This document shows, piece after piece, positions 1 to 64,000 of a stretch of 64,000 nt of DNA. How positions within the stretch are numbered: position 1 is the stretch's first letter; each line of letters begins with the position of its first letter. Under the pieces are notes generated by a model. It saw only the letters and a list, made by a program, of their open reading frames with translations. It was not told the origin of the DNA and did no database searches. The stretch comes from Actinomycetota bacterium (lineage in GTDB: Bacteria; Actinomycetota; UBA4738; HRBIN12). The stretch is from assembly GCA_035512775.1 (NCBI GenBank), contig DATKDI010000024.1, forward strand, positions 18,077 through 82,076, given 5' to 3'. A program made the position numbers and the translations under genes.

Positions 1-153
1 TAGGTTCTTGCTTCGAACAAGGCGAGCTACCCGCAAACGCTGTGCAAGCACTGCACCTCGCCGCATGGAGCACGCGTGGGTCACAATGATCCCTAGCCCT
101 GGACCGTCTTCCAGTCCAGCGATTTCAACGTCATCGAGTACGTCCCCCTGCAT
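1..153 (-). CDS. Hypothetical protein, 5' part only. The ORF starts at ATG 153-151 and runs off the left edge of the window.
   Basis: The minus-strand frame is open from 153 to position 1 with no stop (MQGDVLDDVEIAGLEDGPGLGIIVTHACSMRRG...). No family was recognised. It lies in the lower-GC island at the window start. Confidence 0.2.
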   Translation of the reverse strand, partial: MQGDVLDDVEIAGLEDGPGLGIIVTHACSMRRGAVLAQRLRVARLVRSKNL

Positions 154-243
154 CAAGGGACGGTCGGCGCTGACTTCTGCTCCTCTAGATAAGAAGAGGT
201 CGACTGGTTTCCCGGGGAATTCCAGCCCACGCGTCAAGTTGCT

Positions 244-864
244 TCACCGCTCGCGGGGCCGGGTCACCAACTGCCCGTCATGCCAACGGCTGACCTCAAA
301 GTCTGAGGCATACCGCTCGCGCCAATCGGGCATGCTTTCGTCCAGAACTGCAGTTGCCTCCATCCTGTGGCTTGCCCAGTCCAGCACCAAATCGGTCCGA
401 TCCAGAGCATAGAGATCGCCCGGCGAAATCGGGGCCTCCGAGGAAATTGGCACTTCCATCCAGCTCGCAGGATCGTCGACGAGGTAGTCCTTAGCGAGGA
501 ACTCGACCATGGCCAGAAGCTGGGCAAGCCGCCGACGGTTGGGCCCTGTGGGCGTCTCGCCGTTTCGCCACTTACGCAACGCCGGCACGCTCACACCCAC
601 CATTCGGGCAATGGCACTCCAAGCGAACCCATAACCAGACAGCGCTTCAAGGAGCTCGGTTACAGCCCTCTGAGCGTGGGGAGCGGTTCTGGTGTCCAGG
701 TTATGCAACAGAGCTCGCCTGTGGAGATCCTTTGCGTCATCGCTGAGCATGTTGGATTCGTCGCGAAGTCCCGCCGCTGCCCGCACCAACTGTCGGACGG
801 TAGTCTCGGTGCTGGTGGGCCGTGCCACCTCGGTTGATGTCGACGTGGGAGCCTGGTCGCTCAT
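244..864 (-). CDS. Helix-turn-helix DNA-binding protein (XRE/MerR-like HTH), 206 aa.
   Basis: HTH-like segment WSAIARMVGVSVPALRKWRNGE. Its ATG overlaps the stop of the upstream gene by 4 bp (ATGA coupling at 861-864). Local GC is lower than in the rest of the window. Confidence 0.55.
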   Translation of the reverse strand: MSDQAPTSTSTEVARPTSTETTVRQLVRAAAGLRDESNMLSDDAKDLHRRALLHNLDTRTAPHAQRAVTELLEALSGYGFAWSAIARMVGVSVPALRKWRNGETPTGPNRRRLAQLLAMVEFLAKDYLVDDPASWMEVPISSEAPISPGDLYALDRTDLVLDWASHRMEATAVLDESMPDWRERYASDFEVSRWHDGQLVTRPRER

Positions 865-1694
865 GTGCTCACCACCTTCCTGAGAACGTCATCTCTGAGT
901 TTGTCTGTAATCGCCGCTTCAAACAAGTCTCTGATAGGTCGATGAAGTTGAACGGAGAGGTTCATCAACCAGTCCAAATCCATTCCATTTGTGACCTCAG
1001 CGGCCGCCCAGAAGCTATCGATATCAATGAGAAAGAACGGGCCAGGGGAAGTGCGCTTGGGTACTCGGAGTGGTCCATCCTGATTCACGGCGAAGCCCTC
1101 CATGGCCCCGTATCTCAGGACAACAGACTGATTCTCCTCGGTCGAATAGTTGACAGCACCCTGCCATGATTGGGGAATGAGCTGGGCGGCGTTCACTCCG
1201 AGGGCGATTTGGTCGATCAGAGCGCTCTGGACATAGGGAGTCCACATATTGGGTCCACTTTCTAGAGACGGAACCCTTATCTCGTCGATATAGCGAAGTC
1301 CCACTCGCTCCATACCGACGATAAGCCCCGATTCGGCCAGGACGCCGAACACACGATTCGCCAAAGGGAGGAACGAGGTGAAACTGCGGTATGAGGTGGT
1401 CTCAATTGTTGTGTTGGTCCCCGAGACCGTGGCAACGGTCGTGCGATCCCGGGACGCGAGCTTGAACACAGACCTGATTGGAGGAGTACTCACCGAGGAA
1501 GCCCCTCCGACGGAGAGAACGAACCCCTGTTCCCCGCCCATCTCCGCCACGGGAAGCAGATCGTCCAGGGCCTCGAGAAAAACCGCCAGCTGGTCTTGTG
1601 TGCCCAGCCGCGGCGACAGGGGATAACGCACCTCATGGGCTACGAGCCGGAGAGGGGCGTTGGGATAGACTTCGTGCTCATCCAACGAAACCAC
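861..1694 (-). CDS. Conserved hypothetical protein, 277 aa, with no recognisable catalytic motif. It is the first gene of a two-gene operon with the HTH protein.
   Basis: Long ORF with protein-like composition. It is translationally coupled to the downstream HTH gene. An AT-richer putative promoter region lies at 1695-1885. Confidence 0.5.
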   Translation of the reverse strand: MVSLDEHEVYPNAPLRLVAHEVRYPLSPRLGTQDQLAVFLEALDDLLPVAEMGGEQGFVLSVGGASSVSTPPIRSVFKLASRDRTTVATVSGTNTTIETTSYRSFTSFLPLANRVFGVLAESGLIVGMERVGLRYIDEIRVPSLESGPNMWTPYVQSALIDQIALGVNAAQLIPQSWQGAVNYSTEENQSVVLRYGAMEGFAVNQDGPLRVPKRTSPGPFFLIDIDSFWAAAEVTNGMDLDWLMNLSVQLHRPIRDLFEAAITDKLRDDVLRKVVST

Positions 1695-1885
1695 TACTCA
1701 TACTCCTTCCGAAACCGATTCATGAACCAGATGTTATACTGGTGGGCTCATTTTGTCCATACCGAACTCGGCTCAGTTTCCTGGCTCAGAAATAGCTCCA
1801 CTGCAAGCGATACCCCACGCCGGACCGGTCCACCCCGTCGGCGGCCAAGCTGACGGATGTCTCTGTCGGCTCCTAGGGTCGAGGG

Positions 1886-2596
1886 ATGACGAAGCCGCTG
1901 ATCATCCTCGTTCCTGGGTTCTGGCTCGGTGCGTGGGCGTGGGACGAGGTGACCGACGCGCTTCGCGCGAAAGGCCACGACGTCACCGCGCTGAGGCTTC
2001 CCGGTCTCGAGTCGGCCGATGTCGATCGGTCCTCGATCGGCTTGTCCGACCACGTCGACGCGATATGCGAGGCGATCGAGGCGGCGGGCGGTCCGGTCGT
2101 GCTCGCCGTGCACAGCGGTACCGGATTCTCCGGCTACGTCGCGAGTGATCGGGTCCCGGAACGGATCGCGGCGATGGTGTACGTCGACACCGCCCCGGGC
2201 ATCCCACCCCTCGACCCCGACTTCGAGGGCGCGGAGAAGCCGATGTCGTGGGAGGAGCTCGCGGCGGAGGAGAACCTCGACGGGCTGAGCGAGGAGCAGC
2301 TCGAGACGTTCCGGCAGCGGGCGGTCCCGGAGCCGGGCGGCGTCCTGCGCGACACCGTCGAGCTGACGAACGACGCGCGGCTGGACATCCCGAGCACCCT
2401 CATCTGCACCGGGTACTCGTCCCAGGAGTACAAGGAGGCGATGAACGAGGGCTACGCCTGGCTCGCCGGTCTCAAGGAGGTGCGCAACATCACCTGGGTC
2501 GACCTGCCGACGAGCCACTGGCCGATGTGGTCACGCCCGAAGGAGCTCGCCGAGCTCATCGGCGACGTCGCGAAGGCGCACGCCTCCGACGGCTGA
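1886..2596 (+). CDS. Alpha/beta-fold hydrolase.
   Basis: 236-aa ORF. Nucleophile elbow AVHSGTG (G-x-S-x-G-like). Architecture typical of small esterases/hydrolases. Confidence 0.7.
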   Translation: MTKPLIILVPGFWLGAWAWDEVTDALRAKGHDVTALRLPGLESADVDRSSIGLSDHVDAICEAIEAAGGPVVLAVHSGTGFSGYVASDRVPERIAAMVYVDTAPGIPPLDPDFEGAEKPMSWEELAAEENLDGLSEEQLETFRQRAVPEPGGVLRDTVELTNDARLDIPSTLICTGYSSQEYKEAMNEGYAWLAGLKEVRNITWVDLPTSHWPMWSRPKELAELIGDVAKAHASDG

Positions 2597-2611
2597 TCGA
2601 ACTCGAGCGGA

Positions 2612-3352
2612 TCAGGGCGTGTCCGCTCCGGTCGGCTCGGAGCTCCAGCGTCCCTGGAGCCAGCGGCGCTCGTGAGGGCTGCTCATCGGACGCAGAGGGA
2701 AAAGGCTCGGCATGACACGGGGAAGGACACGCTGGATCGAGTTCGCCGCCTGCAGCAGCTGCAACATCTCCACCCCTGGGAGCTCCGGGGCCCACAGGAG
2801 GAGGACCTCGTCGTTCACGTCCGCGACGACGTCGTGCGGGAGTCGAAGGAACCCCTCCATCACGCGTTGATCGAGGAGCGCCGAAGCCGCGCGGGCGTCC
2901 TCGGCCTCCACGCGGAACCGCCGGTTGAACTCCTCGAGCTCGAGGGTGACGAGCGGGAGCCCGATCGCGTCGGCGATCTCGTGCACGAGGTCCCGAGAAG
3001 CGACGCGAAGCCGTGGGGAGGAGAACGGGAGTGGCACCGCTGCGCAGGTGATGGTCCGCCGGAGGCCGGGTCCGCCGTCCTCGCTCTTCTCCCGATACCA
3101 GAAGTCGAAGGCGCGAACGCCACCATCGCGTCGCGGATCCCAGACCACGTTGGAGGTTCCGCTCGGCGTCCGCCCGAACATCTCGAAGGGGAGAAATCCG
3201 GTTCCGGGGAACGTGTCCAGTGGGGCGAACCCGAGACCGGCCACCTCGCAGAGCAGCATCAGCTTCCGCTGCCGGTCGTGACGGCGCCGTACCCGGTACC
3301 AGGCCCAGGCGGCCACCGCCACCAGCACCACCGCCGTCAGCGTCCACCGCAT
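2612..3352 (-). CDS. Membrane-anchored hypothetical protein.
   Basis: 246-aa ORF with an N-terminal hydrophobic helix (LTAVVLVAVAAWAWY). No catalytic motif was recognised. Confidence 0.5.
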   Translation of the reverse strand: MRWTLTAVVLVAVAAWAWYRVRRRHDRQRKLMLLCEVAGLGFAPLDTFPGTGFLPFEMFGRTPSGTSNVVWDPRRDGGVRAFDFWYREKSEDGGPGLRRTITCAAVPLPFSSPRLRVASRDLVHEIADAIGLPLVTLELEEFNRRFRVEAEDARAASALLDQRVMEGFLRLPHDVVADVNDEVLLLWAPELPGVEMLQLLQAANSIQRVLPRVMPSLFPLRPMSSPHERRWLQGRWSSEPTGADTP

Positions 3353-3406
3353 GACTCAGACGTCGGGAGGGCAGGTTCGCACCTTGAATCGCCTAGGGTC
3401 GGCCAC

Positions 3407-3908
3407 ATGACCACGATCCGACCGGCATACAGCACGTGGCCCCTGTACAACTCACGCTTCCGCGACGCCATCCGCGGGATGACGGAGGAGCAGCTCGCGA
3501 TCCAGCCGACACCGGAGCGATGGCCGCTCTGGGCGAGCGTCGGCCACATGGCCTGTCAGCGCGTGTTCTGGCTCTGTGACTTCGCCGGCGAACCCGGCGC
3601 CGAGACGACGCCGTTCACGAACGCCGGATACGACTGTCCCGGCGACGACGACCTCGAACACGTACTCAGCGGCGGAAGCGCTGGCCGAGGCACTCGACTC
3701 GACGTTCCGCATCATCGAGGGCTTCCTCGACCGATGGACGATCGACGACCTCGAGGAGGAGCTTCGTCGCCCCGAGTGGGAAGGCTCCTGGGTCCACACC
3801 CGCGGCTGGGTGATCCAGCGGGTCTTCACCCATGACGTCTGGCACGCGGCCGAGATGAACGAGTCCCTCGGGAACGCCGGGCTGCCGCAGATCGATCTCT
3901 GGGCCTGA
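3407..3908 (+). pseudogene. DinB-family (DinB_2/YfiT-like) protein, copy 1, carrying a +1 frameshift.
   Basis: The N-terminal part (MTTIRPAYSTWPLYNSRFRDAIRGMTEEQLAIQPTPERWPLWASVGHMACQRVFWL..DDDLEHVLSG) is in frame 2. The C-terminal part (AEALAEALDSTFRIIEGFLDRWTIDDLEE..HDVWHAAEMNESLG) is in frame 3. The two parts are joined if one G is removed from agcggcGGaagcg near 3668. A paralogous copy lies at 16728-17250. Confidence 0.65.
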
Positions 3909-3928
3909 GGAGGGGGGAAGGAGCGATA

Positions 3929-4804
3929 GTGTTCGAGATCATCGAAGTACCGTCGGGGCTGGGATTGCTTCCCCAGGGCGTTGACCAGGCGCCTGCTGCG
4001 CTCCGGCACGCCGGGCTCCCGAGCAGGCTCGGAGCCACAGCTGTCCACACGGTGACGTGCCCCGATCCCGACCCCGCCATCGATGAGGAGACCGGACTCA
4101 TGAACGTGTCCGGCCTCGTCGACGTGGCCACGCGGCAGGCGGAGGCGATCGAGGAGGTGCTGGATCGTGGTGCGACTCCGTTCGTCGTCGGCGGGGATTG
4201 CAGCATCCTGCTCGGTTCGATGCTCGCGCTCCGTCGTCGCGGACGTCACGGCCTGCTCCACGTCGACGGTCATGCGGACTTCTGCCATCCGAGTCAGGAT
4301 CCGCTCGGCGAGGCTGCGTCCCTCGACCTCGCCCTGGTGACCGGCCGCGGCCCCAAGGTCGTCACCGACCTGGAGGGCCGGGGTTCGCTCCTGCGCGATG
4401 AGGATGCCGTCCAGCTCGGCTACCGCGCGAAAACCCTCGATCGATTCCTCGATGAGCACATCCGGGACACGGCGATCACCGTCCTCGATCTCGACGACAT
4501 CCGTCAGCGCGGGATCGAGGCGTGTACGCAGCAGGCGCTCGCCGTGGCCGCTCGCCCGGAGCTCGATGGCATGTGGCTGCACCTCGACGTCGATGCGCTC
4601 GACGACGCCCTCATGCCCGCGGTCGACTACCACGACGCGGATGGCCTGAGCTGGCAAGAGGTCGAGCACGTCCTCAGAGCCGCCAGCGGCACGGACCGCC
4701 TCGTCGGGGCGCAGATCGCCATCTACAACCCGACCCTCGACGGCGACGGCGCGCCCCTCGCGGCACGGATCGTCGACCTCCTGGCGGCCGCGTTCATGTC
4801 ATGA
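3929..4804 (+). CDS. Arginase/agmatinase/formiminoglutamase-family ureohydrolase.
   Basis: Arginase-family metal-binding motifs GGDCSI, HVDGHADF and DVDALD, with an overall length of 291 aa. Confidence 0.75.
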   Translation: MFEIIEVPSGLGLLPQGVDQAPAALRHAGLPSRLGATAVHTVTCPDPDPAIDEETGLMNVSGLVDVATRQAEAIEEVLDRGATPFVVGGDCSILLGSMLALRRRGRHGLLHVDGHADFCHPSQDPLGEAASLDLALVTGRGPKVVTDLEGRGSLLRDEDAVQLGYRAKTLDRFLDEHIRDTAITVLDLDDIRQRGIEACTQQALAVAARPELDGMWLHLDVDALDDALMPAVDYHDADGLSWQEVEHVLRAASGTDRLVGAQIAIYNPTLDGDGAPLAARIVDLLAAAFMS

Positions 4805-5082
4805 CCGGGCGATCTCGTCGCCGCTGGCCCCGGCGTCTGGCGGCAGCCGTCGGCGTCGTGGTTCTCCTTCTGGCCGCGGTCTACGCGTGGGCGTTGACAT
4901 CCGTGGACTCGTCCACGGATGCGCGGGCGATGGTCTGGAGGGACGCCGACGTCGGCGACCAGCATCGGTTCCCGTCTCGCGTCATCCCGGCCGGCACCGC
5001 GGCCTCCAGGTGCCGAAGCGCGTCCACGGTCGAGCGCATCTGCCGATCGCACCAGTCGCCCCCACAACGAAGACCTTCATGA
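4801..5082 (+). CDS. Small membrane-anchored hypothetical protein (94 aa), possibly a truncated N-terminal fragment.
   Basis: The ATG at 4801 overlaps the arginase stop (ATGA). Arg-rich N-terminus followed by a TM helix (LAAAVGVVVLLLAAVYAWAL). The rest of the long frame looks non-coding. Confidence 0.3.
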   Translation: MTGRSRRRWPRRLAAAVGVVVLLLAAVYAWALTSVDSSTDARAMVWRDADVGDQHRFPSRVIPAGTAASRCRSASTVERICRSHQSPPQRRPS

Positions 5083-5205
5083 CGACCTCCTCTGAGATGG
5101 TTCTCGTCTTCTCACCCCCGAGACGCCTGAGGAGGCCGGGCTGTGACAGTTCGCCCCCAGCGGTACGGTGGGTGGAGGTCTCCGGGCGGAAGAGAAGGAG
5201 CCACG

Positions 5206-5928
5206 ATGGGTGCCGATGATCGACAGGTAGTCGAGGACCTCGTTGCGGCAGATCCGCGGAAGGGCTCGGCCGACAGCCGCTCGTTCGCGATGGGCGATCC
5301 CGAGGAGACCACCACCTGGGAGCGAGCCAGAGAGCGCGGCATCACGGACGAGCAGTGGGCCCGCTTCGAGGATGCCGTGGCGGAGATGTTCGGCGCGTTC
5401 GGGATGGACCTCGGCACGGAAGGCACCGAAGCCACACCTCGTCGGTTCGTCCGCGCGCTCTTCGAGGCAACGGCCGGCTACGAAGGAGATCCGAAACTGT
5501 TGACTGCCTTCCCCACGGAATGCCGCGGCGGGCCGGATTGCTCGATCAGCCAGGTGATCGAAGGACCGATCCCGTTCTTCTCTCTGTGCGAGCACCACGC
5601 GTTCCCGTTCTACGGCGTCGCGCACGTCGGCTACGTCGCCCACGAGCAGATCATCGGCATCTCCAAGATGACCCGGCTGGTTCGCGTGTACGCGCGGCGC
5701 TTCACGGTGCAGGAGCGAGTCGGCCAGCAGATCGCCGACCACCTGAACGAGATGATGCAGCCGCACGGCGTCGCGGTGCATCTCCAGGCAGCTCACCTGT
5801 GTACCCAGATGCGCGGGGTGCGCGAGGAGCGTTCCCGGACCTCGACATCGTTCTGGCGAGGGAACTACGAGCGCGACCCGGAGATGCGTCGAGAGTTCCT
5901 GACGGTCGCGCAGCGATCGCTTGAGTGA
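5206..5928 (+). CDS. folE: GTP cyclohydrolase I.
   Basis: Conserved FolE motifs CEHHAFPFYGVAHVGY and IGISKMTRLV. Start is the internal Met MGADDRQ; the upstream in-frame extension is unlikely to be translated. Confidence 0.85.
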   Translation: MGADDRQVVEDLVAADPRKGSADSRSFAMGDPEETTTWERARERGITDEQWARFEDAVAEMFGAFGMDLGTEGTEATPRRFVRALFEATAGYEGDPKLLTAFPTECRGGPDCSISQVIEGPIPFFSLCEHHAFPFYGVAHVGYVAHEQIIGISKMTRLVRVYARRFTVQERVGQQIADHLNEMMQPHGVAVHLQAAHLCTQMRGVREERSRTSTSFWRGNYERDPEMRREFLTVAQRSLE

Positions 5929-6770
5929 CCTCGGCGCACGCCTCGAAGTGCTGTACGAGGAAGCGCCCTCTTCTGACGGGCTCTCTCTGCCGTCCGAGCT
6001 GGAGGTCGCTTACGGCGGCCCGTTCGCACTCGCGGACCAGATCGTCTACGGGAACTTCGTAGAGTCGATCGACGGGGTCGCCGCGATCCCGGGCGTGAAG
6101 GAGTCCTCTGCCGTGATCAGTGGAGGAGCGCCGGCCGACCGGCTCGTGATGGCGCTCCTTCGCGCGGTGGCCGACGCCATCGTGATCGGGGTCGGGGACG
6201 TTCGCGGAACACGGTGGTCCCTGGACAGCGGAGCGGGCGTACCCGCCCACCGCCGACCTGATCCCCCGCGCACGAGAGATGGTCTCGGCGAACGGGACGG
6301 CGCCCACCCTCGTCGTGGTCACGGCGAGCGGCGGACTTCCAGCGGATCATCCGGCTCTCGCGTCGGCGCTCATCGCCACGACCTCGGCCGGGGCTCAAGC
6401 GATCGCCGAGAAGGAAGTGGCGTGCGCCGGCGTGATCGATGTCGGCGCGTCGGACGACGTGGATCCGGCGACGGTGATCGAGCGCCTGCGCGAGCGCGGG
6501 TATCGACGCATCCTCACCGAAGGGGGGCCCTCGCTGATGGGGTCGATGCTCGAGGCATCCGTCGTCGACGAGCTCTTCGTGACGATCTCGCCGAAGCTCC
6601 TCGGCGGAGGAGAAGATCGCCCTCCACTGACCGGTGAGGCCGATCTCCTCGGGAAGGCTCCCGATCCACGTCTCGTGAGCGTCCGCCGGGCGGATGATCT
6701 CCTCTTCCTGCGATACCGGCTCGGCGCGAAACGGTCTGACGCGCTGCTTGTCACGGATGAGGGGCGTTAG
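5921..6770 (+). pseudogene. RibD C-terminal-domain / dihydrofolate-reductase-like reductase carrying a +1 frameshift (G3 to G4 at about 6194-6197).
   Basis: N-terminal part in frame 2 (..SSAVISGGAPADRLVMALLRAVADAIVIG). C-terminal part in frame 0 (GTFAEHGGPWTAERAYPPTADLIP..ILTEGGPSLMGSMLEA..LFLRYRL). Deleting one G from gtcGGGGacg restores a roughly 278-aa protein. Confidence 0.6.
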
Positions 6771-6796
6771 AGGGACCCTGAACTCTTGGCGACCCG

Positions 6797-6847
6797 CCTT
6801 ATCTATGGAAGACTGCTGGATAAGGAAAAGGCAGTTCCCTTATCTAA
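6797..6847. promoter_or_regulatory. AT-rich palindromic operator-like site upstream of the Fic gene. CCTTATC-N15-GATAAGG, with an extra direct copy of CCTTATCTA at 6839-6847.
   Basis: Read directly from the sequence. It lies in a local low-GC island in a roughly 70% GC background, followed by a GGAGG RBS before ATG 6877. Confidence 0.45.
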
Positions 6848-6876
6848 GAGCGCCCGGAGGAAAAGGGAGGAAAAGG

Positions 6877-8031
6877 ATGACGAGCACCAGGGCCGGTCGG
6901 TACGTCCGGCAGCCGGGGGGATATCAGGCTTTCATCCCCTCGCCTCTTCCTCCGCCCGCTATGACGACCGACCCCCGGCTCCTGTCCTTGCTGTCGACGG
7001 CCGACTTGGCCCTGGGGCGGCTCGACGGGGCGACGAAACTACTCCCCGACCCCGACTTCTTCGTGCTCATGTACGTCCGCCGCGAGGCTGTCGTGTCCAG
7101 CCAGATCGAGGGCACGCAGGCATCGCTGATGGACGTCCTCGAGTTCGAGGCGGAGATGGATCAGGCCGAACGTCGAGTGGACGTCGTCGAGATCGCGAAC
7201 TACGTCACGGCGATGAACCACGGGCTGGCGAAGCTCCCCCAGTTGCCGATCTCGCGACGCCTGCTGTGCGAAGTGCACGCCGTCCTGATGACGGACGTCC
7301 GCGGCGGCGAACCGCAGAAGACACCCGGGCAGTTCCGGAAGTCCCAGAACTGGATCGGGGGGGCGTCGCCGGCTACGGCGCGCTTCGTGCCGCCTCCTTG
7401 GGAAGAGGTGGGGCCGGCCTTCGCCGACCTCGAGCGGTTCCTCCATGACACTGAGCCGATGCCAGCCCTCATCAAGATCGGCCTGGCGCATGCGCAGTTC
7501 GAGACCATCCACCCGTTCCTCGACGGGAACGGGAGGATCGGCCGGCTACTGATCAGCTTCTGGCTCGTCGAGCAGGAGATCATCCAGCGCCCGATCCTGT
7601 ATCCCTCGCTCTTCTTCAAGGAGCACCGGGAGGACTACATCGACCGCCTCCAGGCGATCCGTGACGACGGTGCCTGGGAGGACTGGTTGGCATTCTTCGT
7701 CGATGGGATCGGTCAGGTGGCGGAGGAGGCCACCGGGCGCGCCTACGAGATCGTTCATCTGCGCGAGGACCATCAGCGGCTCGTCGCCGAGAAGCTCGGC
7801 AAACGGGCGCCGAATGCGCTCGCCCTGCTCGGGCATCTGTTCCGTCAGCCGGTCGTGAGCGCCAAGCTCGTGGAGTCGATGGTGGACGTATCCCAACCGA
7901 CGGCGTCAGCGCTGGTGCGAGATCTCGAGGAGATCGGGATCCTTCGAGAACGAACGGGGAAGCGGCGGAACCGGCTCTTCGCCTACCAGCCCTACCTCGA
8001 CCTGTTCCCGGGCGCGACGTCGAGGAGCTGA
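6877..8031 (+). CDS. Fic-family protein (AMPylase/Fido domain) with an N-terminal inhibitory helix (class II) and a C-terminal winged-helix-like domain.
   Basis: Fic motif HPFLDGNGRIGR (HxFx[D/E]GNGRxxR). Inhibitory motif SSQIEG ([S/T]xxxE[G/N]). 384 aa. RBS GGAGGAAAAGG before the ATG. Confidence 0.85.
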   Translation: MTSTRAGRYVRQPGGYQAFIPSPLPPPAMTTDPRLLSLLSTADLALGRLDGATKLLPDPDFFVLMYVRREAVVSSQIEGTQASLMDVLEFEAEMDQAERRVDVVEIANYVTAMNHGLAKLPQLPISRRLLCEVHAVLMTDVRGGEPQKTPGQFRKSQNWIGGASPATARFVPPPWEEVGPAFADLERFLHDTEPMPALIKIGLAHAQFETIHPFLDGNGRIGRLLISFWLVEQEIIQRPILYPSLFFKEHREDYIDRLQAIRDDGAWEDWLAFFVDGIGQVAEEATGRAYEIVHLREDHQRLVAEKLGKRAPNALALLGHLFRQPVVSAKLVESMVDVSQPTASALVRDLEEIGILRERTGKRRNRLFAYQPYLDLFPGATSRS

Positions 8032-8090
8032 TCCGAGCCCGAGTCACCGGCTCCGCAGTTGGCGATCCGACGTCCTGCGAGCCTCTCTCG

Positions 8091-9302
8091 CTAACCGACA
8101 AGCAGAGCGCGCGCCTCGTAAGCCTCGATCGGCGAGCTCATCCCCTTCAACCTGACCTCGCCGATGCTCTTGAATCGGAGGTCCTCGCGCTCGCCCGTCA
8201 GCCGGACGACCTCGGCGTCCACCAGCGTCTGGCCGGGGTCCGCCGCCCCGGCGAGACGTGAGGCGAGGTTCACCGTCCGACCGTAGTAGTCGCCGTCCTG
8301 GAAGATCACCGGACCCGCGGCGACACCGGCGTGGGCGGGCGGCAGGCCGACGTCGGCGGTGCGGCGACCGACTTCGATCGTCGCGAGGACGGCCGCGGCG
8401 GGATCGCGGAACGAGAACATCACGCCGTCGCCGAGCCACTTCACCGCCCTGCCGTCGCGGCGCCCGACCTCCTCGTGGACCAGCAGCGCGAGGCGGGCGC
8501 CCAGCTCCGCCGCCGCCTCGTCGCCTCGTTCCTCCGTCAGGCGCGTGTAGCCGGTGAGGTCGAGGAACGCGAACGCGGTCGGCCGCTCGGTGCGTTCGTA
8601 CAGCCCCATCGCTTCGATCGCGCTCTCCATGTGCTGGACGCCGTCGTCGGTCCAGACACGCTCCTGCTGGCGCCGGAAGATCGCCATCACGAGCTCCTCC
8701 CTCTGCAGGTCGAGCTCGGCGCCGATCTCGTTCACGATGCCCAACATCTCGCCGTGACTGCGGCCGGCGTCGAGGAGCGGCATCTCGATGTGTCGATGGA
8801 AGACATCCGCGTCCGTCTCGACGACCCGGCTGAGCGCTTCGGTGAAGACCCGAACGAGCCGCAGCTCCACGTCGGCGCCGACCCCTGCGGCGATCGCCCG
8901 GCGTGGCGCCTCGAGCATCCCCGGGAGGTCCGCCGGCGCGGGATCATCCGGCCCGGGCCGGACCTTCCCCAGGGCCTCCTCGAACGCGAGGACGAACTCG
9001 ATCGGCAGGTCCATCTCGTCCGCCACCTGCCGGTACGTCCGCGCGGACAGCGGCGCCCAGCGGTACTGCGGTTCGTCCAGGAACGCGAAGGAGAAGCGGC
9101 CCTCCTGGATCGAGCGCGCGATCGCGTCGATCGACAGTCCCCCTCGATCGGATGCCCGGACGAACCGCACGCGGTACACGTCCGATCGGAAGAACGCGCC
9201 GTCGTCGCCGGAGCGCAGGATCCCCAACTCGACGAGCCGGGCCACGTAGGACTCGTCGACGCCTGCCTGCTCGGCGAGCTCCTTCGGGTCGCGGGCGGTC
9301 AT
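8091..9302 (-). CDS. Adenylate/guanylate cyclase (class III CHD) protein with an N-terminal HTH-like region.
   Basis: C-terminal cyclase motifs FLDLTGYTRLTEERGDE, KWLGDGVMFSF and YGRTVNLASRLAG. The N-terminus LAEQAGVDESYVARLVELGIL is HTH-like. Confidence 0.75.
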   Translation of the reverse strand: MTARDPKELAEQAGVDESYVARLVELGILRSGDDGAFFRSDVYRVRFVRASDRGGLSIDAIARSIQEGRFSFAFLDEPQYRWAPLSARTYRQVADEMDLPIEFVLAFEEALGKVRPGPDDPAPADLPGMLEAPRRAIAAGVGADVELRLVRVFTEALSRVVETDADVFHRHIEMPLLDAGRSHGEMLGIVNEIGAELDLQREELVMAIFRRQQERVWTDDGVQHMESAIEAMGLYERTERPTAFAFLDLTGYTRLTEERGDEAAAELGARLALLVHEEVGRRDGRAVKWLGDGVMFSFRDPAAAVLATIEVGRRTADVGLPPAHAGVAAGPVIFQDGDYYGRTVNLASRLAGAADPGQTLVDAEVVRLTGEREDLRFKSIGEVRLKGMSSPIEAYEARALLVG

Positions 9303-9379
9303 CGAGGCCGGATGATAGGCCGCACGCGGCCGACGGATGTCCCGACGCACCTCGGGGGTCGGGTGAGAGCCCGGACGAT

Positions 9380-10153
9380 CTACTTCGGGACCGAGGGCGA
9401 CGGCGTCAGCCGCGACATCGTCGCCGGCTCGACGTACGCGATCTCGGCGCCGGGCGAGCGATCGAGGACCGCCTTGGCCCGGGCGTACATCTCGTCCTGC
9501 CGGCGCACGAGCGTCTCCTCCTTCTCCTCGGGATCGTAGGCGCCGGCCACCGCCCAGTGATCCCTGAGCTCCTTCACCGATGAGGCGTGGGTGCGCAGCT
9601 CGAGCCTGCGACGCTCGTCGATCGCGAACACCCCTCGCCCGACGACCGTCGCGACCGCTGCCTCCGCATGCCGGAGGTCGTCCTCGTAGTCGAACCCGGG
9701 ATCGTCCTCCGAGAAGAGCAGCTCCCCGTTCGACCTGATCTCGACGGATGGGACCTCGAGGGCGGGATGGACCTCGATCAGCGATCCGGCTGGCCTTAGC
9801 AACCGGTGGATCTCCTCAAGGGCATGGACCATGCCCTCGTGCTCCATTCAGCAGAGCGACCAGGACAGCAGCGCCACGTCGAAGACGTCGGCGTCGCTGG
9901 CGGCGGCGAATCCCTCGAAGGTGATGTTGCGGAACTCGATCCGCTCGTTCGGCGCTTCCGAGAGCCGCTTCTGCGCCCTCGCGATCGAGTCCGCGAAGGG
10001 CTCGATCGCCGTCACGTGGGCGGCTCGGTCCGCGTAGCGCCACGTGAGGCGGCCGTCGCCGCACCCGATCTCCAGGACCTCGCGTCCCTCCAGCTCGACG
10101 AGTTCGAACAGCGCGTCGGTCTCGTTGCCTTCGGGATCGGTCCGGATGGTCAA
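9380..10153 (-). pseudogene. Class I SAM-dependent methyltransferase interrupted by an in-frame TGA.
   Basis: Motif I LEIGCGDGRLT. The reading frame is ...ALLSWSLC-TGA-MEHEGMVHALEEIHRLLRPAGSL, i.e. post-motif II continuity across a TGA at 9845-9847 (plus-strand tca). Possibly a TGG to TGA change, or a consensus error. Confidence 0.55.
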
Positions 10154-10231
10154 GGCACGACCCTACCGCCCTGAGCTCCGCCCTGGGTTCACCGGTCCGC
10201 GACGACCTCCAGGCGTAGAGTCCAGCCGAGG

Positions 10232-11521
10232 ATGGACGCGGCGAAGTCACGCACAGGAGCGTTCCGGCGGCTCATCGAGATCGGCTCTCAGCCCGAGGAC
10301 GACGAGGCCGAATCGCTTCGGAAGCGGGTTCTTGTCCTCGCGGCGAGCATCATCACCGGGCTCGCGACGGTCTGGGTCGTCAGCTACGCACTGATGGGGC
10401 TATACGTATCGGCGCTGATCCCGTTCACGTACCAGGTCGCCTCCGTCGCGAACCTCGCGGTCTTCGCCAGGACGAAGCGATACCGCCTGTTCAGGTTCAG
10501 CGAGCTCGCCCTCAGCCTGATGTTGCCGTTCCTGCTGCAGCTCAGCCTCGGCGGCTTCTTCCCGTCCAGCGCGGTCGTCCTGTGGTCGTTCACGGCGCCG
10601 CTCGGCGCGCTCCTGTTCGCGGGTCGACGTTCCGCCGCCCGGTGGTTCCTGGCCTTCCTCGGCGTGGTCGCGGCTGCGGCGCTGCTCGATCCGATCGTCC
10701 CCGACCGGACCGCGATGATCCCCGACTGGGTGATCGTCCTGTTCTTCGCCAACAACATCCTGGGAGTGACGGGAACGAGCTACCTGCTGCTCTCGTACTT
10801 CGTCCGCGAGCGCGATCGTGCCGCCGAGACCCTCGCTGCCGAGCGGGAGCGGTCCGAGCGACTGTTGTTGAACGTGTTGCCGGAGCCGATCGCGGCACGG
10901 CTCAAGAGCGGAGAGCCGCTGATCGCCGACGGTATCCCCGAGGTAGGAGTCCTGTTCGCGGACATCGCCGGCTTCACGCCGATGGCGGAACGGATCACGC
11001 CCCACGAGGTGGTCCGGCTGCTCGACCGGATCTTCAGCCGGTTCGACGCTCTCGCGCTCGAGCACGGCCTGGAGAAGATCAAGACGATCGGCGACGCGTA
11101 CATGGTGGCGTCGGGATTGCTCGAACCACGGCGGGACCACGCGGAGGATCTCGCTCGCATGGCGCTGGCGATGCAGGACGAGGTCCGGCGGTTCGACGCG
11201 CTCGAGCTCCGGATCGGCATCGACATCGGGCCGGTCGTCGCGGGCGTGATCGGCCAGCGGAAGTTCAGCTACGACCTGTGGGGCGACACCGTGAACACGG
11301 CGAGCCGGATGGAGTCGCACGGCGTCATCGGGGGCATCCACGTCACCGAGCGCGCCCGGAGGCGGCTCGCCGACGCGTTCGACTTCGAGAGCCGCGGCGT
11401 GATCGACGTCAAGAGCAAGGGACCGATGACGACGTACCTCCTCGTCGGAGCGCGGCCGTCCGGTGACGAGGCGCGCTCGTCCGTCTCGACAGGCGAGCGC
11501 CACCCGGGAACGACCGACTGA
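10232..11521 (+). CDS. Membrane-anchored class III adenylate/guanylate cyclase.
   Basis: About six N-terminal TM helices followed by a CHD domain (VLFADIAGFTPMAE, KTIGDAYMVASGL, WGDTVNTASRMES). Confidence 0.8.
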   Translation: MDAAKSRTGAFRRLIEIGSQPEDDEAESLRKRVLVLAASIITGLATVWVVSYALMGLYVSALIPFTYQVASVANLAVFARTKRYRLFRFSELALSLMLPFLLQLSLGGFFPSSAVVLWSFTAPLGALLFAGRRSAARWFLAFLGVVAAAALLDPIVPDRTAMIPDWVIVLFFANNILGVTGTSYLLLSYFVRERDRAAETLAAERERSERLLLNVLPEPIAARLKSGEPLIADGIPEVGVLFADIAGFTPMAERITPHEVVRLLDRIFSRFDALALEHGLEKIKTIGDAYMVASGLLEPRRDHAEDLARMALAMQDEVRRFDALELRIGIDIGPVVAGVIGQRKFSYDLWGDTVNTASRMESHGVIGGIHVTERARRRLADAFDFESRGVIDVKSKGPMTTYLLVGARPSGDEARSSVSTGERHPGTTD

Positions 11522-11582
11522 GGCGAGATGACCACCTCGGAGCTCGAGCGAACTGCGACCCGGGCTGACCTAGACTCGCCCC

Positions 11583-14500
11583 ATGGCGGTGTGTACCTCC
11601 TGCGGAACCGTCAATGCGTCGGATGCGAGCTACTGCTCGAAGTGCGGCTCGGCGCTCGAGCCGCCCACATCCCCGGCAGAGGAGGTCCGCAAGACCGTCA
11701 CCGTCCTGTTCTGCGACGTCACCGGGTCGACGGAGCTCGGTGAGCAGCTCGACCCGGAGTCGATGCGGAAGGTCATGGGGCGCTACTTCGACGGCATGCG
11801 GGCCGAGATCGAGCGCCACGGTGGCACGGTCGAGAAGTTCATCGGGGACGCGGTGGTGGCCGTGTTCGGGATCCCCACGCTCCACGAGGACGACGCCCTG
11901 CGCGCAGTTCGAGCGGCAGGAGCCATGCGCATCGCGCTCAGAGAGCTCAACAAGGAGCTCGAGCGCGACTTCGGCGTGCGCCTCGCGGCCCGCATCGGGG
12001 TCAACACCGGCGAGGTCCTCGTCGGACCGGAGTCGGCCGAGTTCGGCCGCGTGACCGGGGACCCGGTCAACACCGCGGCTCGGCTCGAAGCCGCGGCGCA
12101 GCCGAACGAGATCCTCATCGGTGGCGACACGTACCGGCTCGTCCGCGAGGTCGTGGAGGCCGAGCCCCTCCAGCCGCTCTCCCTGAAGGGCAAGGCCGAG
12201 CCGGTCCCCGCCTACCGGTTGCTCGGCGCTCCGGTCGGGACCGCGCCGCCGCCACGAGCGTTCACATCCCCGATGGTGGGACGTGAGCGTGAGCTCGACG
12301 ACCTCCTCCGGGCGTTCGAGCGCGCGGTGCAGGATCGCACGGCCCTGCTGTTCACCCTGCTGGGGTCGGCCGGAGCGGGGAAGTCGAGGCTGGCCGAAGA
12401 GTTCCTGGAGCGGGTCGGCGGATCGGCCGAGGTCGTCGTCGGTAAGTGCCTGCCGTATGGCGAAGGGATCACCTACTGGCCGGTGGCGCAGGCCCTCCGG
12501 ACGGTGCTCGACGTCCACGACTTCGACGAGCCGGAGGAGGTCCTGGCTCGTCTGGGGCGCATCCTCGAGGGACACGAGCACGCGAACGCCGTGTCGGCGC
12601 GCATCGCCGAGCTCCTCGGGATCGCCGAAGGCCACGCTTCACCGGAAGAGATCGCGTGGGCCATCCGTCGGTTCCTGGAGATCCTCGCGACCGACCGGGC
12701 GGTGATCGCGGTGTGGGAGGACATCCACTGGGCCGAGCCGGCGTTCCTCGATGCGATCGACCACGTCGCGGACTGGGCCCACGACGCGCCGATCATGCTG
12801 CTGTGCACCGCCCGGCCCGAGTTCATCGACGGGCGGCCCTCATGGGGCGCCGGGAAGCTGAGGGCATCGGCCCTGTCGCTGCCGCCCCTCGACACGGGAA
12901 CGTCCGCGGAGCTGATCACGAACCTCCTCGGCGGCGCTCGGCTGCCACCTGACGCGACCGATCGTGTCATGGAGGCTGGCGGCGGCAATCCGCTCTTCGT
13001 CGAGCAGATGGTCTCGATGCTGATCGACGACGGCCTCGTCGTCCGGAACAACGGCGGATGGAGACCCACCGGCGACCTGTCGACGGTCGCCGTCCCGCCG
13101 ACGGTCGCGGCCCTGCTGGCCGCCCGGCTGGACCGGCTCACGGGAGAGGAGCGGCAGGCGATCGGAGCCGCCTCGGTGATCGGCAAGGTGTTCTATCTCG
13201 GCGCCGTTCGCGACCTCCTCCCCGAGTCGCTTGGCGAGCAGGCCCGACCGCTCGTCCTCTCGCTGGTGCGGAAGGAGCTCGTCCGGGAAACGCGCTCGAC
13301 GATCCCCGGCGAAGACGCCTTCGAGTTCCGACACATCCTGATCCGCGACGCCGCCTACGCCGCGATCCCCAAGGAGCGGCGCGCCGACCAGCACCGCGGG
13401 TTCGCCGAGTGGGGGCTGCGCATCGCCGGCGAGCGGGTCGAGGAGCAGGAGGAGATCGTCGGCTACCACCTCGAGCAGGCCTTCCGGTACCGCGAGGCGT
13501 TGGGGCCGCTCGACGACGACGCCCGGAGCCTCGCGAAGGAGGCGTCGGCCACGCTCGAGGACGCGGGGATGCGCGCGTTCGATCGGCCAGACATGTTCGC
13601 TGCGGCGAACCTCCTCGGCAGGGCGGAGGCACTCCTCGAGCCGGACGATGCCCGGCGGGTCGGGCTCCTGCCTTCGCTCGCGTACGCCCTCTTCGAGACG
13701 GGCCGGCTCGACGAGATACGCGACATGATCGACGAGGCGGAGGCGCGAGCGGGATCGCTCGGCGATCCGACGGCACTCGCGCATGCGTCGATCGCTCGCT
13801 GGTCGCTGGTGGAGGGACCGGCACACCGCCACTCGGCGAGGGAGGACGCGACCGCGGCGGTCCGCGTGTTCGAGTCGGCACGCGACGAGCGCGGGCTCGC
13901 CCGAGCGTGGAACCTGATCGCGAGGATCGAATGGGACCTGGGCCAGGGGGGGCCCCAGCTGCAAGCTATCTCGCGGGCGCTACAGCACGCGCGACGCGCG
14001 TTGGCCGGCTACGAGGAACACGAGGCGCTGCTGGAATTCACGGCGGCGCTCGTCCGCGGGCCGACGCCCGTGTCTGAGGGCATCGCGCGGGCGGAGGCGA
14101 CGATCGAGGAGTACGCGTCCAGCCGCGAGGTGGAGGCGATCATGTGCCACGGGCTGGCTCACCTGCGGGCGCGACTCGGCGGCTTCGACGCGGCGCGCGA
14201 GGCGATCGACCGGTACCGGTCGTACCTGTCCGACACCGGGCAGACCGTCAGTCATCTGCGGTCCGTGGAGGTCGTGTTCGACATCGAGATGCTCGCGGGC
14301 GAGGCCGAGCGCGCGTGCGATGCACTCGAGCGGGCATGGGAGTCGATGGCCGCGATCGGCGATCGATGGCCTTACCTCTCGGCGTTCCTGGGGCAGGGAC
14401 GCTACGCGGTCGGTCGGTACTCGGAGGCCCGGGACGCCGCGGCCTTCGCCGCCGAACACGGCGACGCGATCGAGGGGTCGTTGGGTCTCGGCGTGATGGC

Positions 14501-14750
14501 GAAGGTCGCCGCGAGGGATCGGGACGCCGAGCGAGCCGAGGCGACGATCCGTGAGGCGGTCGAACGCGTGGACCGGACCGACTTCCTGTTCGATCGAGGA
14601 ACGGTCCATGCGGACCGAGGCGAGACGATGCGACTCCTCGGACGCGAGGACGAGGCGGCCCTCGCGTTCGACGAGGCGACCAGGCTCTTCGATCTGAAGG
14701 GTGACCGCGTCTCGGCCGACCGGATCCGCGCCCTTCGCGACGGACGCTAG
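11583..14750 (+). CDS. Large signal-transduction STAND protein: Zn-ribbon, adenylate/guanylate cyclase domain, AAA/NB-ARC-type ATPase and TPR-like repeats.
   Basis: CxxC..CxxC at the N-terminus. CHD motifs VTVLFCDVTGST and KFIGDAVVAVFG. Walker A GSAGAGKS. A long helical repeat C-terminus. 1055 aa. It is a paralogue of 56295-59099. Confidence 0.8.
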   Translation: MAVCTSCGTVNASDASYCSKCGSALEPPTSPAEEVRKTVTVLFCDVTGSTELGEQLDPESMRKVMGRYFDGMRAEIERHGGTVEKFIGDAVVAVFGIPTLHEDDALRAVRAAGAMRIALRELNKELERDFGVRLAARIGVNTGEVLVGPESAEFGRVTGDPVNTAARLEAAAQPNEILIGGDTYRLVREVVEAEPLQPLSLKGKAEPVPAYRLLGAPVGTAPPPRAFTSPMVGRERELDDLLRAFERAVQDRTALLFTLLGSAGAGKSRLAEEFLERVGGSAEVVVGKCLPYGEGITYWPVAQALRTVLDVHDFDEPEEVLARLGRILEGHEHANAVSARIAELLGIAEGHASPEEIAWAIRRFLEILATDRAVIAVWEDIHWAEPAFLDAIDHVADWAHDAPIMLLCTARPEFIDGRPSWGAGKLRASALSLPPLDTGTSAELITNLLGGARLPPDATDRVMEAGGGNPLFVEQMVSMLIDDGLVVRNNGGWRPTGDLSTVAVPPTVAALLAARLDRLTGEERQAIGAASVIGKVFYLGAVRDLLPESLGEQARPLVLSLVRKELVRETRSTIPGEDAFEFRHILIRDAAYAAIPKERRADQHRGFAEWGLRIAGERVEEQEEIVGYHLEQAFRYREALGPLDDDARSLAKEASATLEDAGMRAFDRPDMFAAANLLGRAEALLEPDDARRVGLLPSLAYALFETGRLDEIRDMIDEAEARAGSLGDPTALAHASIARWSLVEGPAHRHSAREDATAAVRVFESARDERGLARAWNLIARIEWDLGQGGPQLQAISRALQHARRALAGYEEHEALLEFTAALVRGPTPVSEGIARAEATIEEYASSREVEAIMCHGLAHLRARLGGFDAAREAIDRYRSYLSDTGQTVSHLRSVEVVFDIEMLAGEAERACDALERAWESMAAIGDRWPYLSAFLGQGRYAVGRYSEARDAAAFAAEHGDAIEGSLGLGVMAKVAARDRDAERAEATIREAVERVDRTDFLFDRGTVHADRGETMRLLGREDEAALAFDEATRLFDLKGDRVSADRIRALRDGR

Positions 14751-14946
14751 ACGAGGAGGGGCCTGGCCACCCGGGTCGATGCTCAAGCCGATCCGCCCGG
14801 TCCTCAGCACACTGCTCGACACGAGAGGGTCGTCCCGCTCGAGTCGAGCCTCCCGCACCTGTCCTCGACCGTAGCGCGGGATGGATATCCACTGGTCGGG
14901 GGATGGCACGGGTCGCAGAACCCGGTACGGTCGGCCACCGGGACGG

Positions 14947-15504
14947 ATGCCGATCGGAGACGACTTCCCGCAGGTCCTTGCCGCCGCCCGGCTGGGAGCC
15001 GAGTGGGCGTGGACCGCGCTGTACCGGGACCTGGTGCCGTCGGTCCGCGGCTACCTCCGAGCGCGCGGAGCGATCGAGCCGGACGATCTGCTCGGCGAAG
15101 TCTTCCTCCAGCTCGTCCGCGACCTCGGCAGGTTCGAGGGCGACGAGCGGGATTTCCGCACGTGGGTGTTCACGGTCGTCCATCACCGCCTGATCGACGA
15201 CCGCCGGCGGCGGAGCCGCCGGCCGGTCGAGGCCTCACCGGACGAGGTGCTCGAGGCGTTCGGAGAGCTCGGCGACGTCGAGGATGAGGCGATCGCCGGC
15301 CTCACGGCCGCTCGTGTTCGGCAGCTCGTCGGCAGGCTATCCCCCGAGCAACAGGACGTGCTTCTCCTGCGCCTGTTCGGCGACCTGGCGACCGAAGAGG
15401 TCGCCTCGATCGTGGGCAAGCGCCCAGGGGCCGTGAAGGCGCTCCTTCGACGAGGCCTCGCCTCGCTCAGGAGGGAGATGTCCAGGGAGGGCGTATCCAT
15501 CTGA
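14947..15504 (+). CDS. ECF (sigma-70 family) RNA polymerase sigma factor.
   Basis: Region-2-like LGEVFLQLVRDLGRFEGDERDFRTWVFTVVHHRLID and region-4 HTH VLLLRLFGDLATEEVASIVGKRPGAVKALLRRG. The stop overlaps the next ATG (ATGA at 15501-15506). Confidence 0.8.
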   Translation: MPIGDDFPQVLAAARLGAEWAWTALYRDLVPSVRGYLRARGAIEPDDLLGEVFLQLVRDLGRFEGDERDFRTWVFTVVHHRLIDDRRRRSRRPVEASPDEVLEAFGELGDVEDEAIAGLTAARVRQLVGRLSPEQQDVLLLRLFGDLATEEVASIVGKRPGAVKALLRRGLASLRREMSREGVSI

Positions 15505-16403
15505 TGCAGCCGGACGCTTACCAAGACGATATGGCCCGCTTCCTTCGCATGAGTGACGAGGACGTCCAGCGTCTCTTCCGCGGACTCCCCCCGGGGCGCG
15601 ATGAGGACCTGCGTGACCTCGCCGACTTCCTGGCGGATGCCACCCAGGCCCTCTCGCGCCCGCCGCGGAACGATGTGGAAGCCGGGCACCTAGCGCTCAT
15701 CGCGGAGGCCGTCCGGCCTCCATCCGACGAGGCCCTGGCACCGACCCCCGCCGCGACCAGCGCGGGGACGCCGATGGCCCGGTCCACCGAGAGGAGAGGC
15801 CCCATGCGTCTACGCACCGTCCGTTGGGCAGTCAAGGTCGCCGTCGCCACCGCATCCGTCGTGTTGATGACGGCGACGCTCGCGTTCGCCGGCGTGGATC
15901 TGCCCGGCACCGCAGCCGAGACCGCCTTCCTGAAGGTCTTCGGGGTCGACCTTCCGAATCAGGCCGACGAGCATGCCGGCGCCGTTCCGGAGGAGCTGCC
16001 GGAAGCCGCCGCCGACACAGCGCTGGCCGTCCTGGCCGTGATCAGAGAGTGGCGCTCCGGCTTGGAGTGGAGTGGATGTGAGTTCGGTGCGCGTGTCTCG
16101 GCGGCGGCTCGGGGGCTCGAGGGTGAACCCGACACGTCCCACTGCGCCGGTTCTGACGGGGGTGGCTCGGATGCTGCCGGTGGCTCGGAGAACGCCTCGC
16201 ACGCCGACGAGGGCCTCGAGACGGCCGACGAAGCATCCGGCGGCGCGGCGTCCGGCGGCGCGAGCAACGCCGACGACGGCCTCGGGACCGCGGACGGGGC
16301 GTCGGATGGCGCCGGGTCTGACGGATTGAGCAACGCCGACGACGGCCTCGGAACCGCGGACGGGGCGTCGGATGGCGCCACCGGCGGAGTGGGCGGCCCT
16401 TAA
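15504..16403 (+). CDS. Putative anti-sigma factor: membrane protein with a C-terminal acidic Gly/Asp/Ala-rich tandem-repeat region.
   Basis: Translationally coupled to the ECF sigma gene. One TM segment (AVKVAVATASVVLMTATLAFAGV). The C-terminus contains three copies of a 22-aa repeat (SNADDGLGTADGASDGAGSDGL). Confidence 0.6.
   Translation: MQPDAYQDDMARFLRMSDEDVQRLFRGLPPGRDEDLRDLADFLADATQALSRPPRNDVEAGHLALIAEAVRPPSDEALAPTPAATSAGTPMARSTERRGPMRLRTVRWAVKVAVATASVVLMTATLAFAGVDLPGTAAETAFLKVFGVDLPNQADEHAGAVPEELPEAAADTALAVLAVIREWRSGLEWSGCEFGARVSAAARGLEGEPDTSHCAGSDGGGSDAAGGSENASHADEGLETADEASGGAASGGASNADDGLGTADGASDGAGSDGLSNADDGLGTADGASDGATGGVGGP
16196..16393 (+). repeat. 66-bp tandem repeat, two near-identical units plus one diverged unit, inside the anti-sigma gene.
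   Basis: Units at 16262-16327 and 16328-16393 (gagcaacgccgacgacggcctcgg[g/a]accgcggacggggcgtcggatggcgcc...). A diverged unit lies at 16196-16261. Confidence 0.8.
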
Positions 16404-16439
16404 GGGTTCCTCGGTTCCTCCTATCCGAGCGCGTCGTTA

Positions 16440-16682
16440 GGGGCACCTGAGCTACGTCTGGCGCGATCTGCTCCAGGAGGCGCCGGATCCTGGCGTCGAG
16501 CTCGTCGCGGATCGGCCGTACCTGCTCGAGCGTCTTCCCGGCGGGATCTTCGAGCTCCCGGTCCTCGTACCGCTTCCCCGGGTAGATCGGGCACGCGTGC
16601 CCGCTCCCCATCGTGATCACGACGTCGGACGCCCGAACGGATCCGTCCGTGAGCAGCTTCGCGGCTCCAGCGTGCCGGGAAA
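16440..16682 (-). pseudogene. arsC: Arsenate reductase (LMW-PTP/ArsC family), C-terminal fragment only.
   Basis: LLTDGSVRASDVVITMGSGHACPIYPGKRYEDRELEDPAGKTLEQVRPIRDELDARIRRLLEQI matches the C-terminal half of thioredoxin-type ArsC. The frame is closed by a TAG immediately upstream (16683-16685), abutting DinB-repeat copy 2. The listed ORF's extension down to 16042 is an artefact. Confidence 0.6.
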
Positions 16683-16742
16683 GCTATCGGCCGGCGCCTC
16701 CGAGGCCTGACGGACGTCACGACCCGCGCCTAGGGTCGGGGC

Positions 16743-17257
16743 GTGGCGACGATCCGACCCCCGTACAGCACGTGGCCCCTGTACAACTCGCGCTTCCGCG
16801 ACGCCGTCCGCGGGATGACCGAGGAGCAGCTCGCGATCCAGCCGACGCCGGAGCGATGGCCGCTCTGGGCGAGCGTCGGCCACATGGCCTGTCAGCGCGT
16901 GTTCTGGCTCTCTGTGACTTCGCCGGCGAACCCGGCGCCGAGACGACGCCGTTCACGAACGCCGGATACGACTGTCCCCGGGACGACGACCCTCGAACAC
17001 GTGCTCAGCGGCGAAGCGCTGGCCGAGGCACTCGACTAGACGTTCCGCATCATCGAGGGCTTCTTGACCGATGGACGATCGACGACCTCGAGGAAGAGCT
17101 GCGCCGCCCCGAGTGGGACGGCTCCTGGAACCACACCCGCGGCTGGGTGATCCAGCGGGTCTTCACCCATGACATCTGGCACGCGGCCGAGATGAACGAG
17201 TCCCTCGGGCACGACGGCCTGCCGCAGATCGACCTCTGGTCGTCGCCTAGATCGTGA
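16743..17257 (+). pseudogene. DinB-family protein, copy 2, with multiple lesions.
   Basis: About 94% DNA identity to 3407-3908. Relative to copy 1 it carries +ct (ctggctctCTgtgac), +c in ccccgggacgacgaccctcg, an in-frame TAG (cactcgacTAGacg) and -c (ggcttcttgacc). Confidence 0.7.
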
Positions 17258-18220
17258 TGACGATCTTGCCGGCGGCGTGTCCTTCCTCGAGGTACCGGAT
17301 CGCGTCCGGGGCCTCGATCAGCGGGTAGGTGCGGTCGATCACCGGGATGAGCGTGCCGGCGTCGATCAGCTCCGCGAGGGTGACGAGGTCCTCGTGCTTG
17401 ACCTTCGAGGCCAGCCCGCGGAGCTTCTGACCCACGAGCAGGGACACCAGCGGCGCTCGCAGCACGCCGCGGAAGAAGCCACCGGTCCAGCGTCCACCTC
17501 CGTCGCCACCCACGATCACGAGGGTTCCCTTCGCGGTGAGTGCGCGGCGCAGCTCCGACAGCGGACGACGGCCGGCGGTGTCGACGATCACGTCCCAGCG
17601 TCGCGCGCCGTTCGCGAAGTCCTCGCGCGTGTAGTCGATCACGTCGTCTGCCCCGATCGAGCGGATCAGGTCCATCTTCGAGGTGCTGCCGACGCCGGTG
17701 ACGGCCGCGCCGTACGACTTGGCGATCTGCACCAGGAGTGAGCCCACCCCCCGGCCGCACCGACGACCAGGACGTTCTGCCCCGGCTGCACCTTCCCGAT
17801 GTCACGTACAGCTCGCAGGGCGGTGGTACCGGAGATCGGCACCGCGGCCGCCTGCTCGAAGGTGAGGTTCGCGGGCTTGAGGACCAACTTGTCCGGGCGG
17901 GCGATCACGTGCTCGGCGAAGGAGCCGCCTTCGGAGGCGCCCATCACCTCGTCGCCGGGCCGGAGGCCGGTCACGTTCGCGCCGACCGCTTCGACGGTTC
18001 CCGCGACGTCCCAGCCCCGGACGTTGAGCTTCGGTCGGCGGAGGCCGATCGCGGGGCGCGCCATGTACGGCATGCCGGTCATCAGGTGCCACACGTCGGG
18101 GCCGCAGCCCGCCGCGTGCACCCGGACGAGCACGTCGCCCTCGCCGACCTTTGGCTCGTCGATGTCTCGGAACTCCAAGACGTCTGCCGAGCCGTATCGA
18201 TCCTGCACGATGGCCTTCAT
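17247..18220 (-). pseudogene. Zinc-type alcohol dehydrogenase/quinone-oxidoreductase (MDR family) with a -1 frameshift in a G-homopolymer.
   Basis: N-terminal part MKAIVQDRYGSADVLEF...VLVVGAAGG. C-terminal part in another frame (VGSLLVQIAKSYGAAVTGV...). The run G7 has become G6 at about 17745-17750 (plus-strand cccccc). An intact paralogue lies at 20280-21332. Confidence 0.6.
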
Positions 18221-18253
18221 CCGGATCCCCTCCCTTGCCCAGGATGTTCCTGT

Positions 18254-18302
18254 GTGTACGCCGTACACTTCGGGGGGTGGAGACTACGTGTACGGCGTAC
18301 AC
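18254..18302. promoter_or_regulatory. Two 15-bp palindromic TetR-type operator candidates (GTGTACGCCGTACAC at 18254-18268, GTGTACGGCGTACAC at 18288-18302) in the divergent intergenic region.
   Basis: The two sites are exact reverse complements of each other and each is near-palindromic. They lie between the divergently transcribed ADH pseudogene and the TetR gene. Confidence 0.5.
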
Positions 18303-18339
18303 TTGTCAACCGGGGGAGAGGCTGCGGAGGTGTGACGGT

Positions 18340-19023
18340 ATGAGCACCGATATCGAGCTCGGGGCAGAAACCCGGATACCCCTGACCAGGGAACGGGTGC
18401 TGCGCACCGCGGTCGACCTGGCCGATCAGGGAGGCATCGAGGCGCTCAGCATGCGGAAGCTCGCGCAGGCACTCGACGTCGTCCCGATGGCGCTCTACCG
18501 GCACGTGGCCAACAAGGAAGAGCTCCTGAACGGCTTGATCGACGTCGTCGTCGATGAGATCGACCCGCCGCTCGAGGGAGCCGATTGGAAGACGGCGGTC
18601 CGAGCGAGGATCCTCTCGGCTCGGCAAGCCCTCCTCCGCCATCCGTGGGCGTCCCGGGTGATGGAGTCGCGGACCGTGCCGACCCCCACTGTCCTCGCGT
18701 ACATGGACTCGATGATCGGGATGTTCCGGGCCGGGGGGTTCTCGATTGACCTCACCCACCACGCCATGCACACGATGGGCAGTCGCCTGATGGGGTTCGC
18801 GCAGGAGTTGTTCAACGACAGCGGCGATGCGGACCAGGAGATGGAGGCGGAGTTCTACGAGGCGATGGCCGCCATGTACCCCTCGATCTACGAGCTCTAC
18901 CTGACGGTCGTCCACGACGACTCCACGACCGTCGGTCCCGGATGCGACGACCAGTTCGAGTTCGAGTTCGCCCTCGACCTGGTGCTCGACGGCTTGGAGA
19001 AGCTCAAAGACCGACACGCTTGA
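18340..19023 (+). CDS. TetR/AcrR-family transcriptional regulator.
   Basis: N-terminal HTH RVLRTAVDLADQGGIEALSMRKLAQALDVVPMALYRHVANKEELL. 227 aa. Confidence 0.8.
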   Translation: MSTDIELGAETRIPLTRERVLRTAVDLADQGGIEALSMRKLAQALDVVPMALYRHVANKEELLNGLIDVVVDEIDPPLEGADWKTAVRARILSARQALLRHPWASRVMESRTVPTPTVLAYMDSMIGMFRAGGFSIDLTHHAMHTMGSRLMGFAQELFNDSGDADQEMEAEFYEAMAAMYPSIYELYLTVVHDDSTTVGPGCDDQFEFEFALDLVLDGLEKLKDRHA

Positions 19024-19166
19024 TCCCCGGCGGCAGGACTACGGAGAGCTCACCGGGAGGGTGTCGCTGGCTGGAGTACGAGCGGTACCAGACGAGGACC
19101 ACTCGCGAGATCCCCGCGGTCATCCTCGAGCGGCTCGAGGACGCCGCCTCGAAGTAGCATCGCGAC

Positions 19167-19637
19167 ATGGAAGCCGCGACGATCTGGAAGTTCCTGCACA
19201 TCGCCTTCATGTTCGTCGCCGTCTCGATCTTCGTCGGCCAGGGGATGCTGTCGGGGGCCGTCGCCCGCTCGGGGAACGTCCGCGCCCTCCGCGGTGTGTT
19301 GGCGGCGGAGGACCGGTTCGCCCCGATCGGCGGCGCGATGTTCCTCCTCGGCGTCGTCTTCGGGTTCCTCACGGCGATCACCGGTGACTTCGACCTGACG
19401 CAGACGTGGTTGTTGATCGCCTACGCGCTCACGCTGTTCATCCTCGTGAACGGCGTCACGTACCACCGCTCGCAGGCCGAGAAGCTGAAGGCCGCCGCTG
19501 CCGCGAGCCCGGACGACCAGCCCTCCGACGAGCTCCGCGCGATCGCCGGGGCCCCGAGTGTCGCGGTGATGAACACGATCGACGGGCTCGCGTGGCTCGC
19601 GGTCATCTACGTGATGGTGGCGAAGCCCTTCAGCTAG
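19167..19637 (+). CDS. Integral membrane protein (DUF2269-like).
   Basis: Four predicted TM helices. 156 aa. Confidence 0.5.
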   Translation: MEAATIWKFLHIAFMFVAVSIFVGQGMLSGAVARSGNVRALRGVLAAEDRFAPIGGAMFLLGVVFGFLTAITGDFDLTQTWLLIAYALTLFILVNGVTYHRSQAEKLKAAAAASPDDQPSDELRAIAGAPSVAVMNTIDGLAWLAVIYVMVAKPFS

Positions 19638-19655
19638 CGGGACATCCCTCCTTCT

Positions 19656-20207
19656 ATGGCGAAGCTGATCTACTCGGGGATCATGTCGCTCGACGGCTAC
19701 ATCGCGGACGAGAACGGCAACTTCGATTGGGCCGAGCCGGACGAGGAGGTGCATGCCTTCGTCAACGACCTCGAGCGGCCGATCGGCACCTACCTCTACG
19801 GACGTCGGATGTACGACGTGATGGTCGCGTGGGAGTCCATCGAGGACGAGCAGCCTTCCATCAAGGACTACGCGGAGATCTGGCGGGCTGCCGACAAGAT
19901 CGTCTACTCCCGGAGACTGGAGAAGGCCTCCAGCGCGAGGACGCGCCTCGAACGAACCTTCGACCCCGACGCGATCCGGGAGATGAAGGCCGCGGCGGAA
20001 CGCGACATCAGCGTGGGTGGTCCCGAACTCGCGGCGCAGGCGATCCGGGCGAGCCTGGTCGACGAGATCCATCTGTACCTCTCGCCCATCGTGGTGGGAG
20101 GCGGCACGAAGGCGCTTCCGGACGAGGTCCGCGTAGAGCTCGAGCTCCTGGCCGAACACCGATTCCGCGATGGCGTCGTGTACCTCCGGTACGGCACCAA
20201 GAACTAA
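19656..20207 (+). CDS. Dihydrofolate-reductase-family / RibD C-terminal-domain protein.
   Basis: MAKLIYSGIMSLDGYIADENG...RRMYDVM...VGGPELAAQAIRASLVDEIHLYLSPIVVGGG, typical of YwjB/RibD_C-like reductases. Confidence 0.7.
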   Translation: MAKLIYSGIMSLDGYIADENGNFDWAEPDEEVHAFVNDLERPIGTYLYGRRMYDVMVAWESIEDEQPSIKDYAEIWRAADKIVYSRRLEKASSARTRLERTFDPDAIREMKAAAERDISVGGPELAAQAIRASLVDEIHLYLSPIVVGGGTKALPDEVRVELELLAEHRFRDGVVYLRYGTKN

Positions 20208-20279
20208 CGGTGATCAGAGGACAGGCTCCATCTGTTCCTGCCGCCTCCATCCCTACACTTCCTCCGCCACCCCCGATGC

Positions 20280-21332
20280 CTAGCTGACCTCCGCTCTGCG
20301 AAAACGGACCGGAAGGCAACGTCGTTCCACGGTGATGACGACTTTTCCTTGCACCTGCCCTGTTTCCAGGTAGCGGATCGCCTCCGGAACCTCGCTCAAG
20401 GGGAAGGTCCTGTCGATGACCGGAGTGATCTTCCCGGCTTCGATGAGCTCCTTCAGGACGACCAAGCGGTCGCCCGGATCCTTGGCGCCGCGGAAGGGAT
20501 GCAGCTGGCTCACGAACGGGGCGATCACCATCAGCTTGAAGAATCGACCCAGGCTTCCGACCCAACGATGGCCCGAGCCTCCGTACTGATCGTGCCCGAT
20601 CAAGACGTAGATCCCCTCAGGAGTGAGCGCGCGCTTGAGGTCCGACCACGGATGGTTCCCCGCGATGTCGAGGACGAGGTCGTAGCGCTCGGCGCTCCGA
20701 GTGAAATCTTCCTGCGTGTAGTCCAGGACCCGGTTCGCGCCGATAGATCGGAGCATGTCGAGCTTCCCGGGGCTGTCCACTGCGGTCACGTCCGCTCCGT
20801 ACGCCTTGGCGAGCTGCACGGCGGTGGTCCCCACACCTCCACCCGCTCCGTTGATCAAGACCTTCTGTCCCGACTGGACCCGTCCCTCATCGCGGATGCC
20901 CTGGACCGCGATCTGACCCGAGGTGAGGACGGCCGCGGCCTGTTCGAACGTGAGGTTGGCCGGTTTCCGCTCGAGCCCAGCTTCGGGAACGGCCGCGTAC
21001 TCGGCATAGGTGCCACCGTTGCGCCAAAGGTTGGCCCCGATGCTCGGTCCGAACACCTCGTCCCCCGGTCGGAAGCGCATCACGTTCCGGCCCACCGACT
21101 CGACGGATCCCGCCAGATCGGTACCCGGGACGGCGTTCTTCGGTCTGCGCGATCCGGATCCCATGATGCGGAGCACGTAGGGCACCCCTCGCAGGGCGTG
21201 CCACACATCAGGATGGACCGAGGTCGCGCGGACCCGGACCAGCACCTCGTCATCTCCGGCGGTCGGCCTGTCGATCTCTCGGAGCTCGAGGACGTCGGGC
21301 GAGCCGTACCGCTCCTGGACGATCGCCTTCAT
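20280..21332 (-). CDS. Zinc-type alcohol dehydrogenase / NAD(P)H quinone-oxidoreductase (MDR family), intact.
   Basis: MKAIVQERYGSPDVLEL... with the cofactor motif LINGAGGGVGTTAVQLAK. The ATG overlaps the upstream methyltransferase stop (ATGA at 21329-21332). Confidence 0.75.
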   Translation of the reverse strand: MKAIVQERYGSPDVLELREIDRPTAGDDEVLVRVRATSVHPDVWHALRGVPYVLRIMGSGSRRPKNAVPGTDLAGSVESVGRNVMRFRPGDEVFGPSIGANLWRNGGTYAEYAAVPEAGLERKPANLTFEQAAAVLTSGQIAVQGIRDEGRVQSGQKVLINGAGGGVGTTAVQLAKAYGADVTAVDSPGKLDMLRSIGANRVLDYTQEDFTRSAERYDLVLDIAGNHPWSDLKRALTPEGIYVLIGHDQYGGSGHRWVGSLGRFFKLMVIAPFVSQLHPFRGAKDPGDRLVVLKELIEAGKITPVIDRTFPLSEVPEAIRYLETGQVQGKVVITVERRCLPVRFRRAEVS

Positions 21333-22057
21333 CGTCCGTAGACCGACACGACGTTGCCCGTCGAGGTGAACGGCTCCCGGTTCCAGCCGTCCCAACGCTC
21401 CTTCAGACGCAGCCCGGCGATCCGCGCCATCAGGTCGAGCTCGCTCGGCCACGTGTATCGCTGCACGATCGGGAAGAGCCGTACGCCCTCGTTGGTCAAG
21501 CGAACGTGAGTCTCCTCGTGCCGCTGAGCCACCGGGTCGTGTCGACCGACATCGAACCAGACCTCATCGACGCCGATGGACTCCGCATGGACGTATCGGT
21601 CGTCGTACACGCGGTAGAGGAAGTTCGGGACGCCGGCCTCCACGAGGAACGATCCGTCGTCGGTGAGATGGGCGGCGACGCTCTCGAAGCAGCGCACCTG
21701 GTCCTCCTGGGTGAGCAGGTTGTGGAACGTGTTGTACACCACGTAGATCAACCGGTACTCGCCCGAGGCCGGCACATCGGCGAAGTCGCCCATCGTGACC
21801 GAGATCTGGTCACCACCCGGCTTCTCGCGCAGCCTGGCCACCATCGCGGGTGAGATGTCGATGCCGTCGACGCGGATCCCCCGCGCGGCGAGAGGCAGCG
21901 CGATCCGACCGGTGCCGATCGCGAGCTCGAGAGCGGGGCCACCGCCTGCGAGTTGCTCCAGGAATGAGACGGCCGCCTCCTCATCTCCCCGTGGCTCGTC
22001 GTCGTAGCTCTCGGCGGTCTCCTCGCCGAAGCTCATAGCCGGATCGTAGTTCTCCAT
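21329..22057 (-). CDS. Class I SAM-dependent methyltransferase.
   Basis: Motif I LELAIGTGRIALPLA and an overall MT fold. It is co-operonic with the ADH. Confidence 0.75.
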   Translation of the reverse strand: MENYDPAMSFGEETAESYDDEPRGDEEAAVSFLEQLAGGGPALELAIGTGRIALPLAARGIRVDGIDISPAMVARLREKPGGDQISVTMGDFADVPASGEYRLIYVVYNTFHNLLTQEDQVRCFESVAAHLTDDGSFLVEAGVPNFLYRVYDDRYVHAESIGVDEVWFDVGRHDPVAQRHEETHVRLTNEGVRLFPIVQRYTWPSELDLMARIAGLRLKERWDGWNREPFTSTGNVVSVYGR

Positions 22058-22101
22058 GTACCAACCTTATCCACGCGACGGTGCGCATCGGAAGGAGACT
22101 T

Positions 22102-22130
22102 GCGCCGGGGCGAACGTCCAGTGTTTCGAC
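22102..22130 (+). repeat. Intergenic ~28-bp repeat family, diverged copy.
   Basis: gcgccggggcgaacgtccagtgtttcgac, compared with the consensus GCGCCGGGGCGCGTGGACATTTAGCCCC. Confidence 0.4.
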
Positions 22131-22163
22131 ACTTCTCAAGAGCGGTACTGTCGCCGCCCTCAC

Positions 22164-22188
22164 GCGCCGGCGCGTGGATGTGATCGGG
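22164..22188 (+). repeat. Intergenic ~28-bp repeat family, copy.
   Basis: gcgccggcgcgtggatgtgatcggg. Confidence 0.45.
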
Positions 22189-22247
22189 CACACAACAGCC
22201 CAACTCACAGGCTAGGCTTCAGCTACACGAGCGGAAAGGAATCATGC

Positions 22248-23108
22248 ATGAGCGATGTCCCCGGCGGGCCAACGCCGCCGACTCCCCCTCCACCGCCGCC
22301 GATGATGGGCGGACCCCAGGGCGGCATCCCGCCGAAGACGGTGGGCGACATCCTGTCCGCAGCCTTCAACATCTATAAGGCGAACGCGTCGCAGCTGATC
22401 CTGGTCGTCGCGGTCGTGGTCGTCCCGCTGTCGCTGATCGGCGCTCTGTTCTCCGGAGTGGTGTTCGCTCCCGAGCGGATCCGAGTTACCAACACGGGAG
22501 ACGTGGTTGTGTTCGATTACGCTGGGCGTGGCCTCGGTGTCTTCCTCCTCGTTGGGGCGATCGGCGCATTAATCGGGGTGCTCATCTCGGCCATCCTGCA
22601 GGCTGCCATCCTGCGCGCCGCCGCGCAGGCCACGATCGGTGACCCGGTCGATGTCGAGGCGAGCTACCGATACGGGCTCAAGCGGTTGTGGAGCGTGATC
22701 CTTGTGTCGCTTCTGGTGGGCCTGATCGTCGCCGTGGGTTTCGTGCTGCTGGTGATCCCCGGGATCATCTTCCTCGTGTTCCTGTCGGTGTCGATCCCGG
22801 TGCTGATCGTCGAGGGCCGGCGCGGCACCGAGGCGATGGGACGATCGTGGAACCTGGTGAAGGGACACTTCTGGCATGCGCTCGGCGTGATCGTGGTCGC
22901 GGCGTTGATCGTCGGGGTCATCTCCGGGGTCATCGGGGCGATCGGCGGCAACAACTGGGCCGTGCGATGGATCTTCACCACCATCGCACAGATCCTGACG
23001 GTTCCGTTCGCGTCGCTCGTCTCGGTCCTTCTCTACCTGGACCTCCGCGCGCGGAGCGAGACGCTGTCCGCAGAGACCCTGCGGCGGGAGCTAGCTTCGG
23101 GCACCTAA
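22248..23108 (+). CDS. Polytopic membrane protein with a Pro-rich N-terminus.
   Basis: MSDVPGGPTPPTPPPPPPMMGG... followed by about six TM helices. RBS GGAAAGGA. Confidence 0.6.
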   Translation: MSDVPGGPTPPTPPPPPPMMGGPQGGIPPKTVGDILSAAFNIYKANASQLILVVAVVVVPLSLIGALFSGVVFAPERIRVTNTGDVVVFDYAGRGLGVFLLVGAIGALIGVLISAILQAAILRAAAQATIGDPVDVEASYRYGLKRLWSVILVSLLVGLIVAVGFVLLVIPGIIFLVFLSVSIPVLIVEGRRGTEAMGRSWNLVKGHFWHALGVIVVAALIVGVISGVIGAIGGNNWAVRWIFTTIAQILTVPFASLVSVLLYLDLRARSETLSAETLRRELASGT

Positions 23109-23220
23109 CGTTCGGGTGCGGTGTGATGCTCGACCTGCCCGGCAAGGAGCGCCCTCGAAGCCCTTGGCTGACTTGGGGTGAGACAGTCGCTCACCTTCCA
23201 ACACTAGATGCAGGCTCCTG

Positions 23221-23248
23221 GCGCCGGAGCGCGTGTCAAATCAGAGCA
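23221..23248 (+). repeat. Intergenic ~28-bp repeat family, copy A.
   Basis: gcgccggagcgcgtgtcaaatcagagca. Confidence 0.5.
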
Positions 23249-23283
23249 TGTGAGGCAACGGACGCCACCGGTGTAAACGCCGG

Positions 23284-23547
23284 GTGACTCTAACGTCGGG
23301 GGCTCGGCTTCGCGGCCTCAGGCCCCTGGCATCCGGGCGAGTGAAGCGACTCTGGGATGCGCGAGTGTTCGGACATACTGAAGGTCATGACCATGGGGCG
23401 CTCGAGGCGTTCGGTGGCTCACCGGGCGTCCTCGAGAGGTTGATCCGCCGAGAGGACCTCTCTGGTGAAGAGGCGGCCGCGGCGCTGTTGCGCTCGCTCA
23501 GGTTCGAGAAGGTGACGGTGGTGTTCGAGCGGCCACCGGCGACGTGA
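23284..23547 (+). CDS. Small hypothetical protein (87 aa).
   Basis: Its stop overlaps the GTG start of the downstream phosphotransferase gene (acGTGAac). No domain was recognised. Confidence 0.35.
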   Translation: MTLTSGARLRGLRPLASGRVKRLWDARVFGHTEGHDHGALEAFGGSPGVLERLIRREDLSGEEAAAALLRSLRFEKVTVVFERPPAT

Positions 23548-24389
23548 ACCGCGCACGGCTGCGCGAACTGGGCTTCGAACTCGGCGCTCGCGCCGAGGGC
23601 GGTGTATCCGACGACGGTGCGTGGTTCGCGACGGCGCCGGACGGCGCGCCGGTGGTGCTCAAGTGGTTCCCGGACGAGACCGTCGCCGAGCGCTATGCGG
23701 TCCTGCTCCCCGGCCTCGACGAGCTCCGATCACGCGGCGTCCCGGTACCGGAGTACCCGCACGTCCTCGCCGTCGACGGCTGGACGCTGTCGGCGCAGCA
23801 GGTCCTGCCGGGTGCGTCGGTACGCAACCCGTCACGGGCGGTGGTGGAGCAGGTGGTCGAGTGCGTCGCCGCCATGGCCGGTGTCGCCTGTCCGCTGCCG
23901 GCGCCGGACCTGCGCCCATGGGGTGCGTCCGTCGTGCACACGCTCACCGTCGGCGTGGACGGGTGGGCGATGCACGAACCGCTGCGCACCGGGGGTCGTC
24001 GCAGCGCGGCGGTGCTCGACCGAGTGGAGGCCGTCGGCGCCGACGCCGACCCGGCGTGGTTCCCGACCGACGGGCTCGTGCACCTGGACCTGCACACCGA
24101 CAACATCCTCGCCGGCGACGACGGCACCCTCACCGGGATCATCGACTGGGAGGGCGCGTGCGCCGGCGATCCCCGCTTCGATCTCGTCAGGTTCGCGTAC
24201 GACCTCGACGGGCACGATCAACCGGTCTGGGACGTCGTTGAGGCCACCGGCATCGAGCGGCGCGTGCTTCGAGCCTACGTCGCCCACCACGCGCTGCGGT
24301 GCACGTCCTGGCAGATCCACCACCACACCGATGACGTGCCCCGCCAGCTCGACCGCGCCGAGCGCGTCCTCGATCGGTACGAGGCCTAG
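23544..24389 (+). CDS. Aminoglycoside/small-molecule phosphotransferase (APH-like kinase fold).
   Basis: Catalytic-loop motif HLDLHTDNIL and IDWEGACAGDPRFD. Confidence 0.75.
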   Translation: MNRARLRELGFELGARAEGGVSDDGAWFATAPDGAPVVLKWFPDETVAERYAVLLPGLDELRSRGVPVPEYPHVLAVDGWTLSAQQVLPGASVRNPSRAVVEQVVECVAAMAGVACPLPAPDLRPWGASVVHTLTVGVDGWAMHEPLRTGGRRSAAVLDRVEAVGADADPAWFPTDGLVHLDLHTDNILAGDDGTLTGIIDWEGACAGDPRFDLVRFAYDLDGHDQPVWDVVEATGIERRVLRAYVAHHALRCTSWQIHHHTDDVPRQLDRAERVLDRYEA

Positions 24390-24411
24390 GAGACGGCGGC
24401 CGTGGCCGAAC

Positions 24412-24439
24412 GCGCCGGGGCGCGTGCACGTTATCAACC
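24412..24439 (+). repeat. Intergenic ~28-bp repeat family, copy B.
   Basis: gcgccggggcgcgtgcacgttatcaacc. Confidence 0.55.
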
Positions 24440-24531
24440 GTAAGGGCGGTGCTCCAGAGGAGGGCAGACGCAGTCACGGCCCCGACCAAAGGGACACTCC
24501 GACGGCACGAATCCCCGCCCGTGTAGGTTCG

Positions 24532-25009
24532 ATGGCGATGGGGGCGAAGGCTAGGGCCGCGATCGAGGACGGGAATCGCGTGGCGGTGGATCGGCTGCGG
24601 GCATTTGGCGCGCTCTCGGATGAGGAGCTCACCCGGGTGATCGATGCGCCGTGGAGCGCCGCCGCACTATTCGCACATATGGCGTTCTGGGATCGCTTCG
24701 TTCGTCGCCAGGTGGCTGCTCGCCGCCACCACCGGGAGTCGTACACCTCTTCCGATCGACAACGCTGTTCAGGAACTCGTTCAGGCACTGGTCAATGATG
24801 CGTCCCAGCAACAATGGGCCGTCATGCCACCCCGGACCGCCTTCCAGGATTGCCTCGCGGCGGCTGCTGAGATCGATTCCCTGATCGCGTCGCTCGGAGC
24901 GGATGTCGTCTCGGAAGTAATGCGGGCGGGGCGAGAGCGTCTGGTGGACCGTTCGCTCCACCGAGATGAACACCTCAACACACTCGAGACTGCGTTCCCC
25001 CTCTCATAA
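24532..25009 (+). pseudogene. DinB/DUF664-like protein disrupted by a 4-bp tandem duplication.
   Basis: The N-terminal frame (..DEELTRVIDAPWSAAALFAHMAFWDRFV) and the C-terminal frame (ARWLLAATTGS...SLHRDEHLNTLETAF) are joined by removing one ttcg from cTTCGTTCGtcgcc at about 24694-24701. Confidence 0.5.
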
Positions 25010-25064
25010 CGCCTGAGTGGCAACGCCTTAATCGCAGATCCGGTAACCCGCTTCGCGGCGGCGG

Positions 25065-25094
25065 CCGCCGGGGCGCGTGGCCAATTTAGCCTCC
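25065..25094 (+). repeat. Intergenic ~28-bp repeat family, copy C.
   Basis: ccgccggggcgcgtggccaatttagcctcc. Confidence 0.55.
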
Positions 25095-25115
25095 GATAGG
25101 CGTCCACTGACGGTC

Positions 25116-25574
25116 GGTAGTGGGTCAGTTTGAATCTGAGGGGTGATCCTGGGCGTCAGTTTCGAGGAGGTCGCTGGCGCCGGCGACGGTGAGCACCCGG
25201 TGCGCGGCGCGCGACGGGTTGCGGAGGACTAGTGAGCCGCCGTTCTTTGTGAGTCGACCGCGCGCTTGGACAAGCACGTGCAGGCTCGACGAGTCCATGA
25301 AATCGACCTCGGAGAGGTCCAAAACGATGGTCTGCTTGGGACCCATGTGGGGTTCGATGGCGTCTCGCAGCCGTCCCGCGGTCGCCATGTCGATCTCGCC
25401 GCGGACGTGGATGACCGTCGCCTCGTCCGTTGCGTTGACCTCGGTCGAGAAGTCTTCGGCCATCAACCGGAATTTAGTGGCCCTATCGGGCGGGTGGCAA
25501 TTCTCCGTCGGTCCCGGGTGGTGTCTCAGCTCAAGCACGTCAACGGGGGGACTCATTCAAACTGACCCACTACC
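25116..25574. mobile_element. MITE-like mini-element, copy 1. A 459-bp unit carries a STAS-domain gene and is bounded by perfect 19-bp terminal inverted repeats (GGTAGTGGGTCAGTTTGAA / TTCAAACTGACCCACTACC). An 8-bp direct repeat TGACGGTC lies immediately outside both ends.
   Basis: The inverted repeats and flanking direct repeats were read directly from the sequence. A second copy lies at 28412-28866. Confidence 0.45.
25125..25463 (-). CDS. STAS-domain anti-sigma-factor antagonist (SpoIIAA-like).
   Basis: MAEDFSTEVNATDEATVIHVRGEIDMATAGRLRDAI...IVLDLSEVDFMDSSSLHVLV, a canonical STAS fold with the conserved phosphorylatable Ser region. Confidence 0.8.
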   Translation of the reverse strand: MAEDFSTEVNATDEATVIHVRGEIDMATAGRLRDAIEPHMGPKQTIVLDLSEVDFMDSSSLHVLVQARGRLTKNGGSLVLRNPSRAAHRVLTVAGASDLLETDAQDHPSDSN

Positions 25575-25808
25575 TGACGGTCGGGGAGGAAGGCACGCTA
25601 TCGTCCGGACATGCCCACCGACGACCACGCCCTCGTGAACAGAGCCACCTGGGACGAGGACGCGCGAAACTGGGATCCAGCGAGGACGAGCCAGCCCTAC
25701 GTTCCGCTGGAATGGGCGAGGCGATGGCCGAGCGCGGAGGCGTGGAAGGTGCGCAAGCTCCGCTAGCTGGTCCTGGCCCTGGTCGTGCATGTGCAACTGG
25801 CGGCCGAT

Positions 25809-25836
25809 CACGCCGGGGCGCTTGGACTTATTCGCC
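25809..25836 (+). repeat. Intergenic ~28-bp repeat family, copy M.
   Basis: cacgccggggcgcttggacttattcgcc. Confidence 0.5.
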
Positions 25837-25860
25837 ACACCCCAGGACTTGGGCTCCAGG

Positions 25861-26781
25861 CTACAGGGTGCTAGACGCGCTCCGCTCGGGCTCGCTCTCG
25901 GGCACGCGAACGAGGTCCCCCGATCGCGATTCCCCGAGCGTCAGCTCGGCCGTTACCGCGAGCCCCAGGTGCAGGGCCAGCGACGAGAGGAAGGACCACA
26001 GAAGGAGCGCGATGACCGAGAGCAACGACCCGTAGGCGGCGTTGCCGCTCAGTGAGAAGTACAGACCGAGAGCGAGGCTGAACAGGAACCAAAGCGCGAC
26101 CGATGCCGCCGTCCCCGCGGCGAGCGCCGCGCGAGAACCAATGCGTTCTCGCGGCGCCGTTCGAAACAGGAGGTAGATGCCGACAGCGGCCACCGCGACC
26201 CCAAGGGGCCAGCGCACTATGGTCCAGACCGTCAGCGCCGCACCCCCCCAGCCGAGGCCCTCGGAGATCGCCCGGCCGCCGGCGAGCGCGAGCCCCCCGG
26301 CTGCCAGGAGCACCCCCGCGGACAACGAGAGAACGAACGCGACGCCGTAGCGCTTCCCGAATGGTCGATCCTCGGTCCTACCGGCGAGGCGGTTGGCGGA
26401 TCGCTCGACCTGCGCCATCGCCAGCGTGCCCGCTAGCAACGCCGCCAGCAGCCCGAGGACCATCGCGGTCGTCCCTCCGTTGGCGCCCTGACGTGCCGCC
26501 TCTCGAAGCAGCTGGCCCGACGGACCAGGAGAAAGCGTGTCGGCCATCTGCTCGACGATGCCTCGGATCCGCGGCAGATCGAACGCGCTGGCCAGGCCCA
26601 CCAGCCCAATGAAGCCGGAGAGCAGCACGAACATCGACTGGTATGCGAGCGCCCGTACGTGACTCGAGCCGTCGGTCTCCCGGAACCGCTTCAGGGAGAA
26701 TCTCGCGATCTCACCCCCGCCCCGCCGGCGGACCGGTCGCCACGCCGCGCCGAAGCCCCGCTCCTTCCCGGGCGTGTCCAT
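25861..26781 (-). CDS. YihY/BrkB-family membrane protein.
   Basis: HVRALAYQSMFVLLSGFIGLVGL... and six TM helices, typical of the YihY family. Confidence 0.7.
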   Translation of the reverse strand: MDTPGKERGFGAAWRPVRRRGGGEIARFSLKRFRETDGSSHVRALAYQSMFVLLSGFIGLVGLASAFDLPRIRGIVEQMADTLSPGPSGQLLREAARQGANGGTTAMVLGLLAALLAGTLAMAQVERSANRLAGRTEDRPFGKRYGVAFVLSLSAGVLLAAGGLALAGGRAISEGLGWGGAALTVWTIVRWPLGVAVAAVGIYLLFRTAPRERIGSRAALAAGTAASVALWFLFSLALGLYFSLSGNAAYGSLLSVIALLLWSFLSSLALHLGLAVTAELTLGESRSGDLVRVPESEPERSASSTL

Positions 26782-26975
26782 CAGCCGCCGTCGACCATCT
26801 GCGTATCCCTATCGGTCATCCAGTCCTCTTGGAGTCAGTCTCCTTCGAGATATTCCCCTCGTCGAATTGGCAAGAGCAAGCCTACGTGGGCAATGGCCCC
26901 ACGTGCCCCGGGAGGACGTCGGCAATGGAGCCTAGAGGGGGTCAGCGGCTGCGTGGCCTCGTCGCGTGGGCTCCA

Positions 26976-27003
26976 GCGCTGGGACGCGTGGACATTTAGC
27001 CCC
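26976..27003 (+). repeat. Intergenic ~28-bp repeat family, copy N (near-consensus).
   Basis: gcgctgggacgcgtggacatttagcccc. Confidence 0.6.
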
Positions 27004-27031
27004 CCGGCAGGCCCATCCGCCTGGCCTCCGG

Positions 27032-27511
27032 TCAGACAGGAGTGAACGTTACGGTGATCTCAGCGGCGGTGGGCCGGCCGGACGCGTTGCGAACGTGGAG
27101 TGTCCACCCGCCTCCGCGCTGAGCTTCGAGGGCCGGGAACTCCTGGAGGCAAACGATCTGATCGGTCTCCTCGACACAGCCCTCGTCCGTGGTACTGCTT
27201 CTCACTAGATCGAGCCGCTGTCCGTAGGGCGCGAGGAACCAGAGGCTCAGCCTGGCCGAAGGCTTCACCACGAGCCGAACCTCGAACGTGTGGGTCGGCG
27301 GATCGAGCGCCTCCACCAGGTATGCCTGATGCTCTCGGGCATCTAACGCCAGCGTTCGGGTCATGCCGTTCGGCTGCTCGGGAACTCCGGGCACGGAGGA
27401 CTCAGAGACCGTCGGAGAGTGAACGACCTCAGTCCCGGTGCAGGACGTTGCTGCGATGATCGCGACCCAAGCACCAAGTACCCGGTATCGAGTCCTGGGT
27501 TCGAGGAACAC
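27032..27511 (-). CDS. Putative lipoprotein / secreted hypothetical protein.
   Basis: Signal peptide with a lipobox-like AATSCTG. 159 aa. Confidence 0.5.
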   Translation of the reverse strand: MFLEPRTRYRVLGAWVAIIAATSCTGTEVVHSPTVSESSVPGVPEQPNGMTRTLALDAREHQAYLVEALDPPTHTFEVRLVVKPSARLSLWFLAPYGQRLDLVRSSTTDEGCVEETDQIVCLQEFPALEAQRGGGWTLHVRNASGRPTAAEITVTFTPV

Positions 27512-27571
27512 GCTCCGTAACCTCTCCCGTTGGAGGGTAGTCGCGTTCTGATACGCGAGGGCGGCCCTCGG

Positions 27572-27599
27572 GTGCCGGGGCGCGTGGCCTTTACACCTA
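27572..27599 (+). repeat. Intergenic ~28-bp repeat family, copy D.
   Basis: gtgccggggcgcgtggcctttacaccta. Confidence 0.55.
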
Positions 27600-27665
27600 G
27601 GCTAGAGGTATCGCGCTGAGCGATCCTCAGGCCTCCTGGCTCGACCTTCCGCCGAGTACCGGCCT

Positions 27666-28232
27666 CTACAGCTTCACCTGATCCCGCCCAGCGCCGGCGC
27701 CCGAAACCTCTTGTGAGACGGATGGCCGTTGGACCCTTCGTATCTCACCCAACCCGACGATGACGAGCCCGACTGCAATGAGGAGCACCGACACTTGGAA
27801 CGCGACGCGAAGGCCGTCGCTCAGCTCGGGAGCGTCTTCCATACCGACCCTCGCGCCAAGGACATATGTCGCGAGGAGCACCACGGAGCCTGCCGTCGCG
27901 ACGACGGCCCCAATCCTGTCTCGTCCGGCCAACACGAGACCGATCACGAAGATCCCGAAGCCCACAGGAATCAGCGGGAAAACGGCAAGCAGCCCGGCAA
28001 TCGCCACCGCAGCCCCCGCCCTGGTCACCCAAGAGCCGACGATCGGTTGTGTGACGTAGCGTGCCGTCAGGACGAGTCCGATCGAGAGCAGCACCATCGA
28101 CATGCCGTGCACCGCGAGCGCCACGGGCCAGGGGATGGCGTCATTGACGGATGTAGGAGCGGCGCCCCAGAAGATCAAGAACGCGAATGACCCCAGGACA
28201 AGGGACCACCCACCAATCCCGTATCCCTTCAT
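27666..28232 (-). CDS. Polytopic membrane protein (hypothetical).
   Basis: About six TM helices. 188 aa. Confidence 0.5.
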   Translation of the reverse strand: MKGYGIGGWSLVLGSFAFLIFWGAAPTSVNDAIPWPVALAVHGMSMVLLSIGLVLTARYVTQPIVGSWVTRAGAAVAIAGLLAVFPLIPVGFGIFVIGLVLAGRDRIGAVVATAGSVVLLATYVLGARVGMEDAPELSDGLRVAFQVSVLLIAVGLVIVGLGEIRRVQRPSVSQEVSGAGAGRDQVKL

Positions 28233-28346
28233 CCGGCGAGCGTAGCAGTACGACGTTCCGTAACTTCAGAGCGGCGCATTGAGGCGCCTCGCTACCGCGG
28301 ACCTTGCCGACGATAATCCGGTCCGGCCGCGTCGCGGGCCCCGCAC

Positions 28347-28374
28347 GCGCCGGAGCGCGTGACCCATTACAACT
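28347..28374 (+). repeat. Intergenic ~28-bp repeat family, copy E.
   Basis: gcgccggagcgcgtgacccattacaact. Confidence 0.5.
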
Positions 28375-28411
28375 TATTCAGCCGCGCCCCCGCAAGCCCG
28401 ACAGCTCCGTC

Positions 28412-28866
28412 GGTAGTGGCTCAGTAATCTGAGGGGTGATCCTGGGCGTCAATTTCGAGGAGGTCGTTGGCGCCGGAGACGCTGAGCACCCGGTGCGCGG
28501 CGCGCGACGGGTTGCGGAGGATCAGTGAGCCGCCGTTCTTTGTGAGTTCACCGCGCGCTTGCACAAGCACGTGCAGGCTCGACGAGTCCATGAACTCGAC
28601 CCCGGAGAGGTCCAAAACGATGGTCTGCTTGGGACCCATGTGGGGTTCGATGGCGTCTCGCAGCCGTCCCGCGGTCGCCATGTCAATCTCGCCGCGGACG
28701 TGGATGACCGTCGCCTCGTCCGTTGCGTTGACCTCGGTCGAGAAGTTTTCGGCCATCACCGGAATTTAGTGGCCCTATCGGGCGGGTGGCAATTCTCCGT
28801 CGGTCCCGGGTGGTGTCTCAGCTCAAGCACGTCAACGGGGGGACTCATTCAAACTGACCCACTACC
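28412..28866. mobile_element. MITE-like STAS mini-element, copy 2.
   Basis: Same right arm TTCAAACTGACCCACTACC. The left arm is GGTAGTGGCTCAGTAATCTGA, with a 4-bp deletion. The internal approximately 100-bp upstream region is identical to copy 1. Confidence 0.45.
28421..28756 (-). CDS. STAS-domain anti-sigma-factor antagonist, paralogue of 25125-25463.
   Basis: MAENFSTEVNATDEATVIHVRGEIDMATAGRLRDAIEPHMGPKQTIVLDLSGVEFMDSSSLHVLVQARG, about 92% identical to copy 1. Confidence 0.8.
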   Translation of the reverse strand: MAENFSTEVNATDEATVIHVRGEIDMATAGRLRDAIEPHMGPKQTIVLDLSGVEFMDSSSLHVLVQARGELTKNGGSLILRNPSRAAHRVLSVSGANDLLEIDAQDHPSDY

Positions 28867-28916
28867 CAACTCGTCAGCCACCGCTTAGGCAAGCGCTTCC
28901 AGGACCCGGCAAGATT

Positions 28917-28948
28917 GCCCCGGGGCATCGGCGCGGATTTAGTGTCGC
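28917..28948 (+). repeat. Intergenic repeat family, degenerate copy.
   Basis: gccccggggcatcggcgcggatttagtgtcgc. Confidence 0.35.
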
Positions 28949-29184
28949 CTGTCCTCCGGCGGGTTCGGGTCGCGTCCGGGTGGCACGGTATCCTTGTCAC
29001 GGATGCGCCCATCCTGTCCGTGAATCACGACTTCTCCGCCGCCTGCGTTGCCAACGATCTCCTTCGCTCGGCGCTCGGCCTGTGCCTGGGTCTCGTGATG
29101 CGACGACGCGCGGTCAGCCTTCGGCGCCTTCACGTCCCACCCGCCTTCAGGGTTCTTCACGACGTGTCGATCCTTCTCGCCCAT
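28939..29184 (-). CDS. DUF2188-domain small protein.
   Basis: MGEKDRHVVKNPEGGWDVKAPKADRASSHHETQAQAERRAKEIVGNAGGGEVVIHGQDGRIRDKDTVPPGRDPNPP, a typical DUF2188 sequence. Confidence 0.65.
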   Translation of the reverse strand: MGEKDRHVVKNPEGGWDVKAPKADRASSHHETQAQAERRAKEIVGNAGGGEVVIHGQDGRIRDKDTVPPGRDPNPPEDRRH

Positions 29185-29198
29185 TCCTCTACTCCTGC

Positions 29199-29246
29199 TC
29201 CCGGATCTGTTGCCCGGCTGACTCCCGGATCTGTTGCCCGGCTGAG
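29199..29246. repeat. Perfect 24-bp tandem direct repeat (TCCCGGATCTGTTGCCCGGCTGAC x2), 15 bp upstream of the DUF2188 start.
   Basis: Read directly from the sequence. Possible regulator-binding direct repeats. Confidence 0.6.
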
Positions 29247-29380
29247 CACCAGAGTAGGGAGCGGGTCTGACACCGCAGCGGCGTGATTTGCGCAACCCCT
29301 TTGACCTGCGACTTTGCGGCGGATATGTGAGGGGCGGTGAGGGGTGAAGGGCAACGGATGATCGGTGGGGGCGGTGCTCT

Positions 29381-29407
29381 GCGCCGGAGCGCGCGGACAT
29401 TATCCCG
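29381..29407 (+). repeat. Intergenic ~28-bp repeat family, copy F.
   Basis: gcgccggagcgcgcggacattatcccg. Confidence 0.5.
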
Positions 29408-29455
29408 ACCATGCCTCTCTCACAGCGTCTGCTGCATGTCAGGAGACGAGGTCGA

Positions 29456-29936
29456 TTAGTCCCCGGCGATCGTGAGCCAAAGGGGCGCGCCTGCTATGCC
29501 GAATCCAGCTCGTTCGTAGAAGATCGTGGAGCGTTCGCTCGGCCAAACGACCACGCCATCGACTCCGCGTGTGTTCGCGAAGCCCAGCGCTTCGTCGAGC
29601 AGGCGACGACCGAGTCCCGCGTTCCGGAGTTCGGGTGCAACGTACATGTTCGTCACATAAGCGACCGGTCGTTCCCAGCGGTCTCGGCTGGGGTGGGGGA
29701 TCCTCTCGACGAGCTGCAGCCAGACGCACCCCACGAGCTGGTCATCCTCCTCCGCAACCCAGGCGCGCCACGGCCCGCCCTGAGTGAGGGCGTCGTCCAC
29801 GAACGCTCGAAACCCGTCCAGGAAACTCTCGAACGTGAGCGCGGCCTTCGTGTTGTGCTCGCACCGGAAGTCCCACCGGAGACGTGCGAGCTCCATCGAG
29901 TCGGTTGCGACCGCAGGGCGAACCGAAGGCGTCACG
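29456..29936 (-). CDS. GNAT-family N-acetyltransferase.
   Basis: ...VRPAVATDSMELARLRW...LVGCVWLQLVERIP...NMYVAPELRNAGLGRRLLDEALGFA, an acetyl-CoA binding motif. The start is uncertain: GTG at 29936 or ATG at 29896. Confidence 0.7.
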
Positions 29937-30075
29937 GTTGCCAGGCTAGCGGGTCGCTCTGGCGACCTGTAGGAGGCGGCTCGGAGATCAGTGCGCTGCG
30001 CGCTGTTGATTCGAGAGCGCCGGCTGGGAACGGGGTTCATGCCCGGGCCCACTGCGGTGCCCAGGCGGGCAGCAG

Positions 30076-30103
30076 GCGCCGGGGCGCGTAGCCTTTAGTG
30101 GCC
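30076..30103 (+). repeat. Intergenic ~28-bp repeat family, copy G.
   Basis: gcgccggggcgcgtagcctttagtggcc. It abuts the stop of the methyltransferase gene. Confidence 0.55.
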
Positions 30104-30105
30104 TT

Positions 30106-30903
30106 CTACTGCCTATGTGATACGGCGAGGAAGTGCAAACTCACGCCAATCACCGTGGTTTCGGTCTCGACCGCCCGTGCCACTCGCAGAATGTTCTCGC
30201 GGTCCTGTTCGTCGTCCCACCGCTCCCACAGCAGCCATCCTGGTCCTTCCACCCCATACATCGCCTCGAGCGACAACCCAGCGGCCTGGATCTCCTCTCT
30301 GAGCTCGTCCGGATGATGGAAGAACGCGGTCGTGAACCACTCCGGTCGCTCGGTTGGGTTGTCGTGCTGCCCGGACGCTAGATCACCTTTCACTATCGCC
30401 CGAAAATCGGGATTGGTGAGCGCGGCCGTCTTGAGACCGTCGAGTAGGGATCCGAACCGGGAGATGGCAGCCGCGAAGACAAGGCCGCCGACGCGAACAA
30501 CTCGACGAGCTTCGGATAGGGCTTGCACCCTATCTTCTTGTTCCGACAGGTGGTACAGCGGACCCATCAAGAGGACTGCGTCGTATCTCTCGTCTGCGGC
30601 GGAGATGTTCCTTGCGTCTCCCAATTCGGCCGTGAAGCGCGGACCCGACGCCGCCCGCGCTGTGGCTTGCTCTACATGAAGGGGAACAACGTCGACAAGA
30701 TGGGCGTCGTAGCCGCGATCCGCCAACCACGAAGAGTAGCGGCCTGGTCCGCCTCCGACGTCGAGGATCTGTGCTGGTGGCCCGGGAAGATGCCGAGCCA
30801 GCAGCTCTTTGGTCCGCGCAAACTCGATCCGTGAGGAGCCGCCCTCAGTCAGTCTGGGCTCTTCGATCCCCAGCGTGTAGTGGGCGAGAACTTCGGGGTC
30901 CAT
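30106..30903 (-). CDS. Class I SAM-dependent methyltransferase.
   Basis: Motif I ILDVGGGPGRYSSWLA. 265 aa. Confidence 0.75.
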   Translation of the reverse strand: MDPEVLAHYTLGIEEPRLTEGGSSRIEFARTKELLARHLPGPPAQILDVGGGPGRYSSWLADRGYDAHLVDVVPLHVEQATARAASGPRFTAELGDARNISAADERYDAVLLMGPLYHLSEQEDRVQALSEARRVVRVGGLVFAAAISRFGSLLDGLKTAALTNPDFRAIVKGDLASGQHDNPTERPEWFTTAFFHHPDELREEIQAAGLSLEAMYGVEGPGWLLWERWDDEQDRENILRVARAVETETTVIGVSLHFLAVSHRQ

Positions 30904-30980
30904 GCTGGAACGATAGGGCGCATCAGTTCGGTTGGGAACCCATGACTACTCACCGCTATCGCGTCTTGTAGAGGCCGCAC

Positions 30981-31008
30981 AAGCTGGGGCGCGTGGACAT
31001 TTAGTCCC
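30981..31008 (+). repeat. Intergenic ~28-bp repeat family, copy H (near-consensus).
   Basis: agctggggcgcgtggacatttagtcccc. Confidence 0.6.
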
Positions 31009-31010
31009 CG

Positions 31011-31262
31011 TTATGGGTGTGCGGCGTGCCGTTGGTTGGCGGACACTCCGCGAAATGCGGCGCGAACGGCCTGGAACACCAGAACTCCCACGGTCACGTT
31101 GATGAAGCCAAGCGACGCTGCGCCGGCAAAGTGGGCGAGGTCGGAGACGATGCCCGTCGCAAGGAGCAGCACTGCCCAGCCAATGGTCGCGGCCGGGATC
31201 GAGACTCGCCACCATTTGCCGAATACGAGGCCAGCGAGCAGCAACGTCGGAATCACACACAC
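31011..31262 (-). CDS. Small membrane protein (83 aa, two TM helices).
   Basis: MCVIPTLLLAGLVFGKWW...AVLLLATGIVSDLAHF. Confidence 0.45.
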   Translation of the reverse strand: MCVIPTLLLAGLVFGKWWRVSIPAATIGWAVLLLATGIVSDLAHFAGAASLGFINVTVGVLVFQAVRAAFRGVSANQRHAAHP

Positions 31263-31313
31263 AGCTTACGTGCATGGATGCAGGGACGCAGATCGTGTGA
31301 GGCGCGGGCCGCG

Positions 31314-31341
31314 CGCGCCGGGGCGCGTGGACGTTTTTACA
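31314..31341 (+). repeat. Intergenic ~28-bp repeat family, copy I.
   Basis: gcgccggggcgcgtggacgtttttacat. Confidence 0.6.
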
Positions 31342-31366
31342 TGTCTCGGAACAGAGGCGGAAACCC

Positions 31367-32203
31367 CTAGGTGCGCCCCCGTATGACCGCGATGATGTGC
31401 GTCCCGCCGTCAAGCGCACCGGGCTCCGAGCTTGCGGAGACCTCCCAATCGAGGAATTGCTCCCATCTCGCGGGGTCGGGGAGCCAAGCCTCGGAAAGAT
31501 CGCCGGTACCTGCCGACAGGAAGTTCGCCGCCGAGGCTGCGACCACGTCTGCCCCGTGGCGCTCGAGCAGATCCCGCAACTCGGCCCACCTGTACATGTG
31601 CATCCGGCCCGTACTCGACTGCTCGGCAGGGAGGTCTCCGGTCTCGAATATCGCCTGCCATCTCTCAGCCCCGTAGCTCTCCCATTCCTCAGCCAGGCTA
31701 CCGAGGTAAGCACGCAGCGTTCCCATGTTTGACATGACGCTCACCAGAACCAGCCCACCCGGCTTTGTCACTCGGAGCAGTTCATGAACGGCGTCGTCCA
31801 CGCGATCCATCGCGTAACTGAGCGGACCGCCGAAGCACGACGTCACGTCGAACGATCCATCGGCGAAATCGACTAGATCGACCACGTCAGCCTCAGCCCA
31901 TGCCTCGATCTGGTCCTCGAGCCCGGCCTCCGTCACGTGCATCCGGTTCAGGTCCAACTGGACGCCGGATATGTCAGTTGCGGTCACTCGAGCGCCGAGT
32001 CGCGCTAGCTCTACCGTGAACCGCCCGGCGCCAGCCCCCACTTCCAACACAAGGTCGCCTTGCCTCACGAACTGCCGCAGGTAGTGCAAATGGATGTGGA
32101 ACGAGACGCGCGCCATCGGCGACGATTCGTGCCTGTTCCACTCCTGGTCACCATACGCATCGAACACTCGAGCGATGTGTTCTTTGTCGTAGAGGTCGCC
32201 CAT
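31367..32203 (-). CDS. Class I SAM-dependent methyltransferase.
   Basis: Motif I LEVGAGAGRFTVELARLGARVTATDIS. 278 aa. Confidence 0.75.
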   Translation of the reverse strand: MGDLYDKEHIARVFDAYGDQEWNRHESSPMARVSFHIHLHYLRQFVRQGDLVLEVGAGAGRFTVELARLGARVTATDISGVQLDLNRMHVTEAGLEDQIEAWAEADVVDLVDFADGSFDVTSCFGGPLSYAMDRVDDAVHELLRVTKPGGLVLVSVMSNMGTLRAYLGSLAEEWESYGAERWQAIFETGDLPAEQSSTGRMHMYRWAELRDLLERHGADVVAASAANFLSAGTGDLSEAWLPDPARWEQFLDWEVSASSEPGALDGGTHIIAVIRGRT

Positions 32204-32250
32204 CGACCGATGGTATACGGGGAACCATCCCGATGATGTCGGCGGCTCCT

Positions 32251-32278
32251 AGCGCTGGGGCGCGCGCCACCGCCACCC
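32251..32278 (+). repeat. Intergenic repeat family, degenerate copy J.
   Basis: agcgctggggcgcgcgccaccgccaccc. Only the left half is conserved. Confidence 0.35.
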
Positions 32279-32502
32279 GCCCGCGGTGCGGGAGAGTGCG
32301 CCGGAAGCTCCCGGCAGTTCGCCCGAGGATCTGGGTTGCCAGCCCTTCCTCAGAGCGCGGCTTCGGGAGCAGCGGAACCGGTCCGGCGTCTCCCCCAGCC
32401 GCCGCCCCACGCAGCGCACCCTCCCGGCTTATCGTGAAACCGGGCGCGGGCGCCAGGGGCTCTTCGTTGCCCTGTCCCGCTGCTCCTGCTCTCCGGTTTC
32501 GC

Positions 32503-32530
32503 GCGCCGGGGCGCGAGGACGTATCGACCC
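32503..32530 (+). repeat. Intergenic ~28-bp repeat family, copy K.
   Basis: gcgccggggcgcgaggacgtatcgaccc. Confidence 0.55.
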
Positions 32531-32612
32531 CTTAGAGGCGAGCCACCTACGATGCGGCAGCTTGCTGACGGTTGCGGAGGACTCTGTGCAGCGTCAGGCG
32601 TCTGGAGCTGCT

Positions 32613-33005
32613 CTAGGGGGTCAACGCAGCATCAGCGGCTGTTTGGTCCTGTCCCATGAGCCACGCCTCGGTGGCGATGCCGTCCTTCACGTGCCAGACG
32701 TGGACGCCCTTGCCCCGGAACGGATGCGGCTTCTCCCACCAGCTCTCGACCATAACGACCGAATGCTCGTCGTTGGCGAGCAGGTCGTGGATCTCCTGGC
32801 CGAACGTTCCCGCCGTGAGCTCGGCGAGCTTCGCGAAGTTCCCGAAGACCGCGTCCTTACCCGCGAAGTCTCCCGAGAGTGGGCCGCTGCCCGCTTGATG
32901 CCAGGCGATGTCGTCGGCGAAGAGCGCCGCGACCGTCTCCACGTCCCCGGCCGCGAACGCCTCGTATCCCTTCCGCAATGCCTCAGCGTTCGGATGATCA
33001 CCCAT
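32613..33005 (-). CDS. SnoaL-like / NTF2-fold (ketosteroid-isomerase-like) protein.
   Basis: MGDHPNAEALRKGYEAFAAGDVETVAALFADDIAWH... 130 aa. Typical NTF2-like N-terminus. Confidence 0.65.
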   Translation of the reverse strand: MGDHPNAEALRKGYEAFAAGDVETVAALFADDIAWHQAGSGPLSGDFAGKDAVFGNFAKLAELTAGTFGQEIHDLLANDEHSVVMVESWWEKPHPFRGKGVHVWHVKDGIATEAWLMGQDQTAADAALTP

Positions 33006-33275
33006 GGCCCCTCCCTTTCCTCCTGTGGACAGGGCCCGACGCTACTGCCAGACGAGACATGAACGCAAACCGTCAGCGGCTTATGCCCTCGCGCAGCTTC
33101 GCGACGAGCACTGCTTTCGAGCGCCGGGACTCCTCGAGGTCGATCCGAAAGTCCGCGATCGCCGGTCGGCCTTAGAACTCCCCGATCCTGCCGCGCGGTC
33201 GTAGTCGGCGGGCAGCATGAGGACATGGAGCAGCTCGGCGCGCGGCGTCGGCCGGCCTAGTTGCGCGGGCTGCCT

Positions 33276-33303
33276 GCGCCGGGGCGCACGCCGCCGCCCT
33301 CCC
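33276..33303 (+). repeat. Intergenic repeat family, degenerate copy L.
   Basis: gcgccggggcgcacgccgccgccctccc. Confidence 0.35.
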
Positions 33304-33324
33304 ACCGGATCTGGAGGCGAGGGC

Positions 33325-33723
33325 GTGCAACCTGATCACGATCGACTGAGAGCCATCCCGCTGTTCAGTGAGCTGACGGACGAGGAGCACGACAAACTCG
33401 CCTCCTGGCTGACGGTCGAAGACGTGAGCGAAGGGAGGCGGCTCACACCTGAGGGCGCCTCCGGCTACCAGTTCTACGTGATCGACGGCGGCACGGCGAA
33501 GGTCCGCCGGCACCAGGAGCCGATCGCCACGCTCGGCCCCGGTGACTTCTTCGGCGAGATGGCCATCATGGGCGATGGTCACCGGATCGCGGACGTGGTC
33601 GCGACCTCGCCGATGACGATCTTCGCGATGTTCGGCACCTCCTTCCGTGAGTTCGAGGCGACCCTGACGGGCGTCGCGGCGGAGGTGCGGGCGAAGATGC
33701 AGGAACGCCTGCCGGCTCCTTAG
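33325..33723 (+). CDS. Cyclic-nucleotide-binding (cNMP/CAP-family effector domain) protein.
   Basis: GTG start with RBS GGAGGCGAGGG. IPLFSELTDEEHDKLASWL...GPGDFFGEMAIMGDGHRIADVVA, a cNMP-binding beta-roll signature. Confidence 0.7.
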   Translation: MQPDHDRLRAIPLFSELTDEEHDKLASWLTVEDVSEGRRLTPEGASGYQFYVIDGGTAKVRRHQEPIATLGPGDFFGEMAIMGDGHRIADVVATSPMTIFAMFGTSFREFEATLTGVAAEVRAKMQERLPAP

Positions 33724-33816
33724 ACAGCGCGGGTCGCTCCCGAAGGCCTTGCCAGCTATGCAAGATGAGCGGGAACGTGCAAGCATCGCGCTGCGGTTGG
33801 ACCCCGGGGAGGTTGC

Positions 33817-34059
33817 GTGAGCACGGATCAGGATCCAGGCGGGCAGTCTGTCAGGGACCCGCTTCCGAGCCTACGGAGGCAGCTCGCCGACGAGTACGGC
33901 GGAGACGTCCCGCAGGAGACGATCGAGAAGGTGGCGGAGCAGTCACTCGGAGAGTTCCAAGGCGCCAAGGTGCGGGACTTCGTTCCCGTCTTCGCGTGGC
34001 GCCGGGCGCGTCAGCGCCTCCGCCGTACCCCTGAAGCCAGGTCCGTCACGAGGACCTGA
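33817..34059 (+). CDS. Small hypothetical protein (80 aa). Its 3' end overlaps pgl by about 49 bp.
   Basis: Sequence ...IEKVAEQSLGEFQGAKVRDFVPVFAWRRARQRL. No solid family assignment could be made. Confidence 0.35.
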   Translation: MSTDQDPGGQSVRDPLPSLRRQLADEYGGDVPQETIEKVAEQSLGEFQGAKVRDFVPVFAWRRARQRLRRTPEARSVTRT

Positions 34060-34682
34060 TCGAGGACGGCGACCTGCGCTGCAGGGATCGAGCGATCGCC
34101 CGCGAGGAGCGCCCGCAAGGCGTCCCGCTTCTCGGACTCGGTCACGACCCAGATCGCCCGCTCGGCGCGCGAGAGTCCCGGGTAGGTGAGCGTCATCCGC
34201 CGCCGGCCTTCGTAGAGACCCGTCACCGCGACGTCACGATCCCGCTCGTCGAGGACGGGGTCGCCGGGCACGAGAGACGCCGTGTGGCCGTCGACGCCGA
34301 GTCCGAGGTGCACGACGTCGAACCGATCGGGGAGCGTCGCCGCGTATCGAGCAGCCGCCGTCTCCAAGTCGTCGTCTTCGACGGGCATCCACCGGATCCC
34401 GTCCAGCGCCTCGGCGGGTAACGCCTTCGCCTGCAGTGAGCGGTTCCGGTCCGGATCGTCAGGCGGCGCGACGCGCTCGTCCACCTGCCACGTGTCGATG
34501 AGGTGCCACGGAAGCGCGAGCCCGCCCAGTCGTCGGAACATCGGGACCGGGGTCTGGCCACCGCTGATCGCCCACGCGAACCGACGCCCCTCGGAGATCG
34601 CTCGGCGAACCGCTTCGGCGATCAGATCGGCGGCATGCTCGCCCACCGATCCTGGATCCGGGAGCACCTCGACGCGGATCAT
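34011..34682 (-). CDS. pgl: 6-phosphogluconolactonase.
   Basis: DLIAEAVRRAISEGRRFAWAISGGQTP...HLGLGVDGHTASL, glucosamine-6-P isomerase/6PGL family. Its ATG overlaps the gnd stop (ATGA at 34682). Confidence 0.8.
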   Translation of the reverse strand: MIRVEVLPDPGSVGEHAADLIAEAVRRAISEGRRFAWAISGGQTPVPMFRRLGGLALPWHLIDTWQVDERVAPPDDPDRNRSLQAKALPAEALDGIRWMPVEDDDLETAAARYAATLPDRFDVVHLGLGVDGHTASLVPGDPVLDERDRDVAVTGLYEGRRRMTLTYPGLSRAERAIWVVTESEKRDALRALLAGDRSIPAAQVAVLDQVLVTDLASGVRRRR

Positions 34683-35659
34683 CAGTCGGCCACGTGGCCC
34701 CCGAACTCACGCCGCATGGCCGAGAGCACCCGGTTGGCGAACGACGCCTCGTCGCGCGACGCGAACCGCGCGTACAGGGCCGCGGTGAGCACCTCGGCGG
34801 GTGTGCCCGACTCGATCGCAGTGATCGCGTTCCACCTCCCCTCACCGGAGTCGGAGACCTGGTCCTCGGATCCCTCCAGATCGGTGTCCTCGTGGAGGGC
34901 GGCAGCCGCGAGGTCGAGCAGCCACGATGCGACCACGCTCCCCCGACGCCAGACCTCGGCGACCTCGGCGACGTCGATCCGGTACGCGGCGCCTCCGTCC
35001 TCGGCGTGTCGCAAGATGTTGAGGCCCTCGGCGTAGGAAGCCATCAGCCCGTACTCGATGCCGTTGTGGACCATCTTCACGAAATGCCCAGCGCCGGCCG
35101 GGCCGCAGTGGAGATATCCCTGCTCGGCCGGAGAGGGGTCTCCTTCTCGTCCCCGGGTCCTGGTGACGGCCCCGACGCCCGGCGCGAGCGATGCCAAGAT
35201 GGGCTCCACGTGCTCGAAGACATCGGCGTCGCCGCCCACCATCAGGCAGAACCCTCGCTCCAGCCCATGAACCCCCCCGCTGGTGCCGCAGTCGACGTAC
35301 CGGATGCCCCGCTCGCCGAGCTCGCCGGCTCTCCGCACGTCGTCGCGGTAGTAGGTGTTGCCCCCGTCGATCACGACGTCGCTCGGTTGCAGTCGATCGC
35401 CCAGCTCGCGAACCACCGCCTCGGTCGCATCACCCGCCGGCACCATCACCCAGACGGCCCTCGGCGGAGCGAGGGCGGCGACGAGCTCCTCGACGCTCGC
35501 GGCGCCGACGGCGCCTTCGCTCGTCAGCCGCTCGACAGCGGCCGGGTCGAGATCGAAAGCGACGCACCGGTGCCCATCTCGCATCAGCCGCCGCGAGATG
35601 TTCGCGCCCATCCGGCCGAGCCCCACCACCCCGAGCTCCATCGGTCGATCGGTCGTCAT
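34682..35659 (-). CDS. gnd: 6-phosphogluconate dehydrogenase, decarboxylating (short form, Gnd-like).
   Basis: Rossmann motif GVVGLGRMGANISRRL, plus VIDGGNTYYRDD and MVHNGIEYGLMASYAEG. Confidence 0.85.
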   Translation of the reverse strand: MTTDRPMELGVVGLGRMGANISRRLMRDGHRCVAFDLDPAAVERLTSEGAVGAASVEELVAALAPPRAVWVMVPAGDATEAVVRELGDRLQPSDVVIDGGNTYYRDDVRRAGELGERGIRYVDCGTSGGVHGLERGFCLMVGGDADVFEHVEPILASLAPGVGAVTRTRGREGDPSPAEQGYLHCGPAGAGHFVKMVHNGIEYGLMASYAEGLNILRHAEDGGAAYRIDVAEVAEVWRRGSVVASWLLDLAAAALHEDTDLEGSEDQVSDSGEGRWNAITAIESGTPAEVLTAALYARFASRDEASFANRVLSAMRREFGGHVAD

Positions 35660-35718
35660 CCGGGCCTCCTTCGATATCCGGTCGTGCGGCCGGCCCGTCT
35701 CTCCCCGGGCCTTCGGCC

Positions 35719-37134
35719 ATGACGGAGCCTATGGACAAGACGGCGGATGCGCTCGTCGTGTTCGGGATCACGGGCGATCTCGGGCGCCGGATGACCATGC
35801 CCGCCCTGTACCGGCTCGAGCGGACAGGGGAGCTCCCATGCGATGTGATCGGTCTGGGCAGGCAGGAGCTGACGACCGAGGAGCTTCGAGCGATGGCTCG
35901 CGAGTCTGTCGAGCGCGCGGAGACCTCGGTCGACGAGGACGCGTTCGATGGGTTCGCCGAGCGACTCTCTTACATCGCGTCCGACGCCACCGACCCCTCC
36001 TCCGGCGAGCGACTGGCGGAGGCTCTGGGCTCCGCGCAGAGGCCCGTCTTCTACCTCGCCACCCCTCCCTCGCTGTTCGCTCCGATCGTCGAGATGCTCG
36101 GCAGCGCGGGTCTCGCCGAAGGAGCTCGTGTCGTGATCGAGAAGCCGTTCGGGCACGACCTCGCCTCGGCCCGTTCGCTGAACGAGCGGCTCCTCCAGGT
36201 GCTGGACGAGGATCGGATCTACCGGATCGACCACTTCCTGGGGAAGGAGCCGGTGCAAGACATCGTGTACCTGCGCTTCGCGAACGAGATCTTCGAGCCG
36301 ATCTGGAACCGGAACCACGTCAAAGCCGTGCAGATCACCCTCGCGGAGTCGTTCGGTATCGAGGGCCGAGGCAGCTTCTACGACGGCGTGGGAGCGTTGC
36401 GAGACGTGGTCCAGAACCACCTCCTTCACGTCCTGGCTCTGGTCACGATGGAGGCACCGGCGGGAAGCAGGGACGCGATCGCCGATCGTCGCCTCGACGT
36501 GCTCCACGCGATCCCAGCAGCGGATCCCACTCGATACGTGCGAGGTCAGTACGAGGGCTACGCGGACGAGGACGGGGTGCGTCCCGGATCCAACACCGAG
36601 ACGTTCGCGGCTCTCCGCCTGCGGATCGACAACTGGCGATGGTCCGGCGTTCCGTTCCTGATCCGGGCCGGGAAGATGATGGCCACGACGATGACCGAGG
36701 TCCGCGTGCTCTTCCGGCGGCCTCCGCCGATCCTGCTCGGCGACCACACGGAGCAGGCCCGACATCACAACCACATCTCGATCAGGATCGGGAAGGATGC
36801 GGGCGCCAGCATCGGTGTCCTCGTGAAGGACGCCTCGGGCGAATCGGCGGAGCCCGTGCATCTGGACGTCTCGTTCCAGGAGCATCTCGCCAGAAGTCCG
36901 AGCCCGTACGAGCGCCTGCTCGGTGACGCCCTGGTCGGCGATGCCACCCTGTTCCCGCACCAGGCCGTGGTCGAGGAGATGTGGCGGATCGTCCAACCCC
37001 TGCTGGACGATCCGCCCCCTCTCGAGACGTACGCGCCGGGGTCGTGGGGACCCACGTCCGCCGATCGACTGGCCGAGCCGTTCGGGGGTTGGCGGCCCAC
37101 GGCACCCGAGCAGACGCGGGCCGAAGAAGCGTAG
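35719..37134 (+). CDS. zwf: Glucose-6-phosphate 1-dehydrogenase.
   Basis: ALVVFGITGDLGRRMTMPALYRL, IDHFLGKEPVQDIVYLRFANEIFEPIWNRNHV and NHLLHVLALVTMEAP, diagnostic G6PD motifs. Confidence 0.9.
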   Translation: MTEPMDKTADALVVFGITGDLGRRMTMPALYRLERTGELPCDVIGLGRQELTTEELRAMARESVERAETSVDEDAFDGFAERLSYIASDATDPSSGERLAEALGSAQRPVFYLATPPSLFAPIVEMLGSAGLAEGARVVIEKPFGHDLASARSLNERLLQVLDEDRIYRIDHFLGKEPVQDIVYLRFANEIFEPIWNRNHVKAVQITLAESFGIEGRGSFYDGVGALRDVVQNHLLHVLALVTMEAPAGSRDAIADRRLDVLHAIPAADPTRYVRGQYEGYADEDGVRPGSNTETFAALRLRIDNWRWSGVPFLIRAGKMMATTMTEVRVLFRRPPPILLGDHTEQARHHNHISIRIGKDAGASIGVLVKDASGESAEPVHLDVSFQEHLARSPSPYERLLGDALVGDATLFPHQAVVEEMWRIVQPLLDDPPPLETYAPGSWGPTSADRLAEPFGGWRPTAPEQTRAEEA

Positions 37135-37140
37135 GGCTCG

Positions 37141-37650
37141 TCAGGACGTGGGCGGGATCTCCACGACGCGGCCATCCTGCCAACCGAAGTCCCAGACATC
37201 GATCGCCGGCGGTTCCACGCCGAGCGTCGTGAGGGCCGTGCAGATCTGGCTCCGGTGATCGGTCCCGTGGTGCAGCGCCTGCGCGAGCCGGATGCTGAGC
37301 GGGGCGTGGGTCTCGGAGCCGTCGTCACGGTGTCTCTCGAGAACCGCATCCGGATCGAGGTCATCTCTGAGGACTCCCGACCACGCGGCGCCGTGGCTCT
37401 CGATCACGGCCCGCAGCTCCGGGAGCTCCATGTGATCCTCGTCGATCAGGGGTATCAGTCCGCCACTCAGAACGAACAGGTAGGAGGAGTCGGCCCCGAC
37501 GGTATGGCGCACGGTGTCGAGGATCGAGCCGTACGTCCCCGGAACGGCGGTCTCCAGTTGCTCGGGGGTGAGTTTCAGACACTCGTCGATTACCCGCAGC
37601 GTCGCCCACACGTGATGGGCGAAGGCGTCTCCCATCACCGACGTGCTCAT
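37141..37650 (-). CDS. DinB-family (DinB_2/DUF664) protein, intact.
   Basis: MSTSVMGDAFAHHVWATLRVIDECLKLTPEQLETAVPGTYGSILDTVRHTVGAD...ALHHGTDHRSQICTAL, with the conserved His triad. Confidence 0.7.
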   Translation of the reverse strand: MSTSVMGDAFAHHVWATLRVIDECLKLTPEQLETAVPGTYGSILDTVRHTVGADSSYLFVLSGGLIPLIDEDHMELPELRAVIESHGAAWSGVLRDDLDPDAVLERHRDDGSETHAPLSIRLAQALHHGTDHRSQICTALTTLGVEPPAIDVWDFGWQDGRVVEIPPTS

Positions 37651-38011
37651 GAGCTCACCGTAGCAAACCTCTGTCGCACGGTCGGAGGGAGAGGTCGAAG
37701 CGCCAGTCGTTGCACCGGGCGACGATGGTGCCCCGCCCGCGCCAGGTCGACGACCTGAGCGGTCGCCGAGCTCGCGATGCCCCGTCCCTGGAAGCTCGGA
37801 AGCACAGCCCACCCGATCTCCCAGACCTGCTCATCGCTCCAGGCACTCAGTCACGCGGTACCTAAGGTGACGGCATGAAGACGACAGGAGCTGCGATCCA
37901 CTACGTCACCACGGAGGATCGGCGGAGCACGCGGGTCGCGAAACTGATCGAGGAAGGGCGGATGACCGAGGCCGGCCTCGCCGAGGTCGAGAGGGTCAAG
38001 CAGGACGGCCG

Positions 38012-38431
38012 ATGGGGCGGTCGATGAGCGCGTTGATCGCTGCCGCGGCGACGGCTCGAGGTGTTGCCGTTGCCGCGGCCGTCGGCTTCCTCGTGATCGC
38101 GATCTTCCAGGCGGCGCTGGCCCTGGGCGCACCACTCGGACGGGCCGCGTGGGGCGGGACCCGGACCCACCTGCCGACGGGCCTCCGCATCGCCAGTGCG
38201 GCCGCGGTGGTCTTCTGGTTGTTCGCGGCGCTCATCGTGCTCGGGCGCGCAGGGTTCGACGCATCTCCCATATCGGGCACGCCCGCGCGATGGGGAGCCT
38301 GGATCCTCGTGGGCGTGCTCCTGGTCGGCGCCCTGATGAACTTCGCGTCCTCGAGCCCGTGGGAACGATTCCTCTGGGGGCCGCTCGCGCTCGTGCTGGC
38401 CGTGCTCTGCTTCGTCCTCGCGCGTAGCTGA
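38012..38431 (+). CDS. Small polytopic membrane protein (hypothetical).
   Basis: Four TM helices. 139 aa. Confidence 0.45.
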   Translation: MGRSMSALIAAAATARGVAVAAAVGFLVIAIFQAALALGAPLGRAAWGGTRTHLPTGLRIASAAAVVFWLFAALIVLGRAGFDASPISGTPARWGAWILVGVLLVGALMNFASSSPWERFLWGPLALVLAVLCFVLARS

Positions 38432-38477
38432 GCCTGCAGCTCGCGGACCGAGGCGAAGTCTGACCGACCGCCGTGGG

Positions 38478-39227
38478 TCAGGTACGAGGCTTGGTGGCGT
38501 GGACGATCGCGCCGTACATCTGATCGGTCTCCTCGTGGGTGGGCTCGATCGAGATCCCGTCGAATCCCACAGCGGTGAGCTCCGTCTCGTATTCGGCGAA
38601 CGAGAGCGCACCGGCGATGCAACCGACGAAGCTCCCACGCTCGGCGCGCTCGGCGGGTGACAGCACGTCCGCGGCGACCACGTCGCTGATCCCCAGGCGT
38701 CCGCCGGGGCGAAGCACGCGGAACATCTCGCGGATCACACGGGGCTTGTCCGTGGACAGGTTGATCACGCAGTTCGAGATGACCACGTCCACGCTGGCGT
38801 CGGGCAGCGGCACGTCCTCGATGTATCCCTTCACGAACTCCACGTTGGTGGCCTTCGCCTCGCGGGCGTTCTCGCGGGCGAGATCGAGCATCTCGTCGGT
38901 CATGTCCAGGCCGTACACGTGACCTGAAGGGCCGACACGCCGGGCGGACAGAAGGACGTCGATCCCACCGCCGGACCCGAGATCCAGGACGGTCTCACCC
39001 TCCCTCAGCTCGGCCACGGCGGTCGGGTTCCCACACCCGAGGCTCGCGAGCACCGCCTCGTCGGGAAGCTTCCGTCGCTCGTCGACGTCGTAGAACTTCA
39101 CGCCGCAACCGTCGGCGGGGTCGCAACACCCCGCGACCTCGCTCCAGTCGTCGGCAGCCTTCCCCACCTTCACCGAAAAGGCGGCGGCCGCGTAACGGTC
39201 CCGCACCGTGTCCCGGAGCTCAGCCAT
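38478..39227 (-). CDS. arsM: Arsenite S-adenosylmethionine methyltransferase.
   Basis: Conserved Cys residues (GCCDP, SLGCGNP, VISNCVINL, VGCIAGAL) with MT motif I VLDLGSGGGIDV. Confidence 0.8.
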   Translation of the reverse strand: MAELRDTVRDRYAAAAFSVKVGKAADDWSEVAGCCDPADGCGVKFYDVDERRKLPDEAVLASLGCGNPTAVAELREGETVLDLGSGGGIDVLLSARRVGPSGHVYGLDMTDEMLDLARENAREAKATNVEFVKGYIEDVPLPDASVDVVISNCVINLSTDKPRVIREMFRVLRPGGRLGISDVVAADVLSPAERAERGSFVGCIAGALSFAEYETELTAVGFDGISIEPTHEETDQMYGAIVHATKPRT

Positions 39228-39606
39228 CGTCTTCCTCCTCAAAGGTCAGGATCGCGCCGAGACGACGCCTCGCGTCGGCCCGAAGCGAGTAGAACGCCCA
39301 CACACCACGCTGCTGGCGATCCAGCAGGCCGGCGTCCACCAACTTCCTCATGTGGAAGCTCACGGTGGGCTGCGAGAGCCCCAGCAGGTCGGTCAGATGG
39401 CACACGCACACCGGTTCTCCGGAGGCCGCGAGCAGGTTGAGCACGCGCACCCGCGCCGGGTCGGCCAAGGCCTTGAACACCGCGGCAGTGGCCTCGGCGT
39501 CGATCTTGGACATCCCGGTCCGTGCGATCGGCACACAGGTGGCTGCCGGTGAGGAAGTGTCCTGCACGGTCAGCTCTCTCACCGTGGTCACTCCGACCGT
39601 CGCCAT
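39220..39606 (-). CDS. arsR: ArsR-family metalloregulator.
   Basis: FKALADPARVRVLNLLAASGEPVCVCHLTDLLGLSQPTVSFHMRKL, with the CVC metal-binding site. The start is possibly the internal Met at 39513. Confidence 0.8.
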   Translation of the reverse strand: MATVGVTTVRELTVQDTSSPAATCVPIARTGMSKIDAEATAAVFKALADPARVRVLNLLAASGEPVCVCHLTDLLGLSQPTVSFHMRKLVDAGLLDRQQRGVWAFYSLRADARRRLGAILTFEEEDDG

Positions 39607-39626
39607 CCATCGACTTTCATCCCATC

Positions 39627-39670
39627 GACGTTCATCGATGTCAGGCTAACGACATCCATCGATGAACGTC
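39627..39670. promoter_or_regulatory. Perfect 14-bp inverted repeat (GACGTTCATCGATG-N16-CATCGATGAACGTC) in the arsR promoter region, a candidate ArsR operator.
   Basis: Read directly from the sequence. The local region is AT-richer. Confidence 0.5.
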
Positions 39671-39853
39671 AATCTCTCCGTGCCAAGGCCATGAGACGTC
39701 GGTTCCCTGGGCGAGCGAGCGTGTCTCAGACGTCGTGTTGCTCGAGGGTTTCCACCGGATCGTCCTCGTGCGGATCGTCCTCGTGCCGGACCTGCTCGCG
39801 AAGTTCGGAGTACTGCACGGCCTCTGAAGCGATCATCGCGACCAGGACCACGG

Positions 39854-40594
39854 TCAGCACTCCGAGCGCGCGAGGGCGGGCAGGTTCCCCGCGACCGGTA
39901 TCAGCAGGCCGAGCAAGACCGCGACCGCGAGCCGCCGCCCGGTCACCTTGTGCCAGGTTCGGTACTTGAACGCCGAATGCGCGAGCAGGTAGAGCGTGAC
40001 GCCTCCGTAGAGCCCGATGAGAGGCAGGAGAGGAAGCGGGTCGGACAACTCGTGATCACCCGACCCACCGACGGACTCGAGCACCTTCTTCATCCCCAGC
40101 GCGACGAGGACGACGCCGGCGATCATCGGCATGTGGAGATAGCTGTAGGCATCGCGAGCCAGCCGCGCCCGCTCCTCGCCCTCCGCCCGGCGGAGCATGC
40201 GCTCGGCCACGATCGACACGACGTCGAAGTACGCCCACCACAGACATCCCGCGACCGTCAGCCCGAGGACCGACGCCACGATGATCGGCCACGAGATCGC
40301 CTCCTGCGCCACGCCGACACCGATCGCGACGATCGACTCACCGAGGGAGACGATCAGGATGAGCCCGTGACGCTCGGCGAAGTGGGAGGCTGAGCGGACC
40401 CGCCATCCGGACGCGCCCCCGAGGATCGTGCCGAAGTAGTCCACGACCAACGCGGCGATCCACGTGAAGGTCTGTGCCCACCCGTCCAGCTGTGAGGCGA
40501 CCAACAGCACGGCGGTGCTGCCGATCACCGACGGGGTGAACCTCCACAGCTGTCGTCGAAGGCCCGGGTCGTCGCCCGACAACAGGAAGAACAT
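39854..40594 (-). pseudogene. LtrA-like (low-temperature-requirement A family) membrane protein lacking its N-terminal third.
   Basis: LtrA-like TM segments (..AYLAVRLLHLVMFFLLSGDDPGLRRQLWRF...). The in-frame upstream extension runs antisense through the confidently called DUF2461 gene, so the N-terminus is missing or overlapped. Confidence 0.4.
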
Positions 40595-40675
40595 GACGAG
40601 ATGGAGGAGCCGCACCGCGAGGTAGGCGAACGCGACCACGACCGGTCCGTCGAGCCCGTCGCGTAGGGTCGCGGC

Positions 40676-41320
40676 ATGACGTTCCGCGGCTGGCCGGTGG
40701 AAGCCGTCGAGTTCTTCGAGGGCCTCGAGGCCGACAACTCCAAGACCTACTGGCAGCGGAACAAGGAGATCTACGACTCGATGGTCCGCGCCCCGATGGA
40801 GGAGCTTCTGGCGGAGCTGGAGCCGGAGTTCGGCGACGGTCGGATCTTCCGGCCGTATCGGGACATCCGATTCAGCGCCGACAAGTCGCCCTACAAGACC
40901 AACATCGGAGCGACGGTCGGCGACGGCTACGTCCAGCTCACGTCCGACGGTCTGGGCGCGGGAGCCGGGATGTGGGAGATGGCGCCGGACCAGCTGGATC
41001 GCTACCGGGAGGCCGTGAGCGCCACGCGGTCCGGCGGCAAGCTCGTCAACGTGGTGCGGAAGACGCGCGAGGGGGGGATCGACGTCTCCGGCCACGAGGC
41101 GCTGAAGACCGCCCCGAAGGGCTACCCCAAGGATCATCCCCGGATCGAGCTCCTCCGGTTCAAGGGCATCATCACGTGGCGGGAGTGGCCTGCAGGGGCG
41201 TGGTTGGGGAACCGCAAGGCCAAGGATCGGGTCGTCGAGTTCCTCCGCGCGTCGAAGCCGCTCAACGATTGGCTCCGTGCCCACGTCGGTCCCTCGACCT
41301 TGCCCGAGCGGCGACGGTAG
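40676..41320 (+). CDS. DUF2461 (TIGR02453) family protein.
   Basis: YWQRNKEIYDSMVRAPMEELL...IFRPYRDIRFSADKSPYKTNIGA, a family signature. Confidence 0.7.
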   Translation: MTFRGWPVEAVEFFEGLEADNSKTYWQRNKEIYDSMVRAPMEELLAELEPEFGDGRIFRPYRDIRFSADKSPYKTNIGATVGDGYVQLTSDGLGAGAGMWEMAPDQLDRYREAVSATRSGGKLVNVVRKTREGGIDVSGHEALKTAPKGYPKDHPRIELLRFKGIITWREWPAGAWLGNRKAKDRVVEFLRASKPLNDWLRAHVGPSTLPERRR

Positions 41321-41360
41321 GTTGGGAGCTCACGGGCACCATCGAAGAAACGGAGGAAGC

Positions 41361-41744
41361 ATGGACTTGAACAGCATCCTGATCGGGTCCGAGGATCCCA
41401 AGCGTCTGTCGGACTACTACACCAAGCTCTTCGGGGAGCCGGGCTGGGACGACGGCGGCTACACCGGCTGGCAGATCGGCACCGGCTGGGTGACCGTGGG
41501 GCCGCACGACCAGGTGAAGGGGAACAACACCCAGCCCGGCCGGATCCTCTGGAACATCGAGACGGCCGACGTGAAGGGTGACTTCGAGAAGTTCAAGGCC
41601 GCCGGCGCAACGGTGGTGCAAGAGCCGTACACCCCCGGCGAGGAGGGCGAGGAGATGGAGGGTCAGATCGCCACGTTCTCGGACCCGGACAACAACTACT
41701 TCCAGTTGATGAGCCCGATGGGGCCACCGCCCGAGGGCTCGTAG
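41361..41744 (+). CDS. VOC (glyoxalase/bleomycin-resistance fold) family protein.
   Basis: RBS GGAGGA. MDLNSILIGSEDPKRLSDYYTKLFG... 127 aa. Confidence 0.6.
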   Translation: MDLNSILIGSEDPKRLSDYYTKLFGEPGWDDGGYTGWQIGTGWVTVGPHDQVKGNNTQPGRILWNIETADVKGDFEKFKAAGATVVQEPYTPGEEGEEMEGQIATFSDPDNNYFQLMSPMGPPPEGS

Positions 41745-41751
41745 GGAACGG

Positions 41752-43290
41752 ATGCTCCTGGAGGAGGTCGCGGCGGCGTCGGCAGACGTCGCCGCGACCT
41801 CGTCCCGACTGAAGAAGGTTGAGCGACTCTCGTCGGTGCTGTCGGGACTTCGTCCCGACGAGGTCCCCATCGCGGTGGCCTACCTGTCCGGCGCGCTCCC
41901 GCACGGTTCGATCGGGGTGGGGTGGGCGTCGCTCCGAAACGTGCCCTCGCCGGCGACGGATGCGACGCTCGAACTCGTCGAGGTCGATGAGACCCTCGAC
42001 CGGATCGGCGGCCTCGGTGGCACCGGGTCGCAGGCGGCTCGCCGAGAAGCGCTCCACGATCTGTTCGGGAGGGCCACCGAGCGGGAACACGACTTCCTGC
42101 GCAGCCTCCTGATGGGTGACATCCGCCAGGGTGCCCTCGAAGGCGTGATGGTCGACGCCGTCGCACGAGCCGCGGAGGTGCCCACTCCCGAGGTCCGCCG
42201 GGCGGCGATGCTGGCCGGCGACCTGGGCGCCGTCGCCGCCGCGGCGATCGAAGGAGGCAGCGCCGCTCTCACCCGATTCCGACTCTCGCTCCTGACCCCA
42301 CTGAAGCCGATGCTCGCCCAGTCCGCCGAAGACATCCGCGCCGCATCCGAACGGATCCGGCCTGGCGCCGTCGAATGGAAGCTCGACGGCGCCCGGATCC
42401 AGATCCACCGGCTCGGGGACGAGGTCCGCGTGTTCACGCGGAACCTCGCCGATGTGACCGGTCGGGTGCCGGAGATCGTGGGGACGATCCGGCGGCTCCC
42501 GTTGGAAGCGGCCGTCTTCGACGCCGAGGCGATCGCCCTTCGGCCCGACGGACGTCCGCATCCCTTCGGCCTGACGATGAGCCGGTTCGGGAGCCGCAGC
42601 CGACGTGACCTCGAGGAGCTCCGCGCGGACTACCCACTCTCCGCGTTCGTCTTCGACGTCCTGCATCTCGACGGGCAGGACCTGATCGACCAGCCCGCCG
42701 CCGAGCGGTTCGCCGCGCTCGAGGAACGGCTTCCCGATGAGTTGCGCGTGACGAGGATCGTGACCGGCGATGCCGACGAGGCCGAACGCTTCCTCGACGA
42801 CGCGCTGGCACGCGGTCACGAGGGTGTGATGGTGAAGGCGCTCGACGCGCCGTACGAGGCAGGGAGGCGCGGGGCAAGCTGGATCAAGGTGAAGCGTGCG
42901 AACACACTCGACCTCGTGATCCTCGCGGCCGAGTGGGGGCACGGTCGCCGGCAGGGATGGCTCAGCAACCTGCACCTCGGCGCGCGCGACCCGGCGACCG
43001 GCGGGTTCGTCATGCTCGGCAAGACCTTCAAGGGCATGACCGACGAGATGCTCACCTGGCAGACGGAACGCTTGCAGCAGATCGAGACGAGCCGCGAGGG
43101 CATCACCGTGCATGTGCGCCCGGAGCTCGTCGTCGAGGTCGCGTTCGACGGTCTCCAAACGAGCACGCGCTATCCCGGAGGGGTGGCCCTTCGCTTCGCG
43201 CGCGTGAAGGGCTATCGGCCCGACAAGGGTGTCGAAGAGGCCGACACCATCGAAACCGTCCGAGAGATCCACGCTCGATCGGTGAGTTGA
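41752..43290 (+). CDS. ATP-dependent DNA ligase (LigB/LigC-type).
   Basis: Adenylation motif EWKLDGARIQIH (KxDG), motif V WIKVKR, and an OB-domain C-terminus. 512 aa. Confidence 0.8.
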   Translation: MLLEEVAAASADVAATSSRLKKVERLSSVLSGLRPDEVPIAVAYLSGALPHGSIGVGWASLRNVPSPATDATLELVEVDETLDRIGGLGGTGSQAARREALHDLFGRATEREHDFLRSLLMGDIRQGALEGVMVDAVARAAEVPTPEVRRAAMLAGDLGAVAAAAIEGGSAALTRFRLSLLTPLKPMLAQSAEDIRAASERIRPGAVEWKLDGARIQIHRLGDEVRVFTRNLADVTGRVPEIVGTIRRLPLEAAVFDAEAIALRPDGRPHPFGLTMSRFGSRSRRDLEELRADYPLSAFVFDVLHLDGQDLIDQPAAERFAALEERLPDELRVTRIVTGDADEAERFLDDALARGHEGVMVKALDAPYEAGRRGASWIKVKRANTLDLVILAAEWGHGRRQGWLSNLHLGARDPATGGFVMLGKTFKGMTDEMLTWQTERLQQIETSREGITVHVRPELVVEVAFDGLQTSTRYPGGVALRFARVKGYRPDKGVEEADTIETVREIHARSVS

Positions 43291-43292
43291 CG

Positions 43293-43772
43293 ATGCCGAA
43301 GCTGAGCGCCGGTCTCCTGGTGTGTCGGTTGGTCGACGGCGAACCGGAGGTGCTGCTGGTGCATCCCGGGGGTCCCTACTGGACCAGGAAAGACGACGGC
43401 GCCTGGTCCATCCCCAAAGGGGAGCACGGGTCCGGCGAGGATCCGCTCGAGGTGGCGTCCCGGGAATTCCGCGAGGAGCTGGGGACCGATCCGCCCGATC
43501 TCGGATCGCCCATGTTCCTCGGCGAGCTGCGTCAGCCGAGCGGGAAGATCGTGAGCGCCTGGGCGGTGCAGGGAGATGTGGACGTCAGCGACGTGCACAG
43601 CAACACGTTCACGATGGAATGGCCGCCCGGCTCGGGCCGGACGGGCGAGTTCCCGGAGGTGGACCGAGCAGGATGGTTCGACCTGGAGACCGCTCGGATG
43701 AAGCTCCTCCGGGGTCAGCTCGGGTTCATCGATCGACTCTCGGAGCTGTTGGACGACGGCTCGGCGGAGTGA
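43293..43772 (+). CDS. NUDIX hydrolase.
   Basis: Nudix box GEHGSGEDPLEVASREFREELG. The ATG lies 3 bp after the ligase stop. Confidence 0.7.
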   Translation: MPKLSAGLLVCRLVDGEPEVLLVHPGGPYWTRKDDGAWSIPKGEHGSGEDPLEVASREFREELGTDPPDLGSPMFLGELRQPSGKIVSAWAVQGDVDVSDVHSNTFTMEWPPGSGRTGEFPEVDRAGWFDLETARMKLLRGQLGFIDRLSELLDDGSAE

Positions 43773-43781
43773 ACCGGAACG

Positions 43782-44167
43782 CTAGACGGTCTCCCAGAGA
43801 CCCATCACGTTGCCTTCTGAGTCCTTGAAGTAGGCGTACGCGCCATGCCGGGCATCTCCGTCCGCGCGTGGACGGTGCTGCCGCCGGCGGCCTCGATCTT
43901 CTTCAGCGCGTCGTCGATCCCATCGACCTCGATCGTGATCACGGGTGAAGGCGTATCCGCAGCGCGCTTCATCAGTCCACCGTTGATCGCGCCGGGCTCC
44001 GTCGGCGCCTGCGTCTTGTCGTCGACCGGCGTCGTCAGCGCGAGGGTGTAGAGACCCATGGCCTCCCCCTGCATGTCCTGCAGCTGCCATCCGAAGATCG
44101 AGCCGTAGAACTCCTTGGCCCTCGGGATGTCGTCCGTCGGGATCTCGAAGTGCACGACCTTGCCCAT
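43782..44167 (-). pseudogene. VOC/glyoxalase-family protein with a -1 frameshift.
   Basis: MGKVVHFEIPTDDIPRAKEFYGSIFGWQL...TEMPGM in one frame, then GAYAYFKDSEGNVMGLWETV in another. One G is missing from atgGgcgcg at about 43853. Confidence 0.5.
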
Positions 44168-44251
44168 ATCCGACTCCTCTCTTGGAGCTCTTGGAGCTGG
44201 TCCCCGACGATGTCTCACCCTAGTCAGGGAAACCGACGCCCGTCGAGGTGG

Positions 44252-44803
44252 TCAGCTGAGCGCGGCGATCCCCGATGACCAGGCCGCGTGGAGATCCGCA
44301 TCCGGAGGGAACCGGCCGTCGAGCTCCAGGATCGTCATCCCGTGAGCGAACGCCCAGAGGGCACGAGCGCGGTCCGGGTCGCCACCGGCGGCCATGACCA
44401 CCGGCTCCGCGGTCCATGCTTCGAGGCCCTGTGGCAACCGCTCGCGCGGAAGCGGCCCGCCCGTCACCAGGCGGTAGAGGTGCGGGTGCGCGAGCGCCCA
44501 CCGCCGATAGACGCGCGCCAGCTCTGTGAGCGCCTTGTGGCGCGAGCCGCCATTCCGCAGCGAGCCGACCGCGTCGTGCAGCTGCTGCCCGAGCTCGCGG
44601 AAGGCATCGGCCATCAGGAGCACCTCGAGCTCTTCCTTCGAGTCCACGTGCTTGTAGAGGGAGGGCGCGCGGATCCCCATCCGCGCGGCGACGCGCCGCA
44701 TCGTGAGTCCATCGGGTCCTTCGCGTTCGAGGAGCACCCGCGCGGCCGCGACGACGTCGCGGACGCGCGGGGATCGGAGTTCGGGCGCCTCGATCACGAG
44801 GCG
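44252..44803 (-). CDS. TetR-family transcriptional regulator.
   Basis: RVRDVVAAARVLLEREGPDGLTMRRVAARMGIRAPSLYKHVDSKEELE, an N-terminal HTH. Confidence 0.75.
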   Translation of the reverse strand, partial: RLVIEAPELRSPRVRDVVAAARVLLEREGPDGLTMRRVAARMGIRAPSLYKHVDSKEELEVLLMADAFRELGQQLHDAVGSLRNGGSRHKALTELARVYRRWALAHPHLYRLVTGGPLPRERLPQGLEAWTAEPVVMAAGGDPDRARALWAFAHGMTILELDGRFPPDADLHAAWSSGIAALS

Positions 44804-45249
44804 GCCGGCTTGCGAACCTCGGCGACCCGGCGAGCGAGCGCCTCGTTCATCGCGCGGAATCCCTTCGCCGTCCCGCCGTCGCGGAGCTTCTTCCAGAGCA
44901 ACGGCACCAGGACGCCGCCGAATCGTTCGGTCTGGGCGAACCGCACACGGCCCGGCCCCGCCTCTTCGATCCGGAAGCGATGCTCTCCATCGAAGATCCA
45001 CGGGATCATCAGGTGCCCGATCCATCGAAGCTCGCGACCGGGCTCGACGGCCAGCACCGTCGGATGCATCGTGATCCCTCGTTCGTCCATCGGTTGGAGC
45101 CGGACGTCGAGCTTCGCGCCGACGCGGAGCTCGCCCTCGACCTTCTCGATGAACGGATTCCACTCCGGATATGCCTGCAGGTCCGTGAGGACCGTCCACG
45201 TCGCCTCGGGCGTCCCGTCGAACTCGATCTCCGTGCTGAGCTCTCTCAT
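44794..45249 (-). CDS. SRPBCC-superfamily (polyketide cyclase/AHSA1-like) protein.
   Basis: EIEFDGTPEATWTVLTDLQAYPEWNPF... 151 aa. Co-operonic with the TetR gene. Confidence 0.65.
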   Translation of the reverse strand: MRELSTEIEFDGTPEATWTVLTDLQAYPEWNPFIEKVEGELRVGAKLDVRLQPMDERGITMHPTVLAVEPGRELRWIGHLMIPWIFDGEHRFRIEEAGPGRVRFAQTERFGGVLVPLLWKKLRDGGTAKGFRAMNEALARRVAEVRKPAAS

Positions 45250-45292
45250 CTCGTCCTCCTCCGTCGGCTAACGGCGTTAGCCTAGGCGAACG

Positions 45293-46417
45293 GTGTTAGC
45301 TTGTCGATCGGTACTTCGCGAACCCAACGGGCCGCCATGGCAGGCTGTCGTGGTGACCACCTGGCACGTTCGAGCGGTACGACTCCCGGACGGTCAGACC
45401 GTCGAAGACTCTTGGCTCACCGTCGGCGGATGGAGCGACCAGCCCGGTCCGGGGGCCGAGGAACTGCCTGGGCGATTCGCGCTGCCAGGCTTCGTGGATG
45501 CCCATAGCCACGTGAGCTTCGGAGACGGCGGCGACGGACCCGTGCCATCGGATCGCGACGGAGCGGAGGCGAACCTCGAGCGATACGCGCGCGCCGGCGT
45601 CGCGGTGATCCGCGACGCCGGCGGCGATCCGAACGTCGTCCTGCGGCTGCCGCACGCGGCCGGCCGCCCCCACGTGGTCGCGGCAGGCCGCCATCTCGCT
45701 CCCACCGGGTACTACTTCGAGGCGGTCCACGACCCCGTCGAAGCCTCCGACCTCGTCGAGGTCGCGCTGCGCGAGCTCGACGCCGGCGCTCGATGGGTCA
45801 AGCTTGTCGCGGACTTCACGTCCCCCGCTGCGCGCGCGGCATCGGGGTCGGCCGTGTCCGAGCCGACCTACGAGAACGGTGTCGTGCGGGACTTGATCAC
45901 TGCGACGCACGACGCGGGGGGCCGCGTCGCCGCGCACGTGACGACGGAGCTCGTCGCCGATCTCGTGGCGCTGGGCATCGATTCCGTCGAACACGGGACC
46001 GCTCTGAACGAGGACACGGTGACCGAGATGGCTCGACGTGGCACGGCGTGGACGCCCACACTGTGCGCCACGCTGTCGATCGCGGACGATGCGCCCGAGG
46101 AACGCAGGCGGCGCGTGGCCGATCGCCGTGATCGCTTCCGCGAGCTGCTCCCGATGGCCGTCCGCCTGGGTGTGCCGGTGCTCACCGGAAGCGACGTGGT
46201 CGGCTCGATCCCACGCGAGATCGCACTCCTCGTCGAGTGCGGTCTCGATCCCGTCGACGCGCTCCGCGCCTCGACCGACACGGCCACGCGGTTCCTCGGC
46301 GCCGACGCCGCCGACGTACCGCCTTCGGTCGTGACCTTCGATGAGGATCCGCGTGAGGATCCGGGCGCGCTCACGTGGCCGGCAGCGATCGTGATCGGCG
46401 GCGTCCGCGTCGGCTGA
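45293..46417 (+). CDS. Amidohydrolase-superfamily metal-dependent hydrolase.
   Basis: PGFVDAHSHV metal-binding motif and C-terminal TGSDV. The GTG start is tentative. Confidence 0.65.
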   Translation: MLACRSVLREPNGPPWQAVVVTTWHVRAVRLPDGQTVEDSWLTVGGWSDQPGPGAEELPGRFALPGFVDAHSHVSFGDGGDGPVPSDRDGAEANLERYARAGVAVIRDAGGDPNVVLRLPHAAGRPHVVAAGRHLAPTGYYFEAVHDPVEASDLVEVALRELDAGARWVKLVADFTSPAARAASGSAVSEPTYENGVVRDLITATHDAGGRVAAHVTTELVADLVALGIDSVEHGTALNEDTVTEMARRGTAWTPTLCATLSIADDAPEERRRRVADRRDRFRELLPMAVRLGVPVLTGSDVVGSIPREIALLVECGLDPVDALRASTDTATRFLGADAADVPPSVVTFDEDPREDPGALTWPAAIVIGGVRVG

Positions 46418-46426
46418 CGCGATCAC

Positions 46427-47206
46427 CTACGTCGGCTCGGCTGGCTCGCGGCTCTCGAACGTGAGCGAGTAGACCTCCTGGCCCTTCGGGTACTCCTTGG
46501 TCGGACGGCTCTCCCGGGTGGCGGTCATGCCCAGCGCTTCATAGATCCCGTCCTGCTCGTCGTGGAGATGTTCGCCCAGATAGACGTTCGCGAAGATCTC
46601 TTGCGGCCGCGTCGCCGCGTTCACCATCCGCACGGCGCCCACGACGGGCGGTCCCACCACCGTGAGCTCCCCAGCGATCTCCACGAGGAACCCGGGGCCG
46701 GCATCGAGGCCGATCGAAAGACCGACGCCGTCGGAGAGGTTCCGCGAATTCCGGCGGAAGTCCTCGAGTACGCGTCGATGGAAGAGCTCGATCAGCTCGT
46801 GCGCGGTGTGCGCGAGGTTGCCCGCCGCCTCCACGAATCGCCGCTGGTACTCCTCCTTCGGCGTCGAGGGCGCGATCCAGTACGCGAGGAACCCGTCGCC
46901 GGTGAACTTGTCGAACCAACCGCCCGGCGTCCCGATCCCGCTCCGAACGGCGGAGACGAACTTGTCCATGATCTTCGCGAACTGCTCGAACCGAACGGCT
47001 TCCTTCATCAGCAACGTGGACTCGCGGATGTCCGCGGCCATCACGAACACCTGCAGCGGCGTCGTGTCGATGATCGCGTCCAGCAGTTCATCCCGCTGGA
47101 AGCGTTCCTCCCAGTCCGGCGGCGCATGGGACTCGAGGAGACCGGCGATCCGCGCTCGTTCCTCGTCGCGGTTCGGTTCCGGCTCGGTCGCCTCTTCGTC
47201 GGCCAT
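46427..47206 (-). CDS. Adenylate/guanylate-cyclase-like (CHD-like) domain protein.
   Basis: VFVMAADIRESTLLMK...FTGDGFLAYW...VVGPPVVGAVRM resemble CHD motifs. The catalytic competence is unclear. Confidence 0.5.
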   Translation of the reverse strand: MADEEATEPEPNRDEERARIAGLLESHAPPDWEERFQRDELLDAIIDTTPLQVFVMAADIRESTLLMKEAVRFEQFAKIMDKFVSAVRSGIGTPGGWFDKFTGDGFLAYWIAPSTPKEEYQRRFVEAAGNLAHTAHELIELFHRRVLEDFRRNSRNLSDGVGLSIGLDAGPGFLVEIAGELTVVGPPVVGAVRMVNAATRPQEIFANVYLGEHLHDEQDGIYEALGMTATRESRPTKEYPKGQEVYSLTFESREPAEPT

Positions 47207-47236
47207 GCCGAAGGAGCCTAGCCGTGAGCTCCCGGA

Positions 47237-47667
47237 TCAGCGAGGGCGGCCCTCCCGCAACGCGGCGACCGACTTCGCGATGCGCCGCTGACGGGTCTCG
47301 TCGGTCTTGGCGCCCTCGATCGAGGACACGTGCCATCCCTTGTTGCTGTTGGACAACGCGTCGAACGTCTTCTTCGCCTTCGCGTCCTTCTTGAGCGCCG
47401 CGGCGAAGTCCCTCGGCAGGGTGACCACGCGCGGCGCCGTGTCGAGCTCGAGGTCGACGTCGATCACGTCGCCGGCCGGCGACCTTGGCGCTCACACGGT
47501 TCTCGGCACTCACGCCAACCATGAACCGCCCATCCATCGAGGCGATCGTGTTCCGATACGTGAAACCGTTGATCGTGACGCGGACTGGGGAGCGCTTCCC
47601 GGCGCCGAGTCCCTCCACGACGGTGGATGGGACCTCGAAGCCGGTCGCGGTCTTGCCGGCTTGCTCA
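47237..47667 (-). pseudogene. DUF1905/YdeI-OmpD-associated family protein with a +1 frameshift.
   Basis: The GTG start overlaps the upstream hydrolase stop (gcGTGAgg). MRFRTTLEQAGKTATGFEVPSTVVEGLGAGKRSPVRVTINGFTYRNTIASMDGRFMVGVSAENRVSAKVAG, then DVIDVDLELDTAPRVV... in another frame. An extra C sits in gccggCcggcga at about 47478. Confidence 0.5.
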
Positions 47668-47683
47668 AGCGTGGTGCGGAACC

Positions 47684-48469
47684 TCACGCGAGCGCCCTCT
47701 CGAAGAACTCCTTCAGTGCCGGCGCCAGGTCGGTCGGGTCCACGTTGTGCCCCTGTCCGTCGAGGAACTTCACCTGACCGTCCGGAAGCGCATCCGCGAG
47801 CGCCTGCGCGGTCTCCCGCATGAACGGCATGTCGGCTCCACCCGCGATGACGATGGTAGGGATCTTCACGGCCGAGGCCTCGTCGGTCGGCAGCGAATAG
47901 TCGCCCATGATCCTCGCGTCGTACGCGAGCGTGTGGGCGAGCGCCTGCTGCGACGGCCACCACGGCTCGTTCCGCGCCTGCGCGGCGAACTCGGGCGGCA
48001 TGCCCACGACCTTCGTCATGAAGTACTCCGCGGCGTCCCCTCGACGCCCCTCGGCGACCATCGTTTCGTACTGCTCCACCTGGTCCTTGGGCGGCCGGGC
48101 TTCCTCGTCCAGGATGTACGGCGGCTCCCAGAGCGCGAGCTTCGTGACCGGGAGCCCGGCCGCCGCCGCCTGAAGGGCTAGGGCCGCGCCCGAGGAGGTG
48201 CCGAAGAGGTTGGCCGAGCCACCGGCGGCCTCGAGCACCGCCTCGATGTTCTCGATCTCGCGCTCGATCGCGTACGGAGGTGTGTCGCCGCTGGGGCCGC
48301 GGCCGCGACGGTCGTAGTTGAGGACCGTGAAGTCGGACGCGAGCTCCTGTGCGAGCGGTGCGTTCGACATGCGATCCACCGAGCCCCCGGTCACCAGGAT
48401 GACCGGCGGTCCCTCGCCCATCCGATCGAACGCGATCGCGGTGCCATCTCTCGACGTGACGGTTTCCAT
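47684..48469 (-). CDS. Alpha/beta hydrolase.
   Basis: Nucleophile elbow GTSSG. A strong RBS GAGGAGG lies 9 nt before METVTSRDG. Confidence 0.75.
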   Translation of the reverse strand: METVTSRDGTAIAFDRMGEGPPVILVTGGSVDRMSNAPLAQELASDFTVLNYDRRGRGPSGDTPPYAIEREIENIEAVLEAAGGSANLFGTSSGAALALQAAAAGLPVTKLALWEPPYILDEEARPPKDQVEQYETMVAEGRRGDAAEYFMTKVVGMPPEFAAQARNEPWWPSQQALAHTLAYDARIMGDYSLPTDEASAVKIPTIVIAGGADMPFMRETAQALADALPDGQVKFLDGQGHNVDPTDLAPALKEFFERALA

Positions 48470-48495
48470 CTCGACATCCCCTCCTCGATCCGTGA

Positions 48496-49248
48496 CTACG
48501 AGAACAGCTTCGTGAGCCACGAGTCCCAGGCTTCCTCGGTCTCCTTCTGGTCCAGCCCCTCGTTGAAGATGTGGTGACCGACGCCGACGGGACCACCGAA
48601 CACGCTGATGTGCATGAAGCGGTAGATCCCGTCGTCGGTGCGAACACCGAGGAAGTCCCGGGAGAGCCAGTCCACCTCACCCTCGAGCTGCGGCAGCCCT
48701 TCGGGCGTGAGCTTGACCCGGTCGCCGAGCTGGGGCGGACCCGCGAGCCCGAGTCCCCGATAGAACGTCGCCCACGCCTCGTCGCGATCCGGGACCACAG
48801 GGCCACCGAACACGTCCACCGATGTCGCTTTGCGGCCGCGGAAGTACGTGAGGTAGATGCGCAGCTTGTCGAAGTACATCGGGTCGCCCTCGGACAAGCC
48901 CTCGTACTCCTTCTCCCAGTTGTCACCGAGGAATCCGCTGTGGACCCAGCGAACGACGGTGCTGCCCTTGTCCCGCCCCTCGACGAGGTACTCGAACGCG
49001 TGGAGCGCGCCGTCCTCACCCTCCGGCGAGCGACTCGCGAACCGTGTCGGCGGCTCCCACGCCGTCACCGTGGCCTCCTCCGCGGAGCCGCGGAGCATCA
49101 TCCGGGTCGCGCCGCCCTCCCGAGGCTCGATCTCGTTCACGCCCATGAACCAGGCGTCGACCCCGGGTCCGGTGGCGATCGCGTCCCACACCTCCTCGGG
49201 AGTGGCGTCGACCTGGAACTCGTCGGTCACCTCGAACGGGTGCGGCAT
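48496..49248 (-). CDS. SRPBCC/AHSA1-like (activator-of-Hsp90-ATPase homologue fold) protein.
   Basis: 250 aa, duplicated AHSA1-like architecture. Confidence 0.6.
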   Translation of the reverse strand: MPHPFEVTDEFQVDATPEEVWDAIATGPGVDAWFMGVNEIEPREGGATRMMLRGSAEEATVTAWEPPTRFASRSPEGEDGALHAFEYLVEGRDKGSTVVRWVHSGFLGDNWEKEYEGLSEGDPMYFDKLRIYLTYFRGRKATSVDVFGGPVVPDRDEAWATFYRGLGLAGPPQLGDRVKLTPEGLPQLEGEVDWLSRDFLGVRTDDGIYRFMHISVFGGPVGVGHHIFNEGLDQKETEEAWDSWLTKLFS

Positions 49249-49249
49249 C

Positions 49250-49870
49250 TCAGGACTCCTCTCTCGTGTCGTGTCCGTCGGTCTCGAGATCTGTCTTCAG
49301 GGTCGGATGTACAGCGACGATCACACGGTGGTCGCGTCCGCCTTTGGCCGACTCGTCGTGGTACTTCCCGACGAGTCTGGTCACCGCGCTCGCCAGCTCT
49401 TCGGCGAACGCGGCCCGATCGGCCGCCGAGGCGAACCGGATCTCGCCGTCCATCGCGAACGTCGCCAGCCGTTTCCGGGCTTTGGAGGCGCCGGCGACGA
49501 GCTCGCCCATCTCCCGGACGAGCCGCGAGGCGACCGCGATCAGCCAGCGAGCGGACAGCCGGTCCGGCGCGCGGGAGGGGTCGGGCTGCACGGCGGCGAG
49601 CGCCGCCGGAGAGATCACGTACGAGGCGGCTGTCGCGGCGAACAGCCGCTCGGTCATGTTGCCCTTGCGGCGCTCCTCGACGAGCTCGATCAGCCCGTGC
49701 TGCTCGAGCGACTTCAGGTGGTAGTTCACCTTCTGCCTCGCGAGTCCGACCCTTCCGGCCAGCATCGTCGCCGACGCGGGCTCGGTCAGCTCGGCGAGCA
49801 GCCGGCTCCGCAGCGGATCCAGCGACACCTCGGCCGCGGCAGGATCCTCGATCACCGCCACCTCCAACAT
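49250..49870 (-). CDS. ArsR-type winged-helix transcriptional regulator.
   Basis: ATMLAGRVGLARQKVNYHLKSLEQHGLIELVE. Confidence 0.7.
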   Translation of the reverse strand: MLEVAVIEDPAAAEVSLDPLRSRLLAELTEPASATMLAGRVGLARQKVNYHLKSLEQHGLIELVEERRKGNMTERLFAATAASYVISPAALAAVQPDPSRAPDRLSARWLIAVASRLVREMGELVAGASKARKRLATFAMDGEIRFASAADRAAFAEELASAVTRLVGKYHDESAKGGRDHRVIVAVHPTLKTDLETDGHDTREES

Positions 49871-49988
49871 GGCGCCAGTTTGCCACCGACAACTTTTCTT
49901 GTCAAGATATGAGTCGTCAGCGAGAGGCTCGATCGATAGGCCCACCAGCCGCGCGAGATGTCAGGCAACCTATAGAAGGAGCGCTCCG

Positions 49989-51375
49989 ATGAAGACCTCG
50001 TCCCCCCTTTCGATCCCGAAGCTCCGCGAAGACCTGACCGGGCGCGTGATCGCGCCGGACGACGCCGACTATGACGAGGCTCGCACCGTCTTCGTCGGCG
50101 GGATCGACCGCCGTCCGGCCGTCATCGCCCGCGTCGCGAACGCGACCGACGTCTCTCGTGTCGTGTCACTCGCGCGCGAGACGGGGCTGGAACTCGCGGT
50201 GCGAAGTGGCGGGCACAGCGGCGTGGGTCATTGCGTCTCCGAAGGCGGGATCGTCCTCGACCTGACCGAGATGAAGGCGTTGGACATCGATGTCGAAGGA
50301 CGCACCGCGTGGGCCGAAACAGGGCTGACCGCCGTCGAGTACTCGACCGCGGCAGCCATCCACGGTCTCGCCACCGGGTTCGGCGACACCGGCTCGGTCG
50401 GGATCAGCGGGATCACGCTCGGCGGCGGCGTGGGGTTCCTGGTTCGCAAGTACGGCCTCACGATCGACGACCTCCTCGCCGCGGAGATCGTCACCGAGGA
50501 CGGCGCGGTCCTCCAGGTCGACGCCGACACCGAGCCGGATCTCTTCTGGGCGATCCGGGGAGGAGGCGGCAACTTCGGCGTCGCGACGCGCTTCCGGTTC
50601 CGGCTGCACGAGGTCGAGACGATCGTGGGCGGGATGCTGTTCCTGCCGGCGACGCCGGAGGTCGTCGCCTCCTTCATCGCCGCGGCAGAGACCGCGCCGG
50701 AAGAACTGTCGACGATCGCCCACGTTCGCCCACGTGATGCCCGCGCCGCCGATGCCGCTCGTGCCAGAGGAACAGCACGGCAAGCTCGTGGTCTTCGCGC
50801 TGATGGCGTACGCCGGTGCACCGGAGGAGGGCGAGCGAGCTCTCGCTCCGTTCCGCGCGCTCGCGGAGCCGATCGCCGACATGGTCCGGCCGATCCCCTA
50901 TCCGGAGATCTGCATGCCGAACGAGGAGGACTACCACCCCGTCGCGGCCGGGCTGACCATGTTCGTCGACGCCGTCGGCCCCGGTACGGCGGGGACGATC
51001 CTCGACCATCTCGAGACCTCGAACGCGTCGATGCGGGTGGCGCAGCTCCGAGTGCTCGGTGGCGCGATGGGTCGGGTGCCCGTCGAGGCGACCGCGTTCG
51101 CTCACCGCAAGAGCCGGATCATGGTGAACCTGGCCGCGCTGTACGAGGATCCCGAGGAAGCGGCGACGCACCAGGCGTGGGTTACCGGTTTCGCCGGAGC
51201 GCTACGCCAAGGTGACAAGGGGGCGTATGTCAACTTCCTCGGTGACGAGGGCGAGGCGCGCGTCCGCGACGCCTACCCAGGACCGACGTGGGACCGCCTC
51301 AGCGAGATCAAGGGGACGTACGACCCCGACAACCTCTTCCGCCTCAACCAGAACATCCCACCGGCGGGTTCGTAA
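49989..51375 (+). pseudogene. FAD-linked oxidase (PCMH-type FAD-binding domain plus BBE C-terminal domain) disrupted by a perfect 10-bp tandem duplication.
   Basis: N-terminus VVSLARETGLELAVRSGGHSGVGHCV..., C-terminus ...YVNFLGDE...GTYDPDNLFRLNQNIPP. The frames are joined by removing one tcgcccacgt from the tandem copies at 50714-50733. Confidence 0.65.
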
Positions 51376-51388
51376 AGCGGCCTGCTCT

Positions 51389-51895
51389 TCAGGAGGGCTC
51401 CTCGGTGAGCTGGTCCGCGAGCAGCTCCATCAGGAGGCCGTCGTGCCAGGTGCCGTCCGGACCTCGTTCGTACGACCGCATGACGCCGACGGCGCGGAAG
51501 CCCACCTTCTCGTAGGCGCGGATCGCGGCCGCGTTGTCGGCGGCCGGGTCGATCGTCAGGCGATGATGACCTCGCTCCTCGATCAGATATCGGGCGAGGA
51601 CCCGGACCGCCTCGCTGCCGAAACCCTGGGCGTGCTGCGACGTCGTCAGGAAGATGTCGATCCCGGCGCGGCGGTACATCGGGTCGGTCTCCTCGTCGTA
51701 CTGGATCGCCCCGATGATCTCGCCGTCGGTTTCGATCACGAAAGTATTCTCGTCCTGCAGGAACTCCTCGAGCTCGCCTCCCTCGAGAACACCCCATCGA
51801 GTCTCCACCTCGGGCTCGTACCGGATCGAGGCAACCTGCGCCATGTCCTCGAGGGTGGAGTTCCGAAGAGTCGCTCGACGGCCGGTGAGTCGCAC
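51389..51895 (-). CDS. GNAT-family N-acetyltransferase.
   Basis: ...GIDIFLTTSQHAQGFGSEAVRVLARYL..., an acetyl-CoA binding region. 168 aa. Confidence 0.7.
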   Translation of the reverse strand: MRLTGRRATLRNSTLEDMAQVASIRYEPEVETRWGVLEGGELEEFLQDENTFVIETDGEIIGAIQYDEETDPMYRRAGIDIFLTTSQHAQGFGSEAVRVLARYLIEERGHHRLTIDPAADNAAAIRAYEKVGFRAVGVMRSYERGPDGTWHDGLLMELLADQLTEEPS

Positions 51896-51899
51896 GACG

Positions 51900-52040
51900 C
51901 TAGGGCCTGATGTTCTGATTCAGACGGAAGACGTTTTCGGGGTCGTACATCCGCTTCAGCCCGACCAGTCTGTCGTACTTCGCGTCTCCGGAGATCGAGC
52001 GCACGACGTCGTCTCCGGACTCGACCATGTCGTTCACGTG
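51900..52040 (-). pseudogene. C-terminal remnant of a second BBE-type FAD-linked oxidase.
   Basis: ...DAKYDRLVGLKRMYDPENVFRLNQNIRP* matches the BBE-domain C-terminus. No upstream remainder is present. Confidence 0.45.
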
Positions 52041-52290
52041 ATGACCCTCGGCGGTGAACGGGGCAAGCGCATCCATCGTATCGTGAGGTTCCCCGATTCC
52101 GCGCCCGAGTCGTCCGGATCCGGCCGAGCCGGATCGTGAGCTGGGGCATCGAGCGAACCGCCACGGCGGCCAGGGCGACGGGAAACGGGATCGAGCACAA
52201 CGCTCGCGACGTGGACTGACCTGCGCCTTTGCCAAGAAGGGACGGTGCCCGCAAGAATCCTCAAGTCCCCACCCTCGAAGGAGGAGCATC

Positions 52291-55200
52291 GTGCGTCTCC
52301 GCCGTTCATTCGCGCTCGTGACGGGTCTGTCCCTCGTGCTGATGATGCAGGGAGGCATCGGACGGTCGGCCCCGCAGGCCCCGGGAGCGAGCGATCGTTC
52401 CCAGCGGGTCGCCGAGACCACGTTGCCCGATGGCTTCGTTCCGGCTGCGATCCGAGCCAAGCAGCTCGGGCGCTACTTCGTCGAGATGAAGGCTCCCGCC
52501 GTGGCCGATGCGATTCTCAGTCGCGGAACAGCGGCCTCCGACCAGACGAGCGCGCCGCAGCAACAAGCGGCCGCATCGGCAGCGCTCCGAGCGCAGGAAG
52601 CCGCGATCGCCCAGGCCAGGTCCCTCGGGGGACAGGTCACGTTCCGTTACAAGATCCTGGTGAACGCGTTCTCCGCACGCCTGTCGGCGCAGGCCGCATC
52701 GGCACTCGCCCAGCGCGCGGACGTCCGATCGGTCCAGCCCGTCTCCATCGTGACGAAGTCGCTCTCCACGAGCGTGCCCTTCATCGGCGCTCCGCAGGTG
52801 TGGAGCAACTTCGGGGTGAACGGCAGGGGCATGCGGGTCGCGATCGTCGACACCGGCATCGACTACACGCACGCGTCGTTCGGTGGCGCCGGCACGGTCG
52901 CGGCCTATGAGGCCAACGACCCGACGTTCATCGAACCAGGGACGTTCCCCACCACGAAGGTGATCGGCGGCTTCGACTTCGTCGGCGAGGACTACGACGT
53001 GCTGGACGACGAGACGGGCAACGACATCCCGAGGCCGGACTTCGACCCGCTCGATGAGGACGGCCACGGCACCCACACCGGCAGCACCGTCGCGGGGATC
53101 AACGTCCCCGGTGAGGTCGGGAGAGGCGTCGCCCCGGCGGCGAAGCTGTACGCCTACAAGGTGTGGGACGTCGGCAACTCGACCGACGACGTGCTGGTCG
53201 CCGCCTACGAGCGCGCGGTCGATCCCAACCAGGACGGCGACGTCTCGGACGCGGTGGACGTCCTGTCCTTCTCGGGAGGCGTCACGTACGGCACGCTGAA
53301 CTCGCTCGAGGCGAGGGCGGCGCAACGCGTCGTCGACCTCGGAACGGTGTTCGTGGCCTCCGCCGGGAACTCCGGCAACCAGGCCGCGAACGCCTCCGCC
53401 TACGTCGCCGGGACCCCGGCGACCGCGCGAGGCGTGGTGGCCGTGGCGGCCTCCATCGACCAGTTCCTGGCGCTCGTGCTGACGATCAACACGACGACGG
53501 ATCCGCCCGCACCGGCACTTCCCGACAGCGGGCAGACCGTGCATCAGGCGTGGTCGGCACCCATTCCCTCGGGAGGGTGGACGGACGACCTGTTCGACGG
53601 CCGCGAGGTCGATCCGAACACGGCGGCGCAGTTCTGCAACCCGCTGCCGGCCGACTCGCTCACCGGCCTGACGGTCCTGGTCCGCCGTGGCACGTGTGCC
53701 GGGTCGCTGAAGACGTTCAACGCCGAGACCGCCGGGGCGGACGCGCTGATCATGATCAACAACGTGCCCGGGGCACCCATCGGGCTGGGAAGCGGCGGTG
53801 AGACCGTCACGATCCCGGCGTTCATGATCTCGCAGGCCGACGGGGCCGCGCTCCTCGGGGAGATCAGCCCCAACGCCGGCACCAGCGTCTACAACGAGGT
53901 CACCGTGAACGCGACGATCGGTGACGTCCCGCAACCGGTGCCAGGCTTCGAGGACGCTCTGACCGGCTTCACGTCCGAGGGCCCCGCCCGGCTCACGAAC
54001 GACCTGAAGCCGGACATCTCGGCACCGGGCTTCAACATCGCGGCTGCGGCCGTGGGCACCGGCAACGAGTCGATCGAGTTCTCGGGGACCTCGATGGCCG
54101 CACCCCACGTGTCGGGCGTGGCCACGCTGCTCCGGCAGCTCCACCCGAGCTGGAACCCGGCGCAGATCAAGGCTGTACTGATGAACCAGGCCCAGATCAA
54201 CATGAAGAACGCGGACCAGACCACGCCCGTCTCCGCGACCGCGATGGGAGCCGGGCGGGTCCAGGCGTTCCAGTCGGCCCGGGCCGTGTCGGTGGCCTGG
54301 CCGCCGAGCCTCTCGTTCGGGTTCGCTCCCACGCCGACGACCTGGTCCGACGTGCGGAGCTTCCGGGTGAAGAACTTCGACAACAAGCGGCACGGCTACA
54401 CGGTCACCGCCGCCGACCGCTACTCGGACTTCGATCCGGCCGTGACGTCGCTGGCCGTCTCGCTGAACGGCTCGTCGTTCGGCGCGAGCCGGTCGTTCAA
54501 CCTGAACGGCGGCCAAGCACGGCGGGTGTGGATCCGGCTCACGGTGAACCCGGCCCCGATCTCTGAGCTCGAGCAGGAGTTCGGGTGGTACTACTTCCAC
54601 CCCAACATGGACGGCACCGTCCGGGTCCAGCAGAGCGGGGCCCCGACGGACGTGCTCCGGCTCCCGTGGCACGTGGCGCCGCTCGCGACGTCGGACAACG
54701 GGCTCTCGGAGTCCTCGCTCGACCTCACCGGCGGGCCCGCCACGATGGAGCTGACCGAAGGGACGGCGGCGGGGATCTCCTACGCCGACCTCTACCACCT
54801 CGGGACGACCGACCCGGTCGGGAACCGGACGGAAGGAGACATCGTCGCGGTCGGCGCCCGTTCCTTCACCGGTGCCACGATCGACGGGATCGCCGAAGGG
54901 GTGCCCACCGGCACTGACGAGCTCGCCGGCATCACGTGGCTCCAGTTCCTCACGAGCAACGACGAGCCGACGGAGCCGGTCGAGATCGGCGTGCAGACCT
55001 GGGGCGTGCACAACGTCACGGAGACGCTCGAGGTCGACGTCTTCATCGACGCCGGCGCGGACGGCGTGTTCGCCGACGACGAGCTCCAGGCCGACTACAT
55101 CGCGGTGAAGCTCGCCGCTCCCGGAGGGGAGGTCTGCCTCTTCGACCTCTCCCTAGCGGATCCGTTCGATGACTGCGCCGCCCTGTACTTCCCCGACTAC

Positions 55201-55584
55201 AACAACTACAACGGCAACCTCGTCGGGGTCGTGCTGGATGCCCAGGCGATCGGCCTGGCGGACGGTGCCTCGTCGTTCTCCTACCGGGTCGAGGCGTGCA
55301 CGGGCACGTTCACCGGTGACGTGCCGGGCTTCATCTGCGACTCCGCGGGTGAGTTCGACGACGGCACCGGAACGTGGGACCTCGTGTTCGACGCGGCCGC
55401 CCCGCCCCTCGTGATCGATCCGCTGGTCTGCCAGGGGTTCTGGGACGGAGGTCCGTGCGACGCCGCCGATCCGATCGAGGTGAGCGTCGGATCGGCCGGG
55501 ACCGGCGACAACCCCTCGATCCTGGCCCTGTTCCCGAACGACGCGCCGCATCGCACGGCCACCGTCGTCGAGACGACCACGTAA
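52291..55584 (+). CDS. Secreted S8-family subtilisin-like serine peptidase with PA and C-terminal accessory domains.
   Basis: Signal peptide. Catalytic triad contexts VAIVDTGID, DGHGTHTGSTVAG and GTSMAAPHVSGVATLL. 1097 aa. Confidence 0.85.
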   Translation: MRLRRSFALVTGLSLVLMMQGGIGRSAPQAPGASDRSQRVAETTLPDGFVPAAIRAKQLGRYFVEMKAPAVADAILSRGTAASDQTSAPQQQAAASAALRAQEAAIAQARSLGGQVTFRYKILVNAFSARLSAQAASALAQRADVRSVQPVSIVTKSLSTSVPFIGAPQVWSNFGVNGRGMRVAIVDTGIDYTHASFGGAGTVAAYEANDPTFIEPGTFPTTKVIGGFDFVGEDYDVLDDETGNDIPRPDFDPLDEDGHGTHTGSTVAGINVPGEVGRGVAPAAKLYAYKVWDVGNSTDDVLVAAYERAVDPNQDGDVSDAVDVLSFSGGVTYGTLNSLEARAAQRVVDLGTVFVASAGNSGNQAANASAYVAGTPATARGVVAVAASIDQFLALVLTINTTTDPPAPALPDSGQTVHQAWSAPIPSGGWTDDLFDGREVDPNTAAQFCNPLPADSLTGLTVLVRRGTCAGSLKTFNAETAGADALIMINNVPGAPIGLGSGGETVTIPAFMISQADGAALLGEISPNAGTSVYNEVTVNATIGDVPQPVPGFEDALTGFTSEGPARLTNDLKPDISAPGFNIAAAAVGTGNESIEFSGTSMAAPHVSGVATLLRQLHPSWNPAQIKAVLMNQAQINMKNADQTTPVSATAMGAGRVQAFQSARAVSVAWPPSLSFGFAPTPTTWSDVRSFRVKNFDNKRHGYTVTAADRYSDFDPAVTSLAVSLNGSSFGASRSFNLNGGQARRVWIRLTVNPAPISELEQEFGWYYFHPNMDGTVRVQQSGAPTDVLRLPWHVAPLATSDNGLSESSLDLTGGPATMELTEGTAAGISYADLYHLGTTDPVGNRTEGDIVAVGARSFTGATIDGIAEGVPTGTDELAGITWLQFLTSNDEPTEPVEIGVQTWGVHNVTETLEVDVFIDAGADGVFADDELQADYIAVKLAAPGGEVCLFDLSLADPFDDCAALYFPDYNNYNGNLVGVVLDAQAIGLADGASSFSYRVEACTGTFTGDVPGFICDSAGEFDDGTGTWDLVFDAAAPPLVIDPLVCQGFWDGGPCDAADPIEVSVGSAGTGDNPSILALFPNDAPHRTATVVETTT

Positions 55585-55656
55585 CCGGGAGATCCGTCGG
55601 CGGCCCGGGAACGGCTTCGGCCGTTCCCGGGCCGCCACCCGTGCCTTACATAGCAG

Positions 55657-56230
55657 TCACGGCGTGAGGGGCGGAACGCGCCTCCCAGCGGCGGAGTCCT
55701 CGACCAACGTTGCGAAGCGCCGTTCGCGCGTCTCTTCCTTCTTCCCGGTCATCACCCAGCGGATCGCGGCCTGCCGATAGGACTTCGGCATCGCTTCGAA
55801 CGAGGCCCACGCCTTCTTCTTCGCGCGGAAGCGCTTCTCGAACGCCGGATCGAACACGGCCTTGTCGCGCTGCTCATAGGAGTAGATCCCTGAGCGGCCC
55901 TCGCGCCGTGCCTCGAACGCCTTCAGACCGGCAGGATGCATGCGGTCGGCTTCCGTGAGAGCGGCGACGCGCCCGATGTTCACCGCGCTCCAGTTGCTCC
56001 CGACCCGTCGGGGCGTGAACCCGTTCATGTACCGCTCGGCGTCGATGCTCTTGCGGATGCCGTCGATCCAGCCGAAGCAGAGCGCCTCGTCCACCGACTC
56101 CAGCCACGTCATGCTGGGCTTGCCAGACGCCTTCTTGTAGTAGACGACCCACAGGCTCTGGCTCGCTGTCGTGGTATCGCTCCAGCCACGCGCGGAAGTC
56201 CTCCGGGCGTCGGAACGTTGTGGGTTCCAT
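55657..56230 (-). pseudogene. YdeI/OmpD-associated (DUF1801-type) protein with a +1 frameshift.
   Basis: N-terminus MEPTTFRRPEDFRAWLERYHDSEPE. The other frame reads LWVVYYKKASGKPSMTWLESVDEALCFGWIDGIRKS... An extra C sits in gagCctgtgg at about 56155. Confidence 0.5.
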
Positions 56231-56294
56231 GACGATCGAGTCCCCCATCGGAGTGACACCGTTGGGGTCGGCGGCCGCCCCTATGCTGACCGCC

Positions 56295-59099
56295 ATGGAG
56301 TGTGACTTCTGCGGCCAGCCCCTCCCCGAGGGCGCTCGCTTCTGCCCCAACTGCGGGACGCCCCTGTCGACGACCCTCGGCACCGAGGAGCGGAAGATGG
56401 TCACGGTCCTGTTCGCGGACCTGGTCGACTCGACCGGGCTCGCGCAGCGGCTCGACCCCGAGCGAGCCCGGGAGGTGCTCGGTGGGTTCTTCGACGCCGC
56501 GAGCGAGGAGCTGCGCGCCCTCCGTGGTCACCCTGAGAAGTTCATCGGCGACGCCGTGATGGCGGTGTTCGGCCTCCCCCACGTCAGCGAGGACGACGCG
56601 GTGCGGGCCGTCCGCGCCGGCCTCGCGATCCGCGACCGGATGTTCCGCCTCCAGCAGTCCCTCGGCCTGGACGAGCCGCTCGAGATCCGCGTCGGGATCG
56701 AGACCGGCGAGGCGGCGACGGGCGTCGGTCCCACCGGGCAATTGCTCGTCACCGGCCAGGTGGTCAACGCCGCCGCTCGTCTCCAGACCGCCGCCCAGCC
56801 GGGACAGGTGCTTATGGGTGCGACCACGCACGCGCTGACCGAGGACGCGGTCTCCTGCGGCGACAGGCAGGAGATCGAGGCGAAGGGGTTCGCCAACGCG
56901 CTGCCGGCCTACCCGGTGGAGGCGCTGACCACCCGGTCGGCGCGTCGCACGATCCCGTTCGTGGGCCGCGCGAACGAGCTGGACATCCTCCGCGGGAGCG
57001 TCGCGAGGGTGAACGCCATCTCCAGCCCGCTCCTCGTCACCATCCTCGGAGAACCGGGCGTGGGCAAGTCCCGGCTGGCCGACGAGTTGATCGCCGGCCT
57101 GGGCGAAGACGTCACCGTCCTTCGAGGGCGCGCGGAGGCCTACGGCGACACCGCCACGTTCGCGCCCGTGACCGCGATCGTCCGCGACATCGCCGGCATC
57201 GACGACGAGATGCCGCCCGAGGAGGCGATGCGACGCCTGCAGGAGGTCGTCGACGGCTGCTGCGAGCCGAGTGAGGCGGAACGGGTCGCCGGTCGGCTCG
57301 GCCTCACGATCGGGCTCGGCGCGCCCAAGCGCGAGGAGTCGGTGTTCGTGCAGGACGTCCAGAGCGGATTCCTGAGCCTGGTGGAGGGCTTGTCCGCTCG
57401 CGGACCCGTGGTCCTGGTGTTCGAAGACGTCCACGGGCTCCACCCGCCGATGCTCGACCTGATCGAGCGCGTGGTCACGACGACGAGGAACGGCCCCCAG
57501 CGCGCGCTCACGATCGCCCTCGGGCGGCCGGAGCTGCTGGAGGAGCGGCCTGCGTGGGGATCGGGTGTGGTGAACGCCGTCACCCTTCGTCTCGACCCGC
57601 TCCCGGCCGCCGAGGCGATCGAGCTGGTCCGCGAGGCGGCCGGGGGACACGTCAGCGAATCCGAGGCCGCCGAGATCGCGGACAGGACCGGCGGCAATCC
57701 GTTCTTCATCGTCGAGACCACCGGCATGGTGCTTCGCGCTCGCCAGGACGGGGCCGCCACCTCGGGGCGAGCCCTCCCTCCGACCGTGCAGGCCGTCGTG
57801 GCCGCGCGCCTCGACAGCCTCCGTCACCGGCTGCGCGACCTCGCACGACGTGCGTCCGTCTTCATCTACTCCTTCGACCTCGAGGAGCTGGCGACCGTCT
57901 CGGACGCCGACGCCGACGACATCCGCGGCCTCGAGGACGCGGAGATCCTCGTGCGCGAAGACGGCAGGATCTCGCGCTGGCGGTTCCGTCACGAGACCGT
58001 CCGCGAGGTCGCGTACGCGAGCCTTCCCAAGCGCGAGCGCCTGAGCTTGCACGAGCGGATCGCGGACGCGCTCATGGAGTCGGGACACCGCTCGTACGCC
58101 GCGGACCATCTCGAACGCGCCGCGCAGGCCTCGATCGACCTCGATCCCGCGGATCGCCGCGTGCCGAACCGGGCGGTCGACGCGTTGATCATGGCCGGGG
58201 ATCGCGCCCGCCGACGGATGGAGAGTCGGTCGGCAGTGGACTTCTACGAGCGAGCGCTTGCGATGGCGGGGCCCGAGAGCTCTTGGGGGGCACGGGAAGG
58301 GCGAGCGCTCGCGGGAACGGGCGAAGGCCATTACTGGCTGGGGGAGTATCCGGCCGCCAGCGAGGCGCTGTCGCGCGCCGTCGAGCTCGGGGAGAAGTTC
58401 GACGACGCCTGGACGCTCACGCTCGCCCTCCGCTACCAGGGGGACATCGCGATCAACGTCGACGGCGATCTGGAGAAGGCCGAGCAGCTCCTCGCAGACT
58501 CGCTCGCCGCGGCCGGTGAGCTGGATGATGCCTGGGCGATGTCCCGGTCACTGCTGTTCGCCGGCTGGGTGCCGTGGACCCGGGACGACTTCGAAGAGGC
58601 CGATCAGATCTGGCGACGGGCGCTCTCGCTGGCGGAGGAGCACGACGACACCTGGTCGCGCGTGCGGGCGCTGACCGCGCTGTCCATCAACTTCTCGCAA
58701 CAGAACAACACCGAAGAGGCCGCCGCCCTGATCGAACAGGCGAGGGAGCTCGCCGATCAGATGGGCGATCGCTTCAGCGTGGCGGTGACGATGGTGCAAC
58801 GCGGACGGCTCGACGAGGATCTCGGGAACCTCGAGGAGGCCATCCCCCAGTTCGACCACGCCATCGAGATCTTCAAGGAGCTCGGCGCTCGCTGGGAGGT
58901 GGCGGACGCGCTCGCGGAACGCGGGATCAGCTACCGCGACCTCGGACGACTCGACGAAGGCGAGGAGGATCTCAGGAGCGCGATCCGGATATCGGGCGAG
59001 CTCGGTGAACAGCAGATCGCCGGGTGGGGTGGTCGTGCGCTCGACCGTCTCGCGCAGATCCGCGCCGAGAGCGCCGACGAGCGCGTCACGGGCGGCTGA
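56295..59099 (+). CDS. Second Zn-ribbon, cyclase, AAA-ATPase and TPR STAND signal-transduction protein.
   Basis: CDFCGQ...CPNCG. CHD motifs MVTVLFADLVDSTG and KFIGDAVMAVFG. Walker A GEPGVGKS. 934 aa. A paralogue of 11583-14750. Confidence 0.8.
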   Translation: MECDFCGQPLPEGARFCPNCGTPLSTTLGTEERKMVTVLFADLVDSTGLAQRLDPERAREVLGGFFDAASEELRALRGHPEKFIGDAVMAVFGLPHVSEDDAVRAVRAGLAIRDRMFRLQQSLGLDEPLEIRVGIETGEAATGVGPTGQLLVTGQVVNAAARLQTAAQPGQVLMGATTHALTEDAVSCGDRQEIEAKGFANALPAYPVEALTTRSARRTIPFVGRANELDILRGSVARVNAISSPLLVTILGEPGVGKSRLADELIAGLGEDVTVLRGRAEAYGDTATFAPVTAIVRDIAGIDDEMPPEEAMRRLQEVVDGCCEPSEAERVAGRLGLTIGLGAPKREESVFVQDVQSGFLSLVEGLSARGPVVLVFEDVHGLHPPMLDLIERVVTTTRNGPQRALTIALGRPELLEERPAWGSGVVNAVTLRLDPLPAAEAIELVREAAGGHVSESEAAEIADRTGGNPFFIVETTGMVLRARQDGAATSGRALPPTVQAVVAARLDSLRHRLRDLARRASVFIYSFDLEELATVSDADADDIRGLEDAEILVREDGRISRWRFRHETVREVAYASLPKRERLSLHERIADALMESGHRSYAADHLERAAQASIDLDPADRRVPNRAVDALIMAGDRARRRMESRSAVDFYERALAMAGPESSWGAREGRALAGTGEGHYWLGEYPAASEALSRAVELGEKFDDAWTLTLALRYQGDIAINVDGDLEKAEQLLADSLAAAGELDDAWAMSRSLLFAGWVPWTRDDFEEADQIWRRALSLAEEHDDTWSRVRALTALSINFSQQNNTEEAAALIEQARELADQMGDRFSVAVTMVQRGRLDEDLGNLEEAIPQFDHAIEIFKELGARWEVADALAERGISYRDLGRLDEGEEDLRSAIRISGELGEQQIAGWGGRALDRLAQIRAESADERVTGG

Positions 59100-59538
59100 C
59101 TCCGGCCGGGCCGGAGCCGACGTCGGGCTGGGCCCCCGCCGCCACTTCGACGAGTCGACCCACGTACATCTGCCAGCCCTCGCGGTGGAGATCCGCGTCC
59201 GCCTCCGACGGGAACCCCGTATGTCTGAGGCGGAGCAACGTCCCGTCCCCGTCCGCGTGCAAGGTGATCTCCACCGTGGTGGAACCGGGGGGCACGTCCC
59301 CGCTCCCCTCCCACCCCCAGGTGAACACGACCCTGCTCGGCGGCTCGACCTCGACGTATTCGCCGAGCGCGACGGCCTCGGGCCCCATGCGCACCCGGTA
59401 GCGCCCGCCAGGACGAGGGTCGAGCTCGGCCTGCTGGCCCTTCCACCGCGTGTACTTCTCGGGATCCGTGAGGTACGTGAAGACCTCATCCGGGGTGGCG
59501 GCGATACGCCGCTCGACCTCGACGACCGGATCAGCCAC
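59086..59538 (-). CDS. SRPBCC/AHSA1-like protein.
   Basis: 150 aa. Co-operonic with the ArsR gene. Confidence 0.6.
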   Translation of the reverse strand: MADPVVEVERRIAATPDEVFTYLTDPEKYTRWKGQQAELDPRPGGRYRVRMGPEAVALGEYVEVEPPSRVVFTWGWEGSGDVPPGSTTVEITLHADGDGTLLRLRHTGFPSEADADLHREGWQMYVGRLVEVAAGAQPDVGSGPAGVSRP

Positions 59539-59833
59539 GTCGGTCCCGCCGGATCGTCCGCTGGAGCGCGTCCAGGTCTTGCTCCCACATCTGGCGAAGC
59601 ACGTCGCCCACCGGACCGAGGGCCTCGCGGTCGGCGCGGTAGAAGCGCTTCGTCCCCTCGCGGCGCTCCCGAACGAGGCCGGCCGTCCGCAGGACCTTGA
59701 GGTTCTGCGACATGGCAGGCCAACTCACGTCGAACTTGCCCGCGATCTCACCGGACGAGAGCTCCTCGTCCCAGACCAAGCGGAGGATCTCGCGTCGCCG
59801 TGGACTGCTGATCGCATCGAGTACCGCCTGCAC
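59531..59833 (-). CDS. ArsR/SmtB-family transcriptional regulator.
   Basis: RREILRLVWDEELSSGEIAGKFDVSWPAMSQNLKVLRTAGLV. Confidence 0.75.
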   Translation of the reverse strand: MQAVLDAISSPRRREILRLVWDEELSSGEIAGKFDVSWPAMSQNLKVLRTAGLVRERREGTKRFYRADREALGPVGDVLRQMWEQDLDALQRTIRRDRRG

Positions 59834-59839
59834 GCTGCG

Positions 59840-59891
59840 TATTTAAGCACCTCCTTCGGGTTGACACGACTCTTAAGCCTAGGCTTAAATA
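59840..59891. promoter_or_regulatory. Nested palindromes (TATTTAAGC...TTAAGCCTAGGCTTAAATA) in the AT-rich divergent intergenic region, a candidate ArsR/SmtB operator.
   Basis: A 16-bp perfect palindrome TTAAGCCTAGGCTTAA at 59873-59888, plus outer arms TATTTAAGC and GCTTAAATA. Confidence 0.5.
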
Positions 59892-59919
59892 GCGGGCTCA
59901 CACGCCAGAGGGGGACGAG

Positions 59920-60354
59920 ATGGGACGAGAGATCCTGCTGGGAGCTGAAGCCCATGCCGACGCCGCCACGATCGTGGATGCGCTCACCACGAAGGAGGGT
60001 CTGTCTTCGTTCTGGACGTCGGACTCGATCGCGGAGCCGGCGGTCGGCAGCGAGGCTCGGTTCGGCTTCCAGGGAGCGCCGGTGCCGTTGCGGATGCGCG
60101 TCGACCGGATCGAGCCCCGCGAGGTCACGTGGACCTGCCTCGGCGACTTCCCCTACTGGGAGGGCACGACCGTCGCCTGGTCGCTCTCTCCTGAAGAGGA
60201 ACACGGTGGGACGAAGGTCCTCTTCCGGCAGGCCGGATTCCCCGACGAGCAGCCGGAGTGGGAGTTCGCGTCGGTCGCATTCACATGGGCGGGGATCCTC
60301 GGCAGGCTGAAGGCGCTCGCCGAAACGGGAGATGCCGAGCCGTACCTCGGCTAG
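59920..60354 (+). CDS. SRPBCC/AHSA1-like protein.
   Basis: 144 aa. Confidence 0.6.
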   Translation: MGREILLGAEAHADAATIVDALTTKEGLSSFWTSDSIAEPAVGSEARFGFQGAPVPLRMRVDRIEPREVTWTCLGDFPYWEGTTVAWSLSPEEEHGGTKVLFRQAGFPDEQPEWEFASVAFTWAGILGRLKALAETGDAEPYLG

Positions 60355-60360
60355 CACCCC

Positions 60361-60807
60361 ATGGCGATCGACGTCACCGCGCGAACCGTCATCGCTCGCC
60401 CTCGCGAGGACGTCGCCGCCTACGTGGTCGACCACCGCAACGATCCCTTGTGGATCGGAGGTATCAGCGAGTCCGAGCTGCTCGGCGACCCGCCGCTCAC
60501 GGAGGGATCGCGCGTGCGGCGCGTCGCCTCGTTCCTCGGGAAACGGATCCGCTACGTGAACGAGGTCGTGCGGCTCGTCCCGGGCAGCGTGCTCGAGATG
60601 CGGTCGGTGGAGAGCCCGATACCGATGCACATCACGTACGCATTCGCCGACGCACCCGAGGGGACGCAGGTGAGCGTCCGCGTGGAAGGCGAGCCGGAGG
60701 GCCTGTACCGACTCGGGGGAACGATGATGAGGCGCGCAGTGCAACGGTCGATCGATCGGGACGTCCTCACGTTGAAGGAAACGCTGGAACGATCGGCAGC
60801 GACCTAG
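60361..60807 (+). CDS. SRPBCC (polyketide_cyc2-like) protein.
   Basis: 148 aa. Confidence 0.6.
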   Translation: MAIDVTARTVIARPREDVAAYVVDHRNDPLWIGGISESELLGDPPLTEGSRVRRVASFLGKRIRYVNEVVRLVPGSVLEMRSVESPIPMHITYAFADAPEGTQVSVRVEGEPEGLYRLGGTMMRRAVQRSIDRDVLTLKETLERSAAT

Positions 60808-61089
60808 AGCAGCGAGGACTGACCGCGCGTCGGCTTGCGGCCCCTGGGTCGGCCCATCGCCGGCTCGTCCTCGGCCGGATGGTCCACGAGCGCGACCACG
60901 CGGGCCGACATGAAACGGCCCGTCCGAACGGCCTTGCCGCCCCGCGTCACCTCGGAGACTTCCACCACGCCGCGTCCGGTGGAGACCTCGACCCGGCGAC
61001 CCGCGCGGGTCGCCTCGATCTCATAGGTCTGGACGCCGTTCCCGATGTCCACCACGATCTCGACGCGGTCGCCCCTCATGCCGACCATG
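60804..61089 (-). CDS. Hypothetical small protein (uncertain).
   Basis: MVGMRGDRVEIVVDIGNGVQTYEIEATRAGRRVEVSTGRGVVEVSEV... No family was recognised and the RBS is weak. Confidence 0.25.
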
Positions 61090-61218
61090 ATAGGCGCGGA
61101 CCCTGACCCGATGTTCGGGAGGTCTTCCGCCGACGCGGTTTCAGCGGATCCGCGTTCGGAGATGAACCGTATCGGGCTCGCCGGGTACGTGGTCGGGGAC
61201 CGACCCGAGGAGGCAGCG

Positions 61219-61452
61219 ATGACAAACGCCGACGGATCCGAGCGTGACGCGATGGATGTCGGGCAGCCCGAGGAGGCCGAGCTGGCCGACGAGGAGCTCA
61301 CGCACGCGAAGCCGACACCGGCCGAAAAGCCCGACGAGGACAAAGCCGACGAAGAGCTCGAGCCGCTCGAGGGCGGAGCCGAGACGATGGCCGATCTCGA
61401 CGAAGAGGCCGGTCAGGCGAACCGACCGGGGACGGAGCGACCGCCCGTCTAG
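61219..61452 (+). CDS. Small acidic hypothetical protein (77 aa).
   Basis: A strong RBS GAGGAGG lies 6 nt upstream. The protein is Glu/Asp-rich. Confidence 0.35.
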   Translation: MTNADGSERDAMDVGQPEEAELADEELTHAKPTPAEKPDEDKADEELEPLEGGAETMADLDEEAGQANRPGTERPPV

Positions 61453-61506
61453 CGGGCTCCTTGCGGTTCGCTTGCACTTGCGTTCTGCTTGCGGTACGCT
61501 CCCCGC

Positions 61507-62187
61507 ATGGCTGTCGCGACGATCGAGTTGCCCGTAGGCCTCGTCCAGGAGGTCGAGCGTTCGTTGCCGAGAGCGCTCCGCGGGGAGTCGGCAGCCGCGC
61601 GCCGCTACGCCCGAGCGTGGCGTGAGCTCGTCCGGTCGCTGCTCGCCTCCCAGGACGCGGCCGCGGCCGCCGCGGACGTGCTGGATCACGTCGCCCTCAC
61701 CGCTCCGTTCCATCCCGATGGACCCATCCGCGCCCTGCTGTCGGCGGCGGCCGGCATCATCCCGGGTATGCGCCCCTCCGCGGTCTCCTCGCCTCCGGCA
61801 TCGTTGCCGGCGCCGCTCCACTACGAGCGCTTCACCCTCGCGGTCCTCGACGAGCTATCCGGCCGTGGTTCGGAGCTGGCCCGGCTCATGGCCGGCTGGC
61901 AGCTCTCCGTCTCCGACGTCGCTCGTCTCTTCGGGGTCACGCGCCAGGCCGTGCAACAGTGGCTGGACGACGGCGTCCCTACCGCGCGGCAGCCCAAGCT
62001 CCTGCAGATCCTTCGGATCGGTGACCTGCTCGAACGCAACCTGCAGCCTCCACGGATCCCGGCGGTCGTGCGCTCCGACGCCGGTGCCTACGGCGGGCGG
62101 TCGATGCTCGAGCTGATCGCCGATGACCGGCACAACGAGCTCCTCGAGTCCGTCGAGCGCTCCTTCGACTGGGCGAGCACCGCGTAG
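61507..62187 (+). CDS. Xre/MbcA/ParS-type antitoxin (DUF2384 toxin-binding domain) of a RES-Xre TA pair.
   Basis: VSDVARLFGVTRQAVQQWL HTH and C-terminal GGRSMLELIADDRHNELLE. It lies immediately upstream of the RES gene (3-bp gap). Confidence 0.65.
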   Translation: MAVATIELPVGLVQEVERSLPRALRGESAAARRYARAWRELVRSLLASQDAAAAAADVLDHVALTAPFHPDGPIRALLSAAAGIIPGMRPSAVSSPPASLPAPLHYERFTLAVLDELSGRGSELARLMAGWQLSVSDVARLFGVTRQAVQQWLDDGVPTARQPKLLQILRIGDLLERNLQPPRIPAVVRSDAGAYGGRSMLELIADDRHNELLESVERSFDWASTA

Positions 62188-62189
62188 TC

Positions 62190-62720
62190 GTGCGGTTCCG
62201 CCACATCGCCCGTTCCGGACGGTTCGTTCGGGTGGCCCATCCGGACTGGCGCCGACCGCTCGATCCCTCGTTCGCCGCGGCGAGGGGAGGCCGGTGGAAT
62301 CCGCCCGTCTCGTTCCCGGTCCTCTACCTGTGCGCGACCCCTGCTGTCGCGCGCGAGGTGGTTCTGGGCCGCTTCGAAGGGCTTCCCTACGGGCTCCTCG
62401 ACCTCCGCTCCGATCGCAGACCGGTCTTGATCGACACCGATGTGCCTCTGCATCGCGCCGTCGACGTCGTGACGGAGGCGGGATGCCGCGCCGCCTCGCT
62501 TCCCGTCAGCTACCCCTACGACGCACGCGGCCGGAAGATCGGATGGGAACGAACCCAACCTCTCGGGGAGACCGCCTGGGGCCAGGGAGAAAGGTCGATC
62601 GCCTGCCGCAGTGCGGCTCTGCCGAAAGGCGGGGACGGCGAGGAGCTGGCCTGGTTCGTTCGAGAACGGAACGACCGTCTCGCCGTCGCCGCTCGGCGTT
62701 CCTTCGACGACTGGTTCTAG
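62190..62720 (+). CDS. RES-domain toxin (MbcT/Res-like NAD+-targeting family).
   Basis: RES-domain signature GGRWNPP..FPVLYLCATPAVAREV. 176 aa. Confidence 0.7.
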   Translation: MRFRHIARSGRFVRVAHPDWRRPLDPSFAAARGGRWNPPVSFPVLYLCATPAVAREVVLGRFEGLPYGLLDLRSDRRPVLIDTDVPLHRAVDVVTEAGCRAASLPVSYPYDARGRKIGWERTQPLGETAWGQGERSIACRSAALPKGGDGEELAWFVRERNDRLAVAARRSFDDWF

Positions 62721-62916
62721 CCCGAACGCTCGGGGGAGTCGGGAAGGTTCCTAAGCCCGCCGGGCCGGGTAGGGGGCGTAACGGTGAACGCACCGGCGTA
62801 CATCGCCTCCGACACATGGCAGTTCGCGTGTCCGGTGACCAGCGTCTCCGTGGGGTAGTCGAGTCGCCTCTTCCGGGACCTCTACTCCACGCGTTCATCC
62901 CCGATATCGTCCGTCC

Positions 62917-64000
62917 ATGCGCTTCGCGCCGACGGAAGTGGGGTTCATCGCGGACCCCTACCGCGACTACGCGGAGCTCAGGCGATCCGCACCCGTCGTC
63001 TACGACGAGGCGACCGATCACTGGCTGATCTCCCGATTCCGGGACGTCGACGCGCTCCTGCGGGATCGACGGTTCGGCCGAACCTATCTCCACATGTCGT
63101 CCCACGAGGAGATGGGCAGGCCGGTGCCTCCGGAGTGGCACACGCCGTTCTGGGACCTGATCAATGCCGGGATCTTGGATATGGAGCCGCCCGACCACAC
63201 GCGGGTTCGGAAGCTCGTATCCAAGGCGTTCACCCCGAGGTTCGTCGAAGCCCTGCGCCCCCGGGTGCAGGAGATCTTCGACGGACTGGTCGACGAGGTC
63301 GAGGGCGCGGGAGCGTTCGACATGCTGCCGACGCTGGCCGAGCCGCTGCCCGTCACCGTGATCGGGGACATGCTCGGCGTCCCCACCTCAGACCATCACC
63401 TGCTGCGGCCGTGGTCCGCCGACATCGTGAAGATGTACGAGCTGAACCCGTCACCGTCATCGCAACAGGACGCCGTTCGGGCCAGCGTCGAGTTCTCCGA
63501 GTACCTGCGAGGGCTGGCCCGTGAGCGTCGGATGGACCCCGGCGATGACCTGATCTCGGCGCTCGTCCACGTGGTCGAGGAGGGCGAGCACCTCACCGAG
63601 GATGAGCTCGTGGGCACGTGCGTGCTGCTCCTCAACGCCGGCCACGAGGCGACCGTGAACTCCACCTTGCTGGGATGGTGGGCGCTGTTCCGCCATCCCG
63701 ATCGTCTGAAGGAACTCCGCGCCGATCCGTCGCTCCTGCCGACCGCGATCGAGGAGCTGCTTCGGTTCCAGACGCCGCTCCCGATGTTCGAGCGATGGGT
63801 CCTGGAGCCGTTCGAGCTTCACGGCGTCGCGATCCCGAAGGGCGCCGAGCTCGGACTGCTGTTCGATTCCGCGAACCGCGACGAGGACATCTTCGACGAT
63901 CCGGACGAGCTCCGTATGGATCGGAAACCGAACCCGCATCTCACGTTCGGCGCGGGGATCCACTTCTGCCTCGGCGCGGCTCTCGGCCGGATGGAGCTGC
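62917..64000 (+). CDS. Cytochrome P450, 3'-truncated by the window edge.
   Basis: [13 protein letters not shown]-helix, ELLRF (ExxR) and [15 protein letters not shown] haem-binding loop. Confidence 0.85.

Follow-up and report, generated by a model that had tools for sequence, protein, structure and literature searches.

Two diverged DinB_2 copies on either side of a 12.8-kb accessory block in a soil actinobacterial genome, one of them a decaying pseudogene

What history is recorded by two nearly identical, interrupted genes lying some 13 kb apart on one contig, with the remains of a third gene beside one of them? The question is raised by a 64,000-nucleotide stretch of DNA (the window) from a 100,960-bp contig of an NCBI third-party metagenome-assembled genome (MAG) of an uncultured soil Actinomycetota. 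A first-pass annotation described two segments of a DinB-family gene, about 94% identical and about 13 kb apart, and realignment bears this out. Positions ~3390-3905 and ~16727-17241 align at 93-94% identity, with 482 of 518 columns identical (93.1%, or 94.3% when gap columns are left out); the two differ by 29 mismatches and by five indel events that make up 7 gap columns, and they share identical stretches of up to 69 nt, followed in length by 60, 43 and 35 nt. The copies lie 13.3 kb apart and bracket a block of 12.8 kb.

Each repeat starts with a 13-nt promoter-like motif and reaches the final codons of a DinB_2 (PF12867) gene; the flanks are unrelated, and similarity is confined to the motif and the coding sequence. 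Fifteen shared bases had been reported upstream of the two genes, and this upstream identity is real, although the exact stretch is the 13-mer CGCCTAGGGTCGG. It forms the left edge of copy 1 (3390-3402, plus strand, with TAGGGT 7 nt before the ATG at 3407) and of copy 2 (16727-16739, plus strand, with TAGGGT 6 nt before the GTG at 16743), and has no third match in the whole window at up to one mismatch. The promoter-like element of the upstream alpha/beta-hydrolase gene, CCTAGGGTCG (1872-1885, plus strand; TAGGGT, 6 nt, ATG at 1886), is also found upstream of both DinB copies, and a motif of the CCTAGGGTCG type likewise precedes the hydrolase gene in the related loci L001, L008 and L013. The 13-nt motif is a putative -10 element of a leaderless promoter; an E. 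coli-type promoter scan found nothing for it.

The assignment of both segments to the DinB family is upheld by conceptual translations with the indels removed, which score 53.1 bits for copy 1 and 52.8 bits for copy 2, where the Pfam DinB_2 gathering cut-off is 24.8, and cover profile positions 7-128 of 128. Repaired in this way, both copies are colinear over their full length with intact homologues of 166-173 aa and retain His47 and the His142-Asp143-x-x-His146 motif; H47, H142, D143 and H146 are invariant in 13 aligned sequences, the two repaired copies included, and from general knowledge of the superfamily we take them to be metal ligands. Unlike intact members of the family, both window copies are interrupted, and neither is an uninterrupted open reading frame in the contig. 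Database sources label the relatives 'DinB family protein'. No curated NCBIfam model was found for this clade, and a PDB search with the clade gave no significant match (best B. subtilis YizA, E = 0.31). Mycothiol S-transferase (PF04978) was also considered and rejected, at 22.9 and 24.7 bits, under the cut-off of 27.

The two copies differ greatly in the damage that they carry. Copy 2 (16743-17239, plus strand) has three frameshifts and a nonsense codon, and all four of these lesions, already listed in the first-pass annotation, were confirmed against more than ten intact relatives: a CT added in CTCTCT (16908-16913), a C added in CCC (16990-16992), a change of TCG to TAG at 17037-17039, where serine is kept in at least 90% of aligned homologues, and a C lost at 17063-17066. 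To that list can be added the GTG start codon (16743) and the loss of the stop codon, as homology runs to 17239 and the stop of the convergent alcohol dehydrogenase (ADH) gene lies at 17247-17249. The lineage-specific changes of copy 2 comprise about 9-10 non-synonymous against 5 synonymous; replacements include A7P, G79R, V129N, N156H and A157D, and the near-invariant residues A7, G79, S98 and V129 are all altered. Against the same set of relatives the DinB lesions are confined to the window copies. NCBI annotates the first 98 codons of copy 2 as 'DinB family protein' (HUF58402.1). Judged by its sequence, copy 2 is a true pseudogene under relaxed selection.

Copy 1 (3407-3908, plus strand) has a single extra base, located in 3674-3677, and past codon 89 it is out of frame. 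The base sits in cGGCGGAAGc (3670-3679) and was polarised against more than ten intact relatives; at this site most relatives have GGCGAAGC and L001 has GGCGGAGC. NCBI annotates only a 110-aa tail (3576-3908, HUF58389.1). The lineage-specific substitutions of copy 1, four synonymous and two conservative non-synonymous, look selected. The earlier statement that each copy was inactivated differently can therefore be kept only in part: the lesions do differ and copy 2 is inactivated, but copy 1 may not be inactivated in the organism, because its sole defect is one extra base, its substitutions look selected, and another single-base insertion of this contig, at 6188, is contradicted by independent data. 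The chance that the copy 1 frameshift is not fixed in the organism is appreciable, if somewhat short of even.

Those independent data are a short-read assembly (Logan, SRR8556377; k=31 contigs). At 6188 the window has GGGG and the independent assembly GGG, with the sequences otherwise identical over 3,658 bases and the gene an intact 282 aa in the independent version; since this insertion is contradicted, not every indel of the deposited assembly is trustworthy. The same assembly reproduced, each at 100% identity, the junction between the 3' end of DinB1 and the arginase gene (contig L087) and that between the 3' end of DinB2 and ADH together with the ADH frameshift (contig L088). The exact recurrence of a frameshift adjoining copy 2 is a counterweight to the doubt about copy 1. 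The four inner lesions of copy 2 and the extra base of copy 1 are seen in the deposited contig only, because the k=31 contigs end within the repeat. With identical runs of at most 69 nt, the copies can be told apart by an assembly made at large k.

It might be argued from this that the lesions are artefacts, produced by consensus errors, minority variants or a strain chimera inside DinB, and that one or both genes are really intact. The extra G at 6188 speaks for such errors, every single-base lesion lies in a short G/C run or CT repeat, and the copy 1 sequence GGCGGAAGC resembles a blend of the relatives' alleles GGCGAAGC and GGCGGAGC; furthermore, DinB is highly conserved and its homologues are numerous in soil metagenomes (3,074 hits), which makes it a likely site of strain mixing. 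Indel errors cannot, however, make the nonsense codon of copy 2 or its excess of non-conservative changes at near-invariant residues, and the ADH frameshift and both right-hand junctions recur in the independent assembly. Most genes of the window are unbroken, among them three open reading frames with 1,055, 1,166 and 1,027 codons. In addition, 12.8 kb of unique sequence joins a DinB 3' end to a DinB 5' end, and thus two DinB segments are present in one genome unless the block is itself chimeric. We consider the artefact explanation unlikely, although a strain-chimeric contig joined within conserved DinB sequence is still conceivable.

The arrangement around the two copies was compared with that in relatives, where the ancestral cluster consists of alpha/beta-hydrolase, methyltransferase or a gene 'X', a single DinB, convergent ADH, and TetR. 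In the window, the hypothetical gene X (HUF58388.1; 2612-3352, minus strand) takes the place held by a UbiE-type methyltransferase in L001, L002, L008 and L013, and L010 shares the gene X arrangement. The left flank, hydrolase then DinB, is found in L001, L008, L009, L010 and L013, and the right flank, DinB then convergent ADH-TetR, in L002, L009 and L043; hydrolase, DinB and ADH-TetR occur all together in L016 and L017. Among relatives DinB and ADH are between 0.14 kb and 13 kb apart; in L002, L009 and L043 the distance is 0.14-1.8 kb, so the 12.8-kb block is absent there. Synteny breaks exactly at both DinB ends in nearly every relative. The ADH of the window is of the zinc-type alcohol dehydrogenase / quinone oxidoreductase kind (17247-18220, minus strand, convergent to DinB2) and has lost 1 nt from a C-run near 17748; copy 2 falls within a 1.9-kb run of dead genes made up of an arsC remnant, DinB2 and this frameshifted ADH. 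The left junction of copy 2, consisting of the arsC remnant and a spacer, has a counterpart in no relative examined.

By Pfam scan of open reading frames, the block between the copies (3909-16458) carries an arginase-family gene, GTP cyclohydrolase I, a RibD_C-like gene (that with the 1-nt insertion at 6188), Fic, three adenylate-cyclase-domain genes, a UGA-containing methyltransferase, an ECF sigma factor and an anti-sigma-like gene. The methyltransferase (9380-10153) is widely conserved, is annotated as two open reading frames, and probably uses selenocysteine; it is probably more useful to follow up than the DinB pair. Real gene-killing mutations do occur in other parts of the window, where an FAD oxidase gene is interrupted by a tandem duplication of 10 bp.

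DinB1 and DinB2 share derived bases that are missing from nearly all nine sampled relatives, two of them from all nine, and show the same mosaic relative to L010 and L001 over the whole gene; by this pattern they are sister copies. The pair could instead be ancient paralogues, one hydrolase-linked and one ADH-linked, kept about 94% identical by gene conversion of the coding sequence. Conversion would account for a similarity that ends at the edges of the gene, between unrelated flanks each ancestral on its own, and the central 130 nt of the copies are nearly without differences. That central region is, however, where the gene is most conserved in every homologue, and its similarity therefore needs no conversion; the shared mosaic, moreover, extends over the whole gene length in both copies. 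DinB duplications do recur in the clade, in that hydrolase-MT-DinB was independently duplicated in tandem in L008, but this exception duplicates the whole three-gene unit, and the other relatives with 20 kb of context (L009, L010, L012, L013, L016 and L043) have DinB at a single position. Ancient paralogy with conversion is, in our view, quite unlikely.

Beside copy 2 lies a degenerate C-terminal arsC remnant of the low-molecular-weight-phosphatase (LMWP) type (16459-16686, minus strand), in which 67 codons are clearly homologous (16459-16659; 88% to a 142-aa ArsC) and the stop is lost. Over the C-terminal 67 residues its identity to ArsC proteins of 134-156 aa is 84-88%, and the closest two of these (142 and 134 aa) are encoded directly after arsR-arsM on their own contigs; with P0126, whose gene has that position on its contig, identity is 88% over 67 residues. 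By these residues the remnant resembles the arsR-arsM-arsC members of the thioredoxin-coupled LMWP-type ArsC family. Unlike them, it is without the N-terminal half: the ~70 residues with the P-loop (Cys-X5-Arg, VCVHNAGRS in homologues) have no counterpart anywhere in the window. Conserved sites are also altered, with Cys to Ser and Trp to Arg at positions invariant in six of six homologues and Asp to His at one conserved in five of six, and its scores are under the cut-offs (PF01451, 21.7 bits against 23.2, profile positions 65-144 only; NF010053, 25 bits against 215). The remnant is a fragment of a gene and not a functional member.

The first-pass annotation had such a fragment ending at the repeat junction and proposed that the duplication or insertion event destroyed arsC. 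The fragment and its in-frame TAG (16684-16686) are real, but it lies 45-65 nt from copy 2 and not at the junction; the spacer between them (16687-16726) follows the end of clear arsC nucleotide homology at 16661, beyond which there is only weak, unconvincing similarity. The arsR-arsM pair placed about 22 kb away was found on the minus strand at 38478-39606 (arsM 38478-39242, arsR 39220-39606), with no arsC after arsM, whereas in L089 and L090 arsC directly follows it.

Insertion of a DinB segment into an intact arsC, making copy 2 and destroying arsC in one step, would fit the closeness of the remnant to the repeat edge and the absence of an intact arsC from the window, though arsR-arsM is present. 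It leaves unexplained, however, the ancestral ADH-TetR right flank of copy 2, and the remnant has decay of its own. The 21.8 kb from the remnant to arsR-arsM, across the housekeeping genes G6PD, 6PGD and 6PGL, are not an insertion. Furthermore, in L092, a relative 92-96% identical, the arsC found at the same place behind the anti-sigma gene keeps no more than its last ~11 codons, which run into different DNA without DinB; arsC loss is thus recurrent at this site, as L092 is broken differently. The proposed destruction of arsC by the insertion is therefore doubtful, and we hold the one-step event to be very unlikely. At this site arsC may have been lost before DinB2 arose, or independently of it.

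The account that we favour, and consider probable, is that the copies are sister DinB_2 paralogues left when the cluster was split by the 12.8-kb block, and that copy 2 decayed through redundancy. We infer the following route and order of events. The ancestral hydrolase-DinB-ADH-TetR cluster would have been split by the accessory block in this lineage, leaving one DinB with its promoter element on each side, next to the hydrolase flank and the ADH-TetR flank. The likeliest route would be recombination at or within DinB, either by integration of a circular intermediate that carried DinB or by duplicative insertion. Transposition was set aside, as Pfam scans of open reading frames at 3.9-16.4 kb and 17-39.6 kb gave no integrase or transposase, and the window has no tRNA, tmRNA or Rfam match. 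With one copy redundant, copy 2 would have drifted neutrally and gained its frameshifts, nonsense codon, stop loss and damaging replacements. Copy 1 would have been kept under purifying selection, and would either still be functional, its extra base being an assembly error or minority variant, or have been hit very recently. The arsC remnant would be a separate, probably older casualty of rearrangements tearing the arsR-arsM-arsC operon apart.

As in known cases of redundant paralogue decay, sister copies stand in one genome with one apparently under purifying selection, and the other gaining frameshifts, nonsense and radical replacements at a roughly neutral ratio. This case differs in that the duplicated unit is exactly one promoter and one coding sequence, that the copies are not in tandem but each lie against one ancestral flank of a cluster that was split, and that the retained copy also has a 1-nt insertion, possibly spurious. 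The geometry also recalls a Campbell-type island with target-gene direct repeats, as DinB repeats of about 0.5 kb bracket accessory DNA that relatives lack, synteny breaks at DinB, and the content beside DinB varies among relatives. The likeness is by geometry alone: unlike such islands, the block has no integrase, excisionase, transposase, tRNA target or plasmid gene, and no attachment site, circular form, donor, recombinase or diagnostic junction was found for it. A further possibility, although a doubtful one, is that DinB with its own promoter motif is a portable homology anchor by which integrase-free accessory blocks enter and leave soil Actinomycetota genomes through plain homologous recombination. 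The block would then be one such cassette, seen once it had inserted, with the decayed copy as its scar; the synteny breaks at both DinB ends and the recurrent duplications (L008) fit this.

The DinB pair is ordinary genome turnover and no new mechanism. For MAGs it carries a caution, as an apparent double inactivation may mix real decay (copy 2, ADH) with unshared single-base indels (6188), and pseudogene calls therefore need read-level checks. For these organisms, a small conserved gene, DinB, sits at the edge of an accessory region prone to recombination, and an ars operon has come apart differently among related soil actinobacteria.

Repeat search and global alignment place the two DinB_2 genes in a repeat pair at 3391-3905 and 16728-17241, in which 482 of 518 columns are identical, with 29 mismatches and with 7 gap columns in 5 indel events, so that the roughly 94% identity reported in the first-pass annotation is confirmed. 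The longest identical runs between them are 69 and 60 nt. The left edge is the exact 13-mer CGCCTAGGGTCGG at 3390-3402 and 16727-16739, which has no further match in the window at up to one mismatch, and the right edge (...CTCTGG) lies one to two codons short of the stop. Three-frame translation gives an intact gene length of 166 codons. Copy 1, the upstream gene (DinB1, + strand), runs from ATG at 3407 to TGA at 3908 with a single break, where GGCGGAAGC (3670-3679) holds one base too many; copy 2, its downstream counterpart (DinB2, + strand), starts with GTG at 16743 and carries +CT (16908-16913), +C (16990-16992), an in-frame TAG (17037-17039) and -C (17063-17066). These are the one and four lesions originally described, to which is added the loss of the copy 2 stop codon, as its homology stops at 17239, 8 nt short of the stop codon (17247-17249) of a convergent zinc-type alcohol dehydrogenase gene (ADH). 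None of the five lesions, indel or nonsense, occurs in any of the more than ten relatives used for comparison. The GC content of the window is 67.8%. In the NCBI annotation the tail of copy 1 is the hypothetical protein HUF58389.1, and copy 2 is represented by its first 98 codons as the 'DinB family protein' HUF58402.1.

With the indels removed, the translations score 53.1 and 52.8 bits against Pfam DinB_2 (cut-off 24.8), and both stay below the thresholds set for the MST and DinB family profiles. The database search returned 3,074 homologues, typically of 168 aa, from MAGs of soil Actinomycetota, Chloroflexota and others; the best is intact, 173 aa long and 95% identical. The repaired proteins are colinear with these homologues over their full length, and the invariant H47 and H142-D143-x-x-H146 are retained. 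No curated NCBIfam model was found for their DinB_2 clade, and a PDB search gave no significant sequence relative. A distant, intact DinB-family gene (37141-37812, - strand; Pfam PF05163, E = 7e-10) adjoins the pentose-phosphate genes and is not a close paralogue of either copy.

The motif CCTAGGGTCG, followed by G or A and separated from a start codon by 6-7 nt in all, is found upstream of DinB1 (3392-3406), DinB2 (16729-16742) and the alpha/beta-hydrolase gene of the window (1872-1885), and also upstream of hydrolase or DinB in five contigs of relatives (L001, L008, L010, L011 and L013). Actinobacterial promoters with a TANNNT -10 element are established and, because the motif recurs, TAGGGT may act as the -10 element of a leaderless promoter; a regulatory site common to these genes is the alternative. 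A promoter scan of both copies with an E. coli-type model returned nothing. As the putative promoter lies inside the repeat, the repeated unit would consist of one promoter and one coding sequence.

The reliability of the assembly was assessed against an independent one, the Logan short-read assembly of SRR8556377, in which three contigs match the window. The first (L087) corresponds to 3843-7501 and differs solely at 6188, where the window has GGGG and the contig GGG, the other 3,658 bases being identical. The RibD_C-like gene (5921-6770, + strand) is frameshifted in the window because of this extra G, and L087 encodes an intact product of 282 aa; the extra base reflects an error of the assembly or else a variant that segregates. 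The second (L088) matches 17180-20459 at 100% (3,280 bp), spanning the junction of DinB2 with ADH as well as a 1-nt deletion that splits ADH (17247-18220, - strand) in a C-run at ~17748, in the GxGGxG region. An intact, diverged ADH paralogue is present at 20280-21330. The third (L091) covers part of the block of accessory genes between the copies, at roughly 7.5-11.1 kb. Both copy-specific right junctions are therefore reproduced independently, and the ADH frameshift by copy 2 is real at the read level, whereas the insertion at 6188 is not common to both assemblies. The Logan contigs end inside the DinB repeat. The repaired copy 1 protein, as either the Glu or the Gly variant, has no exact match in a collection of 15 billion proteins, the derived sequence shared by the copies gave no exact 51-nt match in JGI metagenomes, and no contig was retrieved for the annotated fragments P0121 and P0122.

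Pervasive frameshift noise of the long-read type was suspected, as the nearest genomes are soil MAGs assembled from long reads, but it was rejected since most genes of the window are intact; exact protein look-up (HUF58388-HUF58402) also identifies the source as an NCBI third-party MAG, which counts against such noise. Candidate adjacent frame switches examined beyond 20 kb proved to be separate genes, with the exception of an FAD-linked oxidase (~49987-51375, + strand), in which the frame changes where the 10-bp TCGCCCACGT is duplicated in tandem (~50717-50736). The duplication has the look of a genuine disabling mutation, not of a sequencing error.

Differences between the copies were polarised against nine relatives. 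Copy 2 has about 9-10 private non-synonymous and 5 synonymous changes, and A7P, G79R, S98stop and V129N fall at sites where at least 90% of the aligned homologues agree. Because its private changes are mostly non-synonymous and some affect conserved sites, copy 2 is a true pseudogene regardless of whether its indels are real. The private changes of copy 1 are two conservative non-synonymous (V>I, D>E) and four synonymous substitutions, a pattern which indicates that it was constrained until very recently. The first-pass annotation had both copies inactivated: this holds for copy 2, by its substitutions too, but the loss of copy 1 in the organism does not follow, as its substitutions show constraint. 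That the extra base of copy 1 is not fixed in the organism is a tentative possibility, though one to be taken seriously.

The copies also share derived bases that are missing from nearly all nine relatives, two of them from 9/9, and along the whole gene both show the same mosaic pattern with respect to L010 and L001. They are sisters born in this lineage and not alleles from different donors, and the mosaic is older than the duplication. A mosaic or crossover confined to one copy, as from Campbell integration of a foreign donor allele, was rejected since the pattern with respect to L010 and L001 is common to both.

Relatives gathered by protein or DNA similarity show that the cluster around DinB is conserved yet plastic. 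The order is hydrolase, UbiE-type methyltransferase (MT), DinB and arginase in L001, which is 95.6% identical to window 3411-4993; hydrolase, a hypothetical gene X (HUF58388.1 in the window), DinB and GTP cyclohydrolase in L010; and hydrolase, MT, DinB, ORF121 and convergent ADH in L002. In L009 hydrolase and DinB are followed after 1.8 kb by ADH-TetR, in L043 DinB is 0.14 kb from ADH, and in L016 and L017 DinB precedes hydrolase and ADH-TetR. L008 (MAG CAWJFY010000011.1) carries near-identical tandem hydrolase-MT-DinB units at 8423-10490 and 12525-14599, with a period of ~4.1 kb, and its first DinB copy is without its stop codon. In the window the hydrolase flank stays with DinB1 and the ADH-TetR flank with DinB2. 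The 12.8 kb between them encode arginase-family, GTP cyclohydrolase I, RibD_C-like, Fic, three cyclase-domain and methyltransferase proteins and an ECF sigma factor with its anti-sigma factor. A mobile element was rejected as the cause of this block, since the 64-kb window holds neither an integrase nor a transposase gene, and no tRNA or Rfam family. One ancestral cluster, with an inserted block and the target gene on both sides, would be the outcome expected from recombination at DinB, the route that we infer.

Two further sets of repeats were observed. A second pair (25133-25574 and 28426-28866), 96-100% identical and 3.3 kb apart, spans paralogous STAS-domain (anti-sigma-factor antagonist) genes at 25125-25556 and 28421-28759, both on the - strand. 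Downstream of the ECF sigma gene, the anti-sigma-like ORF (15549-16403, + strand) contains three tandem 66-nt units at 16201-16398 (65-74% identical) that encode the Asp/Gly/Ala/Ser-rich C-terminal tail; relatives in its cluster range from 199 to 343 aa, suggesting that the repeat number may vary.

Within the block, a SAM-dependent methyltransferase gene (9380-10153, - strand) contains an in-frame TGA at 9848-9850 (...SWSLC-TGA-MEHEGMVHALEE...). L008, L012, L013 and L092-L097 all conserve this TGA, and its presence is implied by hundreds of ~150-aa database entries whose start is an ATG just past it; rare full-length homologues (P0250, P0294 and P0247) have Cys at this position. Beginning 4-11 nt downstream is a stable, conserved hairpin (consensus -21 kcal/mol), and in this stretch 1/14 third-codon positions is variable, compared with 41% across the whole gene. 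Neither the curated NCBIfam methyltransferase-selenoprotein models nor, at the UGA, the Rfam SECIS models gave a match. The gene probably encodes a Cys-Sec selenoprotein annotated as two ORFs, the C-part being HUF VMR89_02775. For bacteria, PMC2375036 mentions a family of methyltransferase selenoproteins.

The arsC remnant beside copy 2 (16459-16686, - strand) is real, matching the last 67 residues of ArsC proteins of 134-156 aa at 84-88% identity. Conserved sites in it have undergone Cys>Ser, Asp>His and Trp>Arg, and the stop is lost. The P-loop half was not found anywhere in the window, and extending the homology into the spacer gave only weak local alignments, unconvincing in DNA of 68% GC. 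The closest two of these proteins are encoded immediately after arsR-arsM on their own contigs. As first noted, the arsR-arsM of the window is distant, at 21.8 kb from the remnant (arsM profile 297.6 bits vs 263); a mobile element was rejected as the cause of this separation, as the interval lacks integrase, transposase and tRNA and holds housekeeping genes, including those of the pentose-phosphate pathway. The proposal that the DinB duplication destroyed arsC is conjectural. Across 9.4-16.5 kb the window is 92-96% identical to L092, where all but ~11 codons of arsC have been lost after the anti-sigma gene; these are fused to a RibD_C-like fragment, and no DinB is nearby. The breaks in L092 and the window differ, and arsC has therefore been destroyed in more than one way at the same site.

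The DinB genes are an ordinary paralogue pair within a recombination-prone accessory region, in which copy 2 is decaying beside two other dead genes, and copy 1 is probably functional, or was very recently hit.

Follow-up and report, generated by a model that had tools for sequence, protein, structure and literature searches.

The region from position 6785 to 8031 of the window, by which we mean the whole 64-kb stretch of DNA analyzed, is best explained as a self-contained single-gene cassette made up of a promoter, an operator and a SoFic-type class II Fic enzyme. We think it probable that the gene is repressed by its own product through a conserved palindrome in the promoter region and that the enzyme is restrained by Glu78; taken as a whole, this combination is the best explanation of our observations.

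The Fic Gene and Its Product

The Fic gene occupies positions 6877-8031 on the plus strand (stop codon 8029-8031) and encodes 384 amino acids, which is also the length of nearly all close orthologs. The first-pass annotation had placed the feature at 6780-8031. Its end agreed with ours, but the gene starts at the ATG at 6877, preceded by a GGAGG Shine-Dalgarno sequence, and not at 6780; an upstream in-frame ATG at 6694 is not the real start. In the ribosome-binding region (6856-6876, plus strand) a direct-repeat search found two copies of GGAGG, at 6856-6860 and 6866-6870, which result from a 10-bp tandem duplication in the window. The duplication is specific to the window, with a single copy in 9/9 orthologs (alignment A3). 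The Fic stop codon is separated by 59 nt from a convergent cyclase gene.

Pfam searches identified the domains Fic_N (1.5e-26) and Fic (2.1e-18; 67.4 bits relative to a cut-off of 24) as well as HTH_13 at residues 317-366 (8e-6), the latter at 26.2 bits and barely above its cut-off of 26.1. The Pfam model SoFic-like_C remained below its own cut-off on the protein (16.2 vs. 27). The PADLOC SoFic model PDLC03963 matched residues 15-377 with positions 5-358 out of its 361 (3.4e-116, 386.6 bits). The SoFic equivalog model of NCBIfam, NF046030 "protein adenylyltransferase Fic," gave 161.1 bits and thus fell under its cut-off of 550, so that the protein is a homolog from a distant subfamily rather than an equivalog, and the SoFic target is not simply transferable to it. 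In a phmmer search against PDB, residues 33-377 aligned to residues 35-366 of SoFic, the winged helix-turn-helix (wHTH) included, with E-values from 1e-35 to 1e-38. The AF2 model of the protein (pLDDT 86.6, pTM 0.87) was found by Foldseek to resemble 3zcn, 3eqx, and 7cb8 with TM scores of 0.80-0.84 over about 370 columns.

The Fic active-site loop, H212-PFLDGNGRIG-R223 (HPFLDGNGRIGR, residues 212-223), is encoded at 7510-7545 (plus strand) and fits HxFx(D/E)GNGRxxR. Residues H212, P213, F214, D216, G217, N218, G219, R220, G222, and R223 were invariant among 30 homologs (alignment A1). The inhibitory helix (residues 59-77 in the AF2 model; 7051-7113, plus strand) has at its end S74-S-Q-I-E78-G79 (nucleotides 7096-7113), which fits [S/T]xxxE[G/N] and was unchanged from S74 to G79 across the 30 homologs. 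SSQIEG aligns opposite the SSEIEN of SoFic, which includes E73 (PMC3667792), and E78 is the predicted inhibitory glutamate of this class II Fic protein. The long N-terminal helix (residues 33-54; 6973-7038, plus strand), taken from the AF2 secondary structure, aligns with the N-terminal helix region of SoFic, the role of which has been described (bioRxiv 10.64898/2026.07.09.737422). It corresponds to the SoFic dimerisation helix, and we predict that the window protein dimerises.

The C-terminal wHTH (residues 308-374 approximately; 7798-7998, plus strand) was delimited by HTH_13, the AF2 model and the alignment to the SoFic wHTH through residue 377. It comprises helices at 329-336 and 340-352 and strands at 356-358 and 368-370 in the model. 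The recognition helix is probably formed by residues 340-352 (QPTASALVRDLEE), in which P341, T342, and A343 were invariant (alignment A1).

The first-pass annotation had described a class II Fic protein with an intact catalytic loop and inhibitory motif and had proposed HMM domain mapping. This description is borne out by Pfam, by the full-length SoFic alignment and by the structural similarity: Fic_N, Fic, and HTH_13 were found, the Fic motif is not degenerate and the inhibitory helix aligns. The protein is intact and ordinary for the known SoFic family, whose members are protein-AMPylating enzymes acting as single-gene anti-phage or toxin proteins, and it leaves the knowledge of that family unchanged. 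An accompanying antitoxin was likewise correctly said to be absent; no partner ORF was conserved among the orthologs, and the 16 orthologs shared no downstream ORF of at least 25 amino acids. A 47-amino-acid ORF at locus L166 was considered as an AS1-like antitoxin but rejected, being present only at L165 and L166 and resembling the C-terminal fragment of a recombinase.

The Promoter and the Candidate Operator

A -35-like hexamer, TTGGCG, is located at 6786-6791 (plus strand), and 7 of the 10 upstream regions that were aligned retain CTTGGCG. It is followed after 17 nt by an extended -10-like element, TGgAAGACT (6806-6814, plus strand), within a conserved block (alignment A3), where orthologs carry TGGCACACT or TGGCAGACT. 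The -10-like element was putatively assigned from its spacing and its xAxxxT pattern. A generic sigma-70 scan found no promoter, and the promoter TTGGCG-N17-TGnAAGACT was therefore proposed on the basis of conservation. The blastn similarity between the window and loci L161, L081, L165, L167, and L163 begins at 6785, exactly at the -35 element, and ortholog DNA similarity stops within about 15 bp of the Fic stop codon, the flanking genes being different.

Three copies of a short box lie in this region. Box A (CCTTATCTA; 6797-6805, plus strand), 17 nt upstream of Box B, lies in the spacer between the -35 and -10 elements and represents an auxiliary half-site. Box B (6817-6825, minus strand), which reads TGGATAAGG on the plus strand and CCTTATCCA on the minus strand, is the left half-site of the conserved palindrome and coincides with the predicted transcription start. 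Box C (6838-6846, plus strand), again CCTTATCTA, is its right half-site. The core operator candidate, ATAAGG-N12-CCTTAT, is made up of Boxes B and C (6820-6843) with half-site centres 18 bp apart, and would sit at or just past the promoter.

The heptamer CCTTATC occurs only 5 times on both strands of the window (1.66 expected), and three of the five are found within 48 bp here. The box 9-mer with at most one mismatch had 7 matches in the window compared to an expected 1.33. Single box copies are located elsewhere in the window at 1275 and 22065. The full palindrome occurs once in the window.

Allowing at most one mismatch and a fixed 12-nt spacer, ATAAGG-N12-CCTTAT was found upstream of 16/16 distinct orthologs with upstream DNA available (69-96% amino acid identity). 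It is placed 31-60 nt before the start codon across the orthologs and 31-57 nt before it in the window, and ATAA and CCTTAT were invariant among the ortholog palindromes. Through at least 10 distinct gene neighbourhoods the palindrome remains linked to fic. The 1.29 Mb of DNA from related loci contained the palindrome 27 times; 25 of these were fic upstream sites, and the other two each had one mismatch. Box A was kept in the window, L081, L082, L163, L167, L168, and L180, had one change in L161 and was degenerate in L165 and L169.

The upstream repeats reported in the first-pass annotation are thus a real cis-element, conserved among orthologs. All parts named there were present, that is CCTTATC at 6797-6803, 15 nt, GATAAGG at 6819-6825 and the third copy CCTTATCTA at 6838-6846. 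The pair A and B that it emphasized is not the conserved core; since Box A is auxiliary and degenerate in some orthologs, the conserved unit is B and C.

The site was also looked for in distant homologs. Exact CTTATC/GATAAG within 250 bp upstream was present in 11 of 72 distant loci, which is about the number expected by chance, and six of the matches belonged to one Paracoccaceae group. The relaxed AAGG-N12-CCTT was found only at L086 (65% identity). Judged from these sequences, the exact box is clade-specific. A related arrangement on viral contigs, ATAAGG-N11-CCCTTATCT, gave at least 120 matches. Among the matches listed none adjoins a fic homolog and the median contig GC is 37.5%; as these contigs are AT-rich and have no adjoining fic homolog, the listed matches were attributed to chance.

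Upstream inverted repeats were not confined to the close orthologs. Of 97 distant homolog loci, counted without redundancy, 47 had such a repeat (p ≤ 0.05 relative to shuffles) where 4.9 were expected, an enrichment that is somewhat overstated because the shuffle null was mononucleotide. These repeats are AT-rich and located mostly from -50 to -110.

Comparison With Known Systems

SoFic of Shewanella oneidensis (SO_4266; PDB 3EQX/3ZCN/9TCH) has the same order of elements as the window protein, i.e., N-terminal helix, inhibitory helix with S-x-x-x-E-(G/N), Fic core and C-terminal wHTH, and the core reads HPF(L/I)DGNGR(I/T)GR in both. Dimeric SoFic binds in the 100 bp immediately upstream of the start codon of its own gene (bioRxiv 10.64898/2026.07.09.737422), the interval that in the window holds the palindrome. 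The two proteins differ in that identity is about 25-26% and the window derives from a high-GC Actinomycetota-like genome. The upstream site of SoFic is unmapped, so the window palindrome cannot be compared with it site to site. SoFic AMPylates EF-Tu at T65/T62, its target being switch I (bioRxiv 10.64898/2026.07.09.737422), and SoFic-family proteins were reported as single-gene anti-phage systems (PMC12249575). The window protein may target EF-Tu or act against phages.

CccR of Yersinia pseudotuberculosis (PDB 7XUX) is also a class II Fic protein, with a SARIEG inhibitory motif and a C-terminal HTH. The CccR dimer represses its own promoter via an AT-rich inverted repeat, footprinted with DNase as AGATAATCAT-N26-ATGATAATCT at the -35/-10 region (PMC9755527), and its half-site AGATAA resembles the T(A/G)GATAAGG of the window. 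The similarity between the proteins is weaker (E 4.9e-15, residues 68-280 only, TM 0.55-0.60). The spacer between the CccR boxes measures 26 bp (36 bp from centre to centre), compared to 12 bp in the window (18 bp, half the CccR distance), where a third box is present as well. A T6SS effector, CccR targets FtsZ, whereas no secretion context was seen near the window gene.

The closest solved actinobacterial relative is the FIC-domain protein of Mycobacterium marinum (PDB 7CB8), which aligns over its full length (E 4.3e-33, TM 0.79-0.81, 28% identity); no functional or regulatory information on it was found in the searchable literature. EcSofic-AS1 of E. coli H397 belongs to the same protein family and consists of a Sofic protein and a 47-amino-acid antitoxin encoded downstream, with EcSofic toxicity depending on the Fic histidine and on dimerisation (PMC12249575); the window gene differs in having no conserved small ORF downstream. 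CbFic2 of Coxiella burnetii (PDB 8CIL) likewise combines a class II Fic domain with a wHTH, and DNA binding via its C-terminal domain shifts the balance between AMPylation and deAMPylation. It is a distant relative (E 9.5e-10, TM about 0.57) that differs in binding DNA largely non-specifically and in targeting host histone H3.

A Model for Autorepression

Autorepression by means of the wHTH of the protein itself is most likely the best reading of the palindrome; such control was demonstrated for CccR and has been suggested for SoFic, and binding is predicted here by analogy to these relatives. A dimer of the Fic protein would bind the boxes through its two wHTH domains, and one dimer spanning Boxes B and C is a candidate arrangement. 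Since the boxes overlap the promoter and the predicted transcription start, a bound dimer would repress transcription of its own gene. Such negative autoregulation would keep the level of a potentially toxic enzyme low and buffered, while Glu78 of the inhibitory helix would hold the enzyme incompetent for AMPylation and possibly deAMPylating. A trigger, most plausibly phage infection, would then lead to AMPylation of an essential host protein and to growth arrest.

We also considered a more elaborate arrangement, in which the enzyme, while bound to DNA at the three-box site A-N17-B-N12-C, would be kept catalytically "safe," release by a trigger would derepress the gene and unleash AMPylation together, and the SD-like ATAAGG and anti-SD-like CCTTAT half-sites would add control at the mRNA level. 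Such a state is possible because in SoFic DNA binding and AMPylation are both under the control of dimerisation and because CbFic2 is switched between AMPylation and deAMPylation when it binds DNA, yet we regard the arrangement as quite improbable.

Alternative Explanations

The boxes could instead be the operator of a different, unlinked host regulator, a lineage-wide transcription factor; the marginal Pfam score of the wHTH and the isolated box copies at 1275 and 22065 would fit this. We consider it very unlikely. Perfect palindromes in the 1.29 Mb of related loci were found exclusively before fic orthologs, and the palindrome tracked fic through the changing neighbourhoods. Because similarity is limited to the stretch from the -35 element to the stop codon despite differing flanks, the Fic protein is the only trans factor always accompanying the site. 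Distant fic clades each have their own palindrome, which fits a regulator co-evolving with the gene and not a shared host factor, and the CccR and SoFic precedents favour self-binding. The palindrome could also act as RNA, either as a 5' mRNA hairpin stabilising the transcript or as one side of a switch in which Box C alternatively pairs with the Shine-Dalgarno region and thereby controls translation. Being downstream of the putative -10 element it is probably transcribed, and when the 5' UTR of the window is folded, the hairpin comes first in it (-9.3 kcal/mol for the hairpin alone). Box C (TCCCTTATC) is complementary at 8 of 9 positions to GAAAAGGGA in the SD region, and a copy of ATAAGG beside the start codon is the partner of Box C in the minimum-energy folds of L169 and L179. 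ATAAGG is itself SD-like, and an isolated copy is the probable ribosome-binding site of the gene at 21329-22057. Across orthologs, however, hairpin stability was erratic (-1.6 to -13.5 kcal/mol), and the hairpin was missing from the minimum-energy fold in 6/16; the inner pair 10-21 was unpaired in 9/16 and the outer pair 3-28 in 7/16. The six core pairs never vary and so give no covariation signal, and covariation did not clearly exceed that of shuffles (score, 26/500; pairs with changes on both sides, 311/500). Box A is conserved too, although it lies upstream of the -10 element and would not be transcribed, and relatives of the Fic protein were found experimentally to bind double-stranded promoter DNA. 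The evidence speaks weakly for an RNA hairpin, and we hold a role of the palindrome as RNA to be unlikely.

The remaining alternative concerns the origin of the gene rather than its control. The first-pass annotation regarded the locus as a horizontally acquired low-GC island, in which the Fic gene would be recently acquired foreign DNA and the AT-rich patch an insertion edge. The family is indeed widespread on plasmids, homologs with a coverage of 80% or more of the protein being present in 599 plasmid records; the protein matches the phage protein family phrog_5978 (4.8e-84), homologs at 40-65% identity are present in many phyla, and distant orthologs reside in unrelated neighbourhoods, some beside restriction genes or an apparent recombinase fragment. 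The window copy itself nevertheless looks native. Its GC (0.661, compared to 67.8% for the whole window) and GC3 (0.865) are within the range of its neighbours (GC3 0.79-0.905). L161 and L162 have the downstream cyclase flank in common with the window, the cyclase is likewise near the gene in L167 and L168, and the upstream epimerase remnant (window 4972-5149) is shared by L165 and L167. As close orthologs keep such remnants of the neighbourhood, the Fic gene looks resident in the lineage, and local insertions and deletions flanking such a gene best account for what differs in the window. The GC content of roughly 45% claimed for the upstream region holds for about 54 bp (44%, 6795-6848) but not for the intergenic region 6771-6876 (53%), so that "island" overstates it; the stretch coincides with the conserved regulatory boxes, and the AT-rich patch is simply the promoter/operator. 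Recent horizontal transfer of the window copy was accordingly rejected on GC, GC3, and synteny, and we rate an insertion of this kind as improbable. Elsewhere in the window, the low-GC ORFs at 244-1694 had no Pfam or PADLOC match and only a weak match to phrog_296.

Implications

SoFic-type Fic proteins appear in many defence-system censuses, while their regulation is barely known. From the window locus and its orthologs a candidate operator, ATAAGG-N12-CCTTAT with an upstream box, has been delimited precisely by phylogenetic footprinting, so that a 30-bp oligonucleotide would suffice to test autoregulation directly. The comparison of homologs suggests that most members of the family carry a clade-specific promoter palindrome of their own, and thereby that each wHTH and its operator may co-evolve as a pair.

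The fic Gene Encodes a SoFic-Type Class II Fic Protein

The fic gene (ATG at 6877 to stop codon 8029–8031, + strand) encodes 384 aa, and GGAGG-type ribosome-binding sequences precede its ATG. An upstream in-frame start at 6694 was rejected, as it was used by no ortholog; a length of 384 aa is shared by almost every close homolog. The catalytic loop HPFLDGNGRIGR (residues 212–223), the inhibitory motif SSQIEG (residues 74–79) and three upstream boxes were found exactly where the first-pass annotation had placed them. The HMM domain mapping that it proposed identified Fic_N (1.5e-26), Fic (2.1e-18) and HTH_13 (8e-6, barely above the cut-off) in Pfam.

The fic product aligned over nearly its full length with the solved Shewanella oneidensis Fic, SoFic (3EQX, 3ZCN, and 9TCH; E ~1e-35), with 9VJC (E 2e-38) and with Mycobacterium marinum Fic (7CB8; E 4e-33). 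In these alignments SSQIEG is opposite SoFic SSEIEN, and HPFLDGNGRIGR is opposite HPFIDGNGRTGR. For class II Fic proteins the structural archetype is SoFic, whose inhibitory glutamate is E73 (PMC3667792; bioRxiv 10.64898/2026.07.09.737422); judged by the alignment, E78 of the fic product corresponds to it. Foldseek TM values were 0.80–0.84 to SoFic and 7CB8, and 0.55–0.60 to CccR, a Fic-HTH protein of Yersinia pseudotuberculosis (7XUX), and Coxiella burnetii CbFic2 (8CIL). The PADLOC SoFic anti-phage model matched the full length (3.4e-116), yet the NCBIfam SoFic equivalog model gave 161 bits, far short of the cut-off of 550. These comparisons place the product in a distant subfamily of SoFic-type proteins; it is no ortholog of S. 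oneidensis SoFic.

A Conserved Palindrome Precedes fic

Three CCTTATC-type repeats lie upstream of fic: box A (CCTTATCTA, 6797–6805), box B (TGGATAAGG, 6817–6825, the reverse complement of CCTTATCCA) and box C (CCTTATCTA, 6838–6846). On both strands of the whole window CCTTATC was found five times against 1.66 expected, with three of the five within 48 bp at the boxes. The inverted repeat of boxes A and B, previously proposed as operator, is present, but the core is B-C as judged by ortholog conservation; boxes B and C form a longer inverted repeat, GATAAGGAAA-N6-TTCCCTTATC.

Metagenome and genome assemblies supplied orthologs with 69–96% protein identity. Upstream DNA was available for 16 distinct ones, and in every case it contains ATAAGG-N12-CCTTAT (one mismatch at most) 31–60 nt before the start codon. 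The same pattern occurred 27 times in 1.29 Mb of fetched DNA, 25 times at ortholog upstream sites; the other two occurrences, each with a single mismatch, are due to chance. ATAA and CCTTAT did not vary across orthologs, and the spacer was constant at 12 nt while its sequence varied freely. The distance from box A to box B is 17 nt (16 in one ortholog). Most orthologs keep box A; L165 and L169 have a degenerate version.

CTTGGCG, followed after 17 nt by TGG(C/A)A(C/G)ACT, was conserved in seven of ten aligned upstream regions (closer orthologs). These elements are a predicted −35 and a predicted extended −10, respectively; a generic sigma-70 scan returned no promoter upstream of fic. Box A would then fall between the two promoter elements, and box B would coincide with the predicted transcription start. 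The ribosome-binding region (6856–6876) contains a 10-bp tandem duplication of GGAGGAAAAG, which yields two GGAGG motifs at distances of 16 and 6 nt from the ATG; GGAGGAAAAG is single-copy in all nine aligned orthologs.

An isolated CCTTATCCA was observed at 22065–22073, reading TGGATAAGG on the − strand, where it precedes the ATG of gene 21329–22057 by 7 nt. It is probably the Shine-Dalgarno sequence of that gene, and the box sequence is thus Shine-Dalgarno-like in the source organism.

Within the 64 kb of the window the full B-C palindrome has a single occurrence. Similarity to ortholog DNA starts exactly at 6785, the predicted −35, and stops at 8015–8039, around the stop codon (8031). The genes flanking fic vary by locus: examples are AraC and methyltransferase genes (L161), DCC1-like and WYL regulator genes (L163), an epimerase (L165 and L167), DUF4386 and a cyclase fragment (L168), a phosphodiesterase (L169), a type I restriction R subunit (L175) and ABC transporter genes (L176), and further loci have other neighbors. 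Since the flanking genes differ, the one protein present alongside the B-C site in every case is Fic, which itself bears a winged helix-turn-helix (wHTH). The palindrome exists, is conserved and is linked to fic; the wHTH of the fic product probably binds it and represses the predicted promoter.

With the predicted promoter correct, boxes B and C would lie in the transcript and could form a 5′ hairpin, and box C is partly complementary to the Shine-Dalgarno region. This RNA reading is a minor rival. Predicted hairpin energies among orthologs range from −1.6 to −13.5 kcal/mol, and 6 of the 16 minimum-energy folds lack the hairpin. The six core pairs are invariant; the inner pair is unpaired in nine orthologs and the outer pair in seven, and covariation of B-C pairs was not clearly above that of shuffles. 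Protein recognition of duplex DNA fits better, because the half-sites are invariant, their distance is fixed and a conserved box (A) lies outside the predicted transcript.

Composition and Neighborhood of fic

A low-GC island and horizontal acquisition had been suggested for the locus; the comparisons supported neither. The 44% GC is confined to 6795–6848; the intergenic region has 53% and fic 66%. fic is native in composition, its GC3 of 0.865 falling within the 0.79–0.905 of its neighbors, and its flanks are partly common to orthologs. The downstream flank of L161/L162 is shared with window 8032–8174 and 9252–9321, by alignment both ends of a cyclase gene whose middle (8175–9251) is deleted there. 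An intact NAD-dependent epimerase gene divergently adjoins fic in L165, L166, and L167, and the cyclase is also kept near fic in L167 and L168. As the window retains only short epimerase remnants (4972–5149), folE and a RibD_C-like gene (5143–6770) seem to have entered between epimerase and fic in its lineage. No sign of fic gain in this lineage was seen in the GC, GC3, and flank comparisons. In the long run, mobility of the family is certain: members are found in many phyla, 599 plasmid records carry one at below 60% identity, and the fic product matches phrog_5978.

Two adenylate/guanylate cyclase-domain genes lie closely downstream of fic (8091–9350, − strand; 10232–11521, + strand), and cyclase genes or fragments recur around the orthologs in L167 and L168. 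Between them, a SAM-dependent methyltransferase gene (9380–10153, − strand) has one in-frame TGA (9848–9850; ...LLSWSLC*MEHEGMVHALEEIHRLL...) with both halves contiguous in one frame; the stop may reflect a pseudogene, an error of sequencing or recoding of the codon. Directly 5′ of fic, the RibD_C-like (dihydrofolate-reductase-like) gene (5921–6770) seemingly occupies two frames, 5921–6637 and 6279–6770, with the Pfam RibD_C match (profile positions 70–181) only in the second, probably through a frameshift. Window 1–1800 has truly lower GC (54–62% against ~68–70% in the adjacent region) and two − strand ORFs (244–864 and 861–1694), neither with a match in Pfam or PADLOC. Their sole match was a weak one to phrog_296, "DNA transposition protein" (E 7e-4), and foreign origin is more plausible for this region than for the fic locus.

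The absence of a separate antitoxin was borne out: no conserved small ORF lies downstream of fic and no conserved partner ORF was found, whereas E. coli Sofic has the small antitoxin AS1 downstream. Downstream of the ortholog in L165 (4432–4572) and L166 (3988–4128) a 47-aa ORF contains ...LLGHAQASFTLATY... By its motif alone this ORF resembles the catalytic C-terminus of a tyrosine recombinase, which hints at a trace of an old mobile element. Some family members directly adjoin type I restriction-modification genes, such as an R subunit in L175 (1390–3835) and an annotated S subunit at plasmid matches H5–H8 (Synechocystis pSYSM-type records), which fits a defense-island association of the family.

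Palindromes Upstream of Fic Genes

Distant homologs from Paracoccaceae and other alphaproteobacteria (L041, L045, L051, L052, L056, L060, and L070) have up to six TGAGATA(A/G) boxes at −110 to −1, which form palindromes (TATCTCAGAAA...TTTCTGAGATA). This array is more elaborate than the candidate operator in the clade of the window.

CccR, a class II Fic protein with an HTH, represses its own promoter, requires dimerization for DNA binding and gave a DNase footprint over AGATAATCAT-N26-ATGATAATCT at −35/−10 (PMC9755527). According to a July 2026 preprint, the SoFic dimer binds somewhere within the 100 bp directly upstream of its own start codon, and AMPylation of EF-Tu at T65/T62 by SoFic depends on the dimer (bioRxiv 10.64898/2026.07.09.737422). 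DNA binding by CbFic2 is coupled to its AMPylation/deAMPylation switch (PMC10628234), and SoFic-family proteins were described as single-gene anti-phage systems (PMC12249575). For the fic product, an AMPylation target and any anti-phage role are putative.

Among 97 non-redundant distant homologs (31–65% identity), 47 had an inverted repeat upstream that outscored 95% of shuffles, against 4.9 expected, an excess somewhat overstated by the mononucleotide shuffle but still large. Most of the repeats lie between −50 and −110, and they are AT-rich and clade-specific in sequence, with TTATC/GATAA or CTTAT/ATAAG within many of them. The SoFic-type class II Fic gene of the window is intact and is preceded by a conserved candidate auto-operator; from the precedents and the distant homologs, a palindrome in its own promoter looks like a trait of the family.

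Follow-up and report, generated by a model that had tools for sequence, protein, structure and literature searches.

The ~12-kb block at 22.1-33.3 kb of this DNA, which comes from the MAG of an uncultured soil actinobacterium, may be an integron-like gene cassette array whose sites are not attC sites. We put at about 0.5 the probability that it was built by conservative site-specific recombination with a recombinase encoded elsewhere. Within the window (the whole 64-kb stretch that was analysed) the block comprises ~14 gene-sized units of 0.25-1.2 kb, mostly with a single gene, which follow one another head to tail with a repeated site between them. An earlier note had singled out these repeats and likened the block to a cassette array; its observation is partly confirmed and its interpretation partly supported.

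A profile was built from the copies and searched against the window with nhmmer. This search identified 12 strong copies of ~45 nt on one strand between 23.2 and 32.5 kb (E 1.5e-8 to 2e-5) and five weak or partial copies at the block ends. The earlier count of 17 therefore stands, but the 28-mer quoted with it is one copy of the site, not its consensus, and matches a single place (26976-27003, <=3 mismatches). The common orientation reported for all copies holds for the strong set (2^-11 by our own arithmetic for 12/12 on one strand), whereas the partial set includes an inverted remnant. As had been claimed, the rest of the 64 kb (52 kb outside the block) has no other profile match below E=1; with uniform placement, we calculate the chance of 12 copies in the block as (11.2/64)^12, or ~8e-10. 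The genes at 24.6-33.0 kb are all on the minus strand, so the motif as first quoted is the reverse complement of the gene-sense site, TAAAtGTCCA-CGCGCCCC/GGCGCGnGCGGCC (slash, palindrome centre). The copies are as follows.

23210-23253, minus: site, core at 23233; profile match
24402-24443, minus: site, core at 24424; profile match
25055-25099, minus: site, core at 25077; profile match
25799-25840, minus: site, core at 25822; profile match
26967-27006, minus: site, core at 26988; copy quoted in the earlier note
27563-27605, minus: site, core at 27584; profile match
28341-28381, minus: site, core at 28359; profile match
29372-29412, minus: site, core at 29393; profile match
30066-30109, minus: site, core at 30088; profile match
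30971-31015, minus: site, core at 30993; E 1.5e-8
31305-31347, minus: site, core at 31327; E 4.2e-8
32494-32538, minus: site, core at 32515; E 6.9e-7
32242-32265, minus: partial site, core CGCGCCCCAGCGC and right half; weak profile match
33267-33287, minus: partial site at the array's upstream end (gene sense), core GTGCGCCCCGGCGC and right half, without the TAAAT-GTCCA left block
22060-22180, minus: the array's downstream end, three degenerate site remnants, namely
22150-22180, minus: remnant CACGCGCCGGCGCGTG, without the central CC (profile match 22155-22180)
22090-22115, minus: remnant, core only (profile match 22099-22112)
22060-22075: remnant, inverted and left-block-like, TTATCCACGCGAC

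Three segments make up the site in gene sense: the left arm, TAAAt-GTCCA, is conserved, the middle is a GC core, CGCGCCCC/GGCG, and the right arm, CGnGCGGCC, varies more. Extragenic and just 3' of genes, the core forms an imperfect palindrome of ~26 bp. At 10 of the 12 strong copies the site begins 7-87 nt 3' of the stop codon of the co-oriented gene, in agreement with the 0-80 bp given before. Alignment columns 23-33 are nearly invariant and conservation leans to the left side at the sequence level, and both palindrome registers lack compensatory changes. This left-biased pattern without covariation fits recognition of the DNA sequence by a protein. No Rfam family matches the site at E<=1.

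The units, with their genes, are listed in gene-sense order.

32613..33005, minus: unit 1 gene, SnoaL/NTF2-like; 87% nt-identical homologue in a motif-free context of L149
32275..32493, minus: ORF-less unit, 251 nt core to core (32515 to 32264)
31367..32203, minus: MTase278 unit gene; unit 32264-31314, 93% nt identity to L166 10029-10983
31011..31262, minus: hyp83 unit gene, small two-TM membrane protein; recurs in L125
30106..30903, minus: MTase265 unit gene (Pfam)
29456..30052, minus: GNAT unit gene (Pfam)
28939..29190, minus: DUF2188 gene, start approximate; same unit as STAS element copy 2
28407..28866, minus: STAS element copy 2, ~20-bp terminal inverted repeats
27666..28232, minus: hyp188 unit gene; unit 28329-27593, 93% nt identity to motif-free locus L167
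27032..27511, minus: hyp159 unit gene; unit 27584-26993, 94% nt identity to L152/L153
25861..26781, minus: YihY/BrkB unit gene; unit 26971-25832, 89% nt identity to L162
25108..25574, minus: STAS element copy 1, 97-99% nt identity to copies upstream of ilvBNC in L138-L141
24629..24973, minus: hyp114, putative ORF without a family match
23284..24389, plus: reverse unit with two genes, hyp87 and an APH-family kinase
22302..23108, plus: reverse unit, membrane protein, longest ORF from 22056

The latter two are the only units with reverse-oriented genes. Pfam recovers most of the gene content described before, namely an APH kinase, two STAS proteins, YihY/BrkB, DUF2188, a GNAT and SnoaL/NTF2, but just two of the three methyltransferases lie inside the block and the third is on the flank. 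The unit reported to be empty has no callable gene between its cores, while the several disrupted genes that had been proposed were not confirmed. Native 5' regions are part of the units, such as the 190 nt upstream of hyp159. The duplication of the STAS element is real (96-100% identity), but the 467-bp element has its own ~20-bp terminal inverted repeats as boundaries, not the motif. It sits inside motif-bounded units as an independent element, outside the site system, and is no evidence for cassette duplication.

Two relatives have the flanking genes without the block.

19656..22057: left flank, RibD_C, ADH and methyltransferase; syntenic with L121 2288-4541
34011..37134: right flank, 6PGL, 6PGD and G6PD; syntenic with L120 and L121

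L121 (G6PD 86% identical) has both flanks in common with the window, and its homologues of 19656-21986 and 34014+ are just 3.6 kb apart, with different genes between them. L120 (G6PD 90% identical), which shares the right flank, likewise carries different genes at the block position, and the motif was not found at the corresponding locus of either. The fully syntenic block that would have spoken against the cassette idea is thus not observed, and these comparisons support the block being accessory, as previously suggested. It is strain-specific and lies between conserved flanks.

The motif-bounded units also vary one by one. Four units are 89-94% nt-identical to other loci (hyp159 to L152/L153, YihY to L162, hyp188 to L167, and MTase278 to L166) that have no called neighbouring genes in common with the array. 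All eight homology ends of these units fall at -10 to about +32 nt from a site core, for which our own chance estimate is near 0.054^8; in hyp159 versus L152/L153, homology extends from the palindrome centre (CCCC/GGCACC) to the last base of CTAAATG. A second array, L125 (four sites in 3.3 kb), contains the hyp83 unit, bordered by the motif on either side and 67% identical at the nt level. In L125 the unit lies next to IMPase, hyp133 and DinB_2, in the window next to two methyltransferases. MTase278 occurs in L166 as a lone unit amid core metabolic genes (malic enzyme, lactamase_B, PNT), with a core-bearing half-site 5' and a full site 3'. These are the only two units seen in a second site-flanked context, among the few motif-bearing contigs recovered. 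There is no site in L152, in L167, or in the YihY flanks in L162. The alignment of these site-free loci to the units runs from +8 relative to the upstream core as far as -5/-10 relative to the following one, leaving only (T)AAATGTCCACGCGCCCC extra in the array, or 12-40 nt per junction.

The site halves move with the units. For the site upstream of hyp83, the right half resembles its L125 counterpart more closely than any other of the 20 compared (67% identity, rank 1). For the site downstream of hyp83, it is the left half that shares first place (77%), and the opposite halves are at rank 13-14 of 20. Upstream of MTase278, the right half (partial site 32242-32265) is 87% identical to that of L166 (rank 1) and the left half 50% identical. 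The downstream unit thus takes the right arm, and the upstream unit the left arm together with the left half of the core. Exchange would therefore occur at or just left of the CC/GG palindrome centre.

REP/BIME elements with RAYT transposases are GC-rich, short imperfect palindromes just downstream of genes, present genome-wide in both orientations and with a conserved hairpin. The site resembles them in being such a palindrome just 3' of genes, no recombinase lies nearby, a lone copy exists in L162, and three units have site-free counterparts, all of which suits a small REP- or MITE-like mobile palindrome whose dispersed copies yielded the mosaic through homologous recombination, with no cassette mobilisation. 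RecA-mediated exchange between 45-nt repeats could produce similar breakpoints. Nevertheless, we consider this origin unlikely. The 52 kb of flanking chromosome contain no copy. Over ~195 kb of related DNA there are just three, of which one is the lone L162 copy and two border the L166 unit, so the site is not a dispersed REP; the wide spread weighed in the earlier note is not seen. In contrast to REPs, the site is limited to arrays and rare lone sites, all 17 copies in L166, L125 and the window are co-oriented within an array, and the hairpin shows neither conservation nor covariation. A copy stands at each unit junction, a density far above that of known REP families, and simple insertions are excluded by the different neighbours to the left and right of each junction. 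Another possible source of the units is de novo capture from ordinary loci of the chromosome, a site being added or duplicated with each insertion in place of full-site exchange, either by insertion with a ~12-18-nt target duplication or by one-ended or rolling-circle capture. The limits of homology to L152, L162 and L167, the small array-specific extra and the native 5' regions are consistent with capture, and simple conservative recombination gives no explanation of how sites became attached to the genes of these loci. We regard capture as quite unlikely, however, as arbitrary captured ends would not be expected to share the right arm that is conserved across unrelated units, the boundaries of the site-free loci have no significant site-like sequence, and no candidate enzyme was found. 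These loci could equally be old cassettes with decayed sites.

A GC palindrome shortly after stop codons might also have an RNA-level or regulatory function, as a terminator (an alternative raised before), mRNA stabiliser or shared operator marking co-regulated accessory genes, with no role in recombination. This is very unlikely. Ten copies folded on the gene strand give z-scores of -2.3 to +1.4 with no common hairpin or U-tract, the outer stem pair is broken without compensation in 8 of 18 copies, and the site lacks an Rfam match. Terminator-like hits occur at the chance rate (6 versus 5.0 expected), with none at sites on the gene strand; the sole terminator-like copy, 31309-31330 (two overlapping hits), is antisense. 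We thus reject an intrinsic terminator, and a regulatory role would leave the homology breaks at the motif and the motif-free counterpart loci unexplained. It is extremely improbable that the block is a canonical integron cassette array without integrase (CALIN) with divergent attC sites, for all its co-oriented single-gene units, sites 3' of ORFs, ORF-less unit, typical cassette genes and a left block whose spacing (7 nt, 5 nt, 7 nt) superficially recalls R''-spacer-L''. No RYYYAAC/GTTRRRY pair at 50-150 nt spacing is present on either strand of the whole window, the complement of the left box in the 170 nt downstream is no better than in shuffled sequence (mean z +0.3), minimum-energy DNA folds lack a common R/L-box hairpin, and there is no IntI. 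Complete integrons are absent from Actinobacteria in IntegronFinder surveys (PMC9024848, PMC4889954). Without R''/R' boxes, a pairing partner or covariation, the relation to attC is rejected. Equally remote is an assembly artefact in which metagenome sequences were joined chimerically at a common repeat, despite the MAG source and the resemblance of units to DNA of several other populations. The independent Logan assembly L001 contains 27210-25545 (1,666 bp, two junctions) at 100% identity, and L125 and L166, from other samples, have the same architecture. Copies have fewer than ~20 identical bases in common, too little identity to misdirect a de Bruijn assembler.

The cassette array favoured here has parallels in several known systems. 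Integron arrays and CALINs are likewise chromosomal hotspots of many small, unrelated, mostly single-gene, co-oriented units, with a site after each ORF, ORF-less and a few reverse-oriented units, single units in different arrays, and site halves split between neighbours. They differ in that attC has R''/R' boxes, an R/L-box imperfect inverted repeat and a conserved structure, all lacking here, and in crossover at G/TT rather than at the centre of a short GC palindrome. Further, the units here carry their own upstream regions or promoters, no IntI was found, and the host phylum is essentially without integrons (PMC9024848). pdif/Xer modules of Acinetobacter plasmids and IMEX are gene-sized, bounded by ~28-bp two-arm sites around a short central region, and moved by a recombinase unlinked to the modules, as would apply to this block. 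pdif sites alternate in orientation and resemble chromosomal dif, whereas those of the present array are chromosomal, share one orientation and are presumably unlike the dif consensus. In the PAISt of Streptomyces, direct att-core repeats lie between segments that were acquired independently at one chromosomal site, and recombination between any two repeats excises modules (PMC4057263). This tandem accretion resembles the block, but PAISt modules are tens of kb with an integrase, compared with 0.25-1.2 kb, one gene and no visible integrase here.

No recombinase, transposase or HUH domain was detected on any called ORF of the window, in line with the earlier note, or adjoining the sites in L125, L166 or L162. 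We infer the mechanism to be conservative site-specific recombination through circular intermediates with a trans-acting recombinase. The enzyme would read double-stranded sequence and be encoded outside the 64 kb. A unit would excise as a circle with one complete site and re-insert at any other copy, whether in another array, at a lone chromosomal site or in the same array. The recurrence of units singly in other metagenomes points to such a cassette-shuffling system, in which repeated excision and re-insertion at sites would give rise to same-orientation arrays at a chromosomal hotspot.

The array at 22.1-33.3 kb is a real feature of the window, and its cassette-like organisation is supported. 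The earlier note had described it by a 28-mer; the repeat family behind that sequence is real, but the 28-mer itself matches one place only at up to 3 mismatches, so the exact 28-mer was replaced by searches with a shorter core and with a profile made from the repeat copies. The 11-nt core GCCGGGGCGCG has 13 plus-strand occurrences at ≤1 mismatch from 23.2 to 33.3 kb. The profile recovered 12 strong copies on a single strand (E 1.5e-8 to 2e-5) and weak partial copies at 32242-32265, 33267-33287, 22155-22180, and 22099-22112; together with an inverted remnant at 22060-22075, these bring the total to the 17 copies originally counted. The rest of the 64 kb holds no profile match below E=1, and the 52 kb beyond the block have 0 copies. 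Clustering and uniform orientation of the copies are far beyond chance.

Read in the direction of the genes, the site is nnTAAAtGTCCA-CGCGCCCCGGCG-CGnGCGGCC, that is, a left arm, a GC-palindrome core, and a right arm. In 10 of the 12 strong sites it starts 7-87 nt past a stop codon, that of a gene in the same orientation. When the copies are aligned, columns 23-33 show little or no variation, and conservation is skewed to the left, being high in the AT-rich box and in GTCCA, with a variable right arm. The downstream array end (22060-22180) carries three degenerate site remnants. One of these is a perfect 16-bp palindrome, CACGCGCCGGCGCGTG, without the central CC, and another is an inverted left-block-like sequence, TTATCCACGCGAC, that abuts the flanking methyltransferase gene at its start codon.

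Codon-position GC and Pfam place the genes between 24.6 and 33.0 kb on the minus strand; two further units have plus-strand genes. The array as a whole is one of cassettes in a shared orientation, mostly with one ORF and with a site behind each, and a unit measures 251-1191 nt from core to core.

Units of the array in minus-strand order, with the plus-strand gene units last (coordinates of units compared with other loci and of the STAS elements)
minus strand, SnoaL
ORF-less unit
32264-31314, minus strand, MTase278 unit
minus strand, hyp83
minus strand, MTase265
minus strand, GNAT
minus strand, DUF2188 with STAS (STAS copy at 28407-28866)
28329-27593, minus strand, hyp188 unit
27584-26993, minus strand, hyp159 unit
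26971-25832, minus strand, YihY unit
minus strand, STAS (copy at 25108-25574)
minus strand, hyp114
plus strand, hyp87 with APH kinase
plus strand, membrane protein

The cassette proteins correspond to HUF58414-HUF58425. GC content of the block is 63-67%, lower than in the flanks, and GC3 is lower too. No recombinase or transposase domain, including Phage_integrase, was found on any called ORF within the 64-kb window. Two related loci, L120 (G6PD 90% identical) and L121 (86%), both have the right-flank genes for 6PGL, 6PGD, and G6PD, and L121 also has the left-flank RibD_C, ADH, and methyltransferase genes. Both relatives carry other genes between these flanks and lack the motif, indicating that the block is strain-specific and occupies a variable locus with site remnants at its ends.

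The hyp188 gene (27666-28232) belongs to a 90%-identity cluster with a 464-aa "alkaline phosphatase family protein" (P0159) and may be a fragment, yet its homologue at L167, a locus compared below, is likewise 188 aa. Elsewhere in the window, a zinc-type alcohol dehydrogenase gene (17247-18268, minus strand) is interrupted, giving two ORFs that overlap (ADH_zinc_N_2 and ADH_N), probably through a frameshift or as a pseudogene. An HTH (Cro/Xre-like) protein adjoins a RES-domain protein at 61489-62720 and resembles a toxin-antitoxin pair. Four adenylate/guanylate-cyclase-domain proteins are encoded within 8091-14750 and 56220-59099, two of which are ~1,000 aa with zinc-ribbon, cyclase, and AAA_16 domains, one of these also with TPR repeats. 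The first 2 kb (1-2000) have a GC content of 59% versus ~68%, encode a TIGR04255-family protein (861-1694) and a weak HTH protein (244-864), and may be another acquired segment.

The two STAS copies (minus strand), once read as a duplicated cassette, are instead an independent 467-bp element nested in motif-bounded units, and its own ~20-bp terminal inverted repeats (GTAGTGGGTCAGTTTGAAT) rule that reading out. The element has its own promoter-like sequence (TTGCCA-18-TAAATT) and is 97-99% identical at the nucleotide level to copies that precede hyp100-ilvBNC-leuA in other metagenomes (L138-L147; L140 840-1440). Copy 1 lies between 10-nt direct repeats, CGACCGTCAG. At L140, a near-identical 10-mer, CGACGGCCAG (8/10), forms the loop of a hairpin made from the element's two inverted repeats, which suggests that the STAS element is mobile through hairpin loops.

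Counterparts of single units occur at other loci in different surroundings. Scanning metagenome contigs with a specific 21-mer yielded L124, with one site, and a second array, L125, a 3.3-kb contig with four sites, each after a gene (IMPase on the minus strand, site, hyp81, site, hyp133, site, DinB_2, site); within each array, the orientation of copies is uniform. The L125 hyp81 unit is homologous from site to site with the window hyp83 unit (67% nucleotide identity), and their neighbours differ. Proteins that cluster with the cassette proteins at 90% identity led to further counterparts of the hyp159 unit (L152/L153, 94% nucleotide identity), the YihY unit (L162, 89%), the hyp188 unit (L167, 93%), and the MTase278 unit (L166, 93%). 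None of these loci has a called neighbouring gene in common with the array. At L166, the MTase278 unit stands alone among core metabolic genes, with a half-site at its 5' end (CGCGCCTC/AGCGC, the slash marking the break) and a full site at its 3' end (E 1.2e-4). Thus, the hyp83 unit (with L125) and the MTase278 unit (with L166) are each bounded by sites in different contexts. The independent Logan assembly L001 equals window 27210-25545 at 100% identity and spans two junctions, arguing against an assembly chimera. A GNAT and an 81-aa ORF at L152 were considered as homologues of the window GNAT and hyp83 and discarded (29% identity, no alignment). The intergenic region adjoining the site-free hyp159 homologue at L152 (3549-3746) has a tRNA-like 3' end (GGTTCGAATCC T-arm).

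The ends of homology coincide with the sites. In the four matched units, 8 of 8 ends fall from -10 to about +32 nt of the site core. The 5' break of hyp159 falls right on the centre of the palindrome (CGCGCCCC/GGCACC in the window and CGAGCTCT/GGCACC in L152), and its 3' break comes after CTAAATG. The 5' boundary was at or left of +8 (the CCCC/GG centre) in three comparisons, a small sample, and 3' boundaries against site-free loci were at -5 to -10. Half-sites also appear to travel with the units. Between hyp83 and L125, the upstream right half is the nearest of 20 and the downstream left half ties for nearest, and the opposite half-sites rank 13-14 of 20; between MTase278 and L166, the right half is 87% identical (rank 1) and the left half 50%. 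This co-inheritance of half-sites supports a central crossover.

Beyond the arrays the motif is sparse in the DNA covered. About 195 kb of related loci, gathered for other comparisons, contain three copies only: two flanking the L166 unit and a lone copy at L162 (4288-4325). The latter, GATAACGTCCGCGCGCC-CGGCACCTGCCGCC, is 1 nt short in the C run, lies amid small hypothetical genes 1.1 kb from the site-free YihY homologue, and could be an unoccupied chromosomal target. Matches to TAAANGNCNACGCGYCCCRG in the genome collection were at least 118 singletons from unrelated phyla and were dismissed as chance hits of too degenerate a pattern; among the matches listed, none had a second copy at its locus. 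Likewise, 11 of 11 viral-contig matches to GTCCACGCGCCCCGGCG did not have the AT-rich left block and were attributed to chance. The plasmid collection gave no match to 6.4 kb of the array in a distant blastn search. The evidence base is therefore a handful of motif-bearing contigs.

Several known types of repeat were weighed against the sites, and on the tests run here the attC, terminator, and REP identities are rejected. A relation to attC did not hold for any structural feature of attC that was tested. Pairs of R'' (RYYYAAC) and R' (GTTRRRY) boxes at 50-150 nt numbered 0 on both strands of the whole window; the left box formed no better duplex with the 170 nt downstream than did shuffled sequences (mean z +0.3, 19 candidate core positions); and DNA folds of the sites had no common R/L-box hairpin. 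Nor was there covariation, since in both palindrome registers the paired-cell fraction and covariation score were no better than in shuffles, and uncompensated changes disrupt the outer stem pairs in 4-8 of 18 copies. The IntI tyrosine recombinase that accompanies attI in a complete integron was not found on any called ORF within the 64 kb.

A terminator, which the earlier note had offered as an alternative, or another RNA element is contradicted by the gene-strand RNA folds of 10 copies (z -2.3 to +1.4), with no common hairpin and no U-tract, and by the count of terminator-like matches, 6 versus 5.0 expected, with 0 at sites on the gene strand. Rfam gave no family match even at E≤1, and no tRNA genes were found in the window. 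A dispersed REP would be repeated outside the block and in both orientations; the scarcity of copies in the 52 kb outside it and in the related loci, the single orientation per array, and the absence of the conserved stem-loop of REP/BIME-RAYT from the sites argue against this. Were the motif instead a lineage-specific REP-like repeat, the finding would shrink to an unusual recombination hotspot.

The simplest account of the array would be conservative site-specific recombination acting on copies of a double-stranded site of ~45 bp, to which we assign even odds (a probability of about 0.5). Exchange would take place at or just left of the CC/GG centre, so that a cassette unit would consist of the right arm, 5' region, gene, 3' region, and left arm with the left core half. 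Units could leave as circles and integrate at any other copy of the site, even a lone one in the chromosome such as that at L162 4288-4325. The enzyme would be encoded outside the window and act in trans.

The site is wholly absent from L152, L167, and the YihY flanks in L162, and relative to these the array has an extra 12-40 nt per junction, which the recombination account does not explain. Degenerate pseudo-sites seen by eye at the L152 and L167 boundaries had no profile match even at E≤30. L152, L162, and L167 may be either source loci of cassettes or old cassettes with decayed sites; if they are sources, the question arises of how a half-site becomes attached. Site-free loci 89-94% identical to cassettes at the nucleotide level (L152, L162, and L167) occur alongside the single-cassette insertion at L166, and we consider it an unlikely but conceivable extension of site-specific recombination that this is a previously undescribed Actinomycetota cassette system, in which ordinary chromosomal genes with their own promoters would become mobile cassettes by gaining an ~18-nt half-site (TAAATGTCCACGCGCCCC).

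In function, the array is like an integron cassette array or CALIN. Unlike integron cassettes, the units here have their own upstream regions, and the structural features of attC that were tested are missing; the host phylum, Actinobacteria, is nearly without integrons (PMC9024848, PMC4889954). Xer-dependent pdif modules, with their short sites and a recombinase encoded elsewhere, are also similar; the array differs from them in its uniform site orientation and in site sequence. The site of Xer/dif-type modules is 28 bp (11-6-11) and resembles the chromosomal dif of the host. Compared by eye with the actinobacterial dif consensus, the site had no convincing match, though the dif of the host lineage may differ. 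Tandem accretion at an att site, for example in PAISt (PMC4057263), offers another parallel, which is here at the scale of single genes. A literature search for such arrays in Actinomycetota found no description.

To our knowledge, no well-characterised system other than the integron stockpiles single-gene cassettes and shuffles them, and cassette genesis is, as far as we know, an unsolved step for integrons. If the recombination account is true, a second, unrelated site family would be doing an integron-like job in soil Actinomycetota, and cassette-array genome plasticity would have evolved more than once. It would also imply a recombinase whose double-stranded DNA site is compact, at ~45 bp. 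Since several units have near-identical site-free counterparts, the locus is a rare handle on the conversion of genes to cassettes. If half-site acquisition is true, cassette genesis would be directly observable at these loci, and a new recombinase-site pair would be defined.
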